In this document: in pieces, positions 1-64,000 of the stretch
How positions within the stretch are numbered: the first letter of the stretch is position 1
How the letters are laid out: every line of letters begins with the position of its first letter
Assembly: GCA_016217735.1 (NCBI GenBank)
Contig: JACRGQ010000059.1
Span: 5,208-69,207 of the forward strand
Length of the DNA stretch: 64,000 nt
Direction of reading: 5' to 3'
Origin: Nitrospinota bacterium
Lineage (GTDB): Bacteria; Nitrospinota_A; UBA7883; JACRGQ01
Position numbers and translations under genes: made by a program
The notes under the pieces: generated by a model
What the model was told of the DNA's origin: nothing
Database searches by the model: none
The model's input: the letters and a program-made list of their open reading frames with translations, nothing else

Positions 1-1121
1 CCGAGGAAGAAGCCAGCCCCTACAACGGCAAGCGGCTGGTTCAGCCGCACGGCAAGACGGCGGTGGTGGCGAATCCGCCGTCGATACCGATCACCACGGA
101 AGAGTTCGACGCTCTCTACGAACTGCCGTTCACGCGCGAACAGCACCCCTTGTACAAGGAACGGATACCGGCGGCGGAGATGATCCGGTTCTCCGTCATC
201 GCCACGCGCGGCTGTTTCGGCGGGTGTTCGTTCTGCGCCATCACGCTGCATCACGGCCGCATCGTTTCGTCGCGCACCGAAGAGAGCATCCTGAAAGAGC
301 TGGCCGCGATGACGAAACACCCCGCGTTCAAGGGGCAGGTCACCGACATCGGCGGGCCGACGGCGAACATGTGGCGGCTCAACTGCAAGAGCATCGAGAT
401 ACAGGGCGTCTGCCGCAAGCTGTCGTGCGTTTTCCCGAAAATCTGCGCGCACCTCGTCACTGATCACACGCCGCAGGTGAAGCTTCTGGAAAAAGCGCGC
501 ACACTGCCGGGAGTGAAAAAAATATCCATCGGCTCCGGCCTGCGGTACGACATCGCGCTGGCCGATAAAAAAGCCGGCCACAAATATCTGCGCGACCTCA
601 TCGCCCACCACGTCGGGGGGCAGCTCAAGGTAGCCCCGGAGCATCTCAACCCGGAGGTGCTGCATTTGATGAAAAAGCCGGGGATGGAGAGCTTTGACGA
701 ATTTGTCGAATTTTTCCAAAATTCAACGCATGAGGCGGGAAAAGAGCAGTACCTCGTGCCGTACTTCATCAGCGGTTTTCCCGGCTGCACGCACGAACAG
801 ATGGAGGAGGTCGGCGCCTACCTCCAGCGCCGCAACTGGCGCGTGCAGCAGGTGCAGGCGTTCATCCCCACCCCGATGACGCTGGCCACCGCCATGTATC
901 ACAGCGGCATCGATCCGGCCACCAAGCGGCCGCTATGGGTGGCGCGGGAGTGGAAAGACCGCAAGATTCAGCAGGCGCTCTTGCAGCCGAACAAGCTGGA
1001 GAACCAGGAGCTTTTGCGCAGAACCGGCTATTGGTACAAAATGCACGGCGGCGTTCACGCCCGCCCGAAGGATGGGCCGCGGCGGGGCGGCGCGAAGGGG
1101 AAAAAGCGTTTTTCCCGTTAA
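1..1121 (+). CDS. ygiQ: YgiQ-family radical SAM protein (UPF0313), C-terminal ~370 aa. The 5' end lies outside the window.
   Basis: Frame is open from position 3 with no upstream stop. CFGGCSFC matches the CxxxCxxC radical-SAM motif. The downstream conserved blocks are typical of YgiQ. Confidence 0.8.
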   Translation, partial: EEEASPYNGKRLVQPHGKTAVVANPPSIPITTEEFDALYELPFTREQHPLYKERIPAAEMIRFSVIATRGCFGGCSFCAITLHHGRIVSSRTEESILKELAAMTKHPAFKGQVTDIGGPTANMWRLNCKSIEIQGVCRKLSCVFPKICAHLVTDHTPQVKLLEKARTLPGVKKISIGSGLRYDIALADKKAGHKYLRDLIAHHVGGQLKVAPEHLNPEVLHLMKKPGMESFDEFVEFFQNSTHEAGKEQYLVPYFISGFPGCTHEQMEEVGAYLQRRNWRVQQVQAFIPTPMTLATAMYHSGIDPATKRPLWVAREWKDRKIQQALLQPNKLENQELLRRTGYWYKMHGGVHARPKDGPRRGGAKGKKRFSR

Positions 1122-1159
1122 CGGTTTATAATAAAAAGATCAGGAGGATTTTAAAATAT

Positions 1160-1507
1160 ATGTGGCGCACGGTTTTGTTTTTATCGCTCTCCAACGTTTT
1201 CATGACCATCGCGTGGTATGGGCACCTCAAAAACCTGAAGATGCAGCCGCTGTACGTCGCCATCCTGATCAGTTGGGCCATCGCATTCGTCGAATACTGC
1301 TTCCAGGTGCCGGCGAACCGGATCGGCTACGGTTACTTCACGCTGCCGCAACTCAAGGTGATGCAGGAGATCATCACGATGATAATTTTCGCCGGATTCG
1401 CGCTTCTGTACATGGGGGTGCCGATCACGCGGAATTTCGTCTGGGCGGGTTTTTGCCTGATCGGGGCGGCCTACTTCATTTTCAAGGACGGTATCCCCGC
1501 GCAATAA
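1160..1507 (+). CDS. small DMT-superfamily membrane protein (DUF486-like), 115 aa
   Basis: ATG at 1160 is preceded by an AGGAGG RBS at 1142-1147. Four hydrophobic segments are predicted. Similar to small EamA-like half-transporters. Confidence 0.6.
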   Translation: MWRTVLFLSLSNVFMTIAWYGHLKNLKMQPLYVAILISWAIAFVEYCFQVPANRIGYGYFTLPQLKVMQEIITMIIFAGFALLYMGVPITRNFVWAGFCLIGAAYFIFKDGIPAQ

Positions 1508-1526
1508 GGAATAAACGGCGCGGCGG

Positions 1527-1811
1527 CTATAAAAACTTTTCGAAACCATCGGCGTAGGCCGAGGGGTTGAAGGCGAAAACTTCAAAGGTGGCGGAACCGG
1601 CCGCCACATACGGCTCCTTCTCCATCACCTTCGTAATGTCCTCCCGCGTTTTCCGCCGGGCGATGATCACTTCGCCGGCGCGTTCGGGCAGCGGCCCGGA
1701 GCAGACGAAATCGCCGTTGCCCAAATGGCGGTTGAGAAACGCGCGGTGCGCGTCCAGCGAGACGCGGATTTCCGGCGCGTCCGGCGCGTAACGCAAAATA
1801 ATCACCTGCAT
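1527..1811 (-). CDS. YciI-like (YCII-related) small protein
   Basis: Motif MQVIILRYAPDAPEIR...HRAFL...GPL is typical of the YciI family. The internal ATG at 1811 has a G-rich RBS. Confidence 0.55.
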   Translation of the reverse strand: MQVIILRYAPDAPEIRVSLDAHRAFLNRHLGNGDFVCSGPLPERAGEVIIARRKTREDITKVMEKEPYVAAGSATFEVFAFNPSAYADGFEKFL

Positions 1812-1965
1812 CGTCCGTTTTTCCCTCCCCCCAATCATCTTCCCTTGCGTCCGTTTTGTAAATATCTTTTATCGCGCGCCGGCTCCGCCGATTGACTATT
1901 CCGGGGTTTCTGGTAAAAATGGAGCCAACTTCAATCCCGGTATCATTAGTTATGGAGTATCAAGC

Positions 1966-2769
1966 ATGGACAATATCCGGTTTCGCTGGGCAAGGTGTTT
2001 CGCCGTTTCGGTTTTCCTGTTCACCGCCGCCTGCGCCACCACGCAGCAGAAAGGCGTGCTGGTCGATGTAACCGTGACGCCGCAGGTGGACCTGAAGGCG
2101 CTGAGCGGGGACATCAACACGATCAACGTGCGCGAGATAACGGGGGATAAAAACTGCGCCGCGCCGCTCCAGACGAAAATCGGGTCGCTCATCGTCAACG
2201 CCGGCATTTTCAAAAAGGAGATCGCCGGGTTTGAAGAGGGGGGATCCGCCGCCGTCGACGTGACCGGCGCCGTGGACAAGTGCGCCGTTGGCATGGGCTC
2301 CGGCGCCCTGTCGGCGAACTTCTCGCTGCTCTATAACGGGCAGGTGTGGCGCACCTTCGTTGTGAACAAGGATACCAACCGTCCCGGCGCTTCGGAGGCG
2401 GAGGTGCGCGATGTGCTGGTGGACCGCGTCGCCCGTTCGTTCGTGTCGATGTTCATTCCCACCACCCGGCAGGAGGTGCGCGTTTTCAAGCCGGTCTCCC
2501 CGGACGATCAGGGGATTACCGCCGCCATGGGCAGCAACTGGGAGATGGCGGTGCAGATATGGACGAAGCGGATCAACCAGTTTCCCAAAGACCACAACGC
2601 CCTCTATAACCGGGGCGTCGCGTGGGAAGCCCGCGGCGACCTGCGGAAGGCGATCAAGGACTACAAACGCGCCGCCGAGAATGACAAGGATACGCTCTAC
2701 ATCGAAGCGCTGGCCCGCGCGGAAAACGCGCTCAAGGCGGCCGAGCAAAAAGAACGGATGAAGGAGTAG
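1966..2769 (+). CDS. lipoprotein with C-terminal TPR-like helical segment, hypothetical
   Basis: Signal peptide with lipobox (FTAAC). C-terminal LYNRGVAWEARGDLRKAIKDYKRAA is TPR-like. Confidence 0.6.
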   Translation: MDNIRFRWARCFAVSVFLFTAACATTQQKGVLVDVTVTPQVDLKALSGDINTINVREITGDKNCAAPLQTKIGSLIVNAGIFKKEIAGFEEGGSAAVDVTGAVDKCAVGMGSGALSANFSLLYNGQVWRTFVVNKDTNRPGASEAEVRDVLVDRVARSFVSMFIPTTRQEVRVFKPVSPDDQGITAAMGSNWEMAVQIWTKRINQFPKDHNALYNRGVAWEARGDLRKAIKDYKRAAENDKDTLYIEALARAENALKAAEQKERMKE

Positions 2770-2773
2770 GCCG

Positions 2774-3688
2774 ATGCCACGCCGAACGGCCGTTTTATTT
2801 TTCGCGGCGCTTGCCTCCTTGTGCGTAAGCGCGGGGAGCGCCCGCGCCGCCAATTGCAGCTATCTCCCCGAAAGCCCGATGCCCGCATGGGTGGAGAAGC
2901 GCCCCGAAATGCCCGGCTATTACGTGGGGGTGGGGGTGGCCGGTCCGATGCGCGAGCCGCAGGAACAGATCGACGCCTCGCAGGCCAACGCGCTGACAAA
3001 CCTCGGCAAGGAAATCACCGTGACGGTTAAAAGCACGTTCACCGATATCGCGCGGCAGGAGGGGCGCTGGAGCGACCAGGAAATCACCGCCGAGACCGAA
3101 ACGCGGGTGACCGCGCTGCTGCGCGGCGCGAAGACGAAAGAGAAATGGCTGGACCGGAAAAACTGCCAGCTTTGGACGCTGGTAACCGTTTCCCGCGAGG
3201 ATGTGGCGGCGGTGCAAAAGGAGATGGAAGAGCGTGCCCGGAAACAGTTCACCAGCAAGAGCCTGATGCTTTTCCCGCTGGCGCATCCGGACAAGCCTGA
3301 CGATCTGGAGCGGCGCGTTTCCGCCGCCATGGGAAAGGTGATGCGCGATATGGGGGTGGGGATGGTGACGCCCGAAATAAAATATCTCCCGTGCGCGCAG
3401 GGAACGTATTCGAAATTGTGCGACGGGAAGGCCGAGACCATCTACGGCGGCTTCACCCTGGAATTCGACAAAGAGAAACTTTCCGCCGACGGGCAGTACA
3501 AGGCGCGCTTTTATTTTTTCAAGGGGGCGCTCTACTTCAAGGACCGCACCGTGAGCGTCATCGACGTCAAGTGCCGCGGCGTGGGGGGGGCGGCGCAGGA
3601 TGCCGATGCCATCGGCCTGATCGCGGCGGATCAGTGCGTGGCCGACATCAGGAAAAAACTTGAACGGGACATGCAAGGCTCCGAGTAG
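2774..3688 (+). CDS. secreted LPP20-like lipoprotein-domain protein with C-terminal extension
   Basis: N-terminal signal peptide (AALASLCVSAGSARA). The YYVGVGVA...Q...A...A block resembles LPP20-family lipoproteins. Confidence 0.6.
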   Translation: MPRRTAVLFFAALASLCVSAGSARAANCSYLPESPMPAWVEKRPEMPGYYVGVGVAGPMREPQEQIDASQANALTNLGKEITVTVKSTFTDIARQEGRWSDQEITAETETRVTALLRGAKTKEKWLDRKNCQLWTLVTVSREDVAAVQKEMEERARKQFTSKSLMLFPLAHPDKPDDLERRVSAAMGKVMRDMGVGMVTPEIKYLPCAQGTYSKLCDGKAETIYGGFTLEFDKEKLSADGQYKARFYFFKGALYFKDRTVSVIDVKCRGVGGAAQDADAIGLIAADQCVADIRKKLERDMQGSE

Positions 3689-3713
3689 GGGCGGCGCGGA
3701 GAAGGGCGTGGGG

Positions 3714-4943
3714 TTGACAAAGCGGCGCGCCGCGCTTTTTGCCTTGCTGGCGGCGCTGCCGTTCATCGGCTCGTGCGCCACGGCGCTGGAAGCGTATCAG
3801 GCCACGCAGGAGCCGCCCAGCGTGGAAATGGTGGTCGACCGGGTGAATACCGCCGCGCGCGTGCTGGAGCTGGAAGACATCATGCTGCACGCCATGCCGT
3901 TCTCCGCCGGCTCCCGGTGGCCGCAGGACTGCGATAAAACGATTCCGGCGGGCGACATGGGAAAACTGGCCGCCATCGCCGCGCAGGACGCGATTTTCAG
4001 CCCCGGATCGGTTTTCAGGCCGTCGTTCATCCGCATCCGGACGCTCTATCTGCAAACAATCCTGTTCGACAGCGCTCCCAGCCTGCACTACCGGCGCCAA
4101 TATGTGGACATCCCGCCGGATAACGACGCCATCCGCGCGTACGGCCAAAGAACGCTGGGGGGGGACTACAACCCGGTTTTCAACAAGTCGTTTTACCGCT
4201 TCCTCCGCTATACGCCGGACTTCGTGCCGCAGCGGGCGCATTTCGAGGGGAAGTTCGAGAACGCGCCGGCGGAATACTTCGCGAATCTGGAAGACGCCGT
4301 CATTTCGCTGGCGGATAACCAGGAGCAGCTCCAAAAGATACGCGGCGACATGCTGGAAACGGAGGACGGAAAAAAGCGCGCCGTGCGCGACATGAACGAC
4401 GCCGCGATGCAGATAAAAAAACTCAAGGACGAAGATAAAAATAAGAACGCCGCCGAAATAGCCGATCTGGAAAACGAAATGGCGGCGCACCGGAAGGAAT
4501 ACGACAGTGCCGCGGCCCGCTATGAAGAATTGCTGGGCGCGTGGAAGCTGGAATTGGCGAAGGTGAAACGGCAGACCACCGCCTTCACGCCGGAGCAGCG
4601 GGAACTGGCGGTAAACGTGCAGGCCGCGGTGGGGCTTGTCAAGGGCCTGCACATCGACGCTTCCGCGCTTGTTTTCATCGCGATGGCGCGGCTTCCCGAT
4701 TCGCTCATGAACCTGCCGGACGAACTGAACCGCCTGATGCGCGCGCCGTTCGCCGGCGAACGGGTTGCGCGGCTGCTGCTGAACGTCATTTCGCTCAAGG
4801 ATAACGTGGTCATTATCAGGAACGAACTGGGGCAGCACTATGCCGAGGCGGACGCGATGGACGGCCTGTTTGACAGCCGCATCAAAACTGCAACCGTCAA
4901 GAAGCCCGAACAGCCGCCGGTCAGCCCGGAAGAGAAAATTTAA
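3714..4943 (+). CDS. lipoprotein, coiled-coil rich, hypothetical
   Basis: In-frame TTG at 3714 follows a GGAG. Signal peptide plus lipobox (PFIGSC). The central region is rich in K/E coiled coil. The longer ORF from 3660 overlaps the upstream gene. Confidence 0.5.
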   Translation: MTKRRAALFALLAALPFIGSCATALEAYQATQEPPSVEMVVDRVNTAARVLELEDIMLHAMPFSAGSRWPQDCDKTIPAGDMGKLAAIAAQDAIFSPGSVFRPSFIRIRTLYLQTILFDSAPSLHYRRQYVDIPPDNDAIRAYGQRTLGGDYNPVFNKSFYRFLRYTPDFVPQRAHFEGKFENAPAEYFANLEDAVISLADNQEQLQKIRGDMLETEDGKKRAVRDMNDAAMQIKKLKDEDKNKNAAEIADLENEMAAHRKEYDSAAARYEELLGAWKLELAKVKRQTTAFTPEQRELAVNVQAAVGLVKGLHIDASALVFIAMARLPDSLMNLPDELNRLMRAPFAGERVARLLLNVISLKDNVVIIRNELGQHYAEADAMDGLFDSRIKTATVKKPEQPPVSPEEKI

Positions 4944-5039
4944 AACCGCCCCGGTTTCGGGACGGGTGGTAGAATGATTGCGCCGGTTGAATCCCGGCAA
5001 AGCCATTGCGGACAACATACTTTTGGAGGAAATATACCG

Positions 5040-5612
5040 ATGAAATTTATGAAAGCGGTCACGGTAATGGGACTTGTGGCGCTCCTCGCGTCGTGCGCCA
5101 GCGCGCCGCCCCCGCCGCCAAAATCGTATTGCACCGATGGGCGCGAACTTCCCGCATGGACCATGCAGGGGGCGATGGCCTTTCCGGCCGATATCGGCAA
5201 GGTGTTCTACGGCGTCGGCATGGCGTCCAACATCAGCAACCCCTCGCTGTTGCGGGAAACGGCCGATAACCGCTCCATCAGCGAAATGGCCAAGCAGTTC
5301 GAGGTCTATACCGCCTCGCTGATGAACGATTACATGGCATCCACCTCCGCCGCCGACAAGGCTTCGGAAGAGCAGCATGTGGAAGTCGTCAAGAAGACGG
5401 TGGTGAAGCAGACGCTCAACGGCGTCATGATCGCGGACCGCTGCCAGGACCGCGCATCCGGCATGTTCTACTCCCTGTCCCGGCTGGATATGGACAAGTT
5501 CAAGGACGCCATCGCCAAGAAGGCGGAGCTGACCGACAAGATGAAGGAATACGTCCGGGCCAACGCCGACAAGATGCTTGAAAAGCTGGAGAAGGAAGAG
5601 GCCAAGCGCTAA
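5040..5612 (+). CDS. LPP20-family lipoprotein
   Basis: ATG at 5040 with a GGAGGA RBS. Lipobox (LLASCAS). FYGVGMA..NPSLLRETADNRS..EMAKQ is typical of LPP20. Confidence 0.7.
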   Translation: MKFMKAVTVMGLVALLASCASAPPPPPKSYCTDGRELPAWTMQGAMAFPADIGKVFYGVGMASNISNPSLLRETADNRSISEMAKQFEVYTASLMNDYMASTSAADKASEEQHVEVVKKTVVKQTLNGVMIADRCQDRASGMFYSLSRLDMDKFKDAIAKKAELTDKMKEYVRANADKMLEKLEKEEAKR

Positions 5613-5636
5613 TTCCGGCTGACGAAAGGAAAGATC

Positions 5637-5789
5637 ATGCGTAAACTGACTGTTTTCGCGGTGGCGGCGCTGTTGTTGGCCGCCGCCTGCGCCAAGCAAC
5701 CGCCCCCGGAAAAAGCGTGGGACAAGGAAGGGGTGCGCCAGCGCGCCGGCGAAACCGGCAAAAAGCTGGAGAAGGAAGAACAGCGCTGA
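5637..5789 (+). CDS. small lipoprotein, 50 aa
   Basis: ATG at 5637 follows AAGGAAAG. Lipobox (LLAAAC). A strong terminator follows. Below the ORF-track length cutoff. Confidence 0.45.
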   Translation: MRKLTVFAVAALLLAAACAKQPPPEKAWDKEGVRQRAGETGKKLEKEEQR

Positions 5790-5816
5790 ATGCCATACGG
5801 CGGAGCGCACGGATTT

Positions 5817-5845
5817 AAAAGGGGGCCGCGGCCCCCTTTTTTTAT
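5817..5845 (+). terminator. rho-independent terminator
   Basis: GGGGGCCGCGGCCCCC hairpin at 5821-5836 followed by T8. Confidence 0.65.
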
Positions 5846-5902
5846 GCGCGTTAATGCCCGCCACGGCCCCGTCCAGTAAAAAAAACAGGGAGCACGCCGG
5901 AG

Positions 5903-6397
5903 ATGTACGCGGGACACCTTACCGTCACTTACGCCGTTCGCGGCGCAACAATGGGAAAAGCGTCCGTGTTGCGCCCGCTCTATCCATTGCTGCTGGGGGC
6001 GATGCTGCCGGACCTCGTGGATAAGCCGCTCTATCTGCTGGCCGGGTGGCCGCCGCGCGGCATCGCCCATTCGGCGGCCGTCTTGGCTATCGGGTTTTAC
6101 CTTTTATTTCGGCTGATGCCGCGCCACCGCGCAACGTTGGCGGCAGTGGCCGCGGGCGCGGCGTTTCACCTGATCGAAGATTGGCCCTATCCGCACATCT
6201 TCGCGTGGCCGCTGTTGGGGGGATGGGAGTATTTTCCGCTGCAAGACATCGGCGAAAATATGCTCTCCTATTACCGGGGCGGGCCGCACCCGTACATGCT
6301 GGCGGCGGAGGCGGCGAGTTGGCCGTTCTGCCTTTATTATTGGATGAAGGGGCGGGCCTCGTTCAGCGCCACGCCCGCCGGAGCGCCGCTGCCGTGA
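5903..6397 (+). CDS. membrane-bound metal-dependent hydrolase (DUF457/YdjM-like)
   Basis: Hydrophobic segments with conserved His/Asp (GHL..., HLIEDWPYPH) as in the LexA-regulated YdjM family. Confidence 0.5.
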   Translation: MYAGHLTVTYAVRGATMGKASVLRPLYPLLLGAMLPDLVDKPLYLLAGWPPRGIAHSAAVLAIGFYLLFRLMPRHRATLAAVAAGAAFHLIEDWPYPHIFAWPLLGGWEYFPLQDIGENMLSYYRGGPHPYMLAAEAASWPFCLYYWMKGRASFSATPAGAPLP

Positions 6398-6407
6398 AAG
6401 GAAAGCG

Positions 6408-7328
6408 ATGAGCCTCTGCGCCATATCCACCTGCTGGCGGTCGGAAGAGCTGACCGACCCGCCCGCGTTGATCGCGGCAATGAAGGAAACCGGCATGAAC
6501 GCGCTGGAACTGGAGTTCCGCGTGGGCGCGCCGCTGTTTGAGGCGATTGAAAAAAACCGCGAGGCCTGGGGAATCCGCGTTTCGTCGTTGCACGCCGTTT
6601 GCCCCTCCGCGCCGGGCCGCGGCAAGGGGGCCGAGGAATTTTTGATCTCCGACCTCGATGATGAACAGCGGAAGAGGGGGGTGCGCGACGTTATCGAAAC
6701 GCTCCGCCGCGCGGCCGGTATCGGGGCGGGGGCGGTGGTGCTGCATTGCGGCGCCATTTCGGAAGAACTCAATGCGCACAAAACCATGATGCGCTTTTGC
6801 GATGAGGGAAAGCTGGACGGCCCGGAGGCCGAAGCGGCGCGGGAGGCGCTGCTGGTCAAGCGGGTGGCCGCCGCGCGGAGGCCGTTCGCCCAGACCTTAA
6901 AAAGCCTGGACGCGATAAACGGGGCGGCGGTAAAGGCGGGGGTCAAGGTGGGGCTGGAAAACCGGTATTACTTTGGCGAGTTCCCGCTCTTCGAGGAATT
7001 CGGCGTCATCTTCAATATGTTCGACGGCGGCAACCTGCATTACTGGCACGATACCGGCCACGCCCACACGCTTCAGACGCTCTTCGGCATCCCGCACCGC
7101 AAAATGCTGGAGACGTTCGGCAGCCGCCTCGTCGGCATGCACCTGCACGATGTGGTGAACGGCTACACCGACCATAACGAGCCGGGCTGCGGCGCGGTGG
7201 ATTGGGACATGGTGAAAGGGTTTTTAAAGCCGGATACCATCCGGGTGATGGAGATCAACCGCCGGATTCCGCTGGATCGCGCATTGCAGGGCGCGGCGTT
7301 CCTCCGCGCCAAAGGAATTTTTGACTAG
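6408..7328 (+). CDS. sugar phosphate isomerase/epimerase (xylose-isomerase-like TIM barrel)
   Basis: GLENRYYFGEF...HYWHDTGHAHT...GMHLHD metal-ligand pattern of the AP-endonuclease-2 / xylose isomerase-like fold. Confidence 0.7.
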   Translation: MSLCAISTCWRSEELTDPPALIAAMKETGMNALELEFRVGAPLFEAIEKNREAWGIRVSSLHAVCPSAPGRGKGAEEFLISDLDDEQRKRGVRDVIETLRRAAGIGAGAVVLHCGAISEELNAHKTMMRFCDEGKLDGPEAEAAREALLVKRVAAARRPFAQTLKSLDAINGAAVKAGVKVGLENRYYFGEFPLFEEFGVIFNMFDGGNLHYWHDTGHAHTLQTLFGIPHRKMLETFGSRLVGMHLHDVVNGYTDHNEPGCGAVDWDMVKGFLKPDTIRVMEINRRIPLDRALQGAAFLRAKGIFD

Positions 7329-7385
7329 GCTCCCCAACTTTTCCAATCGTCACCCTTCGTTGGAAAATTGGACGATCTGCCACTA

Positions 7386-7423
7386 GGCCGCGCCAGGTTA
7401 GTTTATCGACCAAAGGTAGACAC
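7386..7423 (+). repeat. degenerate 38-bp direct copy of the sppA 3' terminus (partner at 7613-7650)
   Basis: GGCCGCGCCAGGTTAGTTTATCGACCAAAGGTAGACAC versus GGCCGCGCCCGGTCAGTTCATCGACCAGAGGTAGTAGAC, about 32/38 identical. Confidence 0.55.
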
Positions 7424-7479
7424 AGGATTAATTGCTGGTTCGCATACGTTAAAAATGACGTACGTCAAGGATAAATACT

Positions 7480-7505
7480 GGATCCCCGCCTTCGCGGGGA
7501 TGACA
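7480..7505. repeat. solo REP-like hairpin GGATCCCCGC-cttc-GCGGGGATGACA (end motif of the MITE family)
   Basis: Perfect 10-bp stem. The same motif forms both termini of the element at 38720-38872. Confidence 0.55.
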
Positions 7506-7624
7506 TCTTTGCTTTGTACTTGATACGGGGCGGAAATAACAAATCATCAGGGACGAGTGTCGTGGAGAAAATTCCTGGATTTGCCTTTGACTGAATCGCG
7601 AATCACGCTCCAGGCCGCGCCCGG

Positions 7625-8554
7625 TCAGTTCATCGACCAGAGGTAGTAGACGCCGGGCTTGTGGACGGCGACTTCGTTCATCAGCCAGTCGAATTTGCCG
7701 GCGAGGGATGTTTTTTCGCTCATCAGCTCTTTCAGCCAGAGCATTTTTTCTTCGTGGCGCACCAGCGCCGGTTCGCCGCTGATGCCGGCGAGCTGCGCCG
7801 TCAGTTTCACCGCTTCTTCCATCCCGCCCAGCGCGTCGACCATGCCGTTGTTCTTCGCCTGGTTGCCGGTGTAGACGCGGCCGTCGGCCAGTTCCCGCAC
7901 CTTCGTTTCGGGCATATTGCGCCCTTTGGCCACGGCGGTGACGAACTGGCCGTACACGTCGTCGATCATTTCCTGCACCACCTTCTTTTCGCGCTCGGTC
8001 ATCGGGCGGAAGGCCGAGCCGGTATCCTTGAACTCGCCGCTTTTCACCACCATCGGCTGCACGCCGATTTTCCCCATCAGTTCCTGCACGTTCATCAGGT
8101 TCATGATGACGCCGATGGAGCCGGTGAGCGTGCCGGGGTTGCAGATGATCTTGTCGGCCGCCACGGCGATGTAGTAGCCGCCGGACGCGCCGAGGGTGGC
8201 CATGCTGGCGACGACTTTTTTCTTCCGCCGCGCGGCGAGGATGGCGTCGTGTATCTCCTGCGAGGGGGCGACCGCCCCGCCGGGGGAATCGATGCGGATG
8301 ATGATCGCCTTTATCGCCTTGTCGTTGGCGTAGTTCTTTATCTGTTTTACGGTCTCGTCGGCGGTCATGATGGTGCCGAAGACTTCGACCACGCCGATTT
8401 TATCTTTGCCGATGGACTTGATTGTTTCGCCGCTTGAGCCGCCGCCGAAAGGAAGGAACGAGATGAGGGCGATGAAGCCGACGGAAAGGGCGATTAAAAG
8501 AACAAACCCGGCCAGCAGCCCTTTTTTATGGGAGCTATTGGCCGGGTTTTCCAT
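7625..8554 (-). CDS. sppA: signal peptide peptidase SppA (36K type)
   Basis: N-terminal TM segment, then ClpP/crotonase-fold blocks IRIDSPGG, SMATLGASGGYYIA, GSIGV. Confidence 0.85.
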   Translation of the reverse strand: MENPANSSHKKGLLAGFVLLIALSVGFIALISFLPFGGGSSGETIKSIGKDKIGVVEVFGTIMTADETVKQIKNYANDKAIKAIIIRIDSPGGAVAPSQEIHDAILAARRKKKVVASMATLGASGGYYIAVAADKIICNPGTLTGSIGVIMNLMNVQELMGKIGVQPMVVKSGEFKDTGSAFRPMTEREKKVVQEMIDDVYGQFVTAVAKGRNMPETKVRELADGRVYTGNQAKNNGMVDALGGMEEAVKLTAQLAGISGEPALVRHEEKMLWLKELMSEKTSLAGKFDWLMNEVAVHKPGVYYLWSMN

Positions 8555-8566
8555 TGTGCGGACGGG

Positions 8567-10240
<1,674 letters not shown>

Positions 10241-10285
10241 TACGTTAAAACCTCCTGATTTACAAAATTTGCGGCGCCTGCCGCA

Positions 10286-10933
10286 TTAAGCGAGAAATTG
10301 TAAGATTTTTTCGATAGTCTCGTCAAGGCTTAAATGGGAGTTGTCTATTTCAACAGCCCCGCGCGGAACCACCAAAGGTGAAACCAGCCGGCTGGAATCC
10401 TTGGCGTCGCGTTCAACTATATGTTTTGCAATCTCTTGCGCCTTTTCCGCCGGTTCCCCCGTTTGCAAGGCGCGCCGCTTGCCACGTTCGGCGGGGTTGG
10501 CGCTAAGGAAAAATTTATGGTCGGCGTTCGGAAAAACGACGCTGCCGGCGTCGCGTCCTTCCACAATCACCGTCTTGTGTTTTTGCGCGATGCCGCGCTG
10601 TTGCGCCACCATTTTTTCCCGCACGCCGGGGTGCGCCGAAACGGCGGATATGCTGGCGTCGATCTCGGGGGTGCGGATGGCGGCGGTAACCTCGCGTCCG
10701 TTGACAAAAACTTTTTGGCCGCCTTCCGCTTCCTGAAAATCGATGGCGATAGCGCCGGCAATGGCGTCCAGTTTCGCGGCGTCGGCGGGGTTCGTCCCGC
10801 TTTCCAGCGCCAGCAGCGTCACGGAGCGGTACATCGCGCCGGTATCGAGATACACCCCCCCCAGTTTTTTGGCCAGTGCGCGGGCGGTGGTGCTCTTGCC
10901 GCTCCCCGCCGGCCCGTCAAGCGTGATAATCAT
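10286..10933 (-). CDS. cmk: cytidylate kinase
   Basis: IITLDGPAGSGKST P-loop and the CMP-kinase family pattern. Lies immediately upstream of rpsA, the classic arrangement. Confidence 0.9.
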   Translation of the reverse strand: MIITLDGPAGSGKSTTARALAKKLGGVYLDTGAMYRSVTLLALESGTNPADAAKLDAIAGAIAIDFQEAEGGQKVFVNGREVTAAIRTPEIDASISAVSAHPGVREKMVAQQRGIAQKHKTVIVEGRDAGSVVFPNADHKFFLSANPAERGKRRALQTGEPAEKAQEIAKHIVERDAKDSSRLVSPLVVPRGAVEIDNSHLSLDETIEKILQFLA

Positions 10934-12318
10934 TTTTGCAATGCTTTCAATTCGATTTCAATCCAGTCTTGAGCTTTTTTCTCCGTTTTTTCAATTGCCA
11001 TTTCAACACCCTGCTTGGCGATACGAAGAAGATTTTTTGACAACGCTTTGGTGGCATACATTTTCGAGATTTTATTTTTAATATTTTCCTGAATGCTTAA
11101 GGACAATTCCGGCAGAATAATGCGCTTAAACTCATCATCGCTTATGGCCGCTAAGATTGTGCCTGAACATCCCTTCTTAAGCTGTAATTGCCCAACCACC
11201 GACTTGAGCAAAACAAGCAAGGTCTGGGAATTAATTCCATCTGATTTGATAACAAAGAAGCCCGTTGAACATAAAGCATTATCTAAATCATCCGCAATTA
11301 GGGCGATACTTGAAAGCGACCCCTCAATTGTCGAAACAATAACATCCCCGGAATTGACTTTACGTCTTGCCCGGGTTGGTAATTCTTTGCCTTGCGCCTC
11401 AATGAATCCATTAATGTTTCCGTTGGTAGATATGTTCGCAAGCTCGATATATTGATAGAGTTCATCATCCTTCGGCTGGAAATTTTTATCCTTAATCCTA
11501 ACAATTTCGCCCAAAGGTTTATAACCCTTTTTGTATTGTTTGATGCGGTGGACCACATCCTCATACATCGGCTGAAAATATTCAGCGTCGAGGCGATTGC
11601 TAGATTGAGCACTCGAAAAATTCTTGATAAAAGAAAGACGATGTCTCGGCTTCCAGCTTAAGAAACCAAGCTCGGCAATTAATGCGTTTTCTGCTTCTAT
11701 ATAAATTGCGTTAGCGGATTCCTGCTTTTTGTAAGCGGCGTAGACTATTTCCTCTATCATAGATTGAATAGTAGGAGCCAAAACAGGAATCTGGATGTCT
11801 CGGAATTTTGCAGGACTAAAATTCGACTGATTGCTAATCATCAAATTTTTTTCTATCTGTGCCCTGCCAACTCTGCAATTTAAATAAACAACCAATGTCG
11901 CAGAATTAATTATTTTTCTCTTGGGACGAACGCGAAATAGATATGATGCAAACGCATAATCATAATCTTTGGGAACTAGGGCTGATTTTCCAACCAACTT
12001 TGGATTGCCATTTGTCCGACAAATTAGAACATCGCCTTTTTTTAAAATTAAATTCCCATATGTTTCAGCATTGATTTTGTCGCAAAACTTTTCTGGCCTT
12101 TTTATAAACATACCGTCATATTCATTTAACCTCAGAATGGGGTAGCCGTTCCCGATTTCGTTAAGTTCTTCGGATGTGCCATATTGTACAAAATCAACGG
12201 CATCCTCTCCCGTTACAAAACTAGAATCAATTTGAGATTTATGACAATAATACTCTGCCTCTAATCTCCAGATTTTATGCCTCTTTATTTCTGAAAATGT
12301 AACTATTGCAAGCCTCAT
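10930..12318 (-). CDS. hsdS: type I restriction-modification specificity subunit HsdS, two target-recognition domains
   Basis: Two TRD halves and the conserved central/terminal helices. The ATG at 12318 overlaps the hsdM TGA (ATGA), indicating translational coupling. Visibly AT-rich. Confidence 0.8.
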   Translation of the reverse strand: MRLAIVTFSEIKRHKIWRLEAEYYCHKSQIDSSFVTGEDAVDFVQYGTSEELNEIGNGYPILRLNEYDGMFIKRPEKFCDKINAETYGNLILKKGDVLICRTNGNPKLVGKSALVPKDYDYAFASYLFRVRPKRKIINSATLVVYLNCRVGRAQIEKNLMISNQSNFSPAKFRDIQIPVLAPTIQSMIEEIVYAAYKKQESANAIYIEAENALIAELGFLSWKPRHRLSFIKNFSSAQSSNRLDAEYFQPMYEDVVHRIKQYKKGYKPLGEIVRIKDKNFQPKDDELYQYIELANISTNGNINGFIEAQGKELPTRARRKVNSGDVIVSTIEGSLSSIALIADDLDNALCSTGFFVIKSDGINSQTLLVLLKSVVGQLQLKKGCSGTILAAISDDEFKRIILPELSLSIQENIKNKISKMYATKALSKNLLRIAKQGVEMAIEKTEKKAQDWIEIELKALQK

Positions 12319-14379
12319 GCTCCATTCTTCCAAAAGCTCAAATCTTCCTTTTTCGCCCACTTAATAAATGCTTCCGCAATGCCGTCAGGCAATTCACTAC
12401 CATGATTGTGCAGATCATGGTCAACGATAAGATGGCCATATTTATCTAGCTTGGGCCCCCCCCCCAGAACCATTTTTGACATAAATATATTCGCCTGAAT
12501 TATTCTTGCCGGATTTTTCTGAAACACCAAAAAAAATGGGGTAATCGTCCTTTTTAGGGCACAGTTTATCGTCCCATTTTTGTAAAAATAGGACGCTTGT
12601 CTTTGTACCCGTGTGTGGTTTAAAAGTATTTACATGGAGTCCCACAACGGCCAAAATGCAGGCTTTTTCGGCTATGTATTTCCGGATTTCTTTGTCAGAG
12701 GAGTTATTAAATCGTCCTTGCGGCAACACAATTGCCAAACGTCCGCCGGGTTTAATAAAGTCAAGGTTGCGCTCGATAAAAAGAATGTCGCGCCCAACCT
12801 TTGATTTTGGCTTGTTGTTATTGTTATAGCCTAGTTCGTATTTATGAATGATGCGGGATTCTTTAATGTCCCCAGCAAATGGCGGATTTGCCATAAGGAT
12901 ATCGAAGTCAAACTCCTTATACGAGTTGGGCTCTTTCTTAAGGTCTTCCAAGCGCCTGAAACCGTTACCATAGGTATCGCGCCACTCAAGATTAGTAACT
13001 GTTTCATTCCAACGATCATAATCGAGCGTGTTGAGGTGAAGAACGTTTGTTTCCCCATCACCGGCAATAAGATTCAATGTACGCGCCACACGAACAACCT
13101 TTTCATCAAAATCAATGCCAAAGACCTTAAGAACGTCCTCTTTTTCTTCCTGCGAGATTTCAGTGTTTTCAAAGAGGTGTCCAGTAAGCTGAAAAATCGT
13201 GTGAACAGTAAAGCCGCATGATCCAGAGGCGGTATCAATCATATATTCTCCGGGCTTTGGATTTAGCATCTTCACGCACATGTCTATCACGTGCCGAGGC
13301 GTGAAATACTGGCCTTTTTCCCCTTTGGAGGACTTGCTGACCAGATATTCAAATGCTTCGTCTATAACCTGAAGATTGGAGTTGAAAAGCTTAACGTCTT
13401 GAAGGCTTGATACACAGACAGAGAGATGAGAGGGGGAAAGTTCGATCTTGCTTTCTTCAGGGAATACGCCGTGCCATTTCCTTTTTGCCTCATCAAATAA
13501 CCTCTGAATCTTCGACTTTAATTCACCTTCGGATTGTCCGGTATTCCTGAACTCAAGTACCCGGAAATCGCTTGTGTCTACATTTTTCAAAATCGCTTTT
13601 ACTTTTTCAAAATCGCCAATTTCTTCAACTTTCAGTTTACGTTTAATTGTTCGATCTATCATGACCTTGTCATCTTTACTTTTTGTTTCGTCGTGCAATT
13701 TTGTGAAGATAAGTTTAAAGACTTCTTCAAAGACGTCTACGCCCGCGTTAGCAAGGACTTCGTCTTCCATTTCTGTGATGATTGTCTTCAGGGATTTGCC
13801 TTCATTTGGAATTTTGTCCCTGACGATGAGGTCGCGCCATGTGAAACGTTCTTTTAAAATGTCCTCCAGAGTCTGGTCGGCTTTTGGAATATCGGTTATG
13901 TCTTCAAAGAAATTGGGGTCTTTGCGGTTGTAATGGGAAATTTGCCCGCCATTTGTCCAAACGCCGATCGGGGCGCCAGTCGCGTTGCAATATGACTTAA
14001 GCTGGCCCTTCCCATCCTTGAGTTTCGGCTTTTTGACTTCAACGATAATGTATTCAACGGTTGGCCTATCCTTATCAAAGATAATAATATCCGCCGATTT
14101 TGTTTCTCTTCCAAACTGAACAGGATGCTCAAAACGTATTCGTTTTTTTGGATATCCGTATTCATTTATGAGTCTTGCGGTAAAAAGCTGACGGACAATT
14201 TCTTCAGGCTTAAGTTGGATTAGCTTTTCACGGATAATACATTTTACGTAAGGTTTGCTTTTTTCGATCGCAATTTTTTTTTCTAGGATTTTTATATCCT
14301 CGCCTGAGAAAAGGGAAAGATTGTAGTTTGAATCTTTTAGAATCGAGTCGAGCGTAGCACGATTTTTTTCATTTATCAT
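12315..14379 (-). pseudogene. hsdM: type I R-M N6-adenine methyltransferase HsdM, frameshifted at a G10 tract. Phase-variable or inactivated.
   Basis: Contains the NPPF motif and AdoMet-binding blocks. The reading frame stops at 12442. The C-terminal 45 aa continue in another frame (ORF 12315-12530) directly after poly-C at 12456-12465. A tract of 9 G restores one ORF of about 688 aa. Confidence 0.8.
12456..12465. repeat. homopolymeric C10 on the + strand (G10 on the hsdM coding strand)
   Basis: Read directly: TTGGG-CCCCCCCCCC-AGAAC. Confidence 0.9.
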
Positions 14380-14403
14380 TTTGGCTACCTTTTTTATTCC
14401 AGA

Positions 14404-14817
14404 TCAATCAATCACATCCAAGGGCAAGCTTGAGCGCACCAGATGCCTCACTTTGCGGGCCAAATCAACGGCCTCTTCCGCTTCAACTCGGGTTATCGGC
14501 TCCCATTCACCGGGATAACGGGTTTCGATCGAATACCGGTTCAATGTCTGCAAAGGGAGTTCGTGGGGATTCATGCATCCCGCTTTTATCGCCAGATTCT
14601 TAAGTAAGATCAGATCATGCGTCTTGGGAAAATCCAGTGCGTTAAAAGCAAGAAGGCCCTTTAAATATTTTTCGGCGCATTGTTGGGCGTGGAAACAAAC
14701 GGTATCGAATGGACAATCGTCTTTCAGCGTTAGTGTATGTTCCGCCGTCCGGAGGTCATGCTCGGCCTTCTCAATCCACTGTCGAACAAGCCTTCCCTTG
14801 TCAGGCGGCGCGTTCAT
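14404..14817 (-). CDS. HEPN-domain protein (toxin partner of the MNT)
   Basis: IETRYPGEW HEPN signature. The internal ATG at 14817 overlaps the MNT gene by 17 nt. Confidence 0.7.
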   Translation of the reverse strand: MNAPPDKGRLVRQWIEKAEHDLRTAEHTLTLKDDCPFDTVCFHAQQCAEKYLKGLLAFNALDFPKTHDLILLKNLAIKAGCMNPHELPLQTLNRYSIETRYPGEWEPITRVEAEEAVDLARKVRHLVRSSLPLDVID

Positions 14818-15121
14818 ACAGGACTTTTCCCTCCTTGAGCGCGGGATAAATGATTGAGCCGGCAACATCACGGTATTTCTCAGCCTCTTCCGGCGTGACC
14901 ACAATCACATCCAGCGGCAACGTGCGATCCGCCAGGGCTAAATCGATCTCCGCCGTTTTTTTTCGCTTTGACCCCTCAACCCGCATGATCACCAACAGAT
15001 CCACGTCGCTATCCCTGCCAGGCGTTCCTTTGGCGTATGATCCGAAAAGGACGATCTTTTCGGGATGAAAGCGCTTTACAATCACTTCCGCCATTTTGCC
15101 TATGGCTTCCTGATCCGTCAT
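14801..15121 (-). CDS. minimal nucleotidyltransferase (MNT, Pol-beta superfamily) antitoxin partner
   Basis: The block LFGSYAKGTPGRDSDVDLLV carries the GS...DxD motif of the Pol-beta nucleotidyltransferase fold. Confidence 0.75.
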   Translation of the reverse strand: MTDQEAIGKMAEVIVKRFHPEKIVLFGSYAKGTPGRDSDVDLLVIMRVEGSKRKKTAEIDLALADRTLPLDVIVVTPEEAEKYRDVAGSIIYPALKEGKVLYERAA

Positions 15122-15180
15122 TCCATAACTCCCGCTGTTCGTTTTGGGCGCACTTGATACGTTGATTATAATACCTTAAA

Positions 15181-16047
15181 TCACTTTTCCAGCTTTCCCC
15201 TAAATTCGTTCGCCCGCTGAAGCATCCGCATAAGCGCCTCGCGGTCATGTGAGCGGATGGCGTTTTCGATGTCCACAAGATTGCCGCGCATGGCGGATGA
15301 AAGCTCCAGCATCTTCGGCCCGTTCGCCAGCGCGATATCGGCCCACATCTCCGCCGGGCTGGCGGCGATACGGGTGGTATCTTTAAAACCACCGGCGGCG
15401 AAATCCAGCAGTTTTTCCCCACCTTCAAGTTGGCTTACCGTGTTCACCAACGCATAGACCACAAGGTGCGGCAGGTGGCTCACCGCCCCCATAACGGTAT
15501 CGTGCGTGACGGGATCCATCTGTACGGTCTTCATCCCGGCTCCGCGCCAGAATGCCGTCAGCTTTTCCAACGGTTCCGCGGGGGTGTTGGGCGTGGGAGT
15601 GACGATGCATTTGTGGTTCTCAAAAAGCGTTTCAAACGACGACGCGGCCCCCGATTTTTCGGTGCCGGCTATCGGGTGCGAACCGATGAAGACGAACCGC
15701 CCGGCGGCGATTTTCTCTCCCCGCTCCACGATCTCTTTTTTTGTGGAGCCGCCATCGGTCACCAACGCCCCCTTTTTTATGTGGGGGGCGATGGCTTCGA
15801 GGGTGGGGATTATGGAGAGGACTGGCGGGCAGAGCACGATGAAATCGGCTTCCTTTACCGCCTCGGCCGCCGGGAGCGCGGCATCGATGATGCCAAGTTC
15901 GAGGGCGGCCTTTAAATTTGCCTCGCCCCGTCCCGCGCCGATTACCCGCTTGGCCATGCCGCGGTTCTTCAATACACGGGCTATCGAACCGCCGATAAGC
16001 CCGACGCCGATGATGACAGCGGTATCAAAAAAAGGTTTTTTATTCAT
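15181..16047 (-). CDS. tyrA: prephenate/arogenate dehydrogenase
   Basis: Rossmann motif VIIGVGLIGGS plus the TyrA catalytic blocks (GSHPIAG, HD..MA..SHLPH). Confidence 0.85.
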   Translation of the reverse strand: MNKKPFFDTAVIIGVGLIGGSIARVLKNRGMAKRVIGAGRGEANLKAALELGIIDAALPAAEAVKEADFIVLCPPVLSIIPTLEAIAPHIKKGALVTDGGSTKKEIVERGEKIAAGRFVFIGSHPIAGTEKSGAASSFETLFENHKCIVTPTPNTPAEPLEKLTAFWRGAGMKTVQMDPVTHDTVMGAVSHLPHLVVYALVNTVSQLEGGEKLLDFAAGGFKDTTRIAASPAEMWADIALANGPKMLELSSAMRGNLVDIENAIRSHDREALMRMLQRANEFRGKLEK

Positions 16048-16392
16048 GTTCCGGTTTTCGCAATAGCATGAGTTTACCCGCTTATAGCATTGAAAATCAA
16101 CTATTTTTAGAAAAAGGCGGATGCGGAGGAAAAGAAATGGCATGCTAACGCATCTGCATTATAAACAATGCGTTACGCGAAAACAAAAGACTATGTTTTC
16201 CCATGATTACGGCGAATTTCATCGATGCCGTGTGCATCTATTTGTATGTAAAGGCATTAATGTTGTGGGAGGCTGTGGGTGGCTTCCGCCCCCTTCGCCC
16301 CCACATTTTATTGACAGAATGTTAAGTTAGTGTTACTATCATTTCTACAATATCTTACGTGTCAATTCACGATTCCAGAGAGGTGGCAGCAA

Positions 16393-16896
16393 TTGGAAGA
16401 GAAAGAATTTTCGGAGCTTAAGAGAGGCGCGCGCGTTGTTTATCCCGCGCATGGCGTGGGGATTATCGAGAAGATCGAGAAAATAAAAACGAACGGCGCG
16501 GCGGTTCAATTTTATACGATCAGAATCGACGAGTCAGGCATGACGATCCGCGTTCCTTCTTCGCGCGCCCAGCAGGTCGGCATCCGCAACGTGATGTCCG
16601 AAGGGGAAGTGCGCAAGGTGCTTAAGCTGTTGCGCGAAAAAGGAAAAGTGGTTAACGGCGTGAACTGGCACAAACGGCAAAAAAGCTACATCGACCGGAT
16701 AAAATCCGGCTCGGTAATCGAGTTGGCGGAGATACTGCGGGAACTCACCCTCATTCAAGCCAAGAAAGAGCTCTCGTTCGGCGAGCAGCGGATGTACGAC
16801 AACGTCCGGCAGCTCATGGTGGTGGAAATCGCGGAAGCGAAGGGAATCCAGAAGGATGCCGCCGCCAAGTTGCTCGATAAAGCGTTTACCGCCTGA
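16393..16896 (+). CDS. CarD/CdnL-family transcriptional regulator
   Basis: GARVVYPAHGVGIIEKIE Tudor-like RNAP-interacting domain. TTG start at 16393 follows a GAGAGG RBS. The longer ORF from 16330 lacks an RBS. Confidence 0.7.
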   Translation: MEEKEFSELKRGARVVYPAHGVGIIEKIEKIKTNGAAVQFYTIRIDESGMTIRVPSSRAQQVGIRNVMSEGEVRKVLKLLREKGKVVNGVNWHKRQKSYIDRIKSGSVIELAEILRELTLIQAKKELSFGEQRMYDNVRQLMVVEIAEAKGIQKDAAAKLLDKAFTA

Positions 16897-16927
16897 TACC
16901 AGCCGAGGCCGAGGGTAAGGCGCCCCC

Positions 16928-17974
16928 ATGTTGACGTTCCGCCTGCTCTTCATCCTCGTCGGGGCCGTGCTGGGCGGTTTTATAGGCCACTTGGGGGCCA
17001 GCGGCGTTTATTACACCCTGCGGCTCCTATCCATCTCCGAAGGGGCGCTTTTCGGCGCTGTTATCGCCGCGCTGGCGGTGGCCGCCGAGATGAAACTCCG
17101 CACGTTGAAACTCCGCTCCATCGCCGGCGCGGTATTCGGCATTTTCACGGCGCTCATCCTGGCGAACCTCCTCACCTACGCGCTGACCGGCCTTTCGCTC
17201 ACCCCTTCCACCGGAAACCGCATTCTCATTCTGATGGTGAACCTCACCGCCGCGTTTATCGGCGCCTCCGTCGGCCTGCGCATCATCGAGGAGGTGGATC
17301 TCACCATCATCAGCAAGATCATCCGGGGGAAATCGGATTTCGGCCTTTTGCCGAAAGTGCTCGACACCAGCGTGCTTATTGACGGCCGGATCGCCGACGT
17401 GGCGGAGACCGGTTTTATGGATGGAACCATCGTGGTTCCCGCCTTTGTGCTGGCCGAACTGCACCACATCGCCGACTCGCCGGACGACCTGAAAAAAACC
17501 CGCGGCCGCCGCGGCATCGAAGTGGTGCATCGCCTCCAGCAAAATGCGCTGTTCGACGTGCGGATAGTGGAAGAGGATTTTCCCCGCATAAAAGAGGTGG
17601 ACCACAAGCTGATAGAACTGTGCAAGAAGATTGACGGCAAGATCGTCACCAACGATTTCAACCTGAATAAACTGGCCGAGCTGCACGGCGTCGGCGTGGT
17701 GAACATCAACCTGCTTGCCACCTCCACGCGGCCGTTGCTGCTGCCGGGGGAAGAGCTTCCCTCCATGCTGGTGGTGAAGGAAGGCAAGGAACCGGGCCAG
17801 GGACTCGCCTATCTGGAAGACGGCACGATGGTGGTCGTGGATAACGCCCGGAAGCGGATCGGCCAGAAGGTGAACGTGCAGGTAACCTCCGTGCTGCAAA
17901 CCCCCACCGGACGGATGATCTTCGCGAAATTCATTTCGGAACCCGGCGCACCGGCCGTTGCCGAGAGGGAGTGA
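16928..17974 (+). CDS. PIN/TRAM-domain membrane protein (YacL-like)
   Basis: Four N-terminal TM helices, a PIN domain (LDTSVLIDGRI..), and a C-terminal TRAM-like beta domain. Sits upstream of ispD, as yacL does in Firmicutes. Confidence 0.75.
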   Translation: MLTFRLLFILVGAVLGGFIGHLGASGVYYTLRLLSISEGALFGAVIAALAVAAEMKLRTLKLRSIAGAVFGIFTALILANLLTYALTGLSLTPSTGNRILILMVNLTAAFIGASVGLRIIEEVDLTIISKIIRGKSDFGLLPKVLDTSVLIDGRIADVAETGFMDGTIVVPAFVLAELHHIADSPDDLKKTRGRRGIEVVHRLQQNALFDVRIVEEDFPRIKEVDHKLIELCKKIDGKIVTNDFNLNKLAELHGVGVVNINLLATSTRPLLLPGEELPSMLVVKEGKEPGQGLAYLEDGTMVVVDNARKRIGQKVNVQVTSVLQTPTGRMIFAKFISEPGAPAVAERE

Positions 17975-17981
17975 ACCGGCC

Positions 17982-18695
17982 GTGGGCGGCTCCCCCGTTG
18001 CGGCGGTAATCCCCGCCGCCGGATCCGGCAGCCGCATGGCCGCCGCCGTTCCCAAGCAGTTCATGGAGCTGAACGGGCATCCCCTGCTTGACTGGACGCT
18101 TGCCGCCATCGCGCGAGCGGATGAGATCGGATCGATCATTCTCGTGGTGCCGCCCGGCGATTTGCCGCACATGGCCGAAAAATATGTGGGGAATCCCCGC
18201 TGGCCGAAGGTGGCCCGCGCCGTCGCCGGCGGAGCCACACGCGCCGAATCGGTTTATAACGGCGTGCGGGCCGCCGGCGCCGAATGGATACTGGCGCACG
18301 ACGCGGCGCGCCCGTTCGTCACCCCCGCGCTGGTGCGCCGCACCGTCGAAGCCGCGTTGCGGCATGGCGCCGCCACCGCCGCGCTTCCCGCGCACGATAC
18401 GCTGAAAACGCGCGACGGCGATTTTTTGGGGGAAACGCTCGACCGCGCCGCGGTTTTGCACATACAGACGCCGCAGGTATTCCGCGCGGCGGATCTCCTC
18501 GCCGCGCACGAAAAGCTGCGGCATGAAGGAAAGGAATGGACCGACGAGACCTCCTTGCTGCAACAGGCGGGGATAAAGGTTGCGTGGGTGCCGGGCGAAG
18601 CGGCGAATATGAAGATAACCACGCCGGATGATTTCCGGCTGGCGCAAGTAATGGCGGAGCGGAGCCCTTTTGTGAAGGGCCCCGCCCGCGTATAG
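17982..18695 (+). CDS. ispD: 2-C-methyl-D-erythritol 4-phosphate cytidylyltransferase
   Basis: AVIPAAGSGSRM motif. GTG at 17982 follows a GAGGGAG RBS just after the upstream stop. Confidence 0.85.
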   Translation: MGGSPVAAVIPAAGSGSRMAAAVPKQFMELNGHPLLDWTLAAIARADEIGSIILVVPPGDLPHMAEKYVGNPRWPKVARAVAGGATRAESVYNGVRAAGAEWILAHDAARPFVTPALVRRTVEAALRHGAATAALPAHDTLKTRDGDFLGETLDRAAVLHIQTPQVFRAADLLAAHEKLRHEGKEWTDETSLLQQAGIKVAWVPGEAANMKITTPDDFRLAQVMAERSPFVKGPARV

Positions 18696-18764
18696 AAAGC
18701 CTCCTTGTTTAAGGCGCGCCGTTACGCGCCCCGCTTTCGCGGGGCGCGGTCTGCATCCGTAAAA

Positions 18765-19616
18765 TCAGCCAAGCAACTGCAACACGGTCTGCGGCACCAG
18801 GTTCGCCTGCGCCAAAATCGAGGTCGAAGCCTGCACCAGTATCTGGTTCCGGGTGAACTTCGAGATTTCCGTCGCGTAGTCCGCGTCGCGGATCTGCGAT
18901 TCGGCGGCGGTCAGGTTTTCCGCCGATACCGACAGGTTGGCCAGCGTATGCACCAGCCGGTTCTGCACGGCGCCGAGGCGGCCGCGGCCGTCCGTCACCT
19001 TTGTGATGGCGCTGTCGATATTCGCCAGCGAGTTCAAAGCGGACTGCGCGGTGAGCACGTTGGTGTTTTGCACCGCCAGGCCGGTGGTGGTGATGGCGGT
19101 CAGGTCGACCGCGGTGTTCAGGCTGAGCCGGTCGTTGCTGGTCGCGCGGATGCCGACCTGGATAACCACCGAAGAGGTGGCGGCGGAACTGAGCGATCCG
19201 TCAACCAGTTTTTGGCCGTTGAATTCCGTCACCGCCGAGATACGGTCGATTTCCGACTTGAGAGCCTGGAATTCGCGGTCTATCGTTCTGCGTTCGGTGC
19301 TGCCGACGGTGCCGGTGGCCGCCTGCGAGGCCAGTTCGCGCATACGCACGAGGATCGAGGACTGCTCTGAGAGCGCCCCTTCCGCCGTGTTGATGAGGCT
19401 GATGCCGTCATTGCCGTTGCGGGTAGCCTGGTTGAGCGAGCGGATCTGCGACCGCAGCCCTTCGGATATGGATAACCCGGCCGCGTCGTCCGCCGCCTTG
19501 TTTATCCGCAAACCGGAAGAGAGTTTTTCGAGCGAACTGCCCAACGCCGAGCTGTTCGTCGCCAAATTTCTTTGGGCATTAACCGAGAAAAGGTTGTTAT
19601 AAACACGTAAAGCCAT
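18765..19616 (-). CDS. fliC: flagellin, short form (283 aa)
   Basis: Conserved flagellin N-terminal block (ALRVYNNLFSVNAQRNL..LSSGLRIN.A.DDAAG) and C-terminal block (LGA.QNRL....NL.....NL..A.S.I.D.D.A.E....). The ATG is preceded by AAGGAGG. Confidence 0.85.
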   Translation of the reverse strand: MALRVYNNLFSVNAQRNLATNSSALGSSLEKLSSGLRINKAADDAAGLSISEGLRSQIRSLNQATRNGNDGISLINTAEGALSEQSSILVRMRELASQAATGTVGSTERRTIDREFQALKSEIDRISAVTEFNGQKLVDGSLSSAATSSVVIQVGIRATSNDRLSLNTAVDLTAITTTGLAVQNTNVLTAQSALNSLANIDSAITKVTDGRGRLGAVQNRLVHTLANLSVSAENLTAAESQIRDADYATEISKFTRNQILVQASTSILAQANLVPQTVLQLLG

Positions 19617-20280
19617 GATCGTATCCTCCTTGAAGAATCGGCTTCCTTGCCATGCCACCGCGGAACTTCCGCGTTCCGCCGAAAATCGGCGGCCGGACGC
19701 GCGTGGCGGCGCGCCCGCATCCCCAGCCACCCCAGCCGGGAATGTAGTGAAACGGTTTCAAAGGCTGTTGCTGGTCGGATTCCTCCTTTGGGGGCGAAGT
19801 CTTTGCGGACCCCACCCGGTTCCCACGTTTAAGATTTGCCAAGATAATCAGCGGTTCGCGCGGTGAGGTTTTTTGGAGAACGGACGGAGGAGAGGTGTAT
19901 CCGTTGATGGTTGTCACCCATCGGCGGAACACCGTACCCCCGGCGTTCTTGCCTTTGAAACCCTACGTTGCGAAACGCCAAATTTTTACCCCTTGGCGCT
20001 TCTCTACTTTTATCTAGATAACTTATCGACCCGGCAAAAAATTCCCATTACCCCTTTTTGGGGGTATTGGGGAAAAGCGTGCAGGAACTAAAGTTTTGCT
20101 TTTTTCAGCCGGGGGTGGGGGTGGGATTTCATTTCCCCGGCAGGATAGGCAACTTGTCCGCCTGTTGGCGCCACGCGCCAAGAAAGGCCGGCCTGCCGAT
20201 ATCACGCAGCCTGCGTGACCTGCCGGAAAAGGATTATAAATAAACGACGATAAAGTGCTTCTTAGTTCGCACAATCCTAC

Positions 20281-21288
20281 TTAACAGGTCTTAACGATAC
20301 GCCGTAGAAATTCCTCAAATGTTACACACCGATTAGGGGGAATTGCTGCTGCAATCCAGTTTTTCCCTCGGCCCGGTTTAATTGTCCCGTCCTTTTTTAA
20401 TGGCACCTTAAGATAAACTGGCTCATCCAAAAAGAAATAAGTATATTCTTTCGCTCCTTTATCCTTCTTTACTCCATCCATCCAACGCTCAACACACTCT
20501 GGAGCCTTATTCCCCTTTTCTTCTGCAAAACGCATTAAATCAGTTTTAAATTGACCAATATTTCGGGGAGCGACTGTTAATATTCCCAATATGCGTGCGA
20601 CACAGGGTATTCCCTCACCCTTTTCCTGCTTTGCGCTCCTTGTAAAATGAGGTGCAAAATATTGTGGATTTCCAAAAATAACATTTCTTCGATAAACCAA
20701 ACACTCATAGAACTTACGAACTTCTTCGGCTCTTCCCAAGTCTTGAACTAATATCTCTTTGCGCGACCTCATTGCAAATCCTCTCAATGCAAAACGAAAA
20801 AAATTTCCTGCTATTTGATTGTCCCAAAATGATTTTTCATCAAATGCACTTAAAACGTCACTCCATGTTAAGTCAACCACTCGAATATTCCCGGACGAGG
20901 ACTTGCGGGAACTGTTTTCCTGAGCAATAAAACATAGGATTCTATGTTTAGCATCTTTTTCGAAAGCAGATAAATATTGGGTTTTTTGCTTGCCAATACG
21001 ATTCTTCCTTACCTTACACTCAATAATTACTTGAAATGTTTTTTTTCGGTAAATATTTATATCTATTCTTCCCTCCTTTACGACCTTTTCAGTAGAAATT
21101 TCGACCTGTTGAAAATTACCTAAGTTGAACTTAACCTTCAAGCCGATAAAGCGTAAAAACTTATACAGAAACTTCGGCTCATGCCCTAATGTATACGCAA
21201 AAGCTTTAGATAAACCAACCTCATCGCTTCCCAAGAGATCAAAATTCGTTAAATGCGAACGATCGTAGCCAGCATTTTTTATGATCAT
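20281..21288 (-). CDS. hypothetical protein with N-terminal PD-(D/E)xK nuclease-like motif, in an AT-rich single-gene insertion
   Basis: A Glu, then GRIDINIY (Asp), then QVIIECKV (E-x-K) matches the restriction-endonuclease-like core. Strongly AT-rich relative to flanks. Confidence 0.55.
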   Translation of the reverse strand: MIIKNAGYDRSHLTNFDLLGSDEVGLSKAFAYTLGHEPKFLYKFLRFIGLKVKFNLGNFQQVEISTEKVVKEGRIDINIYRKKTFQVIIECKVRKNRIGKQKTQYLSAFEKDAKHRILCFIAQENSSRKSSSGNIRVVDLTWSDVLSAFDEKSFWDNQIAGNFFRFALRGFAMRSRKEILVQDLGRAEEVRKFYECLVYRRNVIFGNPQYFAPHFTRSAKQEKGEGIPCVARILGILTVAPRNIGQFKTDLMRFAEEKGNKAPECVERWMDGVKKDKGAKEYTYFFLDEPVYLKVPLKKDGTIKPGRGKNWIAAAIPPNRCVTFEEFLRRIVKTC

Positions 21289-21328
21289 CCAGTATTTCCT
21301 TAATGGCCACTATTCAAGCCCTTGCCTA

Positions 21329-22606
<1,278 letters not shown>

Positions 22607-22615
22607 GGGGATTCC

Positions 22616-23488
22616 TCACTGTTTTTTCGGGTTCAAATATTTGCCGATGATAGGCTTCAGCGCCAGCTTGGTCTTCGGCGGTATTTTTTTCGGATCGGTC
22701 ATTATGGTGTGGGCCAGCATGTGATTGCACCCGGCGGGGCAATCGGCGGCATCATCGATTTCGGCCACCGCTTCCTTGATGATCTTTTGCGACATCTCCA
22801 CGTTCTTGTGGATGATCTCCAGGATGGCGGCGGTGCTCACCTCCTCATGCCCTTCGTACCAGCAGTCGTAATCGGTGGACAGGGCGATGGTGACGTAGCA
22901 GATTTCCGCTTCGCGGGCCAGCTTCGCCTCGTTGAGATTGGTCATGCCGATGACGGACGCGCCCCACGAGCGGTACATGCGCGATTCGGCGCGGGTGGAG
23001 AACTGCGGCCCCTCCATATTCACATAGGCGCCGCCCACATGGGTGACGGCGCCGGCGCGTTTGGCCGCCGCGGAGGTCACGCCTATGAGGTGTTTGCAAA
23101 CGGGGTCGGCGAACGAGACGTGGGCCACCACGCCGTTGCCGAAGAATGTGCTGGCGCGGGCGAACGTGCGGTCGATGAACTGGTCGGGGAAAACGATGTG
23201 GCCCGGCGCGATCTCCTCCTTGAGGGAGCCGACGGCGGAGACGGAGAGGATTTTTTTCACCCCCAGCGTTTTGAAGCCGTAAATGTTGGCGCGGAAGTTC
23301 AGCTCACTCGGAAGTATCCGGTGGCCCCTGCCGTGGCGGGGGAGGAAAATAAGCTCTTTGCCGTTCAGCTCGCCGAACATGTATTCGTCGGTGGGGTTGC
23401 CGAAGGGGGTTTTGAGCTTTTTGGTTTTCTTTATTTTCAGCTCTTTCATGCCGTACAGGCCGCTGCCGCCTATAACACCTATCGCCAT
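22616..23488 (-). CDS. mtnP: S-methyl-5'-thioadenosine phosphorylase
   Basis: PNP/MTAP family: MAIGVIGGSGLY, HGRGH, MTNLNEAKLAREAEI. Confidence 0.9.
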   Translation of the reverse strand: MAIGVIGGSGLYGMKELKIKKTKKLKTPFGNPTDEYMFGELNGKELIFLPRHGRGHRILPSELNFRANIYGFKTLGVKKILSVSAVGSLKEEIAPGHIVFPDQFIDRTFARASTFFGNGVVAHVSFADPVCKHLIGVTSAAAKRAGAVTHVGGAYVNMEGPQFSTRAESRMYRSWGASVIGMTNLNEAKLAREAEICYVTIALSTDYDCWYEGHEEVSTAAILEIIHKNVEMSQKIIKEAVAEIDDAADCPAGCNHMLAHTIMTDPKKIPPKTKLALKPIIGKYLNPKKQ

Positions 23489-23536
23489 GTATCGCGCTCC
23501 GTGGATGGGGGTTGTGGGGGAAAAAGAGGAGCGGGA

Positions 23537-25819
23537 CTATTCCCGCTCCGCCTTTTGGTAATCGCCGATTTTCTTTTCGATCTCGCCCAGCAGGAAGCGG
23601 AGCTCGGTGATCTGCCCGGAGGCCTTGTCGATGATCTTTTCCTCGGAGGCGAGCACCTTGATCTTGGTCTTGATGTCTTCGGCGAGGAGGTTGAGATCGT
23701 TGAGCCGCTGTTCGGTGCGGTTGATAAGCGCCATGCGGGAGTTGAGGACGTCGATTTTGGTTTCGGCCTCGCCCATGATGGAGGAGAGGGACCTGATCTT
23801 GTCCGATATTTCGCCGAACGACTCCTGGTGCTTGGCGATCTTCCGTTCCTGCGCGCGAAGGTCTTCTATCTGCGAGGTGAGGACGAGAATGTCTTCCTGG
23901 ACTTTCTTGATGAGCGCCTCTTCCTTGCCGATCTGGTCGGCCTGGCGGGAGGTCTTTTCCATCATGTTGCCGAGCATGTTGAGCCGTTTTTCGGTCTCGA
24001 TGAGGAGTTCCTCTTCGTCGCGGACGCTTCCCAGCCGTTTTTCCAGGTCGGCCAGCCGCGCCTGGATGCCGCCCAGCTTCTCTTCGGTGCCCGCGAGCTG
24101 CTGGCTCCGGGAGGCGAGGCTGCTTATCTGGCCGTCCACCTTGTCGACCGCCGGCATGAGTTCTTCCTTGGCTTTGATGATTCCCTGCAGGAGGTTGTTC
24201 CCTTCCCGCACGTCTTCAAGCTTGCCCGACACGCTTTCCTCGATGACGACCAGCTTGCTGCCCAGCATCTGGAGGCGGCGCTCCTGGGCGTCTATGACGC
24301 TCTTCTCGCGGGTGATGTCCAGTATCTTCTCTTCCACCTGGCGGGTGATTTCGCGCAGGTCTTCCACTTTCTTGTCGAGGTTTTCGAGGAACTCGACCTT
24401 CTTGTTGATCCGGTCCACCTTCAGCGTGGCGTCTTCGATGTAGTAGTCGAGGCCGTCCAGCTTCTTCTCCAGCTTCTCGACGAGGGCCTTGCGCTGGAGC
24501 TGGTTTTCCATCTTCACATCGAGGTTGATGACGGTGGAAGAGAGGGTATTGACCTTTTTCTCCACCTGGTCGACGATGTTGCGGCGCGCCGAAAGGTCGT
24601 TCATCTGGGCGTTGAGCACTTCGTGCATGCCGCCCATCTTCTTGAGCTTCACTTCTATTTCTTCGCTGATCTTGATATCCTCGCGGAAGCGCTGGAGCTT
24701 GAGTTCGAGGTCGTCCGCCTCCTGCTGGAAGCGGGCCATTTTTTCGCGGGCGGACTCCACGGCCCCCATGTCATCCTTGAGTATCTTCATCTTGTTGCCG
24801 ATGGAATCGATGAGGAAGACGTTGAGCTTGTTGATCTTCTCCTCGGTGGCGGCCACCACGTCCTTGTCTTCGCGCACGCGGGTGACATTCACTTCCAGCT
24901 CGCTGTTCATTTCCTCAAGCTGCTTGAGCTTGGCGCCGATGCGCTTGATCATGTCTTCTTTCATCATGATGTTGCCGGTTTCCACGCGCAACGCGTTCAT
25001 GTCCTTGATCAGTTGGGCCACGTCGCGGTTCATCTGGGTCACCAGCGCGTTCTGGCGGAGCAGGTCTTCGCTGCTTGCCTGCAGGCGGCCGATGGTCTGC
25101 CCGATTTTCTCGATGTCCTGCCCGTAGCCGTCGATTTCTTCCTTCTGGCGGGCGATGCGGCCGATCTTGTCTTCCAGTTCGCGGCTGATGCCCTGCAAAC
25201 GGCCGATCTGTTCGTCCGAGGTTTTGAGCAGCCCCTTGAAGGTTTCGATGTCCTGCATCCGGTCGCCCACTTTGTCCAGCATCTCCTCGAGGCGGACGAT
25301 GCCCTTTTCGGTTTGCTTGACCAGCTTGTTCTCTTCGCCAAGCTTCTTGACCTTGGCTTCCATGTCCCAGATCAGGATGTTGAGCTTGCCGGCCTCTTCG
25401 TTGGCTTTTTCCACCACGAGCCGCTGCTGGTTCAGCGCCTTCACCTTGCTTTTCACATGTTCGGCGATCAGCGAGACCTCGTCCACCGCCATGCGGTGCT
25501 CATGCAGGCGGCCGGCGCTTTCTTCCACGCCGGAGGCGATGTCTTTCACGCGGATTTCGAGGTTGCGCAGTTCTTCGAATTTCCCCCCCATCTTGTCGGC
25601 GAATTCGCTGAAGAAGGGGATTTTGCTTTCGAGGTTCTTCATCGTGGTGACGTTCTGGTTCACCTTGTCGATGTTGTTCTGGATGTATTCGACGAGAAGG
25701 TTGAGGCTCTTGCGCTGCGCGTCGGCCTCTTTCACCAGATCGGCAAAGCGGTTAATGTCTTCCCGCGTGAGCTGCGCGTTCCCCTGCGCGGCCGTCTTTT
25801 CCTGTTCCATCGGCAACAA
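23537..25819 (-). CDS. long coiled-coil protein (about 760 aa), hypothetical
   Basis: Uninterrupted heptad-like K/E/L/I/Q-rich sequence with no recognisable enzymatic motif. The opposite-strand ORF (1047 aa) is low-complexity Ala/Gly/Val-rich and was rejected. Confidence 0.6.
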   Translation of the reverse strand: MLPMEQEKTAAQGNAQLTREDINRFADLVKEADAQRKSLNLLVEYIQNNIDKVNQNVTTMKNLESKIPFFSEFADKMGGKFEELRNLEIRVKDIASGVEESAGRLHEHRMAVDEVSLIAEHVKSKVKALNQQRLVVEKANEEAGKLNILIWDMEAKVKKLGEENKLVKQTEKGIVRLEEMLDKVGDRMQDIETFKGLLKTSDEQIGRLQGISRELEDKIGRIARQKEEIDGYGQDIEKIGQTIGRLQASSEDLLRQNALVTQMNRDVAQLIKDMNALRVETGNIMMKEDMIKRIGAKLKQLEEMNSELEVNVTRVREDKDVVAATEEKINKLNVFLIDSIGNKMKILKDDMGAVESAREKMARFQQEADDLELKLQRFREDIKISEEIEVKLKKMGGMHEVLNAQMNDLSARRNIVDQVEKKVNTLSSTVINLDVKMENQLQRKALVEKLEKKLDGLDYYIEDATLKVDRINKKVEFLENLDKKVEDLREITRQVEEKILDITREKSVIDAQERRLQMLGSKLVVIEESVSGKLEDVREGNNLLQGIIKAKEELMPAVDKVDGQISSLASRSQQLAGTEEKLGGIQARLADLEKRLGSVRDEEELLIETEKRLNMLGNMMEKTSRQADQIGKEEALIKKVQEDILVLTSQIEDLRAQERKIAKHQESFGEISDKIRSLSSIMGEAETKIDVLNSRMALINRTEQRLNDLNLLAEDIKTKIKVLASEEKIIDKASGQITELRFLLGEIEKKIGDYQKAERE

Positions 25820-25927
25820 CCTCCCTTTAACGCGAAACGGACACCGTCATAAACGCCGGCATTATACCCTCTTCGGGCGGCATTTTGGGGAAAACGCTTC
25901 CATCGGGAAGCCTTTCCCCGCTCCTCA

Positions 25928-26221
25928 TTAAATCCCGTAATCTGCTTTTACGGTAGCAAAGCAGATTTTCTTAATCAAATCAAGCACTTTTACATGCTCC
26001 GGGTGCGCCTGATACTCTTTCAGATCTTCGATATTTTCGAACACGGAGTTGAGCACGATGTCGTATGAGTTGTGCGCGTGAACAACGTCAAAGGCGACTT
26101 CCGCCTCTTTCATCAGTCCGCCCGTCGTGTGCAACAGGGCGGCGAGCTGGCGGGCCAGTTCTTTCCCTTCGGCCGCGGGAGTCCCTTCCTTCAGCTTGAA
26201 CAACACGATGTGGCGGATCAT
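25928..26221 (-). CDS. Dabb-family stress-responsive alpha/beta-barrel protein
   Basis: MIRHIVLFKLKEG...H..HP.H, about 97 aa, typical of Dabb. Confidence 0.7.
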   Translation of the reverse strand: MIRHIVLFKLKEGTPAAEGKELARQLAALLHTTGGLMKEAEVAFDVVHAHNSYDIVLNSVFENIEDLKEYQAHPEHVKVLDLIKKICFATVKADYGI

Positions 26222-26970
26222 TTCGCTCCCGCCGCGGCCCGTTTTTTCGGGATGGCGGCCTCGATCAGCTTTTTCATGCTGGCGACGGCGGCGGGAAATC
26301 CGACATACACCGATTGCGCCACGATGCTGTGGCCGATGTTCAGTTCGTCCAGCCCGTCGATGGCGGCGATGGAAGTGACGTTTTTGTAGTTCAGCCCGTG
26401 GCCGGCGTGAACGATAAGCCCCAGTTGGCGCGCCGCGTGGGCCGAGCGTTGCACGTCGCGCAGGGTTTTGACGATGTCCTTGTCGCTCACCGCCCCGCTG
26501 TAGGCGGCGGTGTTGATCTCCACCGCCACCGCGTGGGTGGCGGCGCAGGCGTCAATTTGCTTTTGGCCGGGATCGATGAAAAAAGAGAGGCCGATCCCGG
26601 CGGCGGAAAAGGTTTTGGTCAGGTCGCGGTAAAATTCGGGGCGCGCCGCCACGTCCAGCCCCCCTTCGGTGGTCAACTCCTCCCGCCGCTCCGGCACGAT
26701 GGTCACCTGTTCCGGCCGCACCTTGAGGGCGATGGCGATGATCTCGTCCGTCGCGGACATTTCGAGGTTCAGGCGGCAGCCGGGAAGCTTGCGGATGGCA
26801 AGCAGGTCGGCGTCCTGTATGTGGCGGCGGTCTTCGCGCAGGTGGACGGTGATGCAGGAGACCCCTTCCTCCAGCGCCAGCTTCGCGGCCAGCGCCGGGT
26901 CGGGGTACGCCGCGCGCCGCGCCTGCCGCAGCGTCGCCACATGGTCAACATTTACGCCCAGTTTCGCCAT
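26218..26970 (-). CDS. pdxJ: pyridoxine 5'-phosphate synthase
   Basis: LGVNVDHVATLRQAR...PDP and other PdxJ TIM-barrel blocks. ATG at 26970. Confidence 0.9.
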   Translation of the reverse strand: MAKLGVNVDHVATLRQARRAAYPDPALAAKLALEEGVSCITVHLREDRRHIQDADLLAIRKLPGCRLNLEMSATDEIIAIALKVRPEQVTIVPERREELTTEGGLDVAARPEFYRDLTKTFSAAGIGLSFFIDPGQKQIDACAATHAVAVEINTAAYSGAVSDKDIVKTLRDVQRSAHAARQLGLIVHAGHGLNYKNVTSIAAIDGLDELNIGHSIVAQSVYVGFPAAVASMKKLIEAAIPKKRAAAGAK

Positions 26971-27186
26971 AGAAAACGATTGTACCGCAATTTTGCCCTC
27001 ATGGAACACCGAAGACGCGCCAGTGCAACGCCGGGGGCCGCGCTAATAATAATGTTTCCCCATAACCCTTGATGGTTAGTTATGGTATTATTGAAACGTG
27101 TCGTATTAAGGGTGGGCCATCCGCAATAACGGATGGTGATGGGGGGCCTGCTGTGGGAGTGGCGGGTTTTTAAGGACGGGAGAGGA

Positions 27187-29331
27187 ATGCCGATGAAAGA
27201 GGTCTTCACGAAGGATATCTTCCTTCGTATGCAGGGACTGGTGTTTCTTGTTTTCCTTTTCGCGCTCGGTCTTGCCGCCGCCCTTCTGATGGCGGAACGC
27301 AAAGAACTGCGGCGGGCGGAGCAGTATCGCCTGATGGACGAAACGGCGGGACGCCTGAACAACGCCGCCGGCCTGCACGCGCTCGAACGCGGCATCGGCA
27401 ACACCATCCTCGGCACGGAATTTCCCACCCCCGCGATGATCCAACGGTTCAACGAAATCGGCGGCAAGGCCGACGTGGAAACGAACGCCGCGCTGGGGAA
27501 CTTCAAAGAACTTATGGCGACGGATTTCGACCGCGACGTGGAGCGGTTGCTGGCCGGATGGAAGCGGCGGCTGGCGGGGCTTGACGCGGCCCGGAAAAGG
27601 GTCGCCGCGCATGACATCAAGACGGAGGAATGGGTTGCCGCCGCCTCCGAAAACATCGAAACCGAGTTCCATCTGCGCGACACGATATTCGCCCCCCACG
27701 AGATCGGGGAAAAAATCATGTACTACAACATCGTGATCCGGGCCAACGTCGCCAAGTTGTGCGAATACGCCGGACGCGAGCGCGCGCTGCTGGGGGGGCT
27801 GATCGCCGCGGGCCGTCCGATCCCGCCGGAAACGGCGGAGACGTTGCGCGGCTACCGGGTCATCGTGGACGATACCGTCGGCAGGGTGTTGGGGTTGCGC
27901 CAGTTGGAGGAAACGCCGGCATCGCTTCTGGCGGCCATCGACCGTTTTGAGAGGGTCTTTTTGACCGATTACGAAAACACGCGCAAAGCGGTGTACGCCG
28001 CTTCGGCGGCGCGCGCCCCCTATCCGCTTTCAGGGGAAGCCTGGCTGGTCAAAGCCACCGAAGCCATCGATTCCGGGCTGGACATCTCGCGCGCGGTCGG
28101 CGACATATCCAGAGGCGGCGTGATGGACATCCGCAACCATGCGCTCATCCGGGCGGGACTTTACATGCTGGTGTTCCTGGCGGCATTGGCCGTCTTCGGC
28201 CTTATTCTCTGGCAAAAGGCGGCGCAAGGCAGGTTGCAGATTGAAAAGGGCGAGGCCGAAAAGGCGACGGAAATGAAAAACAAACTCCTTTCCCTGGTCG
28301 CGCACGACCTGCGCGGCGGTTTCAGCACCATCCTTTCCCTGTTGAAGCGCGTCGGGGGCGAAGCGGAATCGCCCCCCGCCGTGTACCGCGCCACCGTCTC
28401 CCGCGTCATCCTGATAGTGGAAAACCTGCTGCGCATGACCGAGGAGATACTGAGTATCAACCGCATCAAGGGCGGCCAGCTGGGGGTGAAGCGGGAATTC
28501 ATGGACGTGCGGCGCGCGGTCGATTTGGTGTTTGAGCGCGTGGCCCAACAGGCCGACGAGAAGGGCGCCACGCTGGTGAACGCCGTTCCCGCCGGCATAC
28601 GGTTCTACGCCGACCCCAATCTGATGGAGGAGGTGTTCCACAACCTGATCACCAACGCCATCAAGTTCTGCAAAAAAAACGAGGGGCGGGTGGAGGTGGG
28701 CACCCCCTTCGGCAGGAACGGCGTCGTCACCGTCAGGGACAACGGCATCGGCATTCCGGAGGCGCTGCTGGGGAAAATCTTCAAACATGAGGAGAAGACC
28801 AGCCGCGCCGGCACTTCCGGCGAACGGGGAACCGGGCTCGGCCTCCCTCTTTGCGGCGACATCATCGCCGCGCACAGCGGCACGATCGCGGCGGAATCGG
28901 CCGCGGGGGGCGGAAGCATGTTCACGATCACCCTGCCGTACCGGCGCCCGTATGCCGCCATCATGGGGGACGACGTCCAGTTCATATCCACCCTTGAAAA
29001 GTTTTTTGCCAATAATTTGAATGTGGAAGTGGTGGAGGTCGATACCCCCTACGCGCTCACAAAAACCGCATCCAGCGGCGGCTGTCCGGAATTCATCATC
29101 ATCGCCGCCCAGGCGGGCAACGCCAACATCCTGAACTTCCTCTCCGCGTTGCGCGGCATAGACGAGTATGCCCGCACCCCGCTCATCGTCGCGGGGAACG
29201 AGGCGGATGCCGCGAACAAGGCGCAGTACATCCGCGCGGGGGCCAACCACTTCCTCCAGAAACAGAACGCCGAGAAGGAGTTGCTGGTGCTGGCGAAGCG
29301 GTACATCGGCCCGCGCGACGCCGCCGCGTAA
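27187..29331 (+). CDS. hybrid sensor histidine kinase: two TM helices flanking a ~290-aa periplasmic sensor, HisKA, HATPase, and a C-terminal receiver-like domain
   Basis: H-box LVAHDLRGG. N/G1/G2 boxes (NLITNAIKF, RDNGIGI, GTGLGL). C-terminal FIIIAA...PLIVAGNEADA receiver-like fold. Confidence 0.8.
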   Translation: MPMKEVFTKDIFLRMQGLVFLVFLFALGLAAALLMAERKELRRAEQYRLMDETAGRLNNAAGLHALERGIGNTILGTEFPTPAMIQRFNEIGGKADVETNAALGNFKELMATDFDRDVERLLAGWKRRLAGLDAARKRVAAHDIKTEEWVAAASENIETEFHLRDTIFAPHEIGEKIMYYNIVIRANVAKLCEYAGRERALLGGLIAAGRPIPPETAETLRGYRVIVDDTVGRVLGLRQLEETPASLLAAIDRFERVFLTDYENTRKAVYAASAARAPYPLSGEAWLVKATEAIDSGLDISRAVGDISRGGVMDIRNHALIRAGLYMLVFLAALAVFGLILWQKAAQGRLQIEKGEAEKATEMKNKLLSLVAHDLRGGFSTILSLLKRVGGEAESPPAVYRATVSRVILIVENLLRMTEEILSINRIKGGQLGVKREFMDVRRAVDLVFERVAQQADEKGATLVNAVPAGIRFYADPNLMEEVFHNLITNAIKFCKKNEGRVEVGTPFGRNGVVTVRDNGIGIPEALLGKIFKHEEKTSRAGTSGERGTGLGLPLCGDIIAAHSGTIAAESAAGGGSMFTITLPYRRPYAAIMGDDVQFISTLEKFFANNLNVEVVEVDTPYALTKTASSGGCPEFIIIAAQAGNANILNFLSALRGIDEYARTPLIVAGNEADAANKAQYIRAGANHFLQKQNAEKELLVLAKRYIGPRDAAA

Positions 29332-29374
29332 TACCCTATTTTCCCTTCTGATTTTGTCAACCCGCTCCCAGCCT

Positions 29375-29440
29375 TGTCATCCCCGCGCAGGCGGGGATCC
29401 AGAAATATTTTCAAAGCTTTCCCTGACTTCCTGGGGCCGC
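29375..29440. mobile_element. truncated copy of the MITE family (left hairpin end plus internal AATATTTTCAAAGCTTTCCCT)
   Basis: GTCATCCCCGCGCAGGCGGGGATCC then AGAAATATTTTCAAAGCTTTCCCTGA matches the left half of the element at 38720-38872. The right half is absent. Confidence 0.5.
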
Positions 29441-29965
29441 ACTCTCTGAATCGTAGACATTCCATACTTTGTTCTCGCTTGAATTGACAACATCAATTTG
29501 AGCGAAGGGGGGCCTTGATGCGCTTAAATCGTGGCGCAATTTCTCCCAATCGAAAGTATCAAAAATCCAAAAGTTAGCATATATAACTAATGTCCATGAA
29601 CTTGTGTCAATTCCCATGTACTTTTTCTTTTTTTTATCAATTGCGTCCTTGATCCATTCAATTCCATTCTCACCTATGCCAGATAGATCATCTTCACGTG
29701 ATTGAGGGGAAAAGCCTTGTTGTGCGCGTGTTAAATCGCCTTTATATTCATCCCCTCTTTTGCGTCCTTCTTTCATCACCTCTGTAACTTCAACAGGTAT
29801 AGTTTCATTAATCAAGAAATCCGGGGGATTGGCACCTTTCACTATGCTGAAATTCTTTGACGGGAATTTTACCTTTAACCAATTTTCGACCGTCTGCCTT
29901 TCCCGGCCATCTCGACCATAATTGGAAAAAAATGCCAGCCGCTTTTTGGCTTCGTCTAAATCCAT
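29411..29965 (-). CDS. hypothetical protein (184 aa) in an AT-rich insertion; the last 9 codons are MITE-derived
   Basis: ORF with K/E/D-rich low-GC composition. The stop codon and C-terminus lie inside the truncated MITE copy. No confident family; a PD..EVTEV..K pattern is only suggestive. Confidence 0.45.
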   Translation of the reverse strand: MDLDEAKKRLAFFSNYGRDGRERQTVENWLKVKFPSKNFSIVKGANPPDFLINETIPVEVTEVMKEGRKRGDEYKGDLTRAQQGFSPQSREDDLSGIGENGIEWIKDAIDKKKKKYMGIDTSSWTLVIYANFWIFDTFDWEKLRHDLSASRPPFAQIDVVNSSENKVWNVYDSESAAPGSQGKL

Positions 29966-29978
29966 TCGGTTCGCCCCC

Positions 29979-31400
29979 CTACGGCAAATTGATAACGAGG
30001 CTCTTCGGCTCGGTCATTTCCTCTATCGCGTAGCGCAGCCCTTCGCGGCCGAGGCCGGAGCCTTTCACGCCGCCGTACGGCATGTGGTCGATGCGGAACG
30101 TCGGCACGTCACCTATCATCACGCCCCCCACGTCGAGCGTTTCCCACGCGGCGAAGGAAGCGCGGAGATCGTTGGTGAAGACGCCGGCTTGCAGGCCGAA
30201 CTCGCCGTCATTGAGCAGCGCCAGCGCCTCGTCCATCGTGGCGTAGGGGGTCAGCGTCACCACAGGCCCGAACACCTCCATGCAGTTCACCTTCATTCGC
30301 GGGGTTGTCCGCTCCAGCACGGCCGGCTGGAGGATGCTTCCCTCTCCTTTTCCGCCGCACAGGATTTTCGCCCCTCCCTCGACCGCTTCGTCAATCCAGC
30401 CGAGGATGCGTTGCACCTCGCGCGGGGAGATGAGCGGGCCGACGCTGGTGGCCTCGTCCAGCGGGTCGCCGGTTTTCAGGGTGGCCACCTTCGGGATGAA
30501 AAGCGCCTTGAACTTTTCGTAAACCCCTTGTTGCACGAAGACGCGCTGCACCGATATGCAGGTCTGCCCCGCATAGCTGAAACCGCCGGTGACGATCCGG
30601 CCGGCGGCGTATTCAAGATCGGCGTCGCCATGCACGATCACCCCGGCGTTGCCGCCCAGCTCCAGCGCCACCTTCTTTTTCCCCGCGATATTCTTCAGCA
30701 TCCACCCCACGCCGGGACTGCCGGTGAACGAGAGCATTTTGTAGCGCGCGTCGCGCGCCATCGTTTCCGCCAATTCGTTGGTGGCGGGCAATACCGAGAA
30801 CGCTCCTTTGGGCCAGCCCGATTTGTCCACAATCTCCGCCAGCAGCAGCGCGGTCAGCGGCGTTTGCGGCGCGGGTTTTATCACGATGGGATTTCCCGCC
30901 GCCATCGCGGGGGCCGCTTTGTGCGCCACAAGGTTGAGCGGAAAATTGAACGGCGTGATGCCGAGGATCGGGCCGATGGGGAACCGCTTCACGAAGCACT
31001 GCCGCCCTTTCGCCAGCGGGTGGATGTCGAGCGGCAGCACTTCGCCGGAAATGCGTTTTGTCTCTTCGGCGGCGGCGAGGAACGTAAAAATGCTCCGCTG
31101 CACCTCCTGCCGCGCGTTAAGGATCGGCTTCCCCGCCTCCAGCGCGATGACGCGGGCCAATTCCCCGGCGCGGGCGGCTATGCCGTTGTGGATTTCCATT
31201 AAAATGGCCGCGCGGTCAAGCGGCGCAAGTTTTCTGGTTTCTTTGAAAGAGGCCAGCGCGGCGGCGGCGGACTCTTCCGCCTCCGCGTCCCCGGCGATAA
31301 AAACTTCCCCTATTGTTTCGCCGCTGAACGGCGCGGTGACGGCGGTCTTTTTCGCGGTGGCGGTAAAACGCCCGGCAACGTAAATCGGATACTCGCGCAT
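29979..31400 (-). CDS. NAD(P)-dependent aldehyde dehydrogenase
   Basis: ALDH family catalytic blocks (ELGGNAG, FSYAGQTCISVQR) over the full length. Confidence 0.9.
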   Translation of the reverse strand: MREYPIYVAGRFTATAKKTAVTAPFSGETIGEVFIAGDAEAEESAAAALASFKETRKLAPLDRAAILMEIHNGIAARAGELARVIALEAGKPILNARQEVQRSIFTFLAAAEETKRISGEVLPLDIHPLAKGRQCFVKRFPIGPILGITPFNFPLNLVAHKAAPAMAAGNPIVIKPAPQTPLTALLLAEIVDKSGWPKGAFSVLPATNELAETMARDARYKMLSFTGSPGVGWMLKNIAGKKKVALELGGNAGVIVHGDADLEYAAGRIVTGGFSYAGQTCISVQRVFVQQGVYEKFKALFIPKVATLKTGDPLDEATSVGPLISPREVQRILGWIDEAVEGGAKILCGGKGEGSILQPAVLERTTPRMKVNCMEVFGPVVTLTPYATMDEALALLNDGEFGLQAGVFTNDLRASFAAWETLDVGGVMIGDVPTFRIDHMPYGGVKGSGLGREGLRYAIEEMTEPKSLVINLP

Positions 31401-31500
31401 TGGCTTATTATCCCCCTTTCGCTTTTCCCGCGCAAAGGCTTGTTATTCCGGGCCGCGGACGAAGGATTCCGGCCGCAAGAGGCTTTTTTTGGCAAAACAG

Positions 31501-31529
31501 TTGATTGCGCGGGGAAAATATATATAATT
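31501..31529 (+). promoter_or_regulatory. sigma-70-like promoter for tRNA-Leu
   Basis: TTGATT, 17 nt spacer, then ATAATT, ending about 28 nt upstream of the tRNA 5' end. Confidence 0.5.
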
Positions 31530-31556
31530 ACGGGTCTGATTCCAATTTAAAGGCAT

Positions 31557-31641
31557 GCCGACGTGGTGGAATTGGTAGACACACCATCTTGAGGGGGTGG
31601 CGGGGCAACTCGTGTCAGTTCGAGTCTGACCGTCGGCACCA
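31557..31641 (+). tRNA. tRNA-Leu (anticodon GAG), type II with long variable arm, CCA encoded
   Basis: Hand-folded cloverleaf. Acceptor GCCGACG/CGTCGGC. Anticodon stem CCATC/GGTGG with loop TTGAGGG. T-arm GTCAG-TTCGAGT-CTGAC. Confidence 0.9.
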
Positions 31642-31766
31642 TTTTTTTCCGGCCGCAATTTCATGCCGATTTGCGGCAATCGGCCTTTCTGACAGGGGGA
31701 AATTCCCTCCCTCCATTGTCCGGAAATCCCTCTTTTGCGGAGGAGGGGAGGGCGAAAGCGGAAGCG

Positions 31767-32129
31767 CTATTTGGCGCTGTTGGCGCGGATGATATTGAAC
31801 AGCTCCAGGGAAGAGTCGGAGTCAACCTCGGTGAATTTCAGGCCCATGCCGCGGGAATCCGCCTTGGTCACATTGTTCTGCACGCGGAACTTGCCGGTAA
31901 TGACGTGTTCCTTGTCCGTTTTCACCATGGAGAGATGGATGGTGAAGGTTCCCTCCGTGCCCACCGGATCGGGAAAGCCGGTGAACACGAATATTCCCCC
32001 CATGCTGATGTCATTGGTTTCATCGTATTTTATTTTACGGCCGTTCACGTCGAGCGTAATGGACACGTCAAAATTTACCCGGTCGCGGGCGCGCTTGTTT
32101 GCCGAACCCTCAGGCTTTTTTCCGCTCAT
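31767..32129 (-). CDS. PilZ-domain protein (c-di-GMP receptor)
   Basis: RARDR-VNFDV and DISMGGIFV match the RxxxR / D-x-S-x-x-G PilZ motifs. Confidence 0.7.
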   Translation of the reverse strand: MSGKKPEGSANKRARDRVNFDVSITLDVNGRKIKYDETNDISMGGIFVFTGFPDPVGTEGTFTIHLSMVKTDKEHVITGKFRVQNNVTKADSRGMGLKFTEVDSDSSLELFNIIRANSAK

Positions 32130-33633
32130 AATACTCCGCTATGCTCCCTATTAACGCCTCTATAGTATACACTTTTGGCATCGCCACCACCTTGAATCCC
32201 GCTTTCAGGGCGGTTTCGGTGGTAATCGGCCCGATGGACGCGGCGGCAAGGTTTTTTACCACGTCCGGCAGTTCGGCCGGCTCGAACATGCCGGTGAAAT
32301 TGGTGACGGTGCTCGACGAGGTGAAGGTCACCATGTCCAGTTCGCCGGCGCGGATCATTTTCAGCATTTCCTCTTTTTTCCCGGCGGGGCGCACGGTGCG
32401 GTAGGCCGGCACCACGTCCACCAGCGCGCCGCGCTTCGCCAGTTCCTCCGGCAGGATTTCGCGGGCCTCCAGCGCGCGCGGGATGAGCACCTTTTTTCCC
32501 TTCACATCGCCGATGACTTCCAGTATCCCCTCGGCGCGGAACTCTTCCGGCACCAGCGTCACCCGTATGCCGACCGCCTCGACCGCCTGCGCCGTTTTTT
32601 TGCCGATGGCGCAGATGCGCGGACCGGCGAGATCGCGGATGTCGCGGCCCGTTTCCTTGAGCCGTTTCAGCAGATACCCCACGCCGTTGACCGACGTGAA
32701 GATGACCCAATCGTATGTGCCGCACTTGGCGATTGCCGTGTCGAACGGCTCCCAGCTTTCGGGGTCTTTCGTTTCGATGGTGGGAAACTCGTGGACCGAT
32801 GCCCCCAGCTCTTCCAGTTTTTGGGAAAAATCGCTTGCCTGCGCGCGGGCGCGGGTGACGATGATCCGCCGCCCGAAGAGCGGCCTGTTCTCGAACCAGT
32901 TGAGTTTTTCGCGGAAGTTCACCACTTCGCCCACCACGATCAGCGTGGGGGGGGCCACTTTTTCGCGCTCGGCTATCGCGCTGATCGTTTCCAGCGTGCC
33001 GACCCATGTCTTCTGTTGGGGGGTGGTACCCCAGCGCACCAGCGCCACGGGGGTTTGGGGGGAGCGGCCATATTTTATAAGGTTGGCCGTTATCATCGGC
33101 AGGTTTTTCACCCCCATGTAAAACACCAGCGTGCCGACGCCGGTGGCGATTTTATCCCATTGCAGCGAGCTTTCGTCTTTGCCGGGGTCTTCGTGCCCGG
33201 TGATGAAGGCAAGCGAGGAAGTGGCGGACCGGTGCGTTACCGGTATCCCGGCATAGGCGGGTCCGGCCACCCCGGAGGTGACGCCCGGCACCACTTCAAA
33301 TGCGAGTCCCGCTTCGATCAGTTCCTCGGCCTCTTCGCCGCCGCGGCCGAAGACGTACGGGTCGCCCCCTTTCAGGCGGGCGATATTCTTGCCCTCGGCG
33401 GCTTTGCGCACGAGCAGTTCGTTTATCTTGTCCTGCGGCAGGGTGTGATCGCCCCCCTTTTTGCCGACATAGATGATCTCGGCCCCCGGCTTGACGAAAT
33501 CAAGCAGCCGCGGGTTGGCCAGATAGTCGTAGATGATGATGTCGCAGCTCTTCACGAGGTCGAGGCCGCGCACGGTGATGAGGCCCAGGTCGCCCGGGCC
33601 GGCGCCAATGAGATAGACTTTTCCTTTTTTCAT
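32110..33633 (-). CDS. cobA: bifunctional uroporphyrinogen-III C-methyltransferase / uroporphyrinogen-III synthase
   Basis: N-terminal tetrapyrrole methylase (KVYLIGAGPGDLGLIT) and a C-terminal HemD-like duplicated domain. Confidence 0.9.
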   Translation of the reverse strand: MKKGKVYLIGAGPGDLGLITVRGLDLVKSCDIIIYDYLANPRLLDFVKPGAEIIYVGKKGGDHTLPQDKINELLVRKAAEGKNIARLKGGDPYVFGRGGEEAEELIEAGLAFEVVPGVTSGVAGPAYAGIPVTHRSATSSLAFITGHEDPGKDESSLQWDKIATGVGTLVFYMGVKNLPMITANLIKYGRSPQTPVALVRWGTTPQQKTWVGTLETISAIAEREKVAPPTLIVVGEVVNFREKLNWFENRPLFGRRIIVTRARAQASDFSQKLEELGASVHEFPTIETKDPESWEPFDTAIAKCGTYDWVIFTSVNGVGYLLKRLKETGRDIRDLAGPRICAIGKKTAQAVEAVGIRVTLVPEEFRAEGILEVIGDVKGKKVLIPRALEAREILPEELAKRGALVDVVPAYRTVRPAGKKEEMLKMIRAGELDMVTFTSSSTVTNFTGMFEPAELPDVVKNLAAASIGPITTETALKAGFKVVAMPKVYTIEALIGSIAEYYERKKA

Positions 33634-33778
33634 AGACCGCCAGTATACAATTATTCCTTGGCGCGGATAAACCGCGTTTTTGTATGGTGTTGACTTGGCG
33701 GGGCGCGGCTTTTATCCTAATCCGGAACCGGGGCAACGTACTTCACCGCGCTTGGGGCGGGTTCTTTCATAATTCTTA

Positions 33779-34024
33779 TTGCGGGGGCATATGGGCGGCG
33801 ATACTGAAAAAGAGCTTTTAAAACTCCTCGAAACAGCGCTCGCCAGCGAACGGGCCGCCGAAGACCTCTACCGCATCGGCGCCGAACTGGCCCAGCGCCC
33901 CGAAGTGAAGGCAATGTTCGAAAGGCTGGCCGGCGATGAACACCGGCACGAAGAGCTGTTGCGCCAGGAATATCACGCGATTAAAAAACGGCTGGGATTG
34001 AAAATTCTGCATGACGAAACGTAA
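33779..34024 (+). CDS. small ferritin-like/rubrerythrin-like helical protein
   Basis: E..E..H-type paired helices (EKELLKLLETALASERAAEDLY...GDEHRHEELL). Short, so low confidence. Confidence 0.4.
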   Translation: MRGHMGGDTEKELLKLLETALASERAAEDLYRIGAELAQRPEVKAMFERLAGDEHRHEELLRQEYHAIKKRLGLKILHDET

Positions 34025-34072
34025 TGGCGCCGCGATAGCCGGCGGAAACCGTTTTTCCACCGAAGGCCGCGG

Positions 34073-34819
34073 TTGCGCCGGTGGGTAATGGCCGCCGCGG
34101 CGGCCGTTCTGCTGGCCGCCTGCGCCTCGACGGCGCACAAGGAGGATATCCAGCGCTATCCATCCGGCCGGGGCAAGCAGGATATTTATGTGGTGCAGCA
34201 CGGCGAGTCGTTGGCCGACGTTGCGAAGAAATTCGATGTCGGCGCGGACGATCTCAAAAAGGCGAACAACCTCGAACTCGATACCGTGAGCGAAGGACAG
34301 CGGCTGACCATCCCGCCCCCGCGCGGCGGCGAAGAACTGGGCGGCAAAAGCGAACCGTCTCCCGATAAAGCCGAAAAAAAGGGGAAAGAGCCGGAGCGCA
34401 AGAAGGTGCGCCCGCAGGCGGGCGGCAAAGCGCCGCGCATCGGCGTTGCGTTGACGTGGCCGGTGAAAGGAACCGTCCTCTCCAACTTCGGCATCCGCGG
34501 CGGCGGCAAACACGACGGCCTCGATATCGGCGCCCCCGCGGGCGCCGATATCGAGGCCGCGGCGGACGGCACGGTGATCTTCAGCGGCTGGGGTCCCTCC
34601 GGCTACGGCAACATCGTGGTAATCCGCCATACGGAAACCGTGGTGACCGTGTACGCCCACACCAAGGAAAATCTGGTGGAGCGGGGGGCGGCGGTGAAGC
34701 GGGGAATGAAGGTCGCCACCGTCGGCAGCACCGGCCGCGCCACCACGGCGCACTGCCACTTTGAAGTCCGCGTCAACCGCATCCCGTACGACCCGCTCGC
34801 CTATCTGGAAAAGCGGTAA
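34073..34819 (+). CDS. LysM-M23 family metallopeptidase lipoprotein (NlpD-like)
   Basis: Lipobox LLAACAS, LysM (YVVQHGESLADVAKKF), and M23 HxxxD/HxH blocks (HDGLDI, VYAHT). Confidence 0.85.
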   Translation: MRRWVMAAAAAVLLAACASTAHKEDIQRYPSGRGKQDIYVVQHGESLADVAKKFDVGADDLKKANNLELDTVSEGQRLTIPPPRGGEELGGKSEPSPDKAEKKGKEPERKKVRPQAGGKAPRIGVALTWPVKGTVLSNFGIRGGGKHDGLDIGAPAGADIEAAADGTVIFSGWGPSGYGNIVVIRHTETVVTVYAHTKENLVERGAAVKRGMKVATVGSTGRATTAHCHFEVRVNRIPYDPLAYLEKR

Positions 34820-34925
34820 TCCGCTTTGTCGTGCCGGGCTTGACGAAGGAGCGGCGGAATAAACATGCGGCGGCGGAGCCTGCGGAGCCAGCCGCATACA
34901 AACCGCCGCGGAAGTACCCTTCAAG

Positions 34926-35031
34926 GGTGCGGCACCCGGTCATATTTTCAAAGCTTTTTTCATCAGCCCACGTTACCGGAAAAAGAGAGTTTTGAAAATA
35001 TATCTGGTTCCCCGCGTGCGCGGGGACGACA
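34926..35031. mobile_element. MITE family copy (~106 bp) between convergent genes
   Basis: Internal inverted CATATTTTCAAAGC / GTTTTGAAAATATATC. Right hairpin end CCCCGCGTGCGCGGGGACGACA. The left end is degenerate. Confidence 0.55.
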
Positions 35032-35044
35032 AGAGGGGGAAAAA

Positions 35045-36619
35045 TTACGCGGTGGCCGCTTTGGGGGCGGGGGCCGCGCCGCCGTTTATCAGCGATTGCA
35101 GCGCCATCTTCGCTTCGGCAAATTCGGCGTTGATGCGCAGCGCCGCTTCATACGCCTGCCGCGCTTTCGCCGCATCGGGCTTTTGCTGATACGCCCGGCC
35201 GAGGTTGAAGTACAGGTTGCAGTCGTCCTTGTCGATGCATATCGCCTTGGTGAAGCAGTTCACCGCCTGCTCGTTCATTTCCATCCGGCGGTAGGTGATG
35301 CCGAGGTAATTGTAGATGCGGGTGTCCGAGGGGTTCACCGCCAACGCCTTTTCAAACAGCGCCGCCGCCTCGCCGTGGAGTTGTTCCCGCAGGTAAACTT
35401 CGCCGGCGGCGATGAGCGTGATCTGGTTTTCGGGGTCCAACTGCATGGCCCGTTCCAGCGAGAACTTCGCCTTTTGCATCTCCCCTTCCCGCAAGTACCA
35501 CGCAAAAAGTTCCAGCCACCCATCGGCGCTGTCCGGCGTTATCTTCGCCGCCTTCTCCAGCAGGGCGCGGGCCTCGGCGGGCATCCCCAGCTTTTTGTAC
35601 ACGCCGATGAGGTTCATGTAAGCGCTCACCATCGCCGGATCGGCGACGATGGCCTTTTTAAATTCTTCCGACGCCTCGCGGTGTTTTTGCGGATCGGGAA
35701 CCGCATCCCCCTCTTGCGCCAGGGTCTTGCCGTAGCCGACGTGTACCCGCGCGCGCAGCCGCTTCGGGTCGTTCGGCTTTATGTTCATGATCGCTTTTTT
35801 GAAAAAGAGCGCCGCCTCGCGGTAATTCGACTCCCGCAACAGCTCCTCGCCGGTGCGGATCAGCAGCTCGGGGGATTTCGGATTGGCGGCAACCATCCTC
35901 CTCAGCGCGGCAAGCTCCTCCAGGCACTGCCCCGTCTTTTTGTAACAGGTGAGCAGCGCGCGGTGCGCCTCGGGATAATCAAAGTTGATCTTGAGCGAAC
36001 TCTTGATGAGCGGGATCGCCTCGTGGTGCCTCCCGGCCTCCATATGGACATCCGCCACCTCCAGCCAAGCCTCCTTGGACCACGGAGCCGCCAGTATGGC
36101 CCGCCGCGCCGCGCCGGCCGATTTTTGGTAAATTCCGGCGATGATTTCGGGAGGGGTATCCTTCGCCTTAAGTTTTTCCAACTCCTGCCCCAGCTTCTTT
36201 TTCTCGCGCGCGGCGATGGTCAGCGCCAGCATGGTCATCGAATCCTGCATCCCCTCGGCGGTGAACGGCACTTCGATGAAGCCGGATACGCCGTGGGCGA
36301 ACGCCTCTTTCAGGAATTCCTTGTTGATGTTGTCCACGATGAGCGCCACCGGCAGCGACGGCATGTTCTCCCGCGTGGTCACCGAGCGGGCGAAGCGGAG
36401 TCCGGTGAGTATCTTCATCTTGGCGGCGACGACCGCGATATCGTAGAACACCCCCTTTTGGGCGTCTTCGGCCAGCCGGGTGAGCGCCTGCTGGGGGTTA
36501 TCTTCGCTGTAGAAGGCGAGCGGCTCTTCTTTTAAATACTGGCTGTAGGGGAGACGCTCCAAAAAGTCCTTTACCTGCTTTATCTCGTAGGACTTTTCGC
36601 TGACGATAAACACTTTCAT
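35045..36619 (-). CDS. receiver-like domain plus TPR-repeat protein
   Basis: MKVFIVSE start with a receiver-like fold, followed by more than eight TPR repeats. The track ORF 35045-37534 runs on upstream of the ATG at 36619, as antisense of the HDAC gene. Confidence 0.7.
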   Translation of the reverse strand: MKVFIVSEKSYEIKQVKDFLERLPYSQYLKEEPLAFYSEDNPQQALTRLAEDAQKGVFYDIAVVAAKMKILTGLRFARSVTTRENMPSLPVALIVDNINKEFLKEAFAHGVSGFIEVPFTAEGMQDSMTMLALTIAAREKKKLGQELEKLKAKDTPPEIIAGIYQKSAGAARRAILAAPWSKEAWLEVADVHMEAGRHHEAIPLIKSSLKINFDYPEAHRALLTCYKKTGQCLEELAALRRMVAANPKSPELLIRTGEELLRESNYREAALFFKKAIMNIKPNDPKRLRARVHVGYGKTLAQEGDAVPDPQKHREASEEFKKAIVADPAMVSAYMNLIGVYKKLGMPAEARALLEKAAKITPDSADGWLELFAWYLREGEMQKAKFSLERAMQLDPENQITLIAAGEVYLREQLHGEAAALFEKALAVNPSDTRIYNYLGITYRRMEMNEQAVNCFTKAICIDKDDCNLYFNLGRAYQQKPDAAKARQAYEAALRINAEFAEAKMALQSLINGGAAPAPKAATA

Positions 36620-36793
36620 GCGATGTTTCCCATCCCCCCAAGGTGTTACGTTAAGCACCCATTCTAGTTTATGACGGCAGTGCGGTCGAGAACAAAAAAA
36701 CGGGCTTTTGGTTTTTGAAGGGTAAACCGGCATCGGCGGGCCGTTCAAACCAAAAGGCTGGCAAAGGGGGCGGCGCATACCTATAATTCCAGC

Positions 36794-37713
<920 letters not shown>

Positions 37714-37714
<1 letters not shown>

Positions 37715-38712
37715 TGCCGCAACAACCGCTGCTGTCGGTTCAAAATCTCACCATCAGGTTCCGCACCGGGGAAGGCTTGGGCAAAGCGGTCGATAACGTA
37801 TCGTTCGACCTCTATCCCAACGAAACGCTTGGCATCGTGGGTGAGAGCGGCTGCGGCAAGACGGTGACGGCGCTTGCCATCCTCCGGCTTATCCAAAGTC
37901 CGCCCGGCGAAATCTCATCCGGCGCGATCATGTTCGATGGGGCGGACCTTCTCACGCTTCCCGAAAAGGATCTGCGCGCCATACGGGGCAACCGCATAGC
38001 GATGGTCTTTCAGGAGCCGATGACGGCGCTCAATCCCGTTTTCACCATCGGCGATCAGATTGGCGAGGTTTTCCGCATCCACCAAAATGCGTCGAAGGCG
38101 GAAGCGCGCGCCAAGGCAATCGGCATGCTGCGGCAGGTGGGTATTCCCGACCCTGAAAAGCGGGTGGATGACTATCCGCATCAGTTAAGCGGCGGGATGC
38201 GGCAGCGCGCCATGATAGCGATGGCGCTCGGCTGCAAGCCGGCCATTTTGATAGCCGACGAGCCGACCACCGCGCTGGACGTCACCATCCAGGCGCAGAT
38301 ACTCGACCTGATGGACGAGCTGAAGCGGAAGTTCGGCGCGTCCATCATCCTTATCACGCATGACCTGGGGGTGGTGGCGCAGCACGCGCAGCGGATCGCC
38401 GTGATGTACGCCGGAAAAATCGTCGAGACCTGCTCGGTGGCGCAGATTTTCAGCGACCCGAAACATCCCTACACGATCGGCCTGATGGAATCGATTCCGG
38501 CCATTCAGGACGAAGGGGACAAGCCGGTGCGGCTGCGCGAGATAAAAGGGATTGTGCCGCCGCTGCACGCCATGCCGCCCGGATGCCCCTTCCACCCGCG
38601 CTGCGTCAAGAGATTCGAGCCGTGCGACAAGGAAACGCCGCAACTGCTGGAGGTGGCCGCCGGCCACCTCTGCGCCTGCCATCTCCACATCGGCTGCGTG
38701 ACGCCGGCTTAG
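37714..38712 (+). CDS. ABC transporter ATP-binding protein, oligopeptide/dipeptide (DppD/OppD) type, no adjacent permease
   Basis: Walker A GESGCGKT, signature LSGGMRQR, Walker B ILIADEPTTALD, and the C-terminal oligopeptide-ABC extension. The start overlaps the HDAC stop (TAATG). Confidence 0.85.
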
Positions 38713-38719
38713 GCATCTT

Positions 38720-38872
38720 TGTCATCCCGGACCCCGACCCGGGATCCAGACATATTTTCAAAGCTTCCCTCATCGGCCCAAAGGGCCGATCCTGCCTGAC
38801 GCTATGCATCAAGGGGAAAATAAGAGAAAGCGTGGATAATATGTCTGGATCCCCGTCTGCACGGGGATGACA
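38720..38872. mobile_element. MITE (~153 bp) with hairpin-containing terminal inverted repeats, between convergent ABC-ATPase and rho genes
   Basis: Left end TGTCATCCCGGACCCCGACCCGGGATCCAGACATATT. Right end AATATGTCTGGATCCCCGTCTGCACGGGGATGACA. The internal sequence is shared with copies at 29375 and 34926. Confidence 0.65.
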
Positions 38873-38891
38873 GATGCGGGGGATTGCCGGT

Positions 38892-40013
38892 TCAGCGCCC
38901 CGCCGGGGGATCGGGTATGGTCTTGAGGAACTCCAGATTGCTCTTGGCCTGGCCGAATTTTTCGAGGAACATCCGGTATTTTTCGCCGCGCCGGTCGTCC
39001 AGCAGGGCGCGGCGCAGCATGGCCGATTTGCGCAGCACTTCCACCGACAGCAGCTTTTCCTCTTTGCGGGTGCCGGATTTCTGGAAGTCGATGGCGGGGA
39101 ATACCCGCTGGTCGGCGAGATTGCGGTCCAGCACGATTTCGCTGTTGCCGGTTCCCTTGAATTCCTGGAAGATCAGCTCGTCCATCCGGCTGCCGGTGTC
39201 CACGAGGATGCTGGCGATGATGGTGAGGCTGCCGCCGTGCTCGATGTTGCGCGCGGAGCCGTAGAACTTCCGCGGAAACTCCAGCGCGCCCGCGGAAAGG
39301 CCGCCGGACATCGTTTTGCCGCGGCTGTCGAAATCGCGGTTGAAGGCGCGCCCCATGCGGGTGAGCGAATCGATCATCAGCACCACGTCGCGTCCCGCTT
39401 CGACCAGGCTTTTCACCCGCTCGAAGACCATGTATGCGGCGCGGATGTGCTCTTTTTGGGGCTGGTCGAAATCGGTGGCGATCACTTCGCCGCCGACGGA
39501 CCGGCGGAAATGGGTGCTTTCCTCGGGGCGTTCGTCGATGAGGAAGATGATCAGGTGCGCGTCCGGATGATTCGTCTTGATCCCTTTGGCGATGTCTTCG
39601 ATTATCGTGGTCTTGCCGCTTTTGGGGGGCGCCACGATCAGCATGCGCTGTCCTTTGCCGACCGGGATGAACATGTCGACGATGCGGGTGTCCAGCGGCT
39701 GCTGGCCGGTCTCCAGCCGGAACTGTTCAAGCGGGTCGATGGCGGTGAGCCGCGCGAAGGGGATGCGTCCCGCCGCGTCCCGCGGGTCCCGCCCGTCGAT
39801 CAGTTGCACCTGCTCGATGGATATGTTCGGCTGGTTTTTAAGCGCCTTGCCGGTGCCGGTGATGTGCATGCCGGTTTTCAGGCGCAACTGCTGCACCAGC
39901 TTGGGGGAAATATAGGGATCCTGCGGCGAGATACGGAATCCGTTGTCGATGGAGCGGAGGAAGCCGTAGCCTTTTTGCACTATTTCAAGTATGCCCGATA
40001 CGGAATTTTCCAC
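38892..40013 (-). CDS. rho: transcription termination factor Rho, lacking the N-terminal helical subdomain
   Basis: CSD-like RNA-binding block (GYGFLR), Walker A PPKSGKT, Q/R loops and GTGNSEIVLDR..RVFPAIDF. 373 aa versus about 419 in E. coli. Confidence 0.85.
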   Translation of the reverse strand: MENSVSGILEIVQKGYGFLRSIDNGFRISPQDPYISPKLVQQLRLKTGMHITGTGKALKNQPNISIEQVQLIDGRDPRDAAGRIPFARLTAIDPLEQFRLETGQQPLDTRIVDMFIPVGKGQRMLIVAPPKSGKTTIIEDIAKGIKTNHPDAHLIIFLIDERPEESTHFRRSVGGEVIATDFDQPQKEHIRAAYMVFERVKSLVEAGRDVVLMIDSLTRMGRAFNRDFDSRGKTMSGGLSAGALEFPRKFYGSARNIEHGGSLTIIASILVDTGSRMDELIFQEFKGTGNSEIVLDRNLADQRVFPAIDFQKSGTRKEEKLLSVEVLRKSAMLRRALLDDRRGEKYRMFLEKFGQAKSNLEFLKTIPDPPAGR

Positions 40014-40115
40014 GTGAATAGAACCTTTTTATAAAAATGTTTTCAGCCTGCGCGCATTACCGTCGCGCGCGTTACAAAGTGCGGGGCGCCGCGCCCCGCG
40101 GTATGGGAAGGGCTC

Positions 40116-40541
40116 TTACGAGCCCATCGATTGTATGCGGTCGGAGGGGCTTATAACCTCGGTAAGCCGGACGCCGAATTTTTCGTTGTTGACGACGACG
40201 ACTTCCCCCCTGGCGATCAGCTTTTCGTTGACGAATACGTCCAGCGGCTCGCCCACGAGCTTCGTTAATTCTATAACAGAACCCTGCCCCAGTTGAAGCA
40301 GATCGTTGATAAGCATTTTTGAGCGCCCCATTTCCACCGACAGGCTTAACGGGATGTCGAGTATCATGTCGAGCTTCTTGTCTTCCGGCCCCGTTGCCGC
40401 GGGCCGGCCGGCCGGCGCGGCCGCCACGGGAGCCGCCACCGCGGATTCCTCCTTCGGTTTCTGCGCCTCGTCGCGCAGCATTTTCCGCTGCTCTTCGAGG
40501 TCTTCGGCCGCCGCCGCCCAGAGGTCTTCTTCGTTGCTCAA
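40116..40541 (-). CDS. fliN: flagellar motor switch protein FliN; start uncertain (TTG at 40541 or ATG at 40481, frame open further upstream)
   Basis: C-terminal SpoA block LDIPLSLSVEMGRSKMLINDLLQLGQGSVIEL...GEVVVVNNEKFGVRLTEV. Overlaps or abuts the fliM stop at 40571. Confidence 0.7.
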   Translation of the reverse strand: MSNEEDLWAAAAEDLEEQRKMLRDEAQKPKEESAVAAPVAAAPAGRPAATGPEDKKLDMILDIPLSLSVEMGRSKMLINDLLQLGQGSVIELTKLVGEPLDVFVNEKLIARGEVVVVNNEKFGVRLTEVISPSDRIQSMGS

Positions 40542-40570
40542 ATCATCGCCCTTTGTTTCGCTATTGTATA

Positions 40571-41551
40571 TCAGGTTTTCCGCTGCAACACCCGCGTGAT
40601 TTTTATCGCCTTGTTGCCGCGCACCACGCCGGGAACCCCCATGTATTTCGGCACCCCTCCCACCGAGACCATCAGCTCGTCGGACACGTCGGTTCCCAGG
40701 GTGAGCACATCCCCCGCCTTGATGTTGATGAAGTCGCGGGAGGTGACGGTCGCCTCGCCCAGCTTTACCCGGCACTCCACCTCGGCCATCGCCAGGCGCT
40801 CGCGCAGGCGGCGCACCCAGGCGAGGTCCACTTCCAGCTGGTCGCTCTGGAAGCCGGCCTTCAGCTTGCCGATGATCGGTTCGATGGTCGAATACGGGAG
40901 GCACACGGTCAGGGTTCCGCTGAACTGATCCATTTCGACTTCGTACAGGATGACCACCACCACGTCGGTCGGGGGGACGATGGCGGCGAACTGCGGGTTC
41001 ACCTCGGACCGGACGAAGACCATGTCAACCGGATGCACCGGCGCCCAGGCCTTTTGCAGGTCGGCCAGCGCCATGATGATGACGTTCTTGATGATCCGCT
41101 GCTCGATGGTGGTGAAATCGCGCCCTTCGATCTTCATCTTGGCTTCGCCGCTGCCGCCGAAGAAGCTGTCCACCAGCGCGAAGACCATCTTTGATTCCGC
41201 CACCAGCAGCGCGAAGCCGCGCAGCGGCGTCATCCGGAAAATGTGCAGCGATGCGGGCACCGGAAGCGATTTGATGAATTCGCCGAACTTCACCGTGTCG
41301 GTGGAAACGGCGCTCACGTCCAGCACCTTGCGCAGCGCCGAGGAAAGCGAGTTGCGGAACAGGCGCGAGAACCGCTGGTTGATGATGTCCAGCGTCGGCA
41401 TTCTGCCGCGTATGATCCGTTCCTGGCTGGTCAGGTCGTACGCGACGACGCCGCCGTCGTCGCCGAGGTCTTCCGCCTCGGTTTCGATTTCCCCGTCGCT
41501 CACGCCGCGTAACAGCGCGTCGACTTCTTCCTGCGAAAGTATCTGGCTCAT
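40571..41551 (-). CDS. fliM: flagellar motor switch protein FliM
   Basis: MSQILSQEEVDALL N-terminal CheY-binding motif plus middle and C-terminal FliM domains. Confidence 0.9.
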   Translation of the reverse strand: MSQILSQEEVDALLRGVSDGEIETEAEDLGDDGGVVAYDLTSQERIIRGRMPTLDIINQRFSRLFRNSLSSALRKVLDVSAVSTDTVKFGEFIKSLPVPASLHIFRMTPLRGFALLVAESKMVFALVDSFFGGSGEAKMKIEGRDFTTIEQRIIKNVIIMALADLQKAWAPVHPVDMVFVRSEVNPQFAAIVPPTDVVVVILYEVEMDQFSGTLTVCLPYSTIEPIIGKLKAGFQSDQLEVDLAWVRRLRERLAMAEVECRVKLGEATVTSRDFINIKAGDVLTLGTDVSDELMVSVGGVPKYMGVPGVVRGNKAIKITRVLQRKT

Positions 41552-41596
41552 GCCGGTGCGCGTTACCTCTTTTTGCCGGCGGCGGAGCCGCCGCGG

Positions 41597-42178
41597 TTAT
41601 TGTATGACAAATTCCACGAAAAAGACGTTTTTCACCACCCCCGACGTGAGGAGGTTGTTCACCCGCGTGAGCACCTGCTCTTTCAGGCGGAATTTCCCTT
41701 CTATGGTCAGCAGCTCTTCGGCCGGCTTGGAGGAGAGCACGGTGATGATCGCGTCTTTTATCTGCGGCATCCGGTTGTTCACTTCGTTGGTCATTTCAGG
41801 CCGGGCCAGCTCGAGCTGCATGGTCACCTTCAGGTAGCGTTTGCCGGCGTCCGAGGCGAGATTCACGATGAAGGGATCAAGCGAGACAAACAGGCCCATT
41901 TTTCCTTCGCCGCCCGATTCGCCGCCGCCGCCATGTTCGCCGCCTTTTGCTTCGCCACCGCCGCCGCCGTGCTCCCCTTCGGCCGCCGGAGCGCCTTGTT
42001 CGGCGCCTCCCTTGGCGGCTTTCTTGCCGCCCAGCATGGAAACGGCCAGATAGCCGCCCACGCCGATCAGCCCGACCATCAATACGGCAATGACGAGGAT
42101 GAGGGCAAGCTTGCTCTTGGCCTTTTTTGGTTGCGGCAGACCTTCGCCGCCAGCTTCAAGCCCCTCTTCCATCGCCAT
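41597..42178 (-). CDS. fliL: flagellar basal-body-associated protein FliL (with Gly/Glu-rich insert)
   Basis: Single TM segment and the C-terminal FliL domain (FVSLDPFIVNL...YLKV...). Confidence 0.8.
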   Translation of the reverse strand: MAMEEGLEAGGEGLPQPKKAKSKLALILVIAVLMVGLIGVGGYLAVSMLGGKKAAKGGAEQGAPAAEGEHGGGGGEAKGGEHGGGGESGGEGKMGLFVSLDPFIVNLASDAGKRYLKVTMQLELARPEMTNEVNNRMPQIKDAIITVLSSKPAEELLTIEGKFRLKEQVLTRVNNLLTSGVVKNVFFVEFVIQ

Positions 42179-42509
42179 ATGAGCACCTCCTAAAACGGTT
42201 TTTCAGCGGGTTGCTTGATGATAACGTCAACCCCGCGGCCGCGTTTGCGGTATTCTTCGCTGATGTTTTTAACCGGACACGGCGGGGGCAATCCCCTTTG
42301 GCCTCCATCCGTGTGTACCGGTAAATCGCCTGTATGTCATTCTATTATGATTTGATTGTTTGAAAAAGCAAGTACTTCCGCGACACCCAAACTATCGGCC
42401 CATCTCCTTCAGGCAGTCCCCTTGCCGCCGCGTTTCACGGCTTTTCCCGTCCGTTATCGGACGGGGAAGCCGATAACCTGAGGCCGCCCCGCTTTTTTCA
42501 TGCGGAATT

Positions 42510-43844
42510 CTAAAGCTCCGCGGGGGGCGCCGCGCGCCGCATGGTCGATTCCTCCTGTTTAAGCGCCTCTCCGGCTTCAATCAGCGCCCCCTTGAATATG
42601 ATGGGGCCGATAATTTCGCAGATGGTTATTTCGGCGATGATGAGGGTGGCCAGCGCGCCCCCCCAGACGGGGATTTGTTCACGGACGATAAGCGCCAGAC
42701 CCAGCGAGACCCCCGCCTGTGAAACAAAGCCTTTCCAGAGCATCCGCCGCAGCAGGGGGGAGGCGCCGAGCAGCCGGGTGGCGAAGGTGGTCGCCACGTA
42801 CATCAGCGCCACGCGCACCGCGAAATAGATGAGCGCCACGGCCCACATCCGCCGCAGCGCGCCGGTATCGAGCGCCGCGCCCGCGAGGGAGAAGAAAATG
42901 ATGAAGATCGGCAACGCCCCTTTTTCTATGGCGCGGACGAATTTGTGCCCTTCGGCGCTGAAGTTGCGCACCACGAAGCCGGTGGTGACGCAGAGCAGCA
43001 GCACGTTGAGGTGCATCATCGTGCTGAGCGCGCCGGAGATGACCGCCACGCCGAAGGTGAACGGGAGCATCAGGCTTCCCATCGTTTTGATATAGAGCGC
43101 CACGAACGCCCCCAGCAGCGCCCCCGCCAGCAGCGAGAGGCCCGTTTCCGCCGCCATGGTCCAGAGCAGCTCATCCGCCGACAGGGGTTTTCCGCCGCCG
43201 CCGCGGATCCACGCCATGACCACCGTGAACAGGGTTATCACGAGGATGTCTTTGGTGACGACGATGCCGAGCGTGTTTTCGGTCAGTTCCCCCTTGGCGC
43301 GGGTTTCGTTCACGATGGCTCCGGTGGCGGCGGGCGAGGTGGTGGCTCCGATGGCCGCCATGACAAGCGCGGCCGCCGCGGCAAACCCCTCCGGCACGGA
43401 CGGGAAGCCGGGAAAGCCGTAATGGATGAGCGGGTAAAACACCATGAGGATGCCGGTGAAAACGATGGAAACGTTCAGGATGCCGATCCCCAGTATCTTC
43501 ACCCCCTGCCGTTTAAGGAAATTCCATTCGATCTCGGCGCCGACCGACAGGGCTATGTAGGCGAAGGCGAGGGTGTTGATGAGGGAAAATTCGGCGATGC
43601 GGGGCTGCTCGATGATGTTGAGCGCGGCGGGGCCGGCCAGAACGCCGAAAATGATATAGCCGGTGAGCAGCGGCAGCGCCGCCCGCTCGGCCAGTTTGGA
43701 TACGAAAAAAGCCCCCAGCATGATGAAGCCGAGGATGATGGTGACCGCGGAGGCGCCGGTGTAGCTCTTGCCGCCGAGGAAGAAGGAGAGGTTCCCCATG
43801 ATGAGGAAGATGATCGTCAGCGCCAGAATCTGCCGTTTGATCAT
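42510..43844 (-). CDS. cation:proton antiporter (CPA family, Kef/NhaP-like), membrane domain only
   Basis: About 12 TM helices with Na+/H+ exchanger-family glycine-rich motifs. Confidence 0.8.
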   Translation of the reverse strand: MIKRQILALTIIFLIMGNLSFFLGGKSYTGASAVTIILGFIMLGAFFVSKLAERAALPLLTGYIIFGVLAGPAALNIIEQPRIAEFSLINTLAFAYIALSVGAEIEWNFLKRQGVKILGIGILNVSIVFTGILMVFYPLIHYGFPGFPSVPEGFAAAAALVMAAIGATTSPAATGAIVNETRAKGELTENTLGIVVTKDILVITLFTVVMAWIRGGGGKPLSADELLWTMAAETGLSLLAGALLGAFVALYIKTMGSLMLPFTFGVAVISGALSTMMHLNVLLLCVTTGFVVRNFSAEGHKFVRAIEKGALPIFIIFFSLAGAALDTGALRRMWAVALIYFAVRVALMYVATTFATRLLGASPLLRRMLWKGFVSQAGVSLGLALIVREQIPVWGGALATLIIAEITICEIIGPIIFKGALIEAGEALKQEESTMRRAAPPAEL

Positions 43845-45022
43845 CGCTCCTCCGCCAGCACCCGGCCTATCAGGAAGGGGGCGGCCATCTCGTTAAGCAT
43901 GACGCACAGGACGATTATGGAAAAAACGTCGCGGCCCATGCCGCCGTTTTCGACCGAGAGATAGGCAAATCCGATGACGAGCGCCATCGCCCCTTGCGAG
44001 GCCAGCGCCAGCCCCCCGCTTTTCGGGAAGGGGAACGGCGCGGCGCGGCGGCCCAGCAGCCAGCGGAGCGAATGCTGTTTTGCCAAAAGCCGCACCAGCG
44101 CCACCAGCAGCGCAATGGGAAAGGCCAGGGGGGAGGGGACGAACATGAGGCCCGCCAGCAGGAGCATGATGATGTAAAAAGGGCGCTCCGTGTTGGATGC
44201 CGCGCGGTAGAGGGGATCCTCCGGGCGCAGCGTATTGGCCAGGAACGCGCCGGCGATAAAGCTGATGACCAGCGGCGATACCGAAAGCACCCCGCCGACC
44301 CCCGCGCTGAAAAAGACAAAGCCGACCATCAGCACCATCTGTTCCTTTTCCTTCAGTTTTTCGCGCGGCAAGTGCCGGAAGAAAAAGCCGAGCAACAGGC
44401 CCGTGCCGGCGGCCTGCGCCAAATACTTAAGGCCGAGCGTAAAGGAGGCGATGCCGTGGCGGAGCACGGTCAGGGAAAGCGCCAGCAGCACGACGGCCAC
44501 CATCGCGTCGAGGCTCGATACGACGTTGAGCAGTTGGCGGGCCGTGGCGTTGAAGCGCCGCTCTTTTCCCAGCAGCGCCAGCACGGTGGGGGATGAGACC
44601 GCCGCCGAGGCGGCCAGAACCGCCGCGGCGATCACGGCGTCGGCGATGCCCCGCTTGTACAAATAATGGAGCGGCAGATAGACGGCCAGCATCACCAGAA
44701 GGCCGGAAATAAGCGCCTGATAAAGGGTGAGCCGCAGCTGCCAGCGTTCCACGCGGGCCAAATCGGTCAACCGCATCTGCGCGCCGATCAGCAATCCCAC
44801 CCAGCCCAGCCCCAGATGAATCACCGGCTCCAGCTCGCGCAAAAGGAATTCGGGAAAGAAATCGAGCGCGAAGGGGCCGATTATGATGCCGATGAGCATG
44901 AACTCCCAGCCGGTATAAAAGAGGTACCGCAGGAGGGGAGGCAGCTTTTCCTTGGAAAAAATATGCAGCGAACCGGCATAGGCTATCGCCGCCAGGATGA
45001 CAAGGCCGAGGATGGCGCTCAT
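43841..45022 (-). CDS. second cation:proton antiporter-like membrane protein
   Basis: Polytopic; overlaps the downstream antiporter gene by 4 nt. Confidence 0.65.
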   Translation of the reverse strand: MSAILGLVILAAIAYAGSLHIFSKEKLPPLLRYLFYTGWEFMLIGIIIGPFALDFFPEFLLRELEPVIHLGLGWVGLLIGAQMRLTDLARVERWQLRLTLYQALISGLLVMLAVYLPLHYLYKRGIADAVIAAAVLAASAAVSSPTVLALLGKERRFNATARQLLNVVSSLDAMVAVVLLALSLTVLRHGIASFTLGLKYLAQAAGTGLLLGFFFRHLPREKLKEKEQMVLMVGFVFFSAGVGGVLSVSPLVISFIAGAFLANTLRPEDPLYRAASNTERPFYIIMLLLAGLMFVPSPLAFPIALLVALVRLLAKQHSLRWLLGRRAAPFPFPKSGGLALASQGAMALVIGFAYLSVENGGMGRDVFSIIVLCVMLNEMAAPFLIGRVLAEER

Positions 45023-45043
45023 GCCGCCCCCCGCGCCGGCCGG

Positions 45044-45379
45044 CTACTGCGGCTTGATGCCGTACGCGTTCGTGACCGGGACGGTAAAGAAAATGCCGGC
45101 GTCGGGTTCTTCCGCTCCGGCATAGATTTCCTTGACGACTTTAATGGCGTTCCCAAGCGTTTCCTTATCCTGTATTACCGTAAAAACCGTGTAATTCGAT
45201 TCCCGCACGCCGCTGAAAAGATTTTTGAAACCCGAAAAAATCGGCACCTCGTTGGCGATGATCGTTCCCATTCCCTTGCTGTCGATGACGGTGCAGCCAA
45301 CAATGCCGGCCTCGATAAAGCCCGCGAGAACGTCTTCAAGGAGTTCCGGCTTGTTGATGACACAAACCAGAAGCTCCAC
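45044..45379 (-). CDS. PII-like small signalling protein (nitrogen-regulatory PII fold)
   Basis: 111 aa; the beta-alpha-beta ferredoxin-like arrangement (MELLVCVI..E.VL..GI.G.TV....G.G) is typical of PII/DUF190. Confidence 0.6.
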   Translation of the reverse strand: MELLVCVINKPELLEDVLAGFIEAGIVGCTVIDSKGMGTIIANEVPIFSGFKNLFSGVRESNYTVFTVIQDKETLGNAIKVVKEIYAGAEEPDAGIFFTVPVTNAYGIKPQ

Positions 45380-45841
45380 TCAGTTATCCACCTGGCGGAC
45401 GGCTTCCAGCGCTTCCTGCGGGGTGGAGGCTATTTGCACCTTCTTGATAAGGTCCTTGTTGCGGCAGAGGCGGACGATCCGCGCGAGTATCTGGATATGG
45501 AGGCGCGGCACCGCCTGCGAGCCGATAATCATGAAAACCACTTTAACCGGCTGGCCGTCCACCGACGCGAAATCGACCCCCTTGGGGAGGACGCCGATGA
45601 GGATGACCGTTTCGCTGAACCCTTCGAGGGAGGCGTGCGGGATGGCGATGGATTCGCCAACCCCGGTGGTGCTCAGTTTCTCGCGTTCTTCAAGCTTGCG
45701 GACGAGCACCTCGGCGTTCGCCTTGTCGAGCAGGCCCGTGGTTTCCAGGCAACCGGCCAGTTCCACAAACACGTCATGCCTGTTCCGCGCCTTCATGTTG
45801 AGCAGCACGTATTCGGGTTTTATGTAGTCACCGATGCTCAT
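45380..45841 (-). CDS. ptsN: PTS EIIA-Ntr nitrogen regulatory protein
   Basis: EIIA(Fru/Ntr) fold with active-site His block (GESIAIPHA). Confidence 0.8.
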   Translation of the reverse strand: MSIGDYIKPEYVLLNMKARNRHDVFVELAGCLETTGLLDKANAEVLVRKLEEREKLSTTGVGESIAIPHASLEGFSETVILIGVLPKGVDFASVDGQPVKVVFMIIGSQAVPRLHIQILARIVRLCRNKDLIKKVQIASTPQEALEAVRQVDN

Positions 45842-45983
45842 CGTCTATTTCTCCCTTTTCCCCATCTTCCCTGTTTTCACCGGCGGCGCTTTTTTTCATT
45901 TGCATCATCAAATAGCAGGTGTGCCCCAGCAGCCAGACCATTATCACAAAGATAAATCCGGCCACTATCCATCCGAACATTTC

Positions 45984-46793
45984 CTATTTCAGGCCCAACA
46001 CGTCCTGCATGTCATACAGGCCGTTTTTTTGTCCCGCCAGCCATTCGGCGGCGCGAACCGCCCCGGCGGCGAAATTGCGGCGGCTCGTCGCCTTATGGGT
46101 AAGCTCCACCCGTTCCCCCTGCCCGGCGAAGTATACGGTGTGTTCCCCCACCACGTCCCCCATCCGCAGCGCCATCACGGCGATCTCGTCCTTTGTCCGT
46201 TCCCCGGTGATGCCGTGGCGTCCGTACACCCCCACTTTGTCGAGGCCGCGCCCGGTCTCGCGGGCGCATATCTCGGCCAGGCGCATCGCCGTGCCGGAGG
46301 GGGAATCTTTTTTCAGGTTGTGGTGTATTTCCATGATCTCGATGTCGTAGGTTTTTCCCAGGATGCGGGCGGTATCCGCCAGCACCTTGAACAGCACGTT
46401 CACGCCGATGCTCATGTTCGGCGCGCGCACACAGCGGATGGCGGCGCGGTGCGAGTCCATCTCCTTCACCTGTTCGGCGGAAAAGCCGGTGGTGCCGATG
46501 ACGATCCCTTTGCCCGCCGCGCGGCAGACGGCGAAGTGTTCCATGGTCGCTTCGGGGGTTGAGAAGTCGATGATCACATCGACATCGTTGATGATCTCTT
46601 TGAGGTGGGCGGCGATCTTTGGCCCGCCCGCGCCACGCCCCAGCGGGATGAACGCATCCACCCCGATTTGCGGGTGCCCGGGGCGTTCCGTCCCCCCGGC
46701 CAGACGCAGAGCGGGGTTTTCAAGAACGCAGTTGGCGATCTCTTTCCCCATACGGCCCGCGATGCCCGTAACGCCCACTCTGACAATGCCCAC
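45984..46793 (-). CDS. dapB: 4-hydroxy-tetrahydrodipicolinate reductase
   Basis: VGVTGIAGRMG NAD(P)-binding block and DapB catalytic blocks (EIHHNLKKDSPSGTA). Confidence 0.9.
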   Translation of the reverse strand: MGIVRVGVTGIAGRMGKEIANCVLENPALRLAGGTERPGHPQIGVDAFIPLGRGAGGPKIAAHLKEIINDVDVIIDFSTPEATMEHFAVCRAAGKGIVIGTTGFSAEQVKEMDSHRAAIRCVRAPNMSIGVNVLFKVLADTARILGKTYDIEIMEIHHNLKKDSPSGTAMRLAEICARETGRGLDKVGVYGRHGITGERTKDEIAVMALRMGDVVGEHTVYFAGQGERVELTHKATSRRNFAAGAVRAAEWLAGQKNGLYDMQDVLGLK

Positions 46794-46876
46794 TGTTACC
46801 CCACTCCTTTATTTAAGGAAGACACAATTGTACCCTTAAGGGACGGCTTTCCGTCAACAGCCAAAATAACACCGGT

Positions 46877-47659
46877 TCAACACTCCAACAGTTTCAGCAG
46901 GTTGGCGTGGATGCCCGGCGTCGCGGCGCAGATATGTTTTCCCAGCAGGTCGAGTTTTTCCCCTTTCATGTCGGTGACTGTTCCCCCCGCCTCGGTTACC
47001 ATCAGCGCGCCGGCCGCCATGTCCCATGCATAAAGGTACTGTTCCCAAAAGCCGTCAAAGCGGCCCCGCGCGGTCCAGGCCAGGTCGATGGCGGCGGCGC
47101 CGCAGCGCCGTATCGCCCGGCATTCGGGCGCCACGCGGTTGAAATTTCCCATGTTGTTGCTTTTCAGCGTCCGTATTTCGTAGGGGAAGCCGGTGGCCAG
47201 CACCGCGCCTTCCAGCCGCGCGGTGTCCGATACCTTCATCCGCTTGCCGTTGAGGTACGCCCCTTCCCCTTTGACGGCGCTGAACATCTCGTCGCGCATC
47301 GGGTCGTACACCGCCCCCGCCAGCGGCTCGCCGTCTTTCACCAGGCCGATGGAGGGGCCGAAGACCGGCACGCCGTGGGCGTAGTTGGTGGTGCCGTCCA
47401 GCGGATCGATGTACCAGGTGTAGCCGCTGCCGGTGTTGGTGTCGGTTCCTTCCTCGGCCACCACGTTGTGTTCCGGGAACTCGTCCCGGAGCGCGGCGGT
47501 GATGAGCCGCTCGCATTCCACATCCACCTCGGTCACCAGATTGATGGTGCCTTTGAGTTCCACCTTCACGTTCGTTTCGTACTTCGCGCGCTGAATGTCC
47601 CCCGCCGCGCGCGCCAGCCGCATGGCGGCCTCCGCGGCCTTGCCGATATCAAATTTCAT
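46877..47659 (-). CDS. inositol monophosphatase family protein (SuhB-like)
   Basis: WYIDPLDGTTNYAHG and WDMAAG motifs. Confidence 0.85.
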   Translation of the reverse strand: MKFDIGKAAEAAMRLARAAGDIQRAKYETNVKVELKGTINLVTEVDVECERLITAALRDEFPEHNVVAEEGTDTNTGSGYTWYIDPLDGTTNYAHGVPVFGPSIGLVKDGEPLAGAVYDPMRDEMFSAVKGEGAYLNGKRMKVSDTARLEGAVLATGFPYEIRTLKSNNMGNFNRVAPECRAIRRCGAAAIDLAWTARGRFDGFWEQYLYAWDMAAGALMVTEAGGTVTDMKGEKLDLLGKHICAATPGIHANLLKLLEC

Positions 47660-48736
47660 TTATGCTCCGTTGTCCGCCGTGAAAAAACGTTCTATCCATC
47701 CGCCGCCCGTCACGATGTCGCCGCGGTAAAAAACCGCCGCCTGTCCCGGCGCGACCGCCCGTTCCGGCTTGTCAAAGCGCACCTCCGCGCCGTCCGCCGT
47801 GAACCGGATGACGCCGTTGACCGGCGCGCGCCGGTGGCGCAACTGCACCGCCACCGCGCCGCCGCGCGGCTCTTCGTGAAGCGTGAGGTTCTTGATTTCC
47901 ACCGAGCCGGCGAGAAGCTCCTCTTCCGCGCCGAGGCGGATGACGTTTTGTTCCGCGTCGATATCGGTGACATACAGCCGCCCGCCCGCCGCCACGCCCA
48001 GTCCGCGGCGCTGCCCCACGGTGTAAAAGGGTATCCCCTTGTGCGCGCCGAGTTTTTTTCCTTTTTTGTCCACGAAGTCGCCGGGGGGGATGTTGAGTTC
48101 CAGCCCGGCGATGAATTTCTGATAGTCGTCGTCCGGCACGAAGCATATCTCCTGGCTGTCCGGCTTTTCCGCCGTCTTGAGGCCGTGCCGTGCCGCCACC
48201 GCGCGTGTTTCCTCCTTGGTCAGTTCCCCCACCGGGAAGAGAATTTCCCCCAGCGTTTCCGGCGGGACGTCGAACAGAAAGTAGCTTTGATCTTTTTCGG
48301 GGTCGCGCCCGCGCGCGAGGCGCTTGCGCCCGTCCAGTTCCACGATGCGGGCGTAGTGGCCGGTCGCCAGTTTGGCGCAGCCGAGCTGCCGCGCCTTTTT
48401 GAGGAGCAGGCCGAACTTCAGCACCCGGTTGCAGGCGATGCAGGGGTTCGGCGTCCGGCCCGATATGTATTCGTCCACGAAATAATCGACGACGCTCTTT
48501 TTGAATTCCTCTTTCATGTTGAGCGTGTAATGGGGGATGCCGAGCTGGTCGGCCACGCGGCGGGCGTCGTTCACATCGTCCAGCGAGCAGCAGGTTCGCT
48601 TCTCCGTTTCGGCGGGCGCGTCCCACAGGCGCATGGTGATGCCGATGACCCCATAACCCCGCTCCAGCAGCAGGGCCGCCGCGGCGGAGCTGTCCACCCC
48701 GCCGCTCATGGCGACAAGCACGTTTTCTTTATTCAT
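47660..48736 (-). CDS. mnmA: tRNA-specific 2-thiouridylase
   Basis: PP-loop VLVAMSGGVDSSAAA and the MnmA catalytic Cys blocks. Confidence 0.9.
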   Translation of the reverse strand: MNKENVLVAMSGGVDSSAAAALLLERGYGVIGITMRLWDAPAETEKRTCCSLDDVNDARRVADQLGIPHYTLNMKEEFKKSVVDYFVDEYISGRTPNPCIACNRVLKFGLLLKKARQLGCAKLATGHYARIVELDGRKRLARGRDPEKDQSYFLFDVPPETLGEILFPVGELTKEETRAVAARHGLKTAEKPDSQEICFVPDDDYQKFIAGLELNIPPGDFVDKKGKKLGAHKGIPFYTVGQRRGLGVAAGGRLYVTDIDAEQNVIRLGAEEELLAGSVEIKNLTLHEEPRGGAVAVQLRHRRAPVNGVIRFTADGAEVRFDKPERAVAPGQAAVFYRGDIVTGGGWIERFFTADNGA

Positions 48737-48900
48737 ATTTTTTGGGCCGGATAAGCGGCGATTGTACCGTATTTCCCGCGTGGGCGGGGGTGAAAAGGGG
48801 GCGCAAAAAAAGTACGCGGGAAGGCAACCGGGTGCGCGTTATTTTACCCGCCCCGGCGGAGAGGCGCGGCGTTGGACCGCGCGGCTCCGCTTACCGCATA

Positions 48901-49179
48901 CTATTTGTTCCAGCCCCGCGTTCCGTGGCGTCCCCTCTCCAGCCGATGCATCGGCGTGTGTTTGCGGGAGGGTTTGGAGGCCATCATCATCATGGAGTGG
49001 TGCCCCATCATCATGCCGGGCATGGCCGGCTTCATCGTGGGGAGCATCCGCATGGCCTTCATTCCCATCATCCCCATCTGTTTCATCATGAACGGGGAGG
49101 TCATGGCGTCGCCCATCGCTTCGCGCGCCACGGCCAGGGAACCCTTCGAGGCTGTTTTAATTGCGTCCCAAACATTCAT
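48901..49179 (-). CDS. small Met/His-rich protein (92 aa), possibly metal (Cu(I))-binding
   Basis: ATG at 49179 with a GGAAAGG RBS. MMKQMGMMGMKAMRMLPTMKPAMPGMMMGHHSMMMM. Competing ORFs on both strands are non-homologous. Confidence 0.4.
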   Translation of the reverse strand: MNVWDAIKTASKGSLAVAREAMGDAMTSPFMMKQMGMMGMKAMRMLPTMKPAMPGMMMGHHSMMMMASKPSRKHTPMHRLERGRHGTRGWNK

Positions 49180-49410
49180 CAATCGAATCACCCGCCTTTC
49201 CGCTATTCCATACAGGCCGCTTGGGGGCGGACAGTCTGTCCGGCACCCTCTCTTGTCTATATTATACCTCTCGCACCCATCAGGCATGGGCCAAAAGAAC
49301 GGCTGAAATAACGGATAAAATAACCAGCCGGGCATAGTTGACCAATTTGGTACACTATTCCCGGAATCGTGGTAGAATAAAACCAAGTCGAAGAAGAGAG
49401 GTGATGGTTT

Positions 49411-49551
49411 ATGCGACACCTTACTTATGAAAAAGACCTGATCTGCTATGGCACGCACTGTGAAACCAAGGGCAACGTTGTTTCGTATTTCTGGCTGGCG
49501 GCGTTCGCGGCCCTCTTCATGCTTCCGATCCTGTTCATGGCGCTGATGTAA
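49411..49551 (+). CDS. small hydrophobic protein (46 aa), hypothetical
   Basis: ATG follows a GAGAGGTGA RBS. C-terminal TM helix (FWLAAFAALFMLPILFMALM). No homology evidence. Confidence 0.3.
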   Translation: MRHLTYEKDLICYGTHCETKGNVVSYFWLAAFAALFMLPILFMALM

Positions 49552-49680
49552 TTGCGTCCCGCGCGCGGGGCGGAAACTCCCACGGGGTTTCCGCCCCGTG
49601 TGCATCATTCCCCCGCCATCACAATATTCGCGGCTCATTCGCGGCGTCTTGACCCGCGATTGCCGCGGCGATGTGCCGTT

Positions 49681-50514
49681 TCATGGCGCCGGGGCGTTTT
49701 CTTCGTCCGGCCCGGGCGGAAGGGCGGGGACGAGGGGAATATCCTGATTTTCCGTTTGGCCGTCCAGCAATGTGTCCTTCCGCAGGTCTTCCCAAATGGA
49801 AAGCCCCTTGTCCCGTTTCTGCATCACGCCGAGGATGGCGTTGGCGCGGGTCTCCACATAGCGCGAATCGCCGGTGGGGGAGAAGCGGATCGGGTTCGGC
49901 AGGACGGCGGCCAGCCGGCACGCTTCATCCGGCGTCAGTTGGCTGGCATGTTTGCCGTAATGGCGCCGCGCCGCTTCTTCAATGCCGAAAATGCCGGTTC
50001 CCCACTCCGCCACGTTCAGGTAAAGCTCCAATATCCGCTTTTTGCCCAGCTCGCGTTCAAGCCGGAGGGTTAAGAACGCCTCCTTTAGTTTGCGCATGGC
50101 GGTCTTTTCCGGCGAGAGGAAAATATTTTTCGCCAGCTGCTGGGTGATGGTGCTTCCTCCCGCTTTCATCGTGCCGGAGCGCATGTTTTTTTCCAGCGCG
50201 TCCTGTATCCCCGCCAGGTCGAAGCCGTAATGCTGCCAGAATTTATCGTCTTCGGAGATCAGCACCGCGTCCTGAACGAACGGGCTGATTTCGGCCAGCG
50301 GCGTCCATGTGTAGCGCAGCTTCACCTTTTTGTTTCCTTCCGCCCACTGCCGCTCGCGGAATTCCATGAAGGCCGTTTTTTTTGGGATGCCGGTCTTCAG
50401 GTGCGAGATGTCCGGCCAAATGAAGAACGTGGATACCCAGCCCGCGATGCCCACGACGATAAACCCGATAAAGGCCAAAAAACCGACGAGGCCCTTAAAA
50501 ACATATCTCACCAT
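49681..50514 (-). CDS. mtgA: monofunctional biosynthetic peptidoglycan transglycosylase
   Basis: GT51 motifs ISEDDKFWQHYG, GGSTITQQLAKN, RILELYLNVAEWG; N-terminal TM anchor. Confidence 0.85.
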   Translation of the reverse strand: MVRYVFKGLVGFLAFIGFIVVGIAGWVSTFFIWPDISHLKTGIPKKTAFMEFRERQWAEGNKKVKLRYTWTPLAEISPFVQDAVLISEDDKFWQHYGFDLAGIQDALEKNMRSGTMKAGGSTITQQLAKNIFLSPEKTAMRKLKEAFLTLRLERELGKKRILELYLNVAEWGTGIFGIEEAARRHYGKHASQLTPDEACRLAAVLPNPIRFSPTGDSRYVETRANAILGVMQKRDKGLSIWEDLRKDTLLDGQTENQDIPLVPALPPGPDEENAPAP

Positions 50515-50835
50515 CACATATTCCCGTCCGGTCAAAAAAGCCTGAATTCCGTTGCTGTTTCTGATATTTGCGGCATTGTGGAAAACACGATTATTGCAAG
50601 TTTTGCCGCGTACGCCAAATTATTTACGGCGTTGGGGCCGGGTGGGTGGATATGACAAAAGCAAAGGCGCGAAATATGGCGCATAACGGCATGTATTGCA
50701 ATGCGTTGCTGTTTTGTCAGGGGTCGCCGGACACGGATTCGGTGAGGGCATGGTGTTTGCATCCTTAATATTGAGCGGCAGATACCCGTCCGTTTTTTGG
50801 CGCTTCCTTGGGGAGCGGCTAACGGATGGGATATA

Positions 50836-53800
50836 ATGAAGCCCGTTGAGGAGGAGTATACGTTGAAGGAACAGGTGAGCGGTTCGGCCGTTGCCACCCG
50901 CATCTTCGCGGTTACCGGCACCGGCGGCGGTTGCGGCAAATCATTGGTTGCCGCGTTCGCCGCGGCGGCTCTGGCGCGCGCCGGGAAAAAGGTGCTGTTG
51001 CTGGATATTAATGAAGGCTCCAGCGCCGCCTGCCGCATTTTCGGCGTCACCGCTCCCGAAACATCCCTGATCGATTTCTACGCCAAGACCAAAAGCATAG
51101 CCGACCTCGCCGCGGAAACGCCGGTGAAGGGACTTTCGTTTCTCCGCGCGGCGGGAAGCCCCCGCGGCGGGCGCAACCGGATTCCGGCCCGCGGCAACCT
51201 GATACAACGGCTGCGCCGGTCGGGGGCGGATTATGTGGTGGTCGACATCGGCCGGATAGCCAATAGGCGTGCGGCCGATTATTTTCTCGGGGCCGACGGC
51301 CGCGCCATTATCGCCGCCGCCAGCGAACCGGGAATGGACGGTCTGCGCGACACCCTGTTGACAGTGGCTATTCGCCGGTTTGAACGGTTGGTAATAAAGG
51401 CGGAGGGCGGTGCGGAGGCGGTGCGCGAGATAGACAAAAAGCGAACCCTTGAGGCCGCTCCGCTGCTTGCCCACATTGGCGCCATGCTTAAATTGCGCTA
51501 TCCCCGCCTGTTGCCCGCGTGGGAACAGGCGCGCGCCGCGCTCGATTGCAACGTTATCGTCAACTCCGTTTCATCGCCGGATCACATGGAGGCCGCGGGA
51601 CGGAGGCTCAAGACCGCGCTCGACGGCGTGGGGATCGATGTCCGCAAGGTGTTTTACCTGCCGGTGTTCGTGTTGCCGCCGTCGCTGGCGCGGCCGGGGG
51701 CCAGTCCGCAACTGGACGCGGTGGGGCCGGTGGCGCTCGATATCGCCGGCGTGGAAGAACTGGGCGAGGAGCGGATGCGCCAGGGGCTGGAGCGCCTGTT
51801 TGGCGCGCCGGTGGCCGGGGCCGCGCCGCATGCCGCCGCCGAAAAGGCCGAGATGTTCGCCGCGCTGGAGCGGGAAATGGAGATGGAACGCGCGCGCCGC
51901 GCCGCCCTGCTGGAGCGGGAGATGGAGCGGCTCAAGACCGAGCGGAGCGCGCAGGCGGCCAAGCGGCTGGACGCCGAGCTGGCCGAACGCCGCAAGCGGG
52001 GCCTGGAAGAACTGAACGGATGGACGGAACAGCAGCGGCGTGAGCGTCAGATACGGCTCGATAAGGACTACGAAACCATGAAGGCGGATTGCGCCGCCCG
52101 CCTGACCGCCGAAACGGGATTGAAGGAACGCGAGGCGCTCGACGCCATGGACAAGGTGAAGGAGTACCGCCTCAAGGAGATCGACGCGCAGATCGAGGCC
52201 TACTACCGCGCCGCCAAGGTGGCCGCCGACCGCGATATCGCCCAGCGCCGCAAGATGGCGGAAACGGAAATCGACGGCGGCCTGCTGATGCAAAAAAAGA
52301 AGAAACTGGCCCGGATGGAAACGGAACTCGCCGAAGAGGTGGAAAAAATCCGCGAAATGATCTGGCAGCAGCTGGAGGAAAAACGCCGCGCCCGCATCGA
52401 AGAGATCGACCGCGCGGTGGAGGGCCACCGCGAAAATAAAATGCTGGCGGTGGATACCGAAGTTTCCGCCGTCCGGCGCGAAGTGGAAAAAGACCTCGAG
52501 GCGGAGATCGCCCGCACGCGCGATTACCTCACCGCCGACATCCACCGCGACGTGATGCTGCTTGCCGGCGAGATGGATGTGGAGGAGCACCGCCGCCGCG
52601 CCGGCATCCGCCGCACCCTGGAGCAGGAGACCGATGCCGAGCGCGCCATGATGAAAAAGGCGCTGATGGCGGAAATGGCCCGCCTGCGCGAAGAGAAGGA
52701 AAAGGAACTCGCCCCGCTGCTGGAAAAAATACGGCAGGAACGGCTGGCCCACCTGGAGCAGGAGATCGGGCGGCTGCGCGAGCAGATCAAGGGCCGCATG
52801 ACGATGGAGGCCGAACAGACCCGCCAGAAGCTGATGATGGAGGCGCAGACGGACGCCGGACGCCGCCGGGAGGAATTGCTGGCGCAACTGGAGGCCGACC
52901 GCCAGGCGCGGCTGGTGGATATGGGCCGCGACATCGCGCAGGACCGCGCCACCCGCATCGCCAGCCTGGACCGCGAAATGGCGCGCGTGGCGGACGATTT
53001 GCGCGCCAACATGGAACAGCGCGTGTCCGAGGAAGAGGCGCGCCTCACCGGCATGATGGAAGAGGCGATCCGCCAGAAGCGCAAGGAAAAGGAAGAGACG
53101 ATTATCGGCATCATCCGCGAGGAGCGGCAACGCCGCGTGCAGGAGCTGAACGAAGAACTGCTCCGCCAGCGCGAGGGTCTTATGGACGCCATCGCCGCCG
53201 AGATGCGCCTCTGCCGCGATCAGGAGATCGAAAAGGTGCGCGCCGAGATAACGCATATCCGCGCGCAGCGGCTCGGCCAGCTGGATCAGGATATGCAGGC
53301 GGAAATCCGCCGCAAGACCGAGGCGATGGGGCATACCATCCGCGATGTGGAGACCGCCATGCGCGGCGAAATGCGGGAACGCATAAGCGCCGAGGAAACG
53401 CGCATGCGTAAAGCGCTGGCCGAGGAGATCAATGCCGAAATGGCCGAGATGCGCGCCCGCGTACGCGCCGATATCGGCGACGAAGAGACGCGCCTGAAAG
53501 CCGGGCAGAAGGCCGCGCTGGAAGATGACCGCAAGCGGCGGCTGGAGGCGTGGGACCGGGAGATGGAGTTGCGCCGGAGCAAGGCCGAGGAGTCCCTGCG
53601 GGAGTGGCAGGAGCGTGAAAGGATGCGCCTGCTGGGCGAGCTGGACGTGAAACTGCAAGAGGAAGGGCAGGTAAGGCGCGAGCTGCTGGAAAGCCGCGTG
53701 GAGTACGACAGGAAAAAAATCGCCGACGAAATCGCCGCCCACCGCCGGAAGGCGGAGGAGGATGAACAGCGCCGGATGAAACTCTGGGCCGAGCACAAAC

Positions 53801-54756
53801 GCGAAGAATCGGTGGCGCAGATTAAACGTTTCATCAAGGAAGAGCATCAGCGCCGGCTGGAAGAGCTGACCGAAACGATGGAAGGGGAAAAACGGGACCG
53901 CTTGGCCGGTATCGGCAATGACCTGCAGGCGGAGCGGCAGAGGCAGTTCGCGGAATTGACCGCCGCGATGCAGCGCGAAAAGGAAGCGCGGCTCCTCAAG
54001 CTGGACGACGAAATCGCCCGGCTGCGCGATGAGCGCGCGCGCGAGTCGGCGCGGTTCGCGGACGAAGAGGCCCGCCGCATGGAAGAGCGGATTGATCAAC
54101 GCTACCGCGATCTGGCCAAAAAAAAGGAAGAGTGGCTGGAATTCGAAAGCCGCCGCCGCCTGGTGGAGATGCGCGAAAGCATCGAACGCGAGGCCGAGGC
54201 CGAAAAGGAAAAGCGGCTGCAGGCGCGGATGGTGGAAATCGAAGATGAGCTGGCCGACCGCCGCCGCAAGGCGAAGGCCGCCGTTGAAGAGGAGCGCGCC
54301 CGCCTGACCCTGGCGCTGCGCGAAGAGCTGAACATGCGGCGCAAGATCATGATCCGCAAGATGACCGCGCGCCTTAGGACCAAGGTGGCCGAACGGCAAA
54401 AGAAGATAGAAGGGGAACTGGGCTTGATGAGCGCCCGTCGCGGGATGGATGTGGAAAAAGACATGCTGGATCAACGGAGCAACCGCGTGGCGCGGATGGA
54501 GGCGGAATTGACCCGCGAACGCGAACGGCGCGTGGCCGCCATGCTGGACGAAATACGGGCCGAACAGGACATCAAGCGCCAGGAGATCATCATGGAAATG
54601 GTGAAAAAAAAGGAAGACCTGGATCGCCTGTACGAGCAGGAAAAGCGCAACTACCTGGAAAAGCTCCAGAGCGAAATCCTCAAGAGCAAAAACATCACCT
54701 CGGAATACCTCCAAAGCGAGCTGGACCGCGTGCAAAAATCCTGGCGCAACAACTAA
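50836..54756 (+). CDS. giant (1306 aa) ParA/MinD-like P-loop ATPase fused to ~1000 aa of Glu/Arg/Lys-rich coiled-coil low-complexity sequence
   Basis: N-terminus IFAVTGTGGGCGKSLVAAF...KVLLLDIN...YVVVDIG resembles a deviant Walker A/B ParA fold. From about residue 330 on, unbroken ER(K)-rich heptads (EREMEMERARRAALLEREMERLKTER...) run to the stop. Confidence 0.8.
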   Translation: MKPVEEEYTLKEQVSGSAVATRIFAVTGTGGGCGKSLVAAFAAAALARAGKKVLLLDINEGSSAACRIFGVTAPETSLIDFYAKTKSIADLAAETPVKGLSFLRAAGSPRGGRNRIPARGNLIQRLRRSGADYVVVDIGRIANRRAADYFLGADGRAIIAAASEPGMDGLRDTLLTVAIRRFERLVIKAEGGAEAVREIDKKRTLEAAPLLAHIGAMLKLRYPRLLPAWEQARAALDCNVIVNSVSSPDHMEAAGRRLKTALDGVGIDVRKVFYLPVFVLPPSLARPGASPQLDAVGPVALDIAGVEELGEERMRQGLERLFGAPVAGAAPHAAAEKAEMFAALEREMEMERARRAALLEREMERLKTERSAQAAKRLDAELAERRKRGLEELNGWTEQQRRERQIRLDKDYETMKADCAARLTAETGLKEREALDAMDKVKEYRLKEIDAQIEAYYRAAKVAADRDIAQRRKMAETEIDGGLLMQKKKKLARMETELAEEVEKIREMIWQQLEEKRRARIEEIDRAVEGHRENKMLAVDTEVSAVRREVEKDLEAEIARTRDYLTADIHRDVMLLAGEMDVEEHRRRAGIRRTLEQETDAERAMMKKALMAEMARLREEKEKELAPLLEKIRQERLAHLEQEIGRLREQIKGRMTMEAEQTRQKLMMEAQTDAGRRREELLAQLEADRQARLVDMGRDIAQDRATRIASLDREMARVADDLRANMEQRVSEEEARLTGMMEEAIRQKRKEKEETIIGIIREERQRRVQELNEELLRQREGLMDAIAAEMRLCRDQEIEKVRAEITHIRAQRLGQLDQDMQAEIRRKTEAMGHTIRDVETAMRGEMRERISAEETRMRKALAEEINAEMAEMRARVRADIGDEETRLKAGQKAALEDDRKRRLEAWDREMELRRSKAEESLREWQERERMRLLGELDVKLQEEGQVRRELLESRVEYDRKKIADEIAAHRRKAEEDEQRRMKLWAEHKREESVAQIKRFIKEEHQRRLEELTETMEGEKRDRLAGIGNDLQAERQRQFAELTAAMQREKEARLLKLDDEIARLRDERARESARFADEEARRMEERIDQRYRDLAKKKEEWLEFESRRRLVEMRESIEREAEAEKEKRLQARMVEIEDELADRRRKAKAAVEEERARLTLALREELNMRRKIMIRKMTARLRTKVAERQKKIEGELGLMSARRGMDVEKDMLDQRSNRVARMEAELTRERERRVAAMLDEIRAEQDIKRQEIIMEMVKKKEDLDRLYEQEKRNYLEKLQSEILKSKNITSEYLQSELDRVQKSWRNN

Positions 54757-54796
54757 CCCCCCCCCAAAAAAAATCTCCGGCTACGGAAGAGCATTG

Positions 54797-54995
54797 TGTT
54801 GGTACAACAGGTTTAAGGAGTCGCAGGATTGGTAATTCAATCTGCGGCGGAAATAGCCTATAGGCCACAACCTGTTGTTGTCCCCTTAAAGGGGATGCCC
54901 GCCCCGGATTGAAATTACATACCGGGGCTCCCTTGCCCGCAAGGGCCAAGAAGGCTTGCCCCCTTCGGGGTCAACCGCAGATGGTTAGAAGCCGT
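54797..54995. repeat. structured intergenic repeat, family 2, expanded copy
   Basis: Shares the GGTACAACAGGTTT...CCTGTTGTTG, GGGCCAAGAAGG and TTGCCCC..TTC..GGGG..CAACC modules with 59026-59100, plus two extra internal hairpins. Confidence 0.5.
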
Positions 54996-55119
54996 TTCTT
55001 CACGCCTCGTGATCCCTTTTAGCCGGAGATTGAGGACCCCCGGTGCCGCTTGCCACAATTCCCGGCACGAAGTATAGTGGCGTGGTGGTGATTATTTTCA
55101 TGCGCGACGGCGGCGGGAG

Positions 55120-56496
55120 ATGATGATGGCTGCGGCAAAAAACGGAAACGATTTCGATATCATCATCGTGGGCGGCGGTCCGGCGGGCCTCAGCGTCGCC
55201 TCGGAGATGGCGAAAAAAAAGTACCGCGTGCTGGTGCTGGAAAAAGAAACCGCCGGCCAGACCAAGCGGAGCTGGTTCGTCCCCCCGTTTGTGCTGGACG
55301 CGGAAACAAAGCAATTCAGCTACGGCGGCGTCACCCGCTTCCTCGCCGCCACCTATTCCGGCGCCAAAACGCAATGGCGCGCGAAACTGTTCCCCGCCTA
55401 TCCCTACATCGATGAGAAGAAGATACTCCCCTACTGGGTGGACGTGATTCAAAAGAACGGTTCCACCATTATGGACAACACCGCATACGTCAGCCATTAT
55501 GTAAGCGGCGGTCAGGTGCATGTGACCACCGCCAAGGGGATATTCAAGGCGCCCCTGCTGCTGGATGCCTCCGGCTACAACAGCCCGGTGATCAAACAAC
55601 TCCGGATGGAGGATGACAGCTACTACTGGTGGTCGGTTTACGGCGCCGTTCTTGAGATGCCGCTCACCGGCGGCCTTGAGATCGGCGATTACATGATGTG
55701 GCAAACGTTCAAGGACACCAACGCCAACCCCAAAGCTTCGCTTGCGCATGGCCGCCCGGTGTTCGAGTACGAAGTGCTGGGGCCGAACAGGGTTTTCGCG
55801 CTGCTGCTCTTTCTGCGCAAAAAACAGGTGACCAAGGAAGCCATGGCGCCGCTTTTCGAGCGGATGCTGCGGAAGGAGAATTCCACCGCGCCATTCCACG
55901 GCGCAAAGGTGATAGAGGAAAAATTCGGCTGGTATCCCAGCGGCGAGGTATCGCAGAACAAAGCGGCCGACCGCGTGGCGTTCATCGGCGACGCCGGCTG
56001 CTGGACAACCCCCTGCGGGTGGGGGATGACCTTCATTTTGCAGAACTACAAAACCTACGCCGAAAGGTTGGATGAGACCATCAAACAGGGACGGCTGGAC
56101 GCCGAGGCGCTGCAGGAAATTCCTGCGTTGCGCGTGACCGAAGAATTTCAGGTGGTGTTCGACAAACTGGTGATGCACTTCCTCTCCAACGCGCCCGCGC
56201 CGATGCTGGACAAATTCATCAACTTCTTCAACCAGATCGACCCGATACTGTGCGAACGGATGTTCACCCTCACGCTCACCGAGGAGGACTTCAAGGAATC
56301 AATCGCCCTCTTTTTGAAAAACTTCACGTTCGGCGAACTTATCCAGGTGCTGCCGGTGGAGGACTACAAGCTGGTGGTGCGGGTGGCGAAACTTTCGATC
56401 GCGGCATTCATCGCCGCGTATTGGTACCGGTTCATTGATTGGTTGACCGGGCGGAAAAACAACAAGGTCGAAGGCTTCAGCTACGAGGAGGACTGA
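55120..56496 (+). CDS. FAD-dependent oxidoreductase (geranylgeranyl-reductase / lycopene-cyclase-like)
   Basis: N-terminal dinucleotide-binding fold DIIIVGGGPAGLSVA. Confidence 0.75.
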   Translation: MMMAAAKNGNDFDIIIVGGGPAGLSVASEMAKKKYRVLVLEKETAGQTKRSWFVPPFVLDAETKQFSYGGVTRFLAATYSGAKTQWRAKLFPAYPYIDEKKILPYWVDVIQKNGSTIMDNTAYVSHYVSGGQVHVTTAKGIFKAPLLLDASGYNSPVIKQLRMEDDSYYWWSVYGAVLEMPLTGGLEIGDYMMWQTFKDTNANPKASLAHGRPVFEYEVLGPNRVFALLLFLRKKQVTKEAMAPLFERMLRKENSTAPFHGAKVIEEKFGWYPSGEVSQNKAADRVAFIGDAGCWTTPCGWGMTFILQNYKTYAERLDETIKQGRLDAEALQEIPALRVTEEFQVVFDKLVMHFLSNAPAPMLDKFINFFNQIDPILCERMFTLTLTEEDFKESIALFLKNFTFGELIQVLPVEDYKLVVRVAKLSIAAFIAAYWYRFIDWLTGRKNNKVEGFSYEED

Positions 56497-56527
56497 CTGC
56501 GGCGCCCCCGTGGGCTATAATAGGGTT

Positions 56528-57487
56528 ATGGGGAAACGGAAGATTTACGTTAACCTTGATCCCGCCTACCGGATGCCCGGCCACAAATCGGCGTTTAGCT
56601 ATCTTGTCCGGCGGCTCGGACGCGGCCTCGCCGAACGGCCCGGCGGCGCCGCGCGGGAGGCCATTGCCGCCGAAGTGGAGCGCGAAGTCTGGAGCCGCAT
56701 CGAGCCGGCGAAAAACATCGCCGCGTGGGTGGGACACTCCACCGTTCTCTGCCGCCAGCAGGGGCATTTTTACATCACCGACCCGATTTTTTCCGACCGG
56801 GCGTCGCCGTTCCCCTTTTTCGGGCCGCGGCGCTACACCTCCCCCGCCTTCGAACCGGAAGAGATGCCGAAGATAGATTTCGTGCTCATCAGCCACAGCC
56901 ACTACGACCACCTCGACCTCCCGTCGGTGCTGGCGTTGCAGCGGATGTACCAGCCGGTGTTTTTCGTGCCGGATGGACTGAAGCGGTGGTTCAAGCACCG
57001 GGGGATTTCCAACGCCGTCGAAGTGCCGTGGTGGGGCGCGGTGAAACACCACGGGTTGACCATCCACAGCGTGCCGGCGCAGCACTACTCCTCGCGCACG
57101 CCGTGGGACCGCAACCGGAGCCACTGGTGCGGCTGGGTGGTGGAAGGAAAAAAAACTTTCTACTATCCCGGCGATACCGGCTTCGGATCGTTCTTCCCCC
57201 GGATTGGCGAACAGTACGGGCCGATAGACCTGGCGGCCATGCCCATCGGCTGTTACAGCCCGCGGGAGCTGATAAAGGCGCACCACCTCAACCCCGAAGA
57301 GGCGCTGGAGGCTTTTACGCAGGTGCGGGGGAAAAAGTTTTTGGCCATCCACTGGGGCGCGTTCGACATGACCGACGAGCCGTGGGACGAGCCGCCCGCG
57401 CGCCTGATCACGGAAGCGGCGCGGCGCGGGTTTTCGGCCGACGGGCATATCAACGTCGTCCGCATCGGCGATACGCTGGATTGGTAG
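56528..57487 (+). CDS. MBL-fold metallo-hydrolase (NAPE-PLD-like / Zn-dependent hydrolase)
   Basis: ISHSHYDHLD metal-binding motif and downstream His/Asp ligands. Confidence 0.8.
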   Translation: MGKRKIYVNLDPAYRMPGHKSAFSYLVRRLGRGLAERPGGAAREAIAAEVEREVWSRIEPAKNIAAWVGHSTVLCRQQGHFYITDPIFSDRASPFPFFGPRRYTSPAFEPEEMPKIDFVLISHSHYDHLDLPSVLALQRMYQPVFFVPDGLKRWFKHRGISNAVEVPWWGAVKHHGLTIHSVPAQHYSSRTPWDRNRSHWCGWVVEGKKTFYYPGDTGFGSFFPRIGEQYGPIDLAAMPIGCYSPRELIKAHHLNPEEALEAFTQVRGKKFLAIHWGAFDMTDEPWDEPPARLITEAARRGFSADGHINVVRIGDTLDW

Positions 57488-57605
57488 CCTTTTTTTGATG
57501 GAACAACACCTTCCCGCATCCAGACTGAAAACAGGGATGTCCTTTAAACCCCCTGTTTAAAACAGGGGGACGCCACCTCCCGGTGGAAAGCAGGCAAAAT
57601 GGGGG

Positions 57606-57740
57606 TCAGTCCTCATCAACCTGAACCATTTCCTGTTTGGGCGCGCCGCAATCGGGGCATTTTTCCGGGATTGTTTGGCATTCGTCGTCGCTACACGGCA
57701 TTACTTTGCCGCACACAAGGCATTTCCACACCAGCACCAT
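57606..57740 (-). CDS. small zinc-ribbon protein (44 aa), rubredoxin-like CxxC...CxxC
   Basis: ATG follows AGGAGG. MVLVWKCLVCGKVMPCSDDECQTIPEKCPDCGAP. Below the ORF-track cutoff. Confidence 0.45.
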   Translation of the reverse strand: MVLVWKCLVCGKVMPCSDDECQTIPEKCPDCGAPKQEMVQVDED

Positions 57741-57901
57741 AAGTCCTCCTGGCGTATCCGCATCTTCTATATTAATTCTACCGCTTAAAACCGGACAATT
57801 CTATTTGCTTGTAACACATCATTTTGATTGTAAACGGCACATTCTGAAGAACCTTTGGCGACGGGGAATCCGGCTCCGGAAAGGGATTCTTCGCCAGCGG
57901 C

Positions 57902-59002
57902 TCAGAATGACAGCGGTTGCTCCCCCGTTTGGCCGAGCTTGAGGTTGTCCAGCGTGCCGGCGATTTTAACCGCCTGCACGTTGGCCTTGTCGAACTGCGT
58001 GTGCGCGTTGGCGATGTGCTTGCCCAGCACGTCGAAGGTCTCCTGGAATTTCTGGAAGTTCACCTGCAAATCGAGTATCGCGTGGATTATTTCCTGCGCG
58101 CGCTTTTCCACCGCCATTCCCCGGAAGCCGACGGCGAGCGCCTGAAAATAGACGAACAGGAAATTCGGCGAGGCGGGCACCACCCGCATATCCATCAGCG
58201 CCTGATGCAACTCGTGGTTGCCGACGATCTCAAGGAATACCCCCTCTGCGGGAACGAACATGACGGCGAAATCAAGCGTCACCCGCGGCACGATATACCG
58301 CTGGGCGATTTCCTTGGCCCGCTTGCGCACGTCGGCGTGGAACTGCGAAAGAAACCTGTCCCGCTCCGGCCCCGGCGCGGCCTCGTAAAATTTGACGAGG
58401 TTCGCCGCTGGAAACTTGCTGTCGATACAAAGGACGCGTTCTTCCAAAAGAATGGCGGCGTCGACGATCCCATCGCCGATTTTGTGCTGGAAACGGAGCC
58501 GCTCGGCCGGGACGGCCTGCTTGAGCAACAGTTCCATTTGCCATTCGCCGTAACTGCCGCGGCTCTTGGAGCCTTCAAGAATCTGGTTCAGGTTGCGGAT
58601 GTCGCCGCCGATTTCCACCATCCGGCCCGAGGCGGCTTTGAGGTCGGCGGTTTCCTTGATGAGTTTTTCCAGCCGCTCGGCAAGTATCTGCTGCGACCTG
58701 CCGAGACTGTCGGCGATCTCTTTGCGGCCGTGCTGCATCGATTCGGCCAGCTTCCCCTGCGTATCGCCAAAGCCGGAGGTGATGGCGGCGCGGCTCTCCT
58801 CGCGTACGCGGGTGATGGTTTCGAGCAGCGTTTTGGTCTGGTCGATGAGTTGCGCGTTGAGGGTCTGCTGCATCAGCGCGAGGTCCTGCTTCATTCCGGC
58901 ATCGGGCGCGGCTGATTTTTTCCCCAGCGCATAGACGGCGGCACCGGCGATGGCGGCGACTCCCGCGATTAAAAACCCTTCCAGCAAATCCATATCCGCC
59001 AT
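57902..59002 (-). CDS. rmuC: DNA recombination protein RmuC
   Basis: N-terminal TM segment and coiled coil, C-terminal RmuC nuclease-like domain. The track ORF continues upstream of the ATG at 59002 (start chosen as MADMDLLEG) without protein-like sequence. Confidence 0.8.
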   Translation of the reverse strand: MADMDLLEGFLIAGVAAIAGAAVYALGKKSAAPDAGMKQDLALMQQTLNAQLIDQTKTLLETITRVREESRAAITSGFGDTQGKLAESMQHGRKEIADSLGRSQQILAERLEKLIKETADLKAASGRMVEIGGDIRNLNQILEGSKSRGSYGEWQMELLLKQAVPAERLRFQHKIGDGIVDAAILLEERVLCIDSKFPAANLVKFYEAAPGPERDRFLSQFHADVRKRAKEIAQRYIVPRVTLDFAVMFVPAEGVFLEIVGNHELHQALMDMRVVPASPNFLFVYFQALAVGFRGMAVEKRAQEIIHAILDLQVNFQKFQETFDVLGKHIANAHTQFDKANVQAVKIAGTLDNLKLGQTGEQPLSF

Positions 59003-59025
59003 TATCCACGAAAAATTGAGGGTAC

Positions 59026-59100
59026 AACAGGTTTTAACCTGTTGTTGGCCCGTTAGGGCCAAGAAGGAATTTGCCCCTTCAGGGGCAACCAAGAATGAAT
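59026..59100. repeat. structured intergenic repeat, family 2, compact copy (three hairpins)
   Basis: ACAACAGGTT-ttaa-CCTGTTGT; GGCCC-gtta-GGGCC; TTGCCCC-ttca-GGGGCAA. Confidence 0.5.
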
Positions 59101-59121
59101 TCTGTGGTACCAAGAGAGAGG

Positions 59122-59670
59122 TCAGCCGAAGGAATAGAAAAGGAGCTTTGTGTCGCCGTACCGCTTTTCCTTGATCGGCTCGAACTCCGGCGGTTGCAGG
59201 CCTTTGCTGGGCATTTCCAGAATCAAAATCCCGTCGGGCAACAGCGCTTTGGCGTTGTACGCGGCGGTCAGCAGGGCGCTTCTTCCGTCCCAATCGTACG
59301 GCGGGTCGCAATAGATGAAATCGAACCGGTTGTTGTCCTGCCCGCATCCGCGCAAAAATTCCACCGCGTCCTGTTTCACCACCCGCGTCTGGGCGGGGGC
59401 TGGCAGCATCTTGCTCACCTTTTCGACGTTTTGGCGGATGAGCACCACCGAGGGGAGGTGGTGTTCGACGATGGTCACGGAAGCCGCGCCGCGGCTGAGC
59501 GCCTCGCAGCCAATCGCGCCGGTGCCGCTGAAGAGGTCGCAAAAGGAATCCCCTTCCACCTCGATCATGTTGAACAGCGCCTGCCGGACTTTGTCCGGCG
59601 TGGGGCGTATTTTTTTATTGCCCGGCCCGGCCAGTGTGCAGCCGCGGGCGTGTCCTCCGACTATTCTCAT
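59122..59670 (-). CDS. rsmD: 16S rRNA (guanine966-N2)-methyltransferase
   Basis: MRIVGG start; LFSGTGAIG AdoMet motif; DPPY catalytic motif. Confidence 0.85.
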   Translation of the reverse strand: MRIVGGHARGCTLAGPGNKKIRPTPDKVRQALFNMIEVEGDSFCDLFSGTGAIGCEALSRGAASVTIVEHHLPSVVLIRQNVEKVSKMLPAPAQTRVVKQDAVEFLRGCGQDNNRFDFIYCDPPYDWDGRSALLTAAYNAKALLPDGILILEMPSKGLQPPEFEPIKEKRYGDTKLLFYSFG

Positions 59671-59722
59671 AGTGTGCAAGGATACCACGCGCGGCGAAGC
59701 GGCAAAAATACAATCGGCGAGA

Positions 59723-62200
59723 CTATTTCACGTGTACCGGTTTTACGTTCCAGATTTGTTCGGCGTACTCCTTGATGGTGCGGTCGCTGGAGAATTTCCC
59801 CATGTTGGCGGTGTTGAGGATGGACATCCTGTCCCAGCGGTCTTTGTCGCGGAAGGCGGCCGACACCTTATCCTGGCATTCGACGTAGGAGGCGTAGTCG
59901 GCCAGCAGCATGAAGTGATCCCCCCTATCGAGCAGGTTCTCCACGATCGGCGCGAACAGCGTTTGGTTGAACGGCGAGAAATAGCCGCCGCCGATCATGT
60001 CGAGCGCTTTTTTCAGTTCGGGGTTCGATTCGTAATAATCGCGCGGCCGGTAGCCTTTCGCCTTCAGATCGGCCACTTCGTCGGCGGTAAGGCCGAAGAT
60101 GAAGATGTTATCCTTGCCGACTTCTTCCATGATTTCTATGTTCGCGCCGTCCAGCGTGCCGATGGTAAGCGCGCCGTTGAGGGCGAACTTCATGTTGCCG
60201 GTGCCGGATGCCTCGAGGCCGGCGGTGGAAATCTGTTCCGAGAGGTCGGCGGCGGGAATCGCCTTTTCCGCCAGCGAAACCCGGTAGTTGTTCAGGAATA
60301 CCACCTTCAGTTTGTCCCCCACCTGCTTGTCGTTATTGACGACGTTGGCCACCGAATTGATCAGCTTGATGATCAGTTTTGCCGTGGTGTACGAGGGGGC
60401 CGCTTTGCCGCCGAAAATGACGGTGCGCGGCGTGTGGCCGTTTTTCGGACCGGCCTTGATGCGGTTGTACAGGGTGACGATGTGCAGCACGTTGAGCAGT
60501 TGCCGCTTGTATTCGTGCATGCGCTTCACCTGCATGTCGAAAAGCGTGTCGACGGAGACCGTTATGCCGTTCTCTTCCCTGATGTATTTCGCCAGGCGCT
60601 CCTTGTTGTCCCTTTTCGCCGCGCGCCACGCGGCGCGGAACGCGGCGTTCCCCGCCAGCGGAATCAGCCCCTTCAGCTTGTCGAGGTCGCCGACCCACCC
60701 GTCGCCGATTTTGCCGGTAATCAGTTTGGAGAGCGCCGGGTTGCATTTCCGCAGCCAGCGGCGCGGGGTGATGCCGTTCGTTTTATTGTTGAACCGTTCG
60801 GGGAATATATCGTAAAAATCCTTCATGACCTTGCTCTTCATCAGCTCGGTGTGCAGCGCGGAAACGCCGTTCACCGAGTGTGAGCCGACGATGGCGAGGT
60901 GGGCCATGCGGATCATTTTTTCCGGCCCCTCCTCGACGATGGAGACCCGCCGCAGCATTTCAGGGTCGCCCGGGAAGGTGTGCGATGCTTTTTCGAGGAA
61001 GCGCCGGTTGATCTCGTAGATAATCTGGAGGTGCCGGGGCAGGATGGCGCCCAGCATCGCGGCCGACCATTTTTCCAGCGCCTCGGGCATGAGGGTGTGG
61101 TTGGTGTAGCCGAAGGTCTTGACGGCGATGTCCCACGCCGCCTCCCAGCCATACCCCTCCTTGTCCAGCAGAATGCGCATCATCTCGGGAATGGCCAGCA
61201 CCGGGTGCGTGTCGTTGAGATGGATGGCTATTTTATCCGGGAAGGTCTCGAAGGTTTTGCTGTGCTTCTTGAAGCGCCGGCAGATGTCCTGCAGCGTGGC
61301 GCAGACAAGGAAGTATTGCTGTTTGAGGCGGAGCTCTTTTCCTTCCGCGAAGTGGTCGCTGGGGTAGAGAACTTTCGAGATGGTCTCGGACATCATCTTG
61401 CTTCCCAGCGCGCGGATGTAGTCGCCCTGATTGAAATAGCCGAGGTCGAAATCGCGCGACGAGCGGGCGGCCCAGAGCCGCATGTTGATGACGTGATTGT
61501 TGTTATAGCCGGGGATGGGGGTGTCGTAGGCCATCGCCATGACCTCTTCGGTATCCACCCATTCGTTGCGCAGTTTTCCCTGGTTATCGACGAACTGATC
61601 CACCCTGCCGTGGAAATGCACCGAAAAGAGGTGTTCCGGCCGCGCGAATTCCCACGGATTGCCGTGGCGGAGCCAGTTATCCGGCACCTCCACCTGCGCG
61701 CCGTCGACGATCTTCTGGTAGAAGAGGCCGTATTCGTAATGGATGCCGTAGCCATAGGAGGGTATCTCCATCGTGGCGAGCGAATCGAGGAAGCATGCCG
61801 CCAGCCGTCCCAGGCCGCCGTTGCCCAGCCCGGCGTCCCACTCCATCTCGCGGATTTCCTCCAGGTCGAAGCCGATTTGGTGCAAAGCGTCGTGGCAGGT
61901 GTCCATCATTCCCATATTGACGAGGCTGTTCCCCAGTGTGCGGCCGGTGAGAAATTCTAGCGAGAGGTAATAGAGCCGTTTGGCGTCGGATTCGTAATAG
62001 GCGTTTTGGGTTTTGATCCAGCGTTCGATGAGGCGGTCCCTGATGGCATAGGAGGCCGCATTGTAGTAGTCCCACACTTTCGCGCGCTGGGGATCTTTCG
62101 CCAGGGTGGAAACGATGTGATTTTTGATAAGGTGGATCAGTTTGTCGACTTCGGGATTTTTCGCCGCGTCAGCGTTCGTTCTCGCCACTTCTTTATCCAT
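59723..62200 (-). CDS. glgP: glycogen/alpha-glucan phosphorylase
   Basis: 825 aa with the PLP-site block EASGTGNMKFALNG and overall GT35 architecture. Confidence 0.95.
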   Translation of the reverse strand: MDKEVARTNADAAKNPEVDKLIHLIKNHIVSTLAKDPQRAKVWDYYNAASYAIRDRLIERWIKTQNAYYESDAKRLYYLSLEFLTGRTLGNSLVNMGMMDTCHDALHQIGFDLEEIREMEWDAGLGNGGLGRLAACFLDSLATMEIPSYGYGIHYEYGLFYQKIVDGAQVEVPDNWLRHGNPWEFARPEHLFSVHFHGRVDQFVDNQGKLRNEWVDTEEVMAMAYDTPIPGYNNNHVINMRLWAARSSRDFDLGYFNQGDYIRALGSKMMSETISKVLYPSDHFAEGKELRLKQQYFLVCATLQDICRRFKKHSKTFETFPDKIAIHLNDTHPVLAIPEMMRILLDKEGYGWEAAWDIAVKTFGYTNHTLMPEALEKWSAAMLGAILPRHLQIIYEINRRFLEKASHTFPGDPEMLRRVSIVEEGPEKMIRMAHLAIVGSHSVNGVSALHTELMKSKVMKDFYDIFPERFNNKTNGITPRRWLRKCNPALSKLITGKIGDGWVGDLDKLKGLIPLAGNAAFRAAWRAAKRDNKERLAKYIREENGITVSVDTLFDMQVKRMHEYKRQLLNVLHIVTLYNRIKAGPKNGHTPRTVIFGGKAAPSYTTAKLIIKLINSVANVVNNDKQVGDKLKVVFLNNYRVSLAEKAIPAADLSEQISTAGLEASGTGNMKFALNGALTIGTLDGANIEIMEEVGKDNIFIFGLTADEVADLKAKGYRPRDYYESNPELKKALDMIGGGYFSPFNQTLFAPIVENLLDRGDHFMLLADYASYVECQDKVSAAFRDKDRWDRMSILNTANMGKFSSDRTIKEYAEQIWNVKPVHVK

Positions 62201-62399
62201 CGCCGCCCCCTGTATTTTCCCGTAACAGTCAATACTGGTAAAACATCAGGCAACGTCCTGATATTTCACAGGCAATCCCGCTTGGGCTCCTCGTAACAGT
62301 CATTGTTTCAAATTCACCCCGATAATGCAAGATGCTGATGCTCCGCGAACGGGATGGCGTTTCCCCGCCAAACGTCCTGTTTGGCGGCGCTCCCTTGCC

Positions 62400-62720
62400 G
62401 GTCACGCACGAAACCGCCGTTCGAGTCCCGGTTGGCCCTTGCAAGGCGGGCGGTGCGGGAATAGGGCGAACTTGTTTGTTGAGCATGGTTGAAGGGAAAT
62501 ATGGTGGGCCCGCTTAAAAGGGACTCGGCCACTCTCGGGCTCGCCTCACGCTCGCCCTCCATCGGCCCCGGCTCGCTTCCTTGCCCCGCATCCATGCAGG
62601 TCAACACTCGCTTATCGCTCGTGTACGGAAGCTCGCTTTCGAGTCCTGGTGGGCCATCGCAAGGCATGCCATTAGCGTAAAATGCGAAAATTTGCGATAA
62701 GGAGAATCAAAGGGGAAATA
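62400..62720. repeat. degenerate tandem duplication (~219-bp period) of the tRNA-Met 3' end plus flank, with inverted T-arm/acceptor copies
   Basis: GGGAAATATGGTGGGCCC at 62494 and 62713. TTCGAGTCC(C/T)GGT(T)GGCC at 62419 and 62638. The 62638-62655 copy is a perfect 18-bp inverted repeat of tRNA positions 62726-62743. Confidence 0.55.
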
Positions 62721-62797
62721 TGGTGGGCCCACCAGGACTCGAACCTGGGACAGCCCGGTTATGAGCCGGGAGCTCTAACCAACTGAGCTATAGGCCC
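62721..62797 (-). tRNA. tRNA-Met (anticodon CAU); elongator, or possibly the Ile2-lysidine type
   Basis: Hand-folded. 5'-GGGCCTATAGCTCAGTTGGTTAGAGC..., loop CTCATAA. G1:C72 pair means it is not an initiator. CCA encoded. Confidence 0.85.
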
Positions 62798-62847
62798 ACG
62801 CGAAAAAAGAGCCGCGCGCCGTTGGCTGGCGCGGCGGCCCTTAATGG

Positions 62848-64000
<1,153 letters not shown>

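Follow-up and report, generated by a model that had tools for sequence, protein, structure and literature searches.

The closest described relatives of the enzyme analyzed here are BcgI and BsaXI, Type IIB or "multimeric Type IIG" restriction-modification (R-M) enzymes encoded by two genes, one for an RM protein and one for an adjoining specificity (S) subunit with two target-recognition domains (TRDs). In BsaXI, residues E73, D90, E105, and K107 are mutationally essential; RM+S enzymes have a C-terminal helix that forms a bundle with the conserved regions of S, and the BsaXI paddle is located in extra C-terminal residues of its RM protein (PMC11997821). Type IIB S subunits are generally smaller than Type I-sized ones (review PMC3874165), and by the count of the BsaXI paper REBASE holds 28 Type IIB enzymes (PMC11997821). 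Here we describe a locus in a 64,000-nucleotide stretch of a Nitrospinota bacterium contig (JACRGQ010000059.1; hereafter the window), which we consider likely, though by no means certain, to be a composite acquired islet made of a minimal nucleotidyltransferase (MNT)-HEPN pair and a self-contained BcgI/BsaXI-like RM+S enzyme that is OFF through a run of 10 guanines (G10). The first module would be the MNT-HEPN pair and the second a two-gene, Type IIB-like RM+S enzyme as opposed to a Type I system minus hsdR; judged from its sequence, a BcgI/BsaXI-like enzyme is the most likely identity of this second module.

The original prediction held that a low-GC block of four minus-strand genes had been acquired horizontally between cmk and tyrA, and this was borne out, as were its domain calls of an S subunit, an N6-adenine methylase, a HEPN protein, and an MNT. 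Windowed GC was 0.58-0.65 in the flanks, 0.36-0.44 across 10.9-14.4 kb, and ~0.50 across 14.4-15.2 kb, and the island as delimited in the table below had a GC content of 42.1% compared to 59.6% for the remaining window. Third-position GC (GC3) of the island genes was 0.38 for S, 0.43 for the RM gene, 0.54 for HEPN, and 0.61 for MNT, compared to 0.68-0.84 for sppA, rpsA, cmk, tyrA, and PIN-TRAM in the same window. Synteny at the junction was drawn from members of the rpsA cluster; a cmk-based metagenome scan returned only matches of at most 48% identity, too distant for this use. In three close relatives with rpsA at least 90% identical (L010, ERZ27297709, and L173), the site is empty and tyrA and cmk overlap by 4 bp; because the tyrA stop overlaps the cmk start in all three, the block in the window is an insertion.

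The island was delimited by alignment to the empty-site relatives L010 and L173 and by GC contrast, and its ends are ambiguous because an 8-bp near-repeat flanks both sides. The counterpart of this near-repeat at the empty site reads AAAAAGTGA in L010 and AAAAAATGA in L173. The S gene ends on what was the ancestral tyrA stop, 2-3 codons shorter than its homologs, and the inserted island has recreated the overlap with cmk. The composite defence islet was acquired horizontally and landed precisely where tyrA and cmk share their 4-bp stop/start overlap, within a tyrA-cmk-rpsA-sppA string. Sister genomes carry different AT-rich cargo at the same junction. No tRNAs, Rfam families, terminal inverted repeats, or recombinases were detected in a scan of the island ends; a promoter and terminator scan gave background levels, with no minus-strand terminator within the island. 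The tyrA/cmk junction is a small recurrent integration hotspot without a recognisable recombinase. An earlier suggestion that the genome of L007 also carries the closest M+S pair (L001) at a second locus was withdrawn: the two share an assembly accession, yet the hemD gene flanking L001 is 64% identical to that of the window, versus 87% at the cmk locus.

Table. Features of the island and its flanks, in window coordinates
Feature	Position	Strand	Details
tyrA	15181-16143		Flank of the island
Left 8-bp near-repeat copy, AAAAGTGA	15181..15188	-	tyrA end including stop codon
Inserted composite island	10934..15180	-	4,247 bp
MNT	14801..15121	-	106 aa; GS..DxD motif GSYAKGTPGRDSDVD; Pfam NTP_transf_2 1.1e-13, Polbeta 1.3e-12
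HEPN protein	14404..14817	-	137 aa; Pfam HEPN PF05168 1.2e-27
RM gene (nuclease-methyltransferase fusion)	12315..14379	-	As assembled 12442-14379, 645 aa; G9 version reads to 12315, 687 aa
PD-(D/E)xK nuclease domain, N-terminal	13885..14208	-	aa 58-165; E84, D97, E114, K116; Pfam HSDR_N_2 1.2e-27, positions 1-110 of 110
Gamma-class N6-adenine methyltransferase domain	12550..13368	-	aa 338-610; Pfam N6_Mtase 1.4e-35, Eco57I 6.6e-11
G10 homopolymer	12456..12465	- (C10 on plus)	Breaks RM frame; longest homopolymer in window
C-terminal RM tail, out of frame, undecayed	12318..12455	-	46 aa; includes predicted lone helix 666-677 (AF2)
S (specificity) subunit	10930..12318	-	462 aa, two TRDs; Pfam Methylase_S, 2 stretches
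Right near-repeat copy, AAAAATGA	10930..10937	-	S last codons and stop; overlaps cmk ATG 10931-10933
cmk	10286-10933		Other flank; rpsA, then sppA beyond

Like MntA/HepT pairs, the first module places MNT upstream of HEPN, with a 17-nt overlap in which the HEPN ATG (14815-14817) lies inside the MNT gene, and MNT carries a GSx10DxD motif. Unlike these pairs, the HEPN protein is not a DUF86 HepT, lacks the canonical Rx4-6H motif, and had no NCBIfam match, and MNT scored 36.8 bits against NCBIfam MntA, under the cutoff of 60. The module had been called a HEPN/MNT toxin-antitoxin pair; both domains were found, and "toxin-antitoxin" is apt at the domain level only. Residues H43, H67, R94, and R100 of HEPN are invariant. 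A HEPN subfamily that has an alternative conserved His has been described as clustering with R-M operons (PMC3710099), and the sequence suggests that H43/H67 together with R94/R100 may form this alternative site. A 69%-identical MNT-HEPN pair occurs on its own in a different Nitrospinae contig; the pair forms a module apart from RM and S, and the island is therefore composite.

By its sequence, the large protein of the second module joins a PD-(D/E)xK nuclease to a gamma-class m6A methyltransferase, and so differs from an orphan Type I M subunit. Its parts are predicted to run from the endonuclease through a helical connector to the methyltransferase and a C-terminal helix, with S contributing the two TRDs. 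No HsdM_N domain was matched by Pfam, the N terminus being HSDR_N_2 instead, and in the methyltransferase motif I (DTASGSCGF, 382-390) precedes motif IV (NPPF, 498-501). E84, D97, E114, and K116 vary little or not at all in alignments that cover 32-90% identity (A1, A4, and A5 among them), with retention in relatives as distant as ~35% identity, and are retained in diverse cluster representatives (73/79, 80/82, 79/86, and 80/86, respectively); when aligned with BsaXI, they correspond to its E73, D90, E105, and K107. An AF2 model was built from a broader alignment, with an overall pLDDT of 67, after an earlier model (pLDDT 46) had been discarded with no fold search; in the final model the nuclease core has the order alpha-beta-beta-beta-alpha-beta at pLDDT 73-93. 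BsaXI RM was the best PDB match by profile (E=5.8e-23, colinear), with a weak score of 8.8 bits for the BsaXI nuclease part alone. It was also the best Foldseek match, over the full length (E=1e-17, ~710 columns), at 17-18% identity and a low TM of 0.34 from the model of pLDDT 67; BpuSI and DrdV were further long-span matches, and Type I M subunits were matched over only ~440 columns.

The second gene of the module encodes the S subunit, which aligned over its full length to PADLOC Specificity_I (58-466; up to 1.9e-26) and whose ATG overlaps the restored RM stop as ATGA. S directly follows M in all 72 informative homologous loci, i.e., those with room for it, and across 82 loci no HsdR recurs beside the RM family, with ResIII/helicase domains in only 3/45 large neighbouring ORFs. 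Bare M+S pairs are found in more than 20 bacterial phyla, for instance between housekeeping genes (L001) and on a Klebsiella IncF plasmid. Close relatives of RM also occur as R~M~S single chains (P0138, P0145, and the 1,179-aa protein WP_012308631.1 of Picosynechococcus PCC 7002 pAQ6) or as an R~M~one-TRD protein (P0143), and BcgI, AloI/CjeI, and HaeIV span the same range of layouts (review PMC3874165). In PCC 7002, GG(6mA)N5CTTC methylation has no assigned enzyme. The core family lies at 61-90% identity, and a profile search aimed at more divergent members brought back the same core. In databases its members go under Type I M labels (MTase_I in PADLOC, and the names given by JGI and NCBI). 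No biochemically characterised member of this exact family was found in the literature.

The G10 tract breaks the RM frame and truncates the protein 42 residues short of its end. G9 or G12 restores it, and G10 is the OFF frame; the restored protein has the median length of the family, with its stop overlapping the S start. The RM gene matched PADLOC PDLC03034 at 900 bits, and a 71-aa ORF at 12315-12530 aligned with the same profile's C-terminal end (positions 622-670 of 672). The tract falls in a loop that varies and is modelled at low confidence, and it exceeds the ancestral sequence at this place, GGNAAG, by 4 nt. It is unique to the window copy, with no G/C run longer than 7 among 85 homologs, and has a chance probability of P=0.004 given the island composition; in the GC-rich background of the host, chance alone would be expected to give runs of 8-9 G or C. 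The tail downstream has a median identity of 83.7% to its homologs, and the RM body one of 80.4%. The only other copy, Logan contig L006, also has G10 and probably comes from the same sample as the window; no match to the same allele with a differing tract length was found in JGI metagenomes. NCBI has no protein entry in the interval from S to HEPN, accessions MBI5638216 and MBI5638217 following directly on each other. Because the tract is unique, improbable by chance, and placed in a variable loop, and because the sequence downstream is undecayed, it points to a reversible switch or a very recent inactivation.

The original prediction took the pair for Type I hsdM and hsdS without hsdR, and suggested that the system might only methylate or might borrow an R subunit whose gene lies elsewhere. 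It was right that no hsdR lies in the window, where ORFs of at least 450 aa include no ResIII/helicase (HsdR-type) protein, and the N-terminal HSDR_N_2 nuclease domain and the frameshift at G10 were missing from it. An incomplete Type I system would fit the source names and PADLOC labels of both genes, the Type I size of the two-TRD S subunit, and the likeness of the methyltransferase core to the M subunits of EcoKI, StySJI, and EcoR124I, and the lack of HsdR pertains to these 64 kb. The architecture would nevertheless explain this lack, because M carries its own nuclease where HsdM_N would be expected in a Type I subunit; moreover, purifying selection on the catalytic residues of this nuclease is strong across the family, relatives join R, M, and S in one chain, M+S pairs recur without HsdR, and over the full length BsaXI matches better than any Type I M subunit does. 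We therefore regard the Type I reading as improbable. A further alternative, that the pair is what remains of a larger MADS-like defence system or a minimal version of one, draws on the best NCBIfam matches (MAD2 for M at 295 bits and MAD5 for S at 97 bits) and on PADLOC matches to mad2 and mad5, scores that lie far under the cutoffs of 720 and 400. MADS is an 8-gene operon that needs mad2-4 and mad6-8 (bioRxiv 10.1101/2023.03.30.534895). Membership was rejected, as scores fell below the cutoffs and no other mad genes are present here or recurrent in the 82 family loci, and the chance that this relationship holds is very slight.

The frameshift could represent phase variation, recent inactivation, or a sequencing error. 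Homopolymeric tracts are known from phase-variable R-M genes of Helicobacter, Campylobacter, Neisseria, and Haemophilus, and a reversible slipped-strand ON/OFF switch is the reading we prefer, at somewhat less than an even chance. It is also quite possible, though we lean against it, that the RM gene is dead and does not switch, G10 having recently inactivated it and become fixed in an islet undergoing decay: G10 stands in both the assembled consensus and the Logan contig, the gene has no NCBI protein, length variants were found neither in JGI metagenomes nor in L006, and acquired R-M genes are frequently lost. Against decay, the 46 codons downstream of the tract and all of S are intact, with conservation on a par with the rest, and a unique tract 4 nt beyond the ancestral GGNAAG implies that slippage occurred in several steps; G runs of 10 nt are inherently slip-prone, so reversion would be expected at an appreciable rate. 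Homopolymers are prone to sequencing and assembly error, and the true gene might be G9, intact and active, seeing that this frame yields a perfect protein of family length with an ATGA overlap to S and that L006 and the MAG possibly stem from the same reads. However, G10 was obtained from two different assemblers, and other G8/C8-C9 runs in the window visibly break no gene, a G8 within cmk leaving cmk intact; an error is thus an unlikely source of the frameshift.

If the reading as a BcgI/BsaXI-like enzyme holds, RM and S would assemble as (RM)2S, by analogy with BcgI and BsaXI. From the same two enzymes, a bipartite site would be expected to be methylated on both strands, and unmodified DNA to be cut on either side of the site, at fixed distances and without a translocase. 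G10, one base over the in-frame G9, removes the conserved RM tail that probably docks onto S and also breaks the ATGA translational coupling from RM to S; from these two losses, methylation and restriction are both predicted to be OFF. Loss of the S-docking tail alone would turn off the two activities together.

A broader claim is that these "Type I M + S without R" genes constitute a very large, unusually conserved cross-domain family (66-90% identity; one archaeon and more than 20 bacterial phyla) whose members are BcgI-like nuclease-methylases sufficient by themselves, and that the Nitrospinota copy is under homopolymer ON/OFF switching by loss of the S-docking tail; taken as a whole, we put this forward tentatively and think it rather unlikely. 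If true, Type IIB-like enzymes would be far commoner than the ~28 counted in REBASE, and this would be, to our knowledge, the first phase-variable R-M enzyme from an uncultured chemolithoautotroph lineage. Thousands of public "N-6 DNA methylase" or "type I M" genes with an HSDR_N_2 N terminus probably encode complete restriction enzymes if S accompanies them, a shift in annotation that changes the counting of "orphan" methyltransferases and defence inventories, and the family would be a source of new bipartite specificities. Should tract-length heterogeneity be seen in reads, contingency-locus biology would reach environmental Nitrospinota.

Compared with known phase-variable R-M systems, the RM gene is alike in having a poly-G tract in its coding region whose length sets the ON (G9 and G12) or OFF (G10) state; it differs in its uncultured environmental Nitrospinota host with only G10 observed, and in a tract near the 3' end that costs the C-terminal tail only and not most of the protein. 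With Type I systems such as EcoKI and EcoR124I it shares an M2S-type methyltransferase core, an S subunit of the order TRD1-CR1-TRD2-CR2, and an expected bipartite target, whereas HsdR and HsdM_N are lacking and the nuclease is fused to M, so that cutting should be independent of ATP-driven translocation. Single-chain Type IIB/IIG enzymes (AloI, CjeI, and HaeIV; BpuSI and DrdV) resemble those relatives of RM that are laid out as R~M~S or as R~M~TRD (P0138, P0145, the pAQ6 protein, and P0143), while S has a gene of its own in the window. BsaXI RM has 916 aa compared to 687 aa here, the window protein being without its extra ~230 C-terminal residues; the S subunit of 462 aa is longer than is typical of Type IIB, and the RM family exceeds the 28 REBASE enzymes by far in both abundance and conservation. 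In common with RM+S enzymes other than BsaXI, the window RM is predicted to end in a lone C-terminal helix. With BcgI and BsaXI the locus shares two genes, an RM protein built of an N-terminal PD-(D/E)xK nuclease, a helical connector, and a gamma-class m6A methyltransferase, a separate adjoining S with two TRDs, and a conserved E...D...ExK catalytic set. Genomic evidence from the window and from the 82 family loci suggests that a helicase or translocase subunit may not be needed. Altogether, the islet and its enzyme belong to known kinds of system.

The block between tyrA and cmk differs from its surroundings in base composition: in a windowed scan, G+C content was 0.36-0.44 at 10.9-14.4 kb and approximately 0.50 at 14.4-15.2 kb, compared to 0.58-0.65 in the flanks, and per-gene GC3 fell into three classes, i.e., host genes (0.68-0.84), the specificity subunit gene S (0.38) with the nuclease-methylase gene M (0.43), and the HEPN (0.54) and MNT (0.61) genes. 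These contrasts bore out the low-GC block claimed in the original prediction, and its claim that hsdR is absent from the window likewise held, with no ResIII/helicase protein encoded by any window ORF of 450 aa or longer. The proteins listed by NCBI at this locus of the host Nitrospinota MAG are MBI5638214-218, on a 79-kb contig. Elsewhere in the window, a C9 run and an adjoining A8 run lie at 54757-54773, intact cmk contains a G8 run on its coding strand (10855-10862), and three large ORFs had no Pfam match at E≤1e-5 (22709-25852, 1,047 aa; 3648-5864, 738 aa; and 46907-48754, 615 aa), some of which may be spurious ORFs of GC-rich DNA.

Genes of the tyrA-cmk region (window positions) and tandem paralogs of M in Poribacteria (contigs L073 and L079)
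Feature	Coordinates	Strand	Basis
sppA-like S49 peptidase	7625-8554	-	ORF and domain calls
rpsA	8567-10240	-	ORF and domain calls
cmk	10286-10933	-	ORF and domain calls
S	10930-12318	-	ORF and domain calls
M, as assembled	12442-14379	-	ORF and domain calls
HEPN	14404-14817	-	ORF and domain calls
MNT	14801-15121	-	ORF and domain calls
tyrA	15181-16143	-	ORF and domain calls
Poribacteria 930-941-aa paralogs	L073:6918-9743; L079:3803-6595 and 6917-9715		

The tyrA-cmk junction was compared among contigs of close relatives, i.e., those whose rpsA is at least 90% identical to that of the window, and three states were found. It is empty in L010, ERZ27297709, and L173, where the tyrA stop and cmk start overlap by 4 bp; it holds a different insert, AT-rich (33-38% GC), about 0.6 kb long, and containing a 146-aa ORF, in L007, L008, L009, L171, and L172; and it holds the 4,247-bp island in the window and in the 100%-identical Logan contig L006. 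The nucleotide sequence of the empty site is ...AAAAAGTGATCATCACG in L010 and ...AAAAAATGATTATCACG in L173, and the window reads ...GGAAAAGTGA, then the island, then ...GCAAAAATGA abutting TTATCACG; by this comparison, the island is bracketed by an 8-bp near-duplicate (AAAAGTGA and AAAAATGA). S stops 2-3 codons before the ends of its homologs and uses the former tyrA stop codon, thereby restoring an ATGA overlap with cmk. Searches of the island ends for tRNAs, Rfam families, terminal inverted repeats, and recombinases found none, and no minus-strand terminator was predicted inside the island. Altogether, the junction states and exact boundaries, along with the low GC, confirm that the island was horizontally acquired, as had been proposed, by insertion between tyrA and cmk.

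The 0.6-kb inserts of the sister Nitrospinota (L008:5984-6424, L171:4308-4748, L172 at about 440-880, and L007:8648-9307) encode a 146-aa protein with a D..EVK-like motif (LDDVVFLEVKVT) and no Pfam match; in L007, L008, and L009, tyrA has its final ~55 bp replaced, and in L171 and L172 it retains them.

Pfam analysis of M detected no HsdM_N domain and placed HSDR_N_2, described by Pfam as a domain of Type I R-subunit N termini, at residues 58-165 (E=1.2e-27, whole profile covered), N-terminal to N6_Mtase. Among proteins of solved structure, M is closest in sequence to the RM subunit of BsaXI, a Type IIB enzyme (E of 2.5e-18 by single sequence and 5.8e-23 by profile), with colinear matches in the nuclease region (45-127 of M to 32-119 of BsaXI) and in the connector and methyltransferase (270-604 to 259-624). 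Residues E73, D90, E105, and K107 of BsaXI are essential for cleavage by mutagenesis and are stated to be conserved across Type IIB enzymes (PMC11997821). M E114-V-K116 aligned to BsaXI E105-V-K107, and D97 and E84 are offset from D90 and E73 by no more than a 2-residue gap. All four M residues are invariant in three alignments of M-family proteins (A1, A4, and A5; 32-90% identity) and largely kept in a set of 88 cluster representatives whose N-terminal domains are as little as roughly 30-40% identical (E84 in 73/79, D97 in 80/82, E114 in 79/86, and K116 in 80/86), a conservation that points to an active site under selection rather than a vestigial domain. A second AlphaFold model had an overall pLDDT of 67, with values of 73-93 across the N-terminal domain, which has a canonical alpha-beta-beta-beta-alpha-beta core; E84 lies on beta-1, D97 on beta-2, and E114/K116 where beta-3 ends. 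When the model was searched against the PDB with Foldseek, three BsaXI entries ranked top (E=1e-17, ~710 aligned columns), the remaining long-span matches were the Type IIG nuclease-methyltransferase fusions BpuSI and DrdV, and Type I M subunits matched the methyltransferase part only (~440 columns, E ~1e-10). TM-scores were low (0.34), as would be expected of a flexible multidomain model of moderate confidence, and this predicted fold match is supporting, not decisive.

More than 565 relatives of M were detected in GTDB species genomes, and the best 80 (66-86% identity) span over 20 phyla, among them CPR groups, numerous Poribacteria, and one Methanoperedens archaeon; a library clustered at 50% identity contained 678 clusters at E≤1e-30. 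When the ORFs within 10 kb in 82 M loci were all clustered without bias, only two gene families recurred in most loci, M itself (82/82) and S directly downstream (72/82), and all 10 S-less loci stop less than 1.2 kb past M. The further recurrent clusters were ORFs inside M and S, overlapping or antisense, and one ~207-aa family. ResIII/Helicase_C domains were present in only 3 of 45 neighboring ORFs of at least 650 aa. Bare M+S pairs were found between housekeeping genes in L001 and on a conjugative Klebsiella IncF plasmid. Close relatives also include R~M~S single chains (P0138, 1,170 aa, and P0145, 1,210 aa; a 1,179-aa relative on plasmid pAQ6 of Picosynechococcus PCC 7002) and an R~M~one-TRD protein (P0143, 907 aa).

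Several variants were observed within this family. The ~207-aa family, which had no Pfam match and may be an accessory gene of the M+S system, occurs after S, in the same orientation, at 11 of the 82 loci (e.g., L011:13474-14052 and L044:4912-5703). In Poribacteria, one or two HSDR_N_2+N6_Mtase paralogs stand in tandem just upstream of a 704-712-aa M and look like arrays of nuclease-methylase genes. Sedimentisphaerales-type contigs (L003, L004, and L005) have a three-gene variant carried by a mobile element, in which a 460-aa DUF8426 + Mrr_cat + NA-iREase1 protein (L003:11491-12873) follows M+S near a serine recombinase. The pAQ6 homolog (L176:5995-9534, WP_012308631.1) is a single ORF, 64% identical, and could explain the bipartite motif GG(6mA)N5CTTC of the PCC 7002 methylome, which has no assigned enzyme (PMC12362590). 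The M identity, unusually high for an R-M enzyme (loci L011-L090, with Planctomycetota and Bacteroidota also included), implies rapid inter-phylum transfer or strong constraint. Nucleotide homology to the closest M+S (L001:7986-10818 against window 14394-11558, 78%) extends from 15 nt upstream of the M start codon to ~760 nt into S, a boundary consistent with exchange of the second target-recognition domain.

The M gene is FRAMESHIFTED at a G10 tract unique to the window copy (coding strand GGT TCT GGGGGGGGGG CCC AAG, 12456-12465), the longest homopolymer of the window. As assembled, M stops at 12442 after 645 aa; with G9 or G12 it reads on to 12315, giving 687 aa (the family median) or 688 aa; both products end in a TGA that overlaps the start of S (ATGA), an arrangement shared with the homolog L001. 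A 71-aa ORF past the tract corresponds to the end of the PADLOC profile (its last 49 positions). Except in BsaXI, the RM subunits of RM+S enzymes end in a lone helix that forms a four-helix bundle with the conserved regions of S (PMC11997821), and a helix is predicted at 666-677 in the M model. Since this C-terminal helix is lost, the frameshifted M should no longer assemble with S, so that methylation and cleavage would both be lost; S translation would also be uncoupled. The lack of an NCBI protein between S and HEPN fits a pseudogene call.

Homologs encode K-N-G-D/N-G-K-P-K-L-D with mixed codons at the tract, G/C runs do not exceed 7 in any of the 85 homologous genes, and the tract exceeds the ancestral GGNAAG by 4 nt; when sequences of the island's composition were simulated, a G/C run of 10 or more arose with P=0.004. 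Reversible phase variation at this tract, a checkable angle on M+S, is the reading to which we tentatively lean. The AF2 model places the tract in a loop of low confidence (residues 622-641, pLDDT below 50), and no other copies of the G10 allele were found in the JGI collection. A recent fixed inactivation is nearly as probable. The 46 residues past the tract have a median identity of 83.7% versus 80.4% for the rest of M (119 homologs), and with S also intact, the locus shows no decay. The Logan assembly of SRR12113407, made with an independent assembler, also has G10, that contig and the window assembly probably coming from the same sample, and a sequencing error is unlikely. What likelihood is left belongs to other possibilities, e.g., partial rescue of expression by transcriptional slippage.

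The MNT-HEPN pair is a module separate from M+S: its GC3 differs, and it does not recur next to M in the 82 loci. The closest named HEPN relative (69% identical), with its own MNT, lies between rnpA/rpmH and a UDP-glucose dehydrogenase gene on another Nitrospinae contig of sample SRR12113407 (L174:5697-6411 and L175:2457-3171), with no M+S near that pair. MNT carries a GS..DxD motif and lies upstream of HEPN with a 17-nt overlap. HEPN is PF05168-type, with invariant residues including H43, H67, R94, and R100 and no canonical Rx4-6H motif; in this HEPN subfamily, that of structures 1o3u, 2hsb, and 1wwp, which clusters with R-M operons according to a 2013 survey, the motif His is usually missing and a second conserved His lies upstream (PMC3710099). 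The predicted HEPN and MNT domains were recovered, and the MntA equivalog score was below cutoff; a toxin-antitoxin function is plausible as a domain-level inference only.

The nearest NCBIfam models were MAD2 for M (295 against a cutoff of 720) and MAD5 for S (97 against 400). With scores this far below cutoffs, and with the other genes of the 8-gene MADS system absent from the locus, membership in MADS was rejected. The window M lacks HsdM_N and carries HSDR_N_2, Type I M subunits match only its methyltransferase part, and the absence of hsdR from the 64-kb window is explained by the nuclease-methylase architecture of M. The R-less Type I reading thus gives way to our verdict of a frameshifted BcgI/BsaXI-like RM+S enzyme, with the nuclease fused to M, plus an independent MNT-HEPN pair. 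No biochemical characterization of this exact M+S family was found in the literature. By described layout, the M+S, R~M~S, and R~M~one-TRD arrangements of the family are the same as those of BcgI (2RM+S), AloI/CjeI (RMS, ~1,250 aa), and HaeIV, respectively, in a Type I review (PMC3874165). Given the colinear profile match, the top Foldseek rank, and the corresponding nuclease residues that liken M to BsaXI, the window M+S would work like, and is most simply filed with, the BcgI/BsaXI-type RM+S enzymes.

Follow-up and report, generated by a model that had tools for sequence, protein, structure and literature searches.

Could a run of ten G residues near the 3' end of a restriction-modification gene serve as an ON/OFF switch, or has it simply broken the gene? 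The question is raised by a 64-kb stretch of Nitrospinota DNA (the window), for which a first-pass annotation had described an hsdM gene split at a G10 tract and coupled to hsdS through an ATGA overlap, had noted that the removal of one G joins the downstream ORF into a protein of ~688 aa, and had proposed a phase-variable type I methyltransferase. The features at the tract and the other runs considered here are as follows.

12442..14379, minus strand: truncated RM reading frame, 645 aa, ending ...NGSGGGAQAR and a stop (ORF list, translation, Pfam)
12456..12465, minus strand: G10 homopolymer (C10 on the plus strand), read directly from the sequence
12315..12455, minus strand: C-terminal tail shifted out of frame (46 codons and a TGA), PKLDKYGHLIVDHDLHNHGSELPDGIAEAFIKWAKKEDLSFWKNGA, in frame with G9 or G12 only
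10930..12318, minus strand: specificity (S) gene, 462 aa, intact (Pfam Methylase_S, two stretches)
14274..14282, minus strand: A9 homopolymer towards the 5' end of the RM gene, within codons E-K-K-I and in frame at present
3583, 4157 and 32947 (G8), 10855 (C8) and 54757 (C9): other G/C runs of 8–9 nt in the window

Direct reading and translation bear out the broken frame at the C10 of 12456–12465. The 645-aa ORF (14379..12442, minus strand) ends in a TAA at 12444–12442, 11 nt after the last G of the tract, and the RM frame contains no stop other than this tract-caused one. Deletion of one G in silico produced a single ORF, of 687 rather than ~688 aa, that reads through the tract as Gly-Gly-Gly, has the C-terminus ...EDLSFWKNGA and terminates at a TGA (12317–12315) overlapping the S gene ATG (12318–12316), and hence the joined ORF and the ATGA coupling were both recovered. 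An in silico G11 also stops early, at GGGGPS, such that the frame is open with G9 and G12 and broken with G10 and G11. A change of one unit toggles the product between 687 aa (G9) and 645 aa (G10). The tract lies 93% along the RM gene and, at 10 nt, is long enough to be counted among the simple sequence repeats (SSRs) of a REBASE survey of phase-variable type I genes, in which mononucleotide repeats count from 9 upwards (PMC7383803).

Is such a tract expected by chance? No homopolymer in the window is longer. By chance, ~0.4 (iid) or ~0.33 (first-order Markov) G/C runs of at least 10 nt are expected in the whole window, and only ~0.0015 in the 41% GC island in which the gene resides. Furthermore, GGG is the rarest Gly codon in the rest of the RM gene (6 of 42), and therefore three consecutive GGG codons point to growth by slippage, not to codon choice.

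Homopolymers of ~10 nt are classic sites of indel errors, which is one reason to consider that the true tract might be G9, the gene intact, and the tenth G an error of sequencing or assembly. A Logan contig made with another assembler (SRR12113407_27323, 5506 nt) matches window positions 10234–15739 exactly, G10 included. The first-pass annotation had stated that a G9 in an independent assembly would mean a simple sequencing error; the contig shows G10, not G9, but it may come from the window's own reads and would then not count as independent evidence. Nevertheless, two assemblers gave the same G10 with 100% agreement over 5506 nt, which is unlike noisy long-read data. In addition, the window has 23 further listed runs (G/C 7–9, A/T 8–9), none of which breaks the ORF that contains it, and errors at homopolymers are thus not widespread in the assembly. 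We consequently regard a miscount as quite unlikely. The poly-G artefact of two-colour Illumina chemistry was also considered and rejected, as such tails sit at read ends and should not be able to give k-mers that join both correct flanks over a run of 10 nt.

What does the tract interrupt? Two domains were recognized in the RM product.

Residues 58–165: HSDR_N_2 nuclease domain (Pfam, E 1.3e-27)
Residues 338–610: N6_Mtase domain (Pfam, E 1.6e-35)

By these matches, the predicted RM protein has an N-terminal HsdR-type PD-(D/E)xK nuclease domain, which a helical linker connects to an N6-adenine methyltransferase, and it ends in a short conserved tail. Without exception, the 65 homologues aligned share the nuclease residues E84, D97, E114-x-K116 and Q126xxxY130 (numbering of P0002, the closest full-length homologue) and the methyltransferase motifs I (D-x-A-x-G-S-x-G-F) and IV (NPPF). 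By sequence, the best match among solved structures is RM.BsaXI, a type IIB enzyme, with EcoKI M and further HsdM chains among the other PDB matches, and the ExK motif aligns to BsaXI E105/K107, both of which are required for cleavage (PMC11997821). The label "type I methyltransferase hsdM" does not survive these results, given the fused N-terminal HSDR_N_2 nuclease, the RM.BsaXI match and the absence of HsdR from the loci checked. Whether or not the locus switches, the annotation should read as a frameshifted fused nuclease-methyltransferase (RM) subunit plus an S subunit, with no HsdR. Since the nuclease is fused to the methyltransferase, an OFF state would silence both activities, not the methyltransferase alone.

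The class of the system was judged from its gene content. No HsdR was found in the island, the other large ORFs of the window, the closest-homologue locus, ten large ORFs flanking homologues, or the Klebsiella plasmid copy. Similarly, no ResIII or helicase ORF was present in the island, the large ORFs of the window or the homologue loci checked. An HsdM-type methyltransferase and an HsdS-type subunit, as expected of classical type I systems, were both recognized by PADLOC, the former also by its PDB matches. The PADLOC models derived from REBASE place the RM protein among type I methyltransferases (MTase_I PDLC03034, 960 bits); Specificity_I models match the S protein. However, a classical HsdR/HsdM/HsdS assignment was rejected because the helicase-bearing HsdR is absent from the island and the homologue loci and the nuclease domain is fused to the methyltransferase. 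The gene content indicates that the cassette is a two-gene RM+S system of type IIB-like (BcgI/BsaXI) architecture and not a motor-driven type I system. As in BcgI and BsaXI, the RM subunit combines an N-terminal PD-(D/E)xK domain, a helical connector and a gamma-class N6-adenine methyltransferase in one polypeptide (PMC11997821), and the HsdS-like subunit is separate and has two recognition domains, with no translocase in the loci checked. Single-chain RM-S fusions also occur within the family (PCC 7002 pAQ6; extended ORFs in L007, L010 and L016). On the other hand, the similarity to BsaXI is modest and falls mostly in the methyltransferase domain (E 3.7e-18), and the window protein, at 687 aa vs 916 aa, is without the knob or paddle elements. 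Type IIB enzymes are defined by cleavage at fixed distances to either side of their bipartite site, and in this respect the window cassette is a candidate member.

Membership in MADS was examined as well. MAD2 and MAD5 are the best NCBIfam matches of RM and S, the PADLOC mad2 and mad5 models also match, and the layout of a nuclease-like N-terminus plus methyltransferase is common to both systems. We rejected this assignment because the scores are 294.6 bits against a cut-off of 720 (MAD2) and 96.8 against 400 (MAD5), and no other mad genes are present in the island.

Where did the cassette come from? Its genes lie in an insert with the following layout.

10941..15179, no strand: low-GC (~41%) inserted island, 4.2 kb, with MNT, HEPN, RM and S (composition; comparison with L084)
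15121–14801, minus strand: MNT nucleotidyltransferase (Pfam NTP_transf_2; gene call on the Logan contig)
14904 or 14817 to 14404, minus strand: HEPN (Pfam HEPN; gene call on the Logan contig)
16143–15181: tyrA, flanking gene
10933–10286: cmk, flanking gene

The host genome has ~60% GC compared with 41% in the island. An exact look-up of the window's rpsA product gave no record; the host was recognized from rpsA homologues. In a related Nitrospinota contig (L084), the island is absent and tyrA and cmk overlap directly; the blastn breakpoints against this contig are at 15180 and 10940, and both junctions carry AAAA[G/A]TGAT. On composition and comparison, the island is evidently foreign DNA that was acquired recently. 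The MNT and HEPN genes (14404..15121) form a toxin-antitoxin-like pair at its 5' end. The S gene TGA overlaps the cmk ATG, and the S protein aligns over its full length, at 56% identity, with the product of the S gene beside the closest RM homologue; its second half has diverged, which fits a different target-recognition domain. In a scan of the island for promoters and terminators, the counts were at the level of shuffled sequence. The first-pass annotation had considered the tract notable in a high-GC lineage. That point is weakened, because the cassette belongs to a freshly acquired 41% GC island absent from the relative, and because homopolymer phase variation has already been documented in high-GC Mycobacterium (PMC10334774).

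We compared the RM gene with its homologues and looked for other alleles of the tract. The closest homologous proteins are full length in 119 of 119 cases (676–712 aa) with a strongly conserved tail, and, judged by these homologues, the 687-aa-type protein is evidently the normal form. None of 84 homologous genes or 119 homologous proteins contains the tract, and, among the 85 RM genes compared, only that of the window has an A/T run of at least 9 or a G/C run of at least 8. Where the window has TCT+G10, the homologues carry 9 nt (consensus GACGGCAAG). To become TCT+G10, GACGGCAAG would have to grow by 4 nt on balance and change at several positions, and, as no single mutational step achieves this, an in-frame G-run allele must have come first. 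A search of 5.8 billion protein clusters returned, at 100% identity, the 645-aa form only (cluster size 1) and no other allele above 90% identity. JGI metagenome contigs were also scanned for the two flanking sequences at a spacing of 5–15 nt, and no match was found. G10, the OFF state, was the sole allele in the collections searched, with no G9, G11 or G12.

It is possible, though in our judgment doubtful, that the gene is a plain pseudogene, in which a frameshift arose after acquisition in a chance G-rich stretch and became fixed, with no regulatory meaning, as the cassette began to decay. That the OFF allele alone was found in the searched collections, that the tract is peculiar to the window allele, and that the island is foreign and recent all speak for this explanation. 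Selection often acts against nuclease genes that have newly arrived. Moreover, one of the 84 homologues (L043) carries an ordinary, non-SSR frameshift, so that inactivated copies do occur in the RM family. On the other hand, a chance frameshift does not account for the earlier in-frame G-run allele that the route from GACGGCAAG demands, and the S gene, the catalytic motifs and the out-of-frame tail are all intact. G10 is also expected to revert at high frequency, which makes a "fixed" state hard to uphold without selection for OFF.

How could the loss of so short a tail inactivate the system? Ten tail positions are invariant in the 65 homologues (D644, H648, L655, L662, G665, E668, F670, W673, F681 and W682 in P0002), and all ten appear to be retained in the window's out-of-frame tail. 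In RM+S type IIB enzymes other than BsaXI, a lone C-terminal helix forms a four-helix bundle with CR1/CR2 of the S subunit (PMC11997821). This precedent and the conservation suggest that the tail would dock onto S. In a PDB profile search with the homologue alignment, the tail aligned to no solved chain, and an AlphaFold2 model of P0002 built on the 65-sequence alignment (mean pLDDT 47, pTM 0.33) was too poor for a fold search because the alignment is shallow (79–91% identity). A helix at P0002 residues 666–676 in this model may be taken as a weak hint only.

We propose that the tract is a slippage-driven ON/OFF switch on a recently acquired RM+S cassette, of the kind known from cj0031 of Campylobacter jejuni, with OFF as the population consensus; our confidence in this explanation is about evenly divided between acceptance and doubt. 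In the window allele, Ser plus poly-G stands in place of a variable surface loop (NG[DEN]GK[PRN]K in the homologues). G9 gives the full 687-aa protein, and G10 shifts the frame 46 codons ahead of the end. The resulting 645-aa product is predicted to keep the catalytic domains but lose the tail, which in EcoKI-like and RM+S type IIB enzymes is a single helix bundled with the conserved regions of S, and ribosomes are predicted to halt 124 nt ahead of the S start, which they would normally reach via the stop-start overlap, giving a putative polar effect on S. As a consequence of both the lost tail and the early halt, sequence-specific methylation and cleavage would be lost together, and such a joint loss would be the safe route to silencing a restriction-modification system. 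Runs as long as G10 are by nature liable to slippage during replication, and thus the state would in principle be reversible (G10 to G9) and actual switching may occur. The cassette is otherwise intact, with the catalytic motifs retained, S of full length and the tail residues apparently preserved. Several observations were counted against a switch: no length variant turned up in the collections searched, OFF is the sole state seen, the tract occurs in none of ~200 homologues, it sits at 93% of the gene whereas SSRs in hsdM genes lie mostly towards the 5' end, and the number of other G/C runs in the window is that predicted from composition.

Might the G10 allele be expressed after all? On GGG_GGG_GGG_G, slippage by RNA polymerase or a +1 slip of the ribosome could restore the frame in a fraction of the products; the gene would then be constitutively low and not OFF. 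A long homopolymer allows tRNA-Gly to pair anew in the +1 frame, and the shifted frame preserves both the tail and the S start. However, the tract is without a stimulatory context, the stop lies 11 nt past the run instead of at the slip site, no internal Shine-Dalgarno sequence is evident at the tract, and such a device occurs in none of the homologues. Transcriptional slippage is, moreover, known mainly from A/T runs. We therefore consider expression by slippage very improbable.

The location of the tract at the 3' end would allow another form of the switch, as OFF would then not destroy the enzyme. In the G10 state, the tail frame has an ATG at 12482 that opens a 55-aa ORF, which was called as a gene by Logan. 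Conceivably, a de novo poly-G "subunit-uncoupling" switch has arisen in an uncultured, free-living Nitrospinota, in which OFF detaches the S-docking tail and leaves a 645-aa core plus the 55-aa tail ORF stop-start coupled to S, possibly with distinct activities in each state and with the A9 run as a second slippage site. We think this version unlikely.

The closest precedent for the ON/OFF switch is cj0031, a fused R-M gene with a poly-G tract in which G9 is ON and G10 is OFF; cj0031/cj0032 were originally annotated as two ORFs, the enzyme is a phase-variable type IIG R-M protein, and its switching was counted in colonies, 75 with G10 and 13 with G9 (PMC4889913). Both loci join nuclease and methyltransferase in one polypeptide, have an intra-ORF poly-G tract far from the 5' end, and carry it in a subset of alleles while most homologues lack it. 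In cj0031, OFF abolishes restriction and modification jointly, as is predicted for the window cassette. They differ in layout: the type IIG enzyme cj0031 is one chain that includes a recognition domain, with the tract ahead of this domain at 69% of the gene, whereas the window cassette has a distinct gene for S and loses only a 46-residue tail through its tract at 93%.

SSRs have also been reported in 2% of the hsdM genes in REBASE, where mononucleotide tracts were counted from at least 9 and most repeats lie in the 5' region; the named cases are pentanucleotide repeats in Haemophilus influenzae and Mannheimia haemolytica (Atack et al. 2019, PMC7383803). As in these genes, a simple repeat lies inside the M-subunit gene of an M+S system and a change in repeat length would give ON/OFF. 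In contrast to their 5' pentanucleotides, full hsdR/M/S sets and host-adapted pathogens, the window cassette has a 3' mononucleotide tract, no hsdR in the loci checked, and an environmental Nitrospinota host. In the high-GC organism Mycobacterium tuberculosis, glpK and other genes are reported to undergo reversible frameshifts in short G/C homopolymers; these are chromosomal metabolic and virulence genes for which reversibility was demonstrated by experiment (PMC10334774), whereas the window tract lies in foreign low-GC DNA and its reversibility is a prediction.

The window locus is a credible but unproven addition to the known slippage-prone R-M switches. SSR control of R-M systems has so far been described mainly in host-adapted pathogens, and, if the window locus does switch, such control would extend to an RM+S cassette of type IIB-like layout and to a phylum of environmental chemolithoautotrophs, and would work by the loss of a subunit-docking tail rather than by early truncation. 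If there is no switching, the locus would be an ordinary example of a recently gained defence gene that was inactivated at a homopolymer. Campylobacter genomes have 12–29 such tracts each (PMC4889913), compared with no other such tract in the 64-kb window. The five other G/C runs of 8–9 nt in the window, for which composition predicts ~4.8 of at least 8 nt, fall in housekeeping genes.

We give about even weight to a slippage-prone ON/OFF switch acting on a recently acquired, type IIB-like cassette sampled in its OFF state. The cassette consists of a fused nuclease-methyltransferase gene (RM) and a specificity gene (S). Its main elements are as follows.

RM residues 58–165: HSDR_N_2 domain (Pfam)
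RM residues 338–610: N6_Mtase domain (Pfam)
12318–10930, minus strand: S, HsdS-type specificity subunit, 462 aa (Pfam, PADLOC)
14274–14282, minus strand: A9 run in the 5' part of RM, in frame, codons E-K-K-I

The minus-strand sequence (12200–14500 read) runs AAT GGT TCT GGGGGGGGGG CCC AAG CTA GAT AAA, with the ten G's at 12465–12456, and the RM ORF extends from the ATG at 14379 to a TAA at 12444–12442 (645 aa). Deletion of one G in silico restored a 687-aa protein with the C-terminus AKKEDLSFWKNGA, whose TGA (12317–12315) overlaps the S ATG (12318–12316). The first-pass annotation had proposed a frame split at the tract, a single protein upon removal of one G, and stop–start coupling to S; the strand reading and ORF ends, the in silico product, and the overlap at 12318–12315, respectively, bear these out. 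The G11 allele, also in silico, stops early as well. With ten G's present, the displaced tail carries an ATG in its own frame, giving a 55-aa ORF (12482–12315, minus strand; MSKMVLGGGPKLDKYGH...FWKNGA) whose stop still overlaps the S start and which Logan's gene caller lists as a gene.

Could the tenth G be an error? The tract is the longest homopolymer of the 64-kb window, where ~0.4 G/C runs of at least 10 are expected at window composition and ~0.0015 in the 41% GC island. At 23 of the 23 other homopolymers listed in the window (G/C 7–9, A/T 8–9), the ORFs are unbroken. A G9 reading in another assembly had been named as grounds for dismissing the split, whereas the Logan contig of run SRR12113407, possibly built from the same reads, matches 10234–15739 with 100% identity and reads G10. 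An assembly artefact is unlikely, and we attach little probability to a G9 miscounted as G10.

The RM family comprises at least 8000 scored candidates, all with E ≤ 1e-10. Among the matches listed, the 119 closest homologues share 79–90% identity across many phyla; 117 are 676–712 aa long and include the tail, and the other two (639 and 657 aa) appear incomplete. None of the 119 carries Gly-Gly-Gly at the tract site, where the protein consensus is KNG[DEN]GK[PRN]KLDKYGH. The homologues have 9 nt there (consensus GACGGCAAG; closest homologue AATGGCAAG) and the window has 13 nt (TCTGGGGGGGGGG), a net gain of 4 nt. G/C runs of at least 8 or A/T runs of at least 9 were found in 0 of 84 homologous RM genes, whereas the window allele has two, G10 and A9. 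Because both Gly-Gly-Gly at this site and such long runs are absent from the homologues compared, the tract is, by this sequence comparison, allele-specific. GGG is the rarest Gly codon of RM outside the tract (6 of 42). Most plausibly, slippage lengthened a run of G's that was once in frame, within a surface loop that tolerates change; an origin in one inactivating mutation was rejected on account of the 4-nt gain and several substitutions. In other systems, RNA polymerase is known to slip on runs of the A9 length; the A9 run here lies in frame. Expression of the G10 allele via slippage is very improbable.

A fixed RM pseudogene is a possible but less favored reading. The protein collection holds no second allele, only the 645-aa form (cluster size 1), and scanning JGI metagenomes with a pattern anchored on the two flanks gave 0 hits; the rest of the cassette is intact apart from the tract. 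As for the switch, G10 exceeds the minimum length (9 mononucleotides) applied to REBASE hsdM, hsdS, and hsdR genes, a survey in which 2% of hsdM genes had such repeats, mostly in the 5' region (PMC7383803). The closest precedent is cj0031 of Campylobacter jejuni, likewise a fused R-M gene, in which G9 is ON and G10 OFF, just as G9 gives full-length and G10 truncated RM here. The cj0031 tract is located 69% of the way along the gene and is missing from most homologues, and switching, according to the authors, abolishes both activities together (PMC4889913). The absence of a tract from RM homologues is therefore no argument against switching.

What would the G10 state do? The frameshift removes 46 residues, including ten positions invariant across 65 homologues. 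In type IIB RM+S enzymes except BsaXI, and in M.EcoKI, a lone C-terminal helix packs against the conserved regions of S to make up a four-helix bundle (PMC11997821). The RM tail aligned to no PDB chain, and structure prediction of an RM homologue was poor (pLDDT 47). Since RM translation would end 124 nt earlier, the S start at the ATGA overlap would also be deprived of upstream ribosomes. Most likely, neither sequence-specific methylation nor cleavage would persist in the OFF state. Control of R-M genes by poly-G tracts is familiar; what is unusual here is the host and the position of the tract within the gene. One report describes homopolymer phase variation in high-GC Mycobacterium (PMC10334774).

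The first-pass label, type I hsdM, held for the lineage of the methyltransferase, as the REBASE-derived PADLOC model PDLC03034 ("type I methyltransferase") matches RM at 960 bits, but not for the system, which has a fused nuclease and no HsdR at the loci checked. HSDR_N_2 is the PD-(D/E)xK nuclease domain found in the R subunits of type I systems, and its motifs (E84, D97, E114-x-K116, Q126xxxY130), together with methyltransferase motif I and NPPF, are invariant in the 65-homologue alignment. An HsdR/helicase ORF was absent from the island, the window's other large ORFs, the closest homologue's locus (RM+S alone between housekeeping genes), ten large ORFs flanking other homologues, and the Klebsiella plasmid copy. 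A classical type I system was rejected, as its defining HsdR motor subunit is missing from these loci. RM.BsaXI (type IIB) was the top solved-structure match by sequence, with the RM ExK motif aligned to E105/K107, required for cleavage according to the cryo-EM paper (PMC11997821). On these grounds, the locus may be described as a two-gene RM+S cassette of type IIB-like architecture with an HsdM-lineage methyltransferase. The top NCBIfam matches, MADS MAD2 (RM) and MAD5 (S), scored far under cut-offs. On plasmid pAQ6 of Picosynechococcus PCC 7002 (L085 4995–8534), one 1179-aa ORF annotated "N-6 DNA methylase" is long enough for an S-like portion, and in metagenomic loci L007, L010, and L016 the RM frame continues for ~1030 codons; these are apparently single-chain RM–S fusions, resembling type IIB/IIG enzymes.

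The closest rpsA homologues with a source name are nearly all from Nitrospinota. In a related Nitrospinota contig (L084; rpsA 97% amino-acid identity, flanks 85–91% nucleotide identity), tyrA runs directly into cmk through a GTGA overlap, with no insert (9300–9311). In the window, 4239 nt (10941–15179) carrying an MNT/HEPN pair, RM, and S are inserted exactly at this stop–start overlap, with AAAA[G/A]TGAT at both junctions. GC falls from ~60% in the window to 40–45% at 11001–15000. Low GC, precise insertion, and the empty site in L084 identify the cassette as a recent horizontal acquisition. Because the last island gene remakes a stop–start overlap with cmk (ATGA), translation of cmk is now coupled to that of foreign genes.

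RM copies 79–90% identical occur in Omnitrophota, Planctomycetota, Elusimicrobia, Bacteroidota, Chloroflexota, and Nitrospirota (L002–L083; P0002–P0120), and copies of ~73–77% identity in candidate-phyla-radiation groups and the archaeon Methanoperedens. Such identity across very distant phyla suggests that the compact cassette has recently spread very widely by horizontal transfer. Poribacteria have two or three tandem RM copies (L061 2978–8073; L068 1–8079) and, in one RM–S spacer, a C9 run (L066 8090–8098). In one Thiotrichales copy (L043 ~7830), an extra nucleotide in a short T run, too short to count as an SSR, shifts the RM frame.

Elsewhere in the window, two more low-GC patches lie at 20281–21288 (43%) and 29001–30000 (50%); the former, possibly a further insertion of foreign DNA, contains an ORF of the PD-(D/E)xK_4 nuclease family. 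Two large ORFs, 23537–25819 (minus strand) and 50797–54756 (plus strand), lie in regions of extreme AT skew (~−0.37 and ~+0.40) and have only weak Pfam matches of coiled-coil or ParA-like type. The second, strongly A-rich and 1319 aa long with a ParA-like N-terminus, is followed directly after its stop by C9 and then A8 (54757–54773), between convergent genes.

Follow-up and report, generated by a model that had tools for sequence, protein, structure and literature searches.

An AT-rich gene standing alone between two GC-rich core genes raises the questions of where it came from and what its product does. Such a gene, coding for a protein of 335 amino acids, lies between the genes for a flagellin and for HemL in a Nitrospinota contig, and we analyzed it within a stretch of 64,000 nucleotides (hereafter, the window). 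The initial annotation regarded it as a solitary nuclease-based defence gene, either Shedu-like or type IV-restriction-like, or as a domesticated mobile-element nuclease. Our analysis leads us to favor a solitary modification-dependent (type IV-like) restriction endonuclease acting in anti-phage defence, a reading to which we give about an even chance. For this reading we infer a PUA-like fold, from a structural model, together with the recognition of modified bases, a DNA substrate, and an anti-phage role.

The open reading frame is present as annotated, on the minus strand (Table 1), and its composition sets it apart. Its GC content is 0.382 and its GC3 is 0.333, whereas the neighboring genes (coding for CarD, PIN-TRAM, IspD, flagellin, HemL, and MTAP) have GC contents of 0.52-0.67 and GC3 values of 0.67-0.85. 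The identity of the high-GC core genes on either side, flagellin and HemL, is borne out by Pfam. Measured in 1008-bp segments, the GC content of the window has a mean of 0.584 (sd 0.057), which places the nuclease gene about 3.5 sd lower, and within the 64 kb only one further tract is equally AT-rich. The protein is identical to HZA03_09675 of a Nitrospinae bacterium MAG, annotated as "hypothetical protein", and its alignment with homologues shows that all of the family-invariant residues are present. Just 40 nt separate the stop codon of hemL from the start of the nuclease gene. A scan for promoters and terminators gave none above shuffle expectation, with no terminator between the two genes, and the nuclease gene may be co-transcribed with hemL.

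Table 1. Coordinates, in the window, of the nuclease gene, its parts and neighbors, and the genes of the second AT-rich tract
Feature	Coordinates	Strand	Basis or remark
CDS, two-domain protein, 335 aa + stop	20281..21288	minus	ATG start; full-length alignment to ~330-aa homologues
N-terminal PD-(D/E)xK domain, aa 1-169	20782..21288	minus	Pfam PDDEXK_4 and model
Catalytic motif codons E67 ... D76 ... E90-x-K92	21013..21090	minus	columns invariant in 43 sequences
C-terminal domain, aa 170-335, predicted PUA-like/ASCH-like beta-barrel	20284..20781	minus	model and Foldseek
Shine-Dalgarno-like AAGGAA	21296..21301	minus	7 nt upstream of the nuclease-gene ATG, read from sequence
Non-coding tract, 664 bp, nuclease-gene stop to flagellin start	19617..20280		sequence reading
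Flagellin	18765-19616	minus	Pfam; start is the internal ATG at 19616
Class-III aminotransferase, HemL-like	21329-22606	minus	Pfam
Methylase_S specificity subunit	10930-12360	minus	
HSDR_N_2 (PD-(D/E)xK)-N6_Mtase/Eco57I fusion, 645 aa	12442-14379	minus	
HEPN protein	14404-14904	minus	
NTP_transf_2 nucleotidyltransferase	14801-15121	minus	

The nuclease motif that had been read from the N-terminal half (E ... GRIDINIY ... QVIIECK) holds throughout the family. In an alignment of 43 members, sharing 43-55% identity, E67, D76 (in GRIDIN), and E90 and K92 (E90-C-K92 in IIECK) are invariant, as are E23, Q101, and Y105 in the same half. Pfam assigns residues 39-150 to PDDEXK_4 (PF14281) with 31.3 bits, the gathering score being 22.3 (E-value 2.4e-7), and this family is matched by 42 of the 43 homologues (best E-value 1.2e-10), in agreement with the PD-(D/E)xK call of the initial annotation. 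Sub-threshold Pfam matches occur to the related PD-(D/E)xK families HSDR_N_2, PDDEXK_9, NucS_C, and Mrr_cat. The predicted structure agrees as well: the AlphaFold2 model of the full-length protein (mean pLDDT 85.4) contains an alpha-beta-beta-beta-alpha-beta core in the N-terminal half, with D76 on core strand 2 (residues 73-81) and E90 and K92 on strand 3 (residues 85-93), which is the canonical arrangement. Foldseek gives weak fold matches of this domain to NucS/EndoMS and SfsA. Judged from its sequence, the N-terminal half is a PD-(D/E)xK nuclease with an intact catalytic motif, predicted to cleave phosphodiester bonds with the help of metal ions. A 2012 census of the superfamily lists the function of PF14281 as "Unknown" (PMC3424549).

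Two known groups to which the protein might belong were considered and rejected. The proposed relationship to Shedu (SduA, DUF4263) did not survive, as neither PF14082 in Pfam nor SduA in PADLOC is matched at E <= 10; at one locus (L010), the true SduA_C gene is a separate neighbor of the family gene. The nuclease domain shows weak similarity to the first third of the PADLOC candidate PDC-S26 models. These models have 389-413 positions, which the family matches over about 100 residues only, with 14-24 bits, leaving the C-terminal halves unmatched. In the window protein, residues 37-134 align with positions 64-167 of a 389-position model (24 bits), and divergent relatives of the family match in the same partial way; we do not consider the family a member of PDC-S26.

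The C-terminal half, in which no motif had been recognized, is indeed an orphan at the sequence level. Residues 170-335 have no match in Pfam, NCBIfam, PHROGs, or PDB sequences, even when profiles are used, and searches of the PDB sequences with the single sequence, the full-length profile, or the C-domain profile return noise only. None of the 43 members matches the profiles of ASCH (PF04266), EVE (PF01878), YTH (PF04146), or SRA (PF02182) at E <= 1, and the window protein matches none of them at E <= 10. This domain is the better conserved half of the protein, with a mean column identity of 59% compared to 55% for the nuclease domain. Residues E178, Q182, D183, E189, Y199, R201, G206, P208, Y210, F211, P213, W269, K299, R307-G308-K309, W311, N319, and R320 are invariant in the 43-sequence alignment. 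As far as sequence comparison can tell, the C-domain is a previously undescribed, rare family.

Structure prediction points to the PUA superfamily. Modelled alone, the C-domain reaches a pLDDT of 87.8 and a pTM of 0.83, with its elements in the order b1 (179-184)-a (187-196)-b2-b3-b4-aa-b5-b6-b7, of which the strand-helix-strand order agrees with the published description of the PUA/ASCH core (PMC7641849). When the full-length and domain models are compared to the PDB with Foldseek, the top matches are exclusively PUA-superfamily barrels. The best match to the C-domain is ZmASCH (E-value 1e-4, prob 1.0, TM 0.39-0.56), followed by the YTH-like N-domain of McrB from S. marinus (PDB 6n0s, E-value 8e-4, TM 0.44-0.47). 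Lower matches include the ASCH domain of TRIP4 (in a structure with dsDNA), PH0355, af2351, EF3133/DUF984, the PUA-like N-domain of ATP sulfurylase, and YTH domains. The viral structure library BFVD independently gives ASCH, EVE, and ProFAR-isomerase-like proteins as matches. The C-terminal half is probably a PUA-like (ASCH/YTH/EVE-like) barrel, a candidate modified-base-reader fold. The GxKxxxxR motif, which is conserved in the ASCH family (PMC5615036), is not conserved in register here. Its counterpart, located upstream of strand 1, reads G-Y-K-M-R-x-Q-K in the family consensus, with the G and the first K variable, and GFAMRSRK in the window protein.

The C-domain is also an independent module. 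An exhaustive profile search that covered 1.84 billion cluster representatives found it in just 130 proteins, 60 of which combine the nuclease with the C-domain. About 25 representatives are complete proteins of 150-170 aa that start at the domain boundary, and one such stand-alone gene was verified inside a contig (P0156, at 2017-2502 of L094). In a single case (P0166), the C-domain stands behind a different, winged-helix-looking, non-nuclease N-terminus. The stand-alone forms keep the motifs KEILxQD, YRR, and PLYFAPYFT. The GRGKNWIAA loop, invariant in the nuclease fusions, may couple the C-domain to the nuclease domain, since it is missing from the stand-alone forms and from P0166.

Searches for the whole family matched 228 clusters among 5.8 billion, and its full-length members, of about 330 aa, are 43-55% identical. 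The named sources are Nitrospinae, Cloacimonetes, Sulfurovum, Bacteroidales, Treponema, and Lacinutrix. At least five phyla are represented, with homologues of 45-55% identity in Nitrospinae, Cloacimonetes, Campylobacterota, Bacteroidota, and Spirochaetota. Plasmids (72,556), phage genomes (50,697), and the IMG/VR viral contigs yielded no member of the family. Among the 59 loci in which the flanks extend over 2 kb or more, the gene exceeds its surroundings in AT content in 58 (median -5.9 GC points). An all-against-all comparison of 370 neighbor ORFs from 67 loci reveals no conserved partner. Because any neighbor family is shared by at most 4 of these loci, the gene is a self-contained unit, and the description as solitary is appropriate. 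The methyltransferases found near family genes are parts of complete, separate R-M systems.

Most of the ten loci annotated with Pfam have a defence context, and among them an adjacent defence gene is absent only at the Sulfurovum locus (L001) and in the window itself. At the Lacinutrix sp. locus (L002, 1-8993), the family gene follows genes for HsdR, HsdM, HsdS, an AAA_15/21 ATPase (645 aa), and an HNH-like protein (329 aa), the last of which was called from a CxxC...H motif and has no Pfam match. These genes are tightly packed, with overlapping stops and starts, suggesting a single transcript that combines a type I R-M system, a Septu-like pair, and the family nuclease. Elsewhere, family genes are found near SIR2_2 and DUF4238 (L003), near RelB/ParE pairs (L007), and near a CAP12-type TIR protein and a HEPN/NTase pair (L095). 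Larger sets occur at L010 (integrase, EcoRI-type methylase, GmrSD-HNH, Shedu SduA_C, Fic, reverse transcriptase, and toxin-antitoxin pairs), L012 (type III R-M, SNF2 helicase, integrase, and GmrSD), and L097 (integrase, Zeta toxin, DUF2971, and RhuM). At L096 (302-8996), the genes DUF1156 (COG1743 methylase-like)-SIR2_2-DUF499 lie directly upstream of the family gene, on the same strand. Bell et al. 2020 described a similar set, the COG1743-DUF499-SNF2/nuclease-EVE system, which has a nuclease and an EVE reader at the position corresponding to the family gene.

We compared the neighborhoods with PADLOC models at E <= 1e-10: 148 family neighbors match 240 models, against 46 for 148 neighbors of hemL, an enrichment that is approximate given that the comparison counts families rather than proteins and that the hemL neighbors are a rough control. 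The matches of family neighbors include type I, II, and III methyltransferases and MADS components, whereas those of hemL neighbors are mostly generic kinase or AAA models. The PADLOC models mad3 and mad8 (MADS) are among the matches of family neighbors. With the arrangement at L096, this hints that the family can act as an accessory module of MADS-like systems.

Concerning the origin of the gene in the window, the informative comparison is with Nitrospinota UBA9963 (L089), where MTAP and hemL are directly followed by convergent PIN-TRAM and CarD genes, and where the nuclease gene, ispD, and the flagellin gene are all absent. This is a distant relative and the sole informative Nitrospinota locus, the nearest HemL proteins in species-representative genomes being 60-67% identical. 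Since the GC3 of the nuclease gene is foreign and the gene is absent beside hemL in this relative, the data support its horizontal acquisition, in line with the initial annotation of an insertion. Direct and inverted repeats around the gene amount to short chance matches, none of which bracket it, and no tRNA, integrase, or transposase is located next to it, the nearest tRNA being about 10 kb away. The mobile-element nuclease that had also been envisaged is disfavored by these results and by the lack of copies in the plasmids, phage genomes, and viral contigs searched. The genes for IspD and for a lone flagellin (GC3 0.81, host-like) separate PIN-TRAM from hemL in the window (17958-19616, to be compared with 7266-8310 in L089), and no other flagellar gene lies directly beside this flagellin gene.

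The non-coding tract reported beside the nuclease gene does exist, with other bounds than the 19740-20280 first given: it is longer because the flagellin starts at 19616 (Table 1). It is unusually long and of mixed GC content. It consists of about 50 AT-rich nucleotides beside the nuclease-gene stop, followed by GC-rich hairpins (e.g., 20137-20151 paired with 20212-20226), and the z-score of its fold is only -2.1. It has no Rfam match at E <= 1, recurs neither elsewhere in the window nor in the other loci compared, and contains no ORF longer than 115 aa. This spacer probably holds the 3' end of the acquired segment, the promoter or leader of the flagellin gene, or both.

How might such a protein act? 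Modified bases are common in phage genomes. In the type IV-like mechanism that we favor, the C-terminal PUA-like barrel would bind to DNA and examine a modified base that has been flipped out, and the N-terminal Mg2+-dependent PD-(D/E)xK domain would then make a cut nearby. With modified DNA as the only target, no protective methyltransferase would be needed, and the single gene could be transferred between genomes on its own. Among the options raised for this gene, we prefer the type IV-restriction-like one because structure prediction gives a PUA-like barrel for the C-terminal half and because there is no cognate methyltransferase. The absence of a methyltransferase partner is a criterion for modification dependence in Lutz et al. 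(PMC6765204), and modification-dependent enzymes are modular sensor-nuclease fusions without methyltransferases (PMC6765204, PMC12191111, PMC12707154).

Among known enzymes, the nearest in architecture are PvuRts1I and AbaSI, type IV enzymes dependent on 5hmC or g5hmC, which have the layout proposed here: a single polypeptide of about 300-330 aa, with an N-terminal PD-(D/E)xK nuclease and a C-terminal PUA-superfamily reader, which is an SRA domain in their case, and no methyltransferase partner (PMC12707154). Nevertheless, PDB phmmer and profile searches show no sequence similarity between them and the family, and they are absent from the top 50 Foldseek matches. Furthermore, the predicted reader here resembles ASCH and YTH rather than SRA, and the nuclease is a PDDEXK_4 domain. 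The likeness is one of working principle and not of membership, domain order alone being held in common.

Other modification-dependent enzymes are further away. The fusions described by Lutz et al. 2019 (PMC6765204), i.e., TspA15I and VcaM4I (EVE-HNH), YenY4I (PUA-DUF3427-PD-(D/E)xK), and ScoA3V, as well as the MspJI family, combine a modular PUA-like sensor with a nuclease, as is proposed for the present family, and their genes are usually not beside methyltransferases. However, they carry the sensor at the N-terminus and the nuclease at the C-terminus, the reverse of the order found here, and their sensors are EVE, SRA, or YTH domains recognizable by sequence, whereas our C-domain matches no HMM. 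The N-domain of S. marinus McrB is a reader of DNA modification in a type IV system, as is proposed for the C-domain, but in McrBC several subunits form a GTPase-driven machine whose nuclease, McrC, is separate, and here there is no AAA+/GTPase domain or partner. The ASCH proteins (ZmASCH, YqfB, TRIP4, and BapA), with their beta-barrel flanked by helices, are the best structural matches; unlike them, the C-domain has no ASCH HMM match and is fused to a PD-(D/E)xK nuclease.

The same architecture could serve other ends. The protein may be a modification-independent defence nuclease whose barrel is a nucleic-acid-binding or ligand-sensing module, making it an effector of the abortive-infection type, which we regard as possible, if doubtful. 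In that case, the barrel might respond, for example, to a phage product or to a modified nucleotide in free form, or might target RNA. PUA and ASCH domains are classically RNA-binding, ZmASCH cleaves ssRNA, and free m6-dAMP is reported to trigger a defence module with a PUA domain (bioRxiv 10.64898/2026.01.15.699771). The existence of stand-alone C-domains and the proximity of family genes to abortive-infection-type genes (TIR, SIR2, and HEPN) would also fit. Nonetheless, a constitutively expressed solitary PD-(D/E)xK nuclease lacking an inhibitor or partner would have to be under tight self-control, and no antitoxin-like neighbor is conserved; moreover, the closest architectural precedents are the type IV enzymes discussed above. 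It is improbable, in our opinion, that the ASCH-like C-domain is itself an enzyme, a hydrolase or glycosylase that strips or excises a phage modification so that the nuclease then cuts the exposed or abasic site. Such chemistry has parallels in YqfB, an ASCH-fold N4-acylcytosine amidohydrolase, and in BapA, which resembles ZmASCH, belongs to a defence operon, and strips glucose off g5hmC DNA. The stronger conservation of the C-domain relative to the nuclease domain (59% against 55%) and its invariant E178, Q182, D183, E189, R201, K299, R307, K309, N319, and R320 could be explained by an active site, but the pocket of a base-flipping reader equally predicts invariant polar and aromatic residues, and the domain has no sequence similarity to any characterized ASCH enzyme.

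Even less probable is a role outside defence, either as a housekeeping repair or recombination nuclease or as a domesticated or selfish mobile-element nuclease, such as a homing endonuclease or a transposon remnant. PD-(D/E)xK nucleases are known to have many roles, the immediate neighbors in the window and at the Sulfurovum locus are not defence genes, and the gene is located 40 nt downstream of hemL, with which it may be co-transcribed. Roles of this kind are nevertheless hard to reconcile with a sporadic distribution across phyla, a foreign composition in 58 of 59 loci, the absence from the syntenic L089 site, and neighbors enriched in defence functions. They are also at odds with the lack here of flanking direct or inverted repeats, tRNA, integrase, and transposase, and with the lack of copies on the phages, plasmids, and viral contigs searched.

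Modification-dependent nucleases are a major bacterial answer to phages with disguised DNA, and MspJI, AbaSI, and PvuRts1I are standard reagents for mapping epigenetic marks. Because it is compact (330 aa), self-contained, and intact, and contains a reader-like domain that sequence profiles do not see, the present family is an inexpensive and well-defined candidate for a new modification specificity. The type IV-like reading also gives PDDEXK_4, listed as of unknown function since 2012, a concrete hypothesis. More speculatively, the C-domain might found a new PUA-like clade with its own chemistry or ligand, as a reader, a catalyst, or a nucleotide sensor, although we consider this rather unlikely. 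It could then read a hypermodified phage base for which there is no known reader, deglycosylate or excise a modified base before the fused nuclease cuts, or sense a free modified nucleotide and so trigger the nuclease. If so, the family would represent a single-gene defence with a new mechanism, and might provide a tool enzyme for the mapping of DNA modifications.

For the host genome, the nuclease gene is one of two AT-rich defence-like acquisitions set among core genes in the window. The other one, at 10930-15121 on the minus strand, has a GC content of about 0.38, comprises four genes (Table 1), and sits between cmk/rpsA and tyrA. Its Methylase_S and HSDR_N_2-N6_Mtase genes resemble a BcgI-type (type IIB/IIG) R-M arrangement. 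The two acquisitions are separate and lie within 10 kb, with core genes between them. Further along, at 23537-25819 on the minus strand, a 760-aa ORF that is rich in E/K/L repeats and has a coiled-coil-looking sequence coincides with a strong and sustained plus-strand AT skew of -0.3 to -0.46.

Follow-up and report, generated by a model that had tools for sequence, protein, structure and literature searches.

The question raised by this locus is whether a single gene can encode a MinD/ParA-type P-loop ATPase with a covalently attached, wholly helical tail (about 970 aa) and, if so, what such a tail would form and which role the product might play in the cell. ParA-type ATPases are generally short. 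The window (the whole stretch of 64,000 nucleotides of Nitrospinota bacterium DNA that was analysed) contains one gene with this layout, the features of which are listed in Table 1. The preferred reading, to which we assign a probability of roughly one half, is that the gene product forms a strut about 145 nm long, a parallel coiled coil with a right-handed twist that bears a nucleotide-switch head.

Table 1. Features of the giant head-stalk gene; coordinates are positions in the window.
Feature	Residues	Coordinates	Strand	Basis or remark
Whole gene	1-1306	50836..54756	+	1306 codons + TAA; ATG start; ORF list and translation
Alternative start upstream of gene (TTG)		50797
Head, MinD/ParA-fold P-loop NTPase domain	1-322	50836..51801	+	Pfam, PDB profile search, AF2, Foldseek
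Walker A GTGGGCGKS	28-36	50917..50943	+	Lys35 invariant; signature-lysine position is Thr29
Walker A'/switch I strand VLLLDINEG	53-61	50992..51018	+	Asp57 kept in 10/11 members
Walker B YVVVDIG	133-139	51232..51252	+	Asp137 and Gly139 invariant across alignments
Flexible Gly/Ala/Pro linker GAPVAGAAPHAAA	323-335	51802..51840	+	pLDDT 40 at the C-terminal (linker-side) end of the AF2 head model; variable junction columns
Stalk, 65 consecutive pentadecads (15/4), all alpha-helical	336-1306	51841..54753	+	Periodogram, mod-15 table, AF2; length about 144 nm if continuous
Top-conserved stalk island (…EVEKIREMIWQQLEEKR…)	491-527	52306..52416	+	Conservation scan, 9 diverse members
Conserved island (…KKKEEWLEFESRRRL…)	1085-1114	54088..54177	+	8-sequence alignment and 9 diverse members
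Conserved C-terminal 71 residues, ending KSWRNN-COOH		54541..54753	+	Family alignments

As originally claimed, the gene is one long uninterrupted frame. Its extreme base composition (AT skew +0.40 at 52-54 kb) and a shadow ORF of 1054 aa that the ORF list places antisense to it could point to an artefact, that is, a fused or mis-assembled ORF or a functionless low-complexity run. On the other hand, ORFs of the same layout and of 1158-1339 aa are present at 10 other loci, giving 11 distinct and independent loci at which the gene is intact and colinear, and the comparison with the closest relative (L001) yields a dN/dS of 0.138 for the head and of 0.105 for the tail, the latter at a dS of 0.72, while the stalk carries invariant residues and conserved islands. 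The low-complexity or artefact reading is refuted by this conservation and its probability is negligible; the ORF is a genuine gene and not two genes. The family comprises 11 giant members, three of which come from metagenomes and the other 8 of which form the 8-sequence alignment, and further alignments covered 9 diverse members (including L016) and, for the head, 43 sequences. Family members are named 'hypothetical protein' at source, apart from one automatic 'BcsQ', and the head-stalk architecture is rare, unnamed and so far known from Nitrospinota-type bacteria, in agreement with the suggestion that the family was undescribed. A functional clue was sought among named homologues, cultured hosts and conserved neighbours of the family, and none was found.

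With regard to the head, the proposal that it is a P-loop NTPase is borne out by Pfam, in which CbiA scores 33.1 bits (cut-off 25.4) and AAA_31 28.4 bits (cut-off 27). The AF2 model of this domain (pLDDT 86, pTM 0.86) displays a MinD/ParA fold with an additional helical insert at about residues 186-234, and its top Foldseek matches are FlhG (4rz2), FleN (5j1j), Soj and MinD, so that, as judged from the model, FlhG and FleN are the nearest solved structures, identity to structures at the FlhG level being just 17-19%. A PDB profile search returned BceF (6z0p, 1.1e-17), FlhG (1.4e-16) and FleN (1e-15), with MinD also among the best matches. The first rank of BceF in this search would be consistent with a BY-kinase-like (bacterial tyrosine kinase) head, as would the top NCBIfam match (TIGR01007 eps_fam) and the fact that BY-kinases likewise do without the signature lysine discussed below. 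However, TIGR01007 reaches 37.9 bits against a cut-off of 108, and the model fits BceF/Wzc (TM 0.34-0.46) less well than FlhG/MinD (TM 0.51-0.72). BY-kinases possess the motifs DxDxR and DTPP, where the head has VLLLDINEG (A') and VVVDIG (Walker B); a C-terminal tyrosine cluster is absent, as are polysaccharide genes nearby, both in the window and at the examined family loci, and a kinase-like identity is highly improbable.

Both motifs named in the original prediction, GTGGGCGKS and YVVVDIG, are present, and the Walker A assignment stands, but the label 'deviant Walker' needs qualifying because the position of the signature lysine of KGGxxGK[ST] holds Thr29. Walker A residues G28, G32, G34 and K35 are invariant in the 8- and 9-sequence family alignments, and the 43-sequence head alignment retains G32, G34, K35, D57, D137 and N243 as invariant. 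D57, which aligns with LLLD of FlhG, is likewise invariant in the 8-sequence alignment and in one 9-sequence alignment, and is missing from the invariant list of the 9 diverse members since the L016 sequence at this point is VLLVEMGG. None of the 11 giant members has the signature lysine; they carry T, S, N, G or C instead, and K occupies this position in 138 of about 150 short relatives. Judged by its motifs, a head without this lysine could be a pseudo-enzyme. Type 1 McdA (SGGQGKT) is an active ATPase that lacks the signature lysine and uses a distal lysine instead (PMC7182216), and thus provides a precedent for function without it. The head keeps the Mg-nucleotide-binding residues Lys35, Asp57 and Asp137 without the trans-acting signature lysine, and probably works as a slow switch in which nucleotide governs dimerisation or docking, not as a fast-cycling positioning ATPase.

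The linker that follows the head differs in sequence and length across the family, and leads into a tail (residues 336-1306) composed of E (18%), R (16%), A (12%), L (9%) and K (7%), with a single proline and a net charge of -5. A charged helical tail had been correctly anticipated, but its description as nearly pure heptads is contradicted by the hydrophobic periodogram, which peaks at 15/4 = 3.750 with a power of 13.3 (shuffle maximum 2.0) as compared to 0.18 at 3.5 (heptad) and 0.39 at 11/3 (hendecad). The peak lies at 3.745-3.750 in 8/8 aligned members (power 11-14, about 0 at 3.5), and the three metagenome members reach 9.6-14.0 at 3.75 and about 0 at 3.5. The hydrophobic phase is stable to about one residue over residues 301-1306, and 65 rows of 15 residues display a canonical pentadecad core of Leu/Ile/Met, with a hydrophobic occupancy of 74% at position 1, 68% at 5, 29% at 9, 30% at 12 and 52% at 13. 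This seam is sparse (about 2.5 hydrophobic residues per 15) and is flanked by acidic residues at positions 4 and 8 and basic residues at positions 9, 12 and 13, while in-register i to i+5 pairs across it are attractive in 26 cases and repulsive in 5. A 120-residue super-period is weak, with z about 2 in individual sequences whose values are mutually non-independent. Structure prediction of the tail by AF2 did return long helices of 93-253 residues, together with a further short helix of 17 residues at the C-terminus and nothing globular, but as a monomer model of low confidence (pLDDT 64, pTM 0.23, six breaks). Searches of Pfam and of PDB sequences with the tail gave no match.

It had also been proposed that the tail resembles trichohyalin or a charged single alpha-helix (SAH), in which case a ParA-type positioning ATPase would be followed by a MAP-like polyampholyte serving as its entropic or elastic spacer. 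The charge density of the tail is high (D+E+K+R 47%), opposite-charge pairs are enriched at i to i+3 (z 3.8) and i to i+4 (z 3.3), and the AF2 prediction is wholly helical, all of which is in line with this proposal. However, E+K+R amounts to just 41.5% and LIVMFWY to 25%, and the hydrophobic seam is phase-locked across 971 residues, a feature that SAHs neither have nor need. Conservation is moreover position-specific, with invariant Trp, Met and Leu, and most indels are limited to near-integral turns. The SAH reading is largely refuted by the periodicity and must be regarded as quite improbable.

Constraint on the stalk is comparable to that on the head, as the top-residue fraction among 9 diverse members is 0.50 for the tail and 0.47 for the head, and 7/10 relatives, including two at 22-23% identity, show no indel in the 796 residues that run from W510 to the C-terminus. 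Apart from those in the variable stretch that adjoins the linker, indels of the tail mostly measure 4, 11, 16 or 131 residues, i.e. near-integral helical turns (for example, five members have +11 at residue 396, and two have -11 at about 690). The exceptions are one residue inserted beside the 16-residue deletion of P0100, and two inserted in L016 close to its C-terminus. The first island holds the conservation maximum (0.83), with E501, E507, W510, Q511 and E514 invariant, and its motif is also found in a shorter relative of 732 aa (P0015). In the second, R1089 and E1099 are invariant, and W1100 solely in the 8-sequence alignment. The family C-terminus reads W-[RQH]-x-N in 10/11 members (SLRLN in P0100), the terminal Asn being invariant. 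This conserved extremity, the six helix breaks of the AF2 monomer and an SMC-like layout in which an ATPase head carries a long coiled coil would suit an SMC/Rad50-like protein whose stalk doubles back within one chain, forms an antiparallel coiled coil about 70 nm long and returns the W-R-x-N peptide to the head, where it would regulate the ATPase. Against this, no conserved Gly/Pro or loop occurs throughout the stalk (no tail column of the 8-sequence alignment reaches 6/8 Gly/Pro, as sought for a hinge), the +11 and -11 indels have no compensating indel at the would-be pairing position, antiparallel pairing would put the acidic and basic flanks like against like, and the head has a complete MinD fold, unlike the split heads of ABC type. 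Such a fold-back is unlikely.

The parallel strut would instead be a cytoplasmic rod-shaped structural protein made up of the head, a short flexible linker and the stalk, the latter being predicted as an uninterrupted 971-residue helix whose hydrophobic seam repeats every 15 residues, equal to 4 turns. Because a periodicity of 3.75 exceeds the 3.63 residues per alpha-helix turn, the seam could be buried only by a right-handed supercoil, which would complete one turn per about 120 residues (about 18 nm). It has been described that pentadecads impose a right-handed supercoil just as strong as the left-handed one imposed by heptads (PMC9858780), and that the quindecad pitch is about 200 Å, right-handed coiled coils being 'extremely rare' (PMC3639240). 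The acidic flank opposite the basic flank of the seam favours a homo-oligomer with parallel chains in register, in the simplest case a dimer, in which both heads would sit together and both conserved W-R-x-N carboxy-termini would lie about 145 nm from them. Exact length conservation and the three conserved islands along the rod suggest a fixed-length strut, tether or ruler, and the scaffold or ruler originally envisaged for this architecture is therefore a reasonable reading; the rod would link the binding target of the head to those of the islands and the C-terminal peptide. Given that the seam is sparse, the stalk could instead bind another elongated partner.

The suggested link to flagella, chemosensory arrays or the nucleoid found no direct support, as no neighbour is common to at least 3 of the 11 family loci. 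In the window the gene is surrounded by mnmA, mtgA, an FAD oxidoreductase, an MBL hydrolase and rmuC. Flagellin (18765-19730) and fliM (40571-41551) mark the host genome as flagellated; they lie in the window at 31 kb and 9 kb from the gene, respectively, with housekeeping genes between. The only hints toward flagella are FlhG and FleN as nearest folds, a weak FlgM match lying divergently beside P0003 and a FliN-like gene 1.4 kb from P0002, the latter two being distant members. Together with the flagellin and fliM of the host, these hints would accommodate a regulator of the FlhG/FleN type, specialised for the number or placement of flagella, whose rod would gauge or bridge a distance at the cell pole or from one flagellar base to another. 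This regulator is an unlikely candidate: in the window the gene stands outside flagellar operons, none of the flagellar neighbours recurs at 3 or more of the 11 loci, identity at the FlhG level is low, a MinD-type membrane-targeting-like motif is confined to the window clade, and the signature lysine is missing, whereas FlhG and FleN are listed with KGGVGK[ST] (PMC9178275).

Among known systems, FlhG, FleN and MinD share with the head its fold, strand order, Walker A GK[ST], A' Asp and Walker B Asp, and differ from it in sequence (17-19% identity), in the signature lysine of KGGxxGK[ST], in lacking the extra helical insert and in their partner genes, none of which (MinE/MinC, FlhF, ParB) was found adjoining the 11 loci. 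MinD ends in a short amphipathic membrane helix, where the present protein has its 971-residue stalk; FlhG, too, has an amphipathic helix at its C-terminus. SMC, MukB and Rad50 likewise carry a very long coiled coil on an ATPase head, but their heads are ABC-type and built from both N- and C-termini, while here a complete MinD fold is formed by the N-terminus only, and their coil is a hinged heptad hairpin, antiparallel and intramolecular, whereas the 15/4 stalk has no hinge. Charged single alpha-helices and trichohyalin are similarly E/R/K-rich and helical with many i to i+4 salt-bridge pairs, yet the stalk is 25% hydrophobic, its hydrophobic residues form a single coherent stripe, and its conservation is position-specific.

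Scy of Streptomyces recruits ParA, and the theme of a long rod plus a ParA-type ATPase is thus common to both systems. Scy and FilP are cytoskeletal coiled-coil proteins, bacterial rods of about 1000 residues that consist almost entirely of non-heptad repeats (PMC9858780). On the other hand, Scy is actinobacterial and the giant-stalk family comes from Nitrospinota; Scy has hendecads (11/3, nearly straight) with an Ala-rich core, as opposed to 15/4 with a Leu/Ile/Met core, and a DivIVA-like N-terminus with ParA as a separate protein. The stalk has no sequence similarity to Scy, since the tail has no Pfam or PDB match. Type 1 McdA, a carboxysome positioning ATPase, resembles the head in its ParA/MinD fold and in having Ser in place of the signature lysine (PMC7182216; PMC9178275), but McdA is small (210-228 aa in type 2), relies on a separate coiled-coil partner, McdB, and in type 1 substitutes the distal Lys151 for the signature lysine (PMC7182216). 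Known parallels to the stalk are the A/V-ATPase peripheral stalk (E-G), the VASP tetramerisation domain and YadA-type adhesin stalks, which show the same 15-residue, 4-turn periodicity and are right-handed (PMC3639240; PMC9858780). These pentadecad or quindecad coils are short, the peripheral-stalk coil measuring 140-160 Å in all, of which just half is quindecad (PMC3639240), whereas the 65 repeats found here keep their register throughout and would extend over about 1440 Å. From this pattern a highly unusual right-handed coiled coil is predicted, with a suggested role as a strut or ruler in the cell.

The giant gene is read as a single open reading frame of 1306 aa from ATG to TAA, with an in-frame TTG lying upstream of the ATG at 50797. 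Its tail (residues 336-1306) consists largely of E (18%), R (16%), A (12%), L (9%) and K (7%), with one proline and a net charge of -5, and two conspicuous features of this region, a strong purine skew over the gene (AT skew +0.40 at 52-54 kb) and a Leu/Phe/Ala/His-rich ORF of 1054 aa on the opposite strand inside it, are by-products of that composition; the antisense frame was rejected as a gene, being a shadow of the GAR/CGN-rich sense codons. A chance or erroneous reading frame of such extreme composition is an alternative explanation, and it is contradicted by the comparison with the closest relative, L001 (85% amino-acid identity, dS 0.72), in which dN/dS is 0.138 for the head (residues 1-322) and 0.105 for the tail. 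Judged by these low substitution ratios, the gene is not an artefact, as the original prediction had held.

An exhaustive HMMER search with residues 1-330 of the head returned 1351 relatives at E ≤ 0.001, only two of them below 1e-30, and five representatives with a length of 1158-1339 aa, to which contig scans added two genome loci, L001 (from a Nitrospinales MAG, 82% identity) and L002 (68%), and three new metagenome loci carrying the giant gene. The giant family comprises 11 distinct members including that of the window, each encoded by one ORF of 1158-1339 aa. Since its clusters are tiny (1-4 sequences each), its source names are limited to 'hypothetical protein [Nitrospinae/Nitrospinota bacterium]' and one automatic 'BcsQ', and only four giant-family loci were obtained from 241 million metagenome records, the family is rare and unnamed, and its taxonomic distribution is confined to Nitrospinota wherever a taxon is stated. 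Its close homologues are thus not a common annotated family, in agreement with the earlier view of this architecture as an undescribed one.

Features of the giant gene and of the window (window nucleotide positions unless residues are indicated)
Feature	Position	Strand	Remark
Giant ORF	50836-54756	+	ATG to TAA, 1306 aa
Last head helix	51766-51804	+	residues 311-323
Tail island	residues 491-527		…EVEKIREMIWQQLEEKR…; conservation scan
Tail island	residues 936-960		conservation scan
Tail island	residues 1085-1114		…KKEEWLEFE…; conservation scan
Tail island	residues 1236-1306		conservation scan
Antisense ORF	51571-54735	-	1054 aa, inside giant gene
mnmA	47660-48736	-	window neighbour
Monofunctional transglycosylase	49681-50535	-	window neighbour, divergent
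FAD oxidoreductase / lycopene-cyclase-like gene	55120-56496	+	window neighbour
MBL-fold hydrolase	56510-57487	+	window neighbour
rmuC	57902-59542	-	window neighbour
fliM	40571-41551		9 kb from giant gene
Flagellin	18765-19730		31 kb from giant gene
Second long helical-repeat protein	23537-25819	-	760 aa
Shadow ORF of the latter	22709-25852	+	1047 aa
Low-GC island	10286-14379	-
Low-GC island	20281-21288	-

The motifs from which a ParA/MinD-like ATPase had been proposed are present in the giant gene, GTGGGCGKS at residues 28-36 and YVVVDIG at residues 133-139. At the level of profiles the outcome was divided: the head scores above threshold for Pfam CbiA (33.1 versus a cut-off of 25.4) and AAA_31 (28.4 versus 27), whereas Pfam ParA (24.0 versus 27.1) and MipZ, as well as all NCBIfam MinD, ParA, BcsQ and eps models (e.g. 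minD_bact, 20.9 versus 212.9), fall below their cut-offs. When compared with PDB sequences, the family profile retrieved BceF (1e-17), FlhG (1.4e-16), FleN (1e-15) and archaeal MinD (8e-14). An AF2 model of the head, based on a 43-sequence alignment (pLDDT 86, pTM 0.86), confidently predicts a MinD/ParA (SIMIBI) fold, for which Foldseek ranked FlhG (4rz2) and FleN (5j1j) first, followed by Soj and MinD, and assigned a probability of 1.00 to FlhG, FleN, Soj, MinD, MipZ and McdA alike. Residues G32, G34, K35, D57, D137 and N243 are invariant over the 43 sequences; K35 (P-loop Lys) and D137 (Walker B Asp) are invariant in every alignment, and D57 (A'/switch I Asp) is kept throughout the giant family except in one member, L016, where Glu stands. 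The site of the signature lysine in KGGxxGK[ST] is occupied by Thr29 in the window, and it holds K in 138 of about 150 shorter relatives versus T, S, N, G or C in 11 of 11 giant members. The description of the head as a deviant-Walker domain is therefore borne out for fold and catalytic residues but not for the signature lysine. Reviews treat this lysine as defining ParA/MinD ATPases (PMC9178275; bioRxiv 10.1101/2022.06.09.495121; also PMC7182216), and type 1 McdA is an active enzyme without it (PMC7182216). According to its model, the head is a MinD/ParA-fold nucleotide-binding domain that departs from one defining feature of the family, and its catalytic competence is putative.

Two more specific assignments of the head were weighed. 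The first, a BY-kinase of the Wzc/CapB/BceF type, agrees with the position of BceF among the profile matches and would call for a family HMM score over the cut-off, a cluster of tyrosines at the C-terminus and the DxDxR/DTPP motifs; it was rejected on a TIGR01007 score of 37.9 versus a cut-off of 108.05, on the motifs VLLLDINEG and VVVDIG, and on the poorer superposition of BceF/Wzc on the head model (TM 0.34-0.46). The second, a flagellar regulator of the FlhG/FleN subfamily, is suggested by the best structural matches and was judged by genomic or functional coupling to FlhF/FliM/FleQ and by a C-terminal amphipathic membrane helix; it was judged unlikely since flagellar genes are not conserved neighbours and the membrane-type motif is internal rather than C-terminal. 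The last head helix reads EERMRQGLERLFG and resembles the membrane-targeting sequence of E. coli MinD (…KGFLKRLFGG). This MinD-like 'GLERLFG' motif is situated at the head-stalk junction, directly before the linker (residues 323-335). Apart from the window, L001 and L002 alone conserve it, while P0001 and L015 retain part of it; as it is confined to the window clade, it was rejected as a family feature. In P0008 (444 aa), which is among the nearest short relatives of the head, a PilZ (c-di-GMP-binding) domain follows the MinD-like ATPase at the C-terminus.

The genomic surroundings were compared by all-against-all BLAST of the ORFs lying up to 8 kb from the giant gene at each of the 11 loci, and no conserved operon partner was found in three or more of these; synteny is pairwise and restricted to close relatives. 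The neighbours across loci include kdsA together with a PIN/Phd toxin-antitoxin pair, DsrEFH, a DksA/RpoZ/FliN-like cluster and a weak FlgM match. Because flanking families common to at least 3 of the 11 loci are absent, the giant gene appears to stand alone, and its context gives no functional assignment. The link to flagella that had been drawn from the presence of flagellar genes in the window is not supported by these loci, and the window's own fliM and flagellin genes are 9 and 31 kb from the giant gene. Flagellar genes lie near a family member in two cases only: a weak, divergent FlgM-like match adjoins the P0003 gene (locus L013, 4116-4295, - strand), and a 122-aa FliN-like gene belongs to a DksA/RpoZ/DUF1844 cluster that precedes the P0002 gene (locus L014, 3241-3609, - strand). 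Defence-system models (PADLOC) gave no meaningful match, inspection by eye of the 300-bp upstream region revealed no correctly spaced sigma-54 or sigma-28 promoter, and a sigma-70 scan of the + strand upstream of the gene returned nothing. Elsewhere in the window, two islands of low GC (0.41-0.48, with GC3 of 0.33-0.43, versus about 60% GC for the genome) carry genes for a type I/IIG restriction-modification methylase and its specificity subunit, as well as for a PD-(D/E)XK nuclease, and were probably acquired horizontally.

The hydrophobic periodogram of the window tail displays a single sharp peak at 3.750 residues with a power of 13.3, compared to a maximum of 2.0 in 200 shuffles and to 0.18 at 3.5, 0.44 at 3.6 and 0.39 at 11/3. 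Eight aligned members peak at 3.745-3.750 (power 11-14), and the three metagenome members, for which power was computed at just two periods, reach 9.6-14.0 at 3.75 and about 0 at 3.5. The heptads of the original prediction are consequently replaced by another repeat: power at 3.5 (7/2) is 0.00-0.24 across all members versus 9.6-14.0 at 3.75, and a canonical heptad coiled coil was rejected. The local phase at 15/4 varies by about one residue at most between residue 301 and the C-terminus, and when the tail is written from residue 336 in rows of 15 it fills 65 rows, in which hydrophobic residues occupy position 1 in 74%, position 5 in 68%, 13 in 52%, 12 in 30% and 9 in 29%. Positions 1, 5, (9) and 12/13 correspond to h, l, a and d/e of the pentadecad, so that the tail carries the hydrophobic a, d/e, h and l positions of a 15/4 repeat, and its best autocorrelation lags are 15, 120, 30, 75, 45 and 90.

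The tail had been likened to trichohyalin or to MAP-like charged single alpha-helices (SAH). Such helices have a very high E/K/R content, lack a hydrophobic seam and remain monomeric. The tail is indeed rich in charge (E+K+R 41.5%), but 25% of it is LIVMFWY placed on a coherent hydrophobic seam, and an SAH spacer was rejected in favour of a predicted pentadecad coiled coil. Pentadecads exceed the 3.63 residues per turn of the alpha-helix by 0.12 and specify a right-handed supercoil (PMC9858780). A pitch of about 200 Å is given in PMC3639240, where right-handed coiled coils are called extremely rare. Arithmetically, 120 residues comprise 32 seam turns and 33 helical turns and would complete one superhelical turn of about 18 nm; a sequence super-repeat of 120 residues is hinted at by a row-shuffle test, in which six of nine members reach z of about 2 and the mean is 1.5, a weak signal that does not establish it. 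Another long protein of helical repeats is encoded in the window beside an MTAP-like gene and hemL, and E, L, K and I are abundant in it. Its hydrophobic periodogram has a maximum at 3.455 (power 16.6) and is practically empty at exactly 3.5, and its best autocorrelation lags of 31, 93 and 62 imply about 24 repeats of 31 residues (31/9 = 3.44); the + strand ORF over it is its shadow and has no Pfam match.

Family members are colinear over about 1300 residues, and the tail is conserved as much as the head, with a mean top-residue fraction in nine diverse members of 0.50 versus 0.47. Conservation within the tail is highest in the four islands at residues 491-527, 936-960, 1085-1114 and 1236-1306. 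The C-terminus reads W-[RQH]-x-N-COOH in 10 of 11 members and SLRLN in P0100, the terminal Asn being invariant. Tail length is kept with similar strictness: from Trp510 to the end (796 residues) there are zero indels in seven of ten relatives (L001, L002, P0003, P0100, P0111, L015 and L017), two of which are only 22-23% identical, and L015, at 49% identity, has none across the entire 971-residue tail. Indels past about residue 350 mostly measure 11 (seven or more cases), 4, 16 or 131 residues, each of which deviates by about a quarter turn or less from an integral number of 3.75-residue turns; the departures from this rule are in P0100, where a single residue is inserted beside the 16-residue deletion, and in L016, which has two extra residues near its C-terminus. 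Five distant members share an 11-residue segment at residue 396 that the window clade lacks, a second one at about 684-691 is missing from P0002 and L016, and P0001 is without 131 + 11 tail residues. The AF2 monomer of the tail, of low confidence (pLDDT 64, pTM 0.23), consists of helices of 93-253 residues and a 17-residue C-terminal helix with no globular domain, and three of its six low-confidence breaks coincide with family indel sites; searches of the tail against Pfam (in three pieces) and PDB sequences gave zero matches.

A tail of this kind could also fold back on itself as an SMC-like hairpin, for which a split ABC head, an antiparallel hairpin coiled coil and a hinge domain were taken as criteria. 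The head is, however, a complete MinD fold, the tail indels are uncompensated, and a conserved hinge is absent, Gly/Pro occurring in fewer than six of eight sequences at every column of an eight-sequence alignment; SMC-like membership was rejected, and the hairpin is unlikely. One flank of the seam carries mostly acidic residues (positions 4 and 8) and the other is Arg-rich (positions 9, 12 and 13), and in-register i to i+5 pairs (4 to 9, 8 to 13) are attractive in 26 cases versus repulsive in 5. This arrangement suits a parallel, in-register homo-oligomer and would be unfavourable in antiparallel pairing; we infer the former for the rod.

The picture best supported by the architecture, periodicity and conservation observed across the family is that of a head-linker-rod protein. 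Its rod would self-associate into a parallel right-handed coiled coil of about 144 nm (971 residues × 0.1485 nm), with nucleotide-binding heads at one end and the conserved C-terminal peptides at the opposite end; the head would probably serve as a slow switch for docking or dimerisation, and the rod as a strut, tether or ruler of fixed length, along which three conserved islands would mediate binding or assembly. A bolder reading, to which we assign a probability of roughly 0.3, is that the family has the longest right-handed coiled coil of regular pentadecads found so far, a rod of about 145 nm whose length and superhelical repeat of about 18 nm are fixed by selection, capped by a MinD-derived nucleotide switch and forming a new cytoskeletal ruler or strut of a deep-branching phylum. 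If true, the rod would span, for example, roughly the cell radius in slender Nitrospina-type rods. The combination of head and pentadecads exists in several lengths and may also be older and broader than the giant family, as suggested by the 15/4 tails of two shorter relatives, P0015 (732 aa, without the signature lysine), which has the EMVW…LE island and a power of 4.8, and P0072 (600 aa, signature lysine kept), whose E/K-rich tail of about 300 aa gives a weaker signal (power 3.0), both with about 0 at 3.5.

ParA/MinD ATPases are thought to act as small diffusible switches with separate partners. A MinD fold welded to a 145-nm rod, without the defining lysine or an operon partner, points to a different use of this fold, in which the head could be the anchoring or regulatory end of a fixed-length structural element. 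A natural protein of 65 phase-locked pentadecads, with length kept to the residue at 22% identity, would also be an outstanding system in which to study how right-handed supercoils are designed and how they behave mechanically. To our knowledge, Nitrospinota is a phylum with almost no cell-biological data, for which the giant family offers a concrete target for cryo-ET and heterologous localisation.

Neither a ParA/MinD-fold protein fused to such a rod nor a pentadecad coiled coil of near-comparable length is described in the open-access literature searched or in family libraries, and literature searches on ParA/coiled-coil fusions in Nitrospina and on long pentadecad or quindecad proteins turned up nothing of the kind. 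The right-handed coiled coils known so far are short segments only, in rotary-ATPase stator stalks, the VASP tetramerisation domain, adhesin stalks and tetrabrachion (PMC3639240). Scy and FilP, known long non-heptad rods of bacteria, are built from hendecads, whereas the giant tail is built from pentadecads. In conclusion, the head fold and long non-heptad bacterial rods were already known, and it is the fusion of the two and the length of the pentadecad array that are new with respect to the literature searched.
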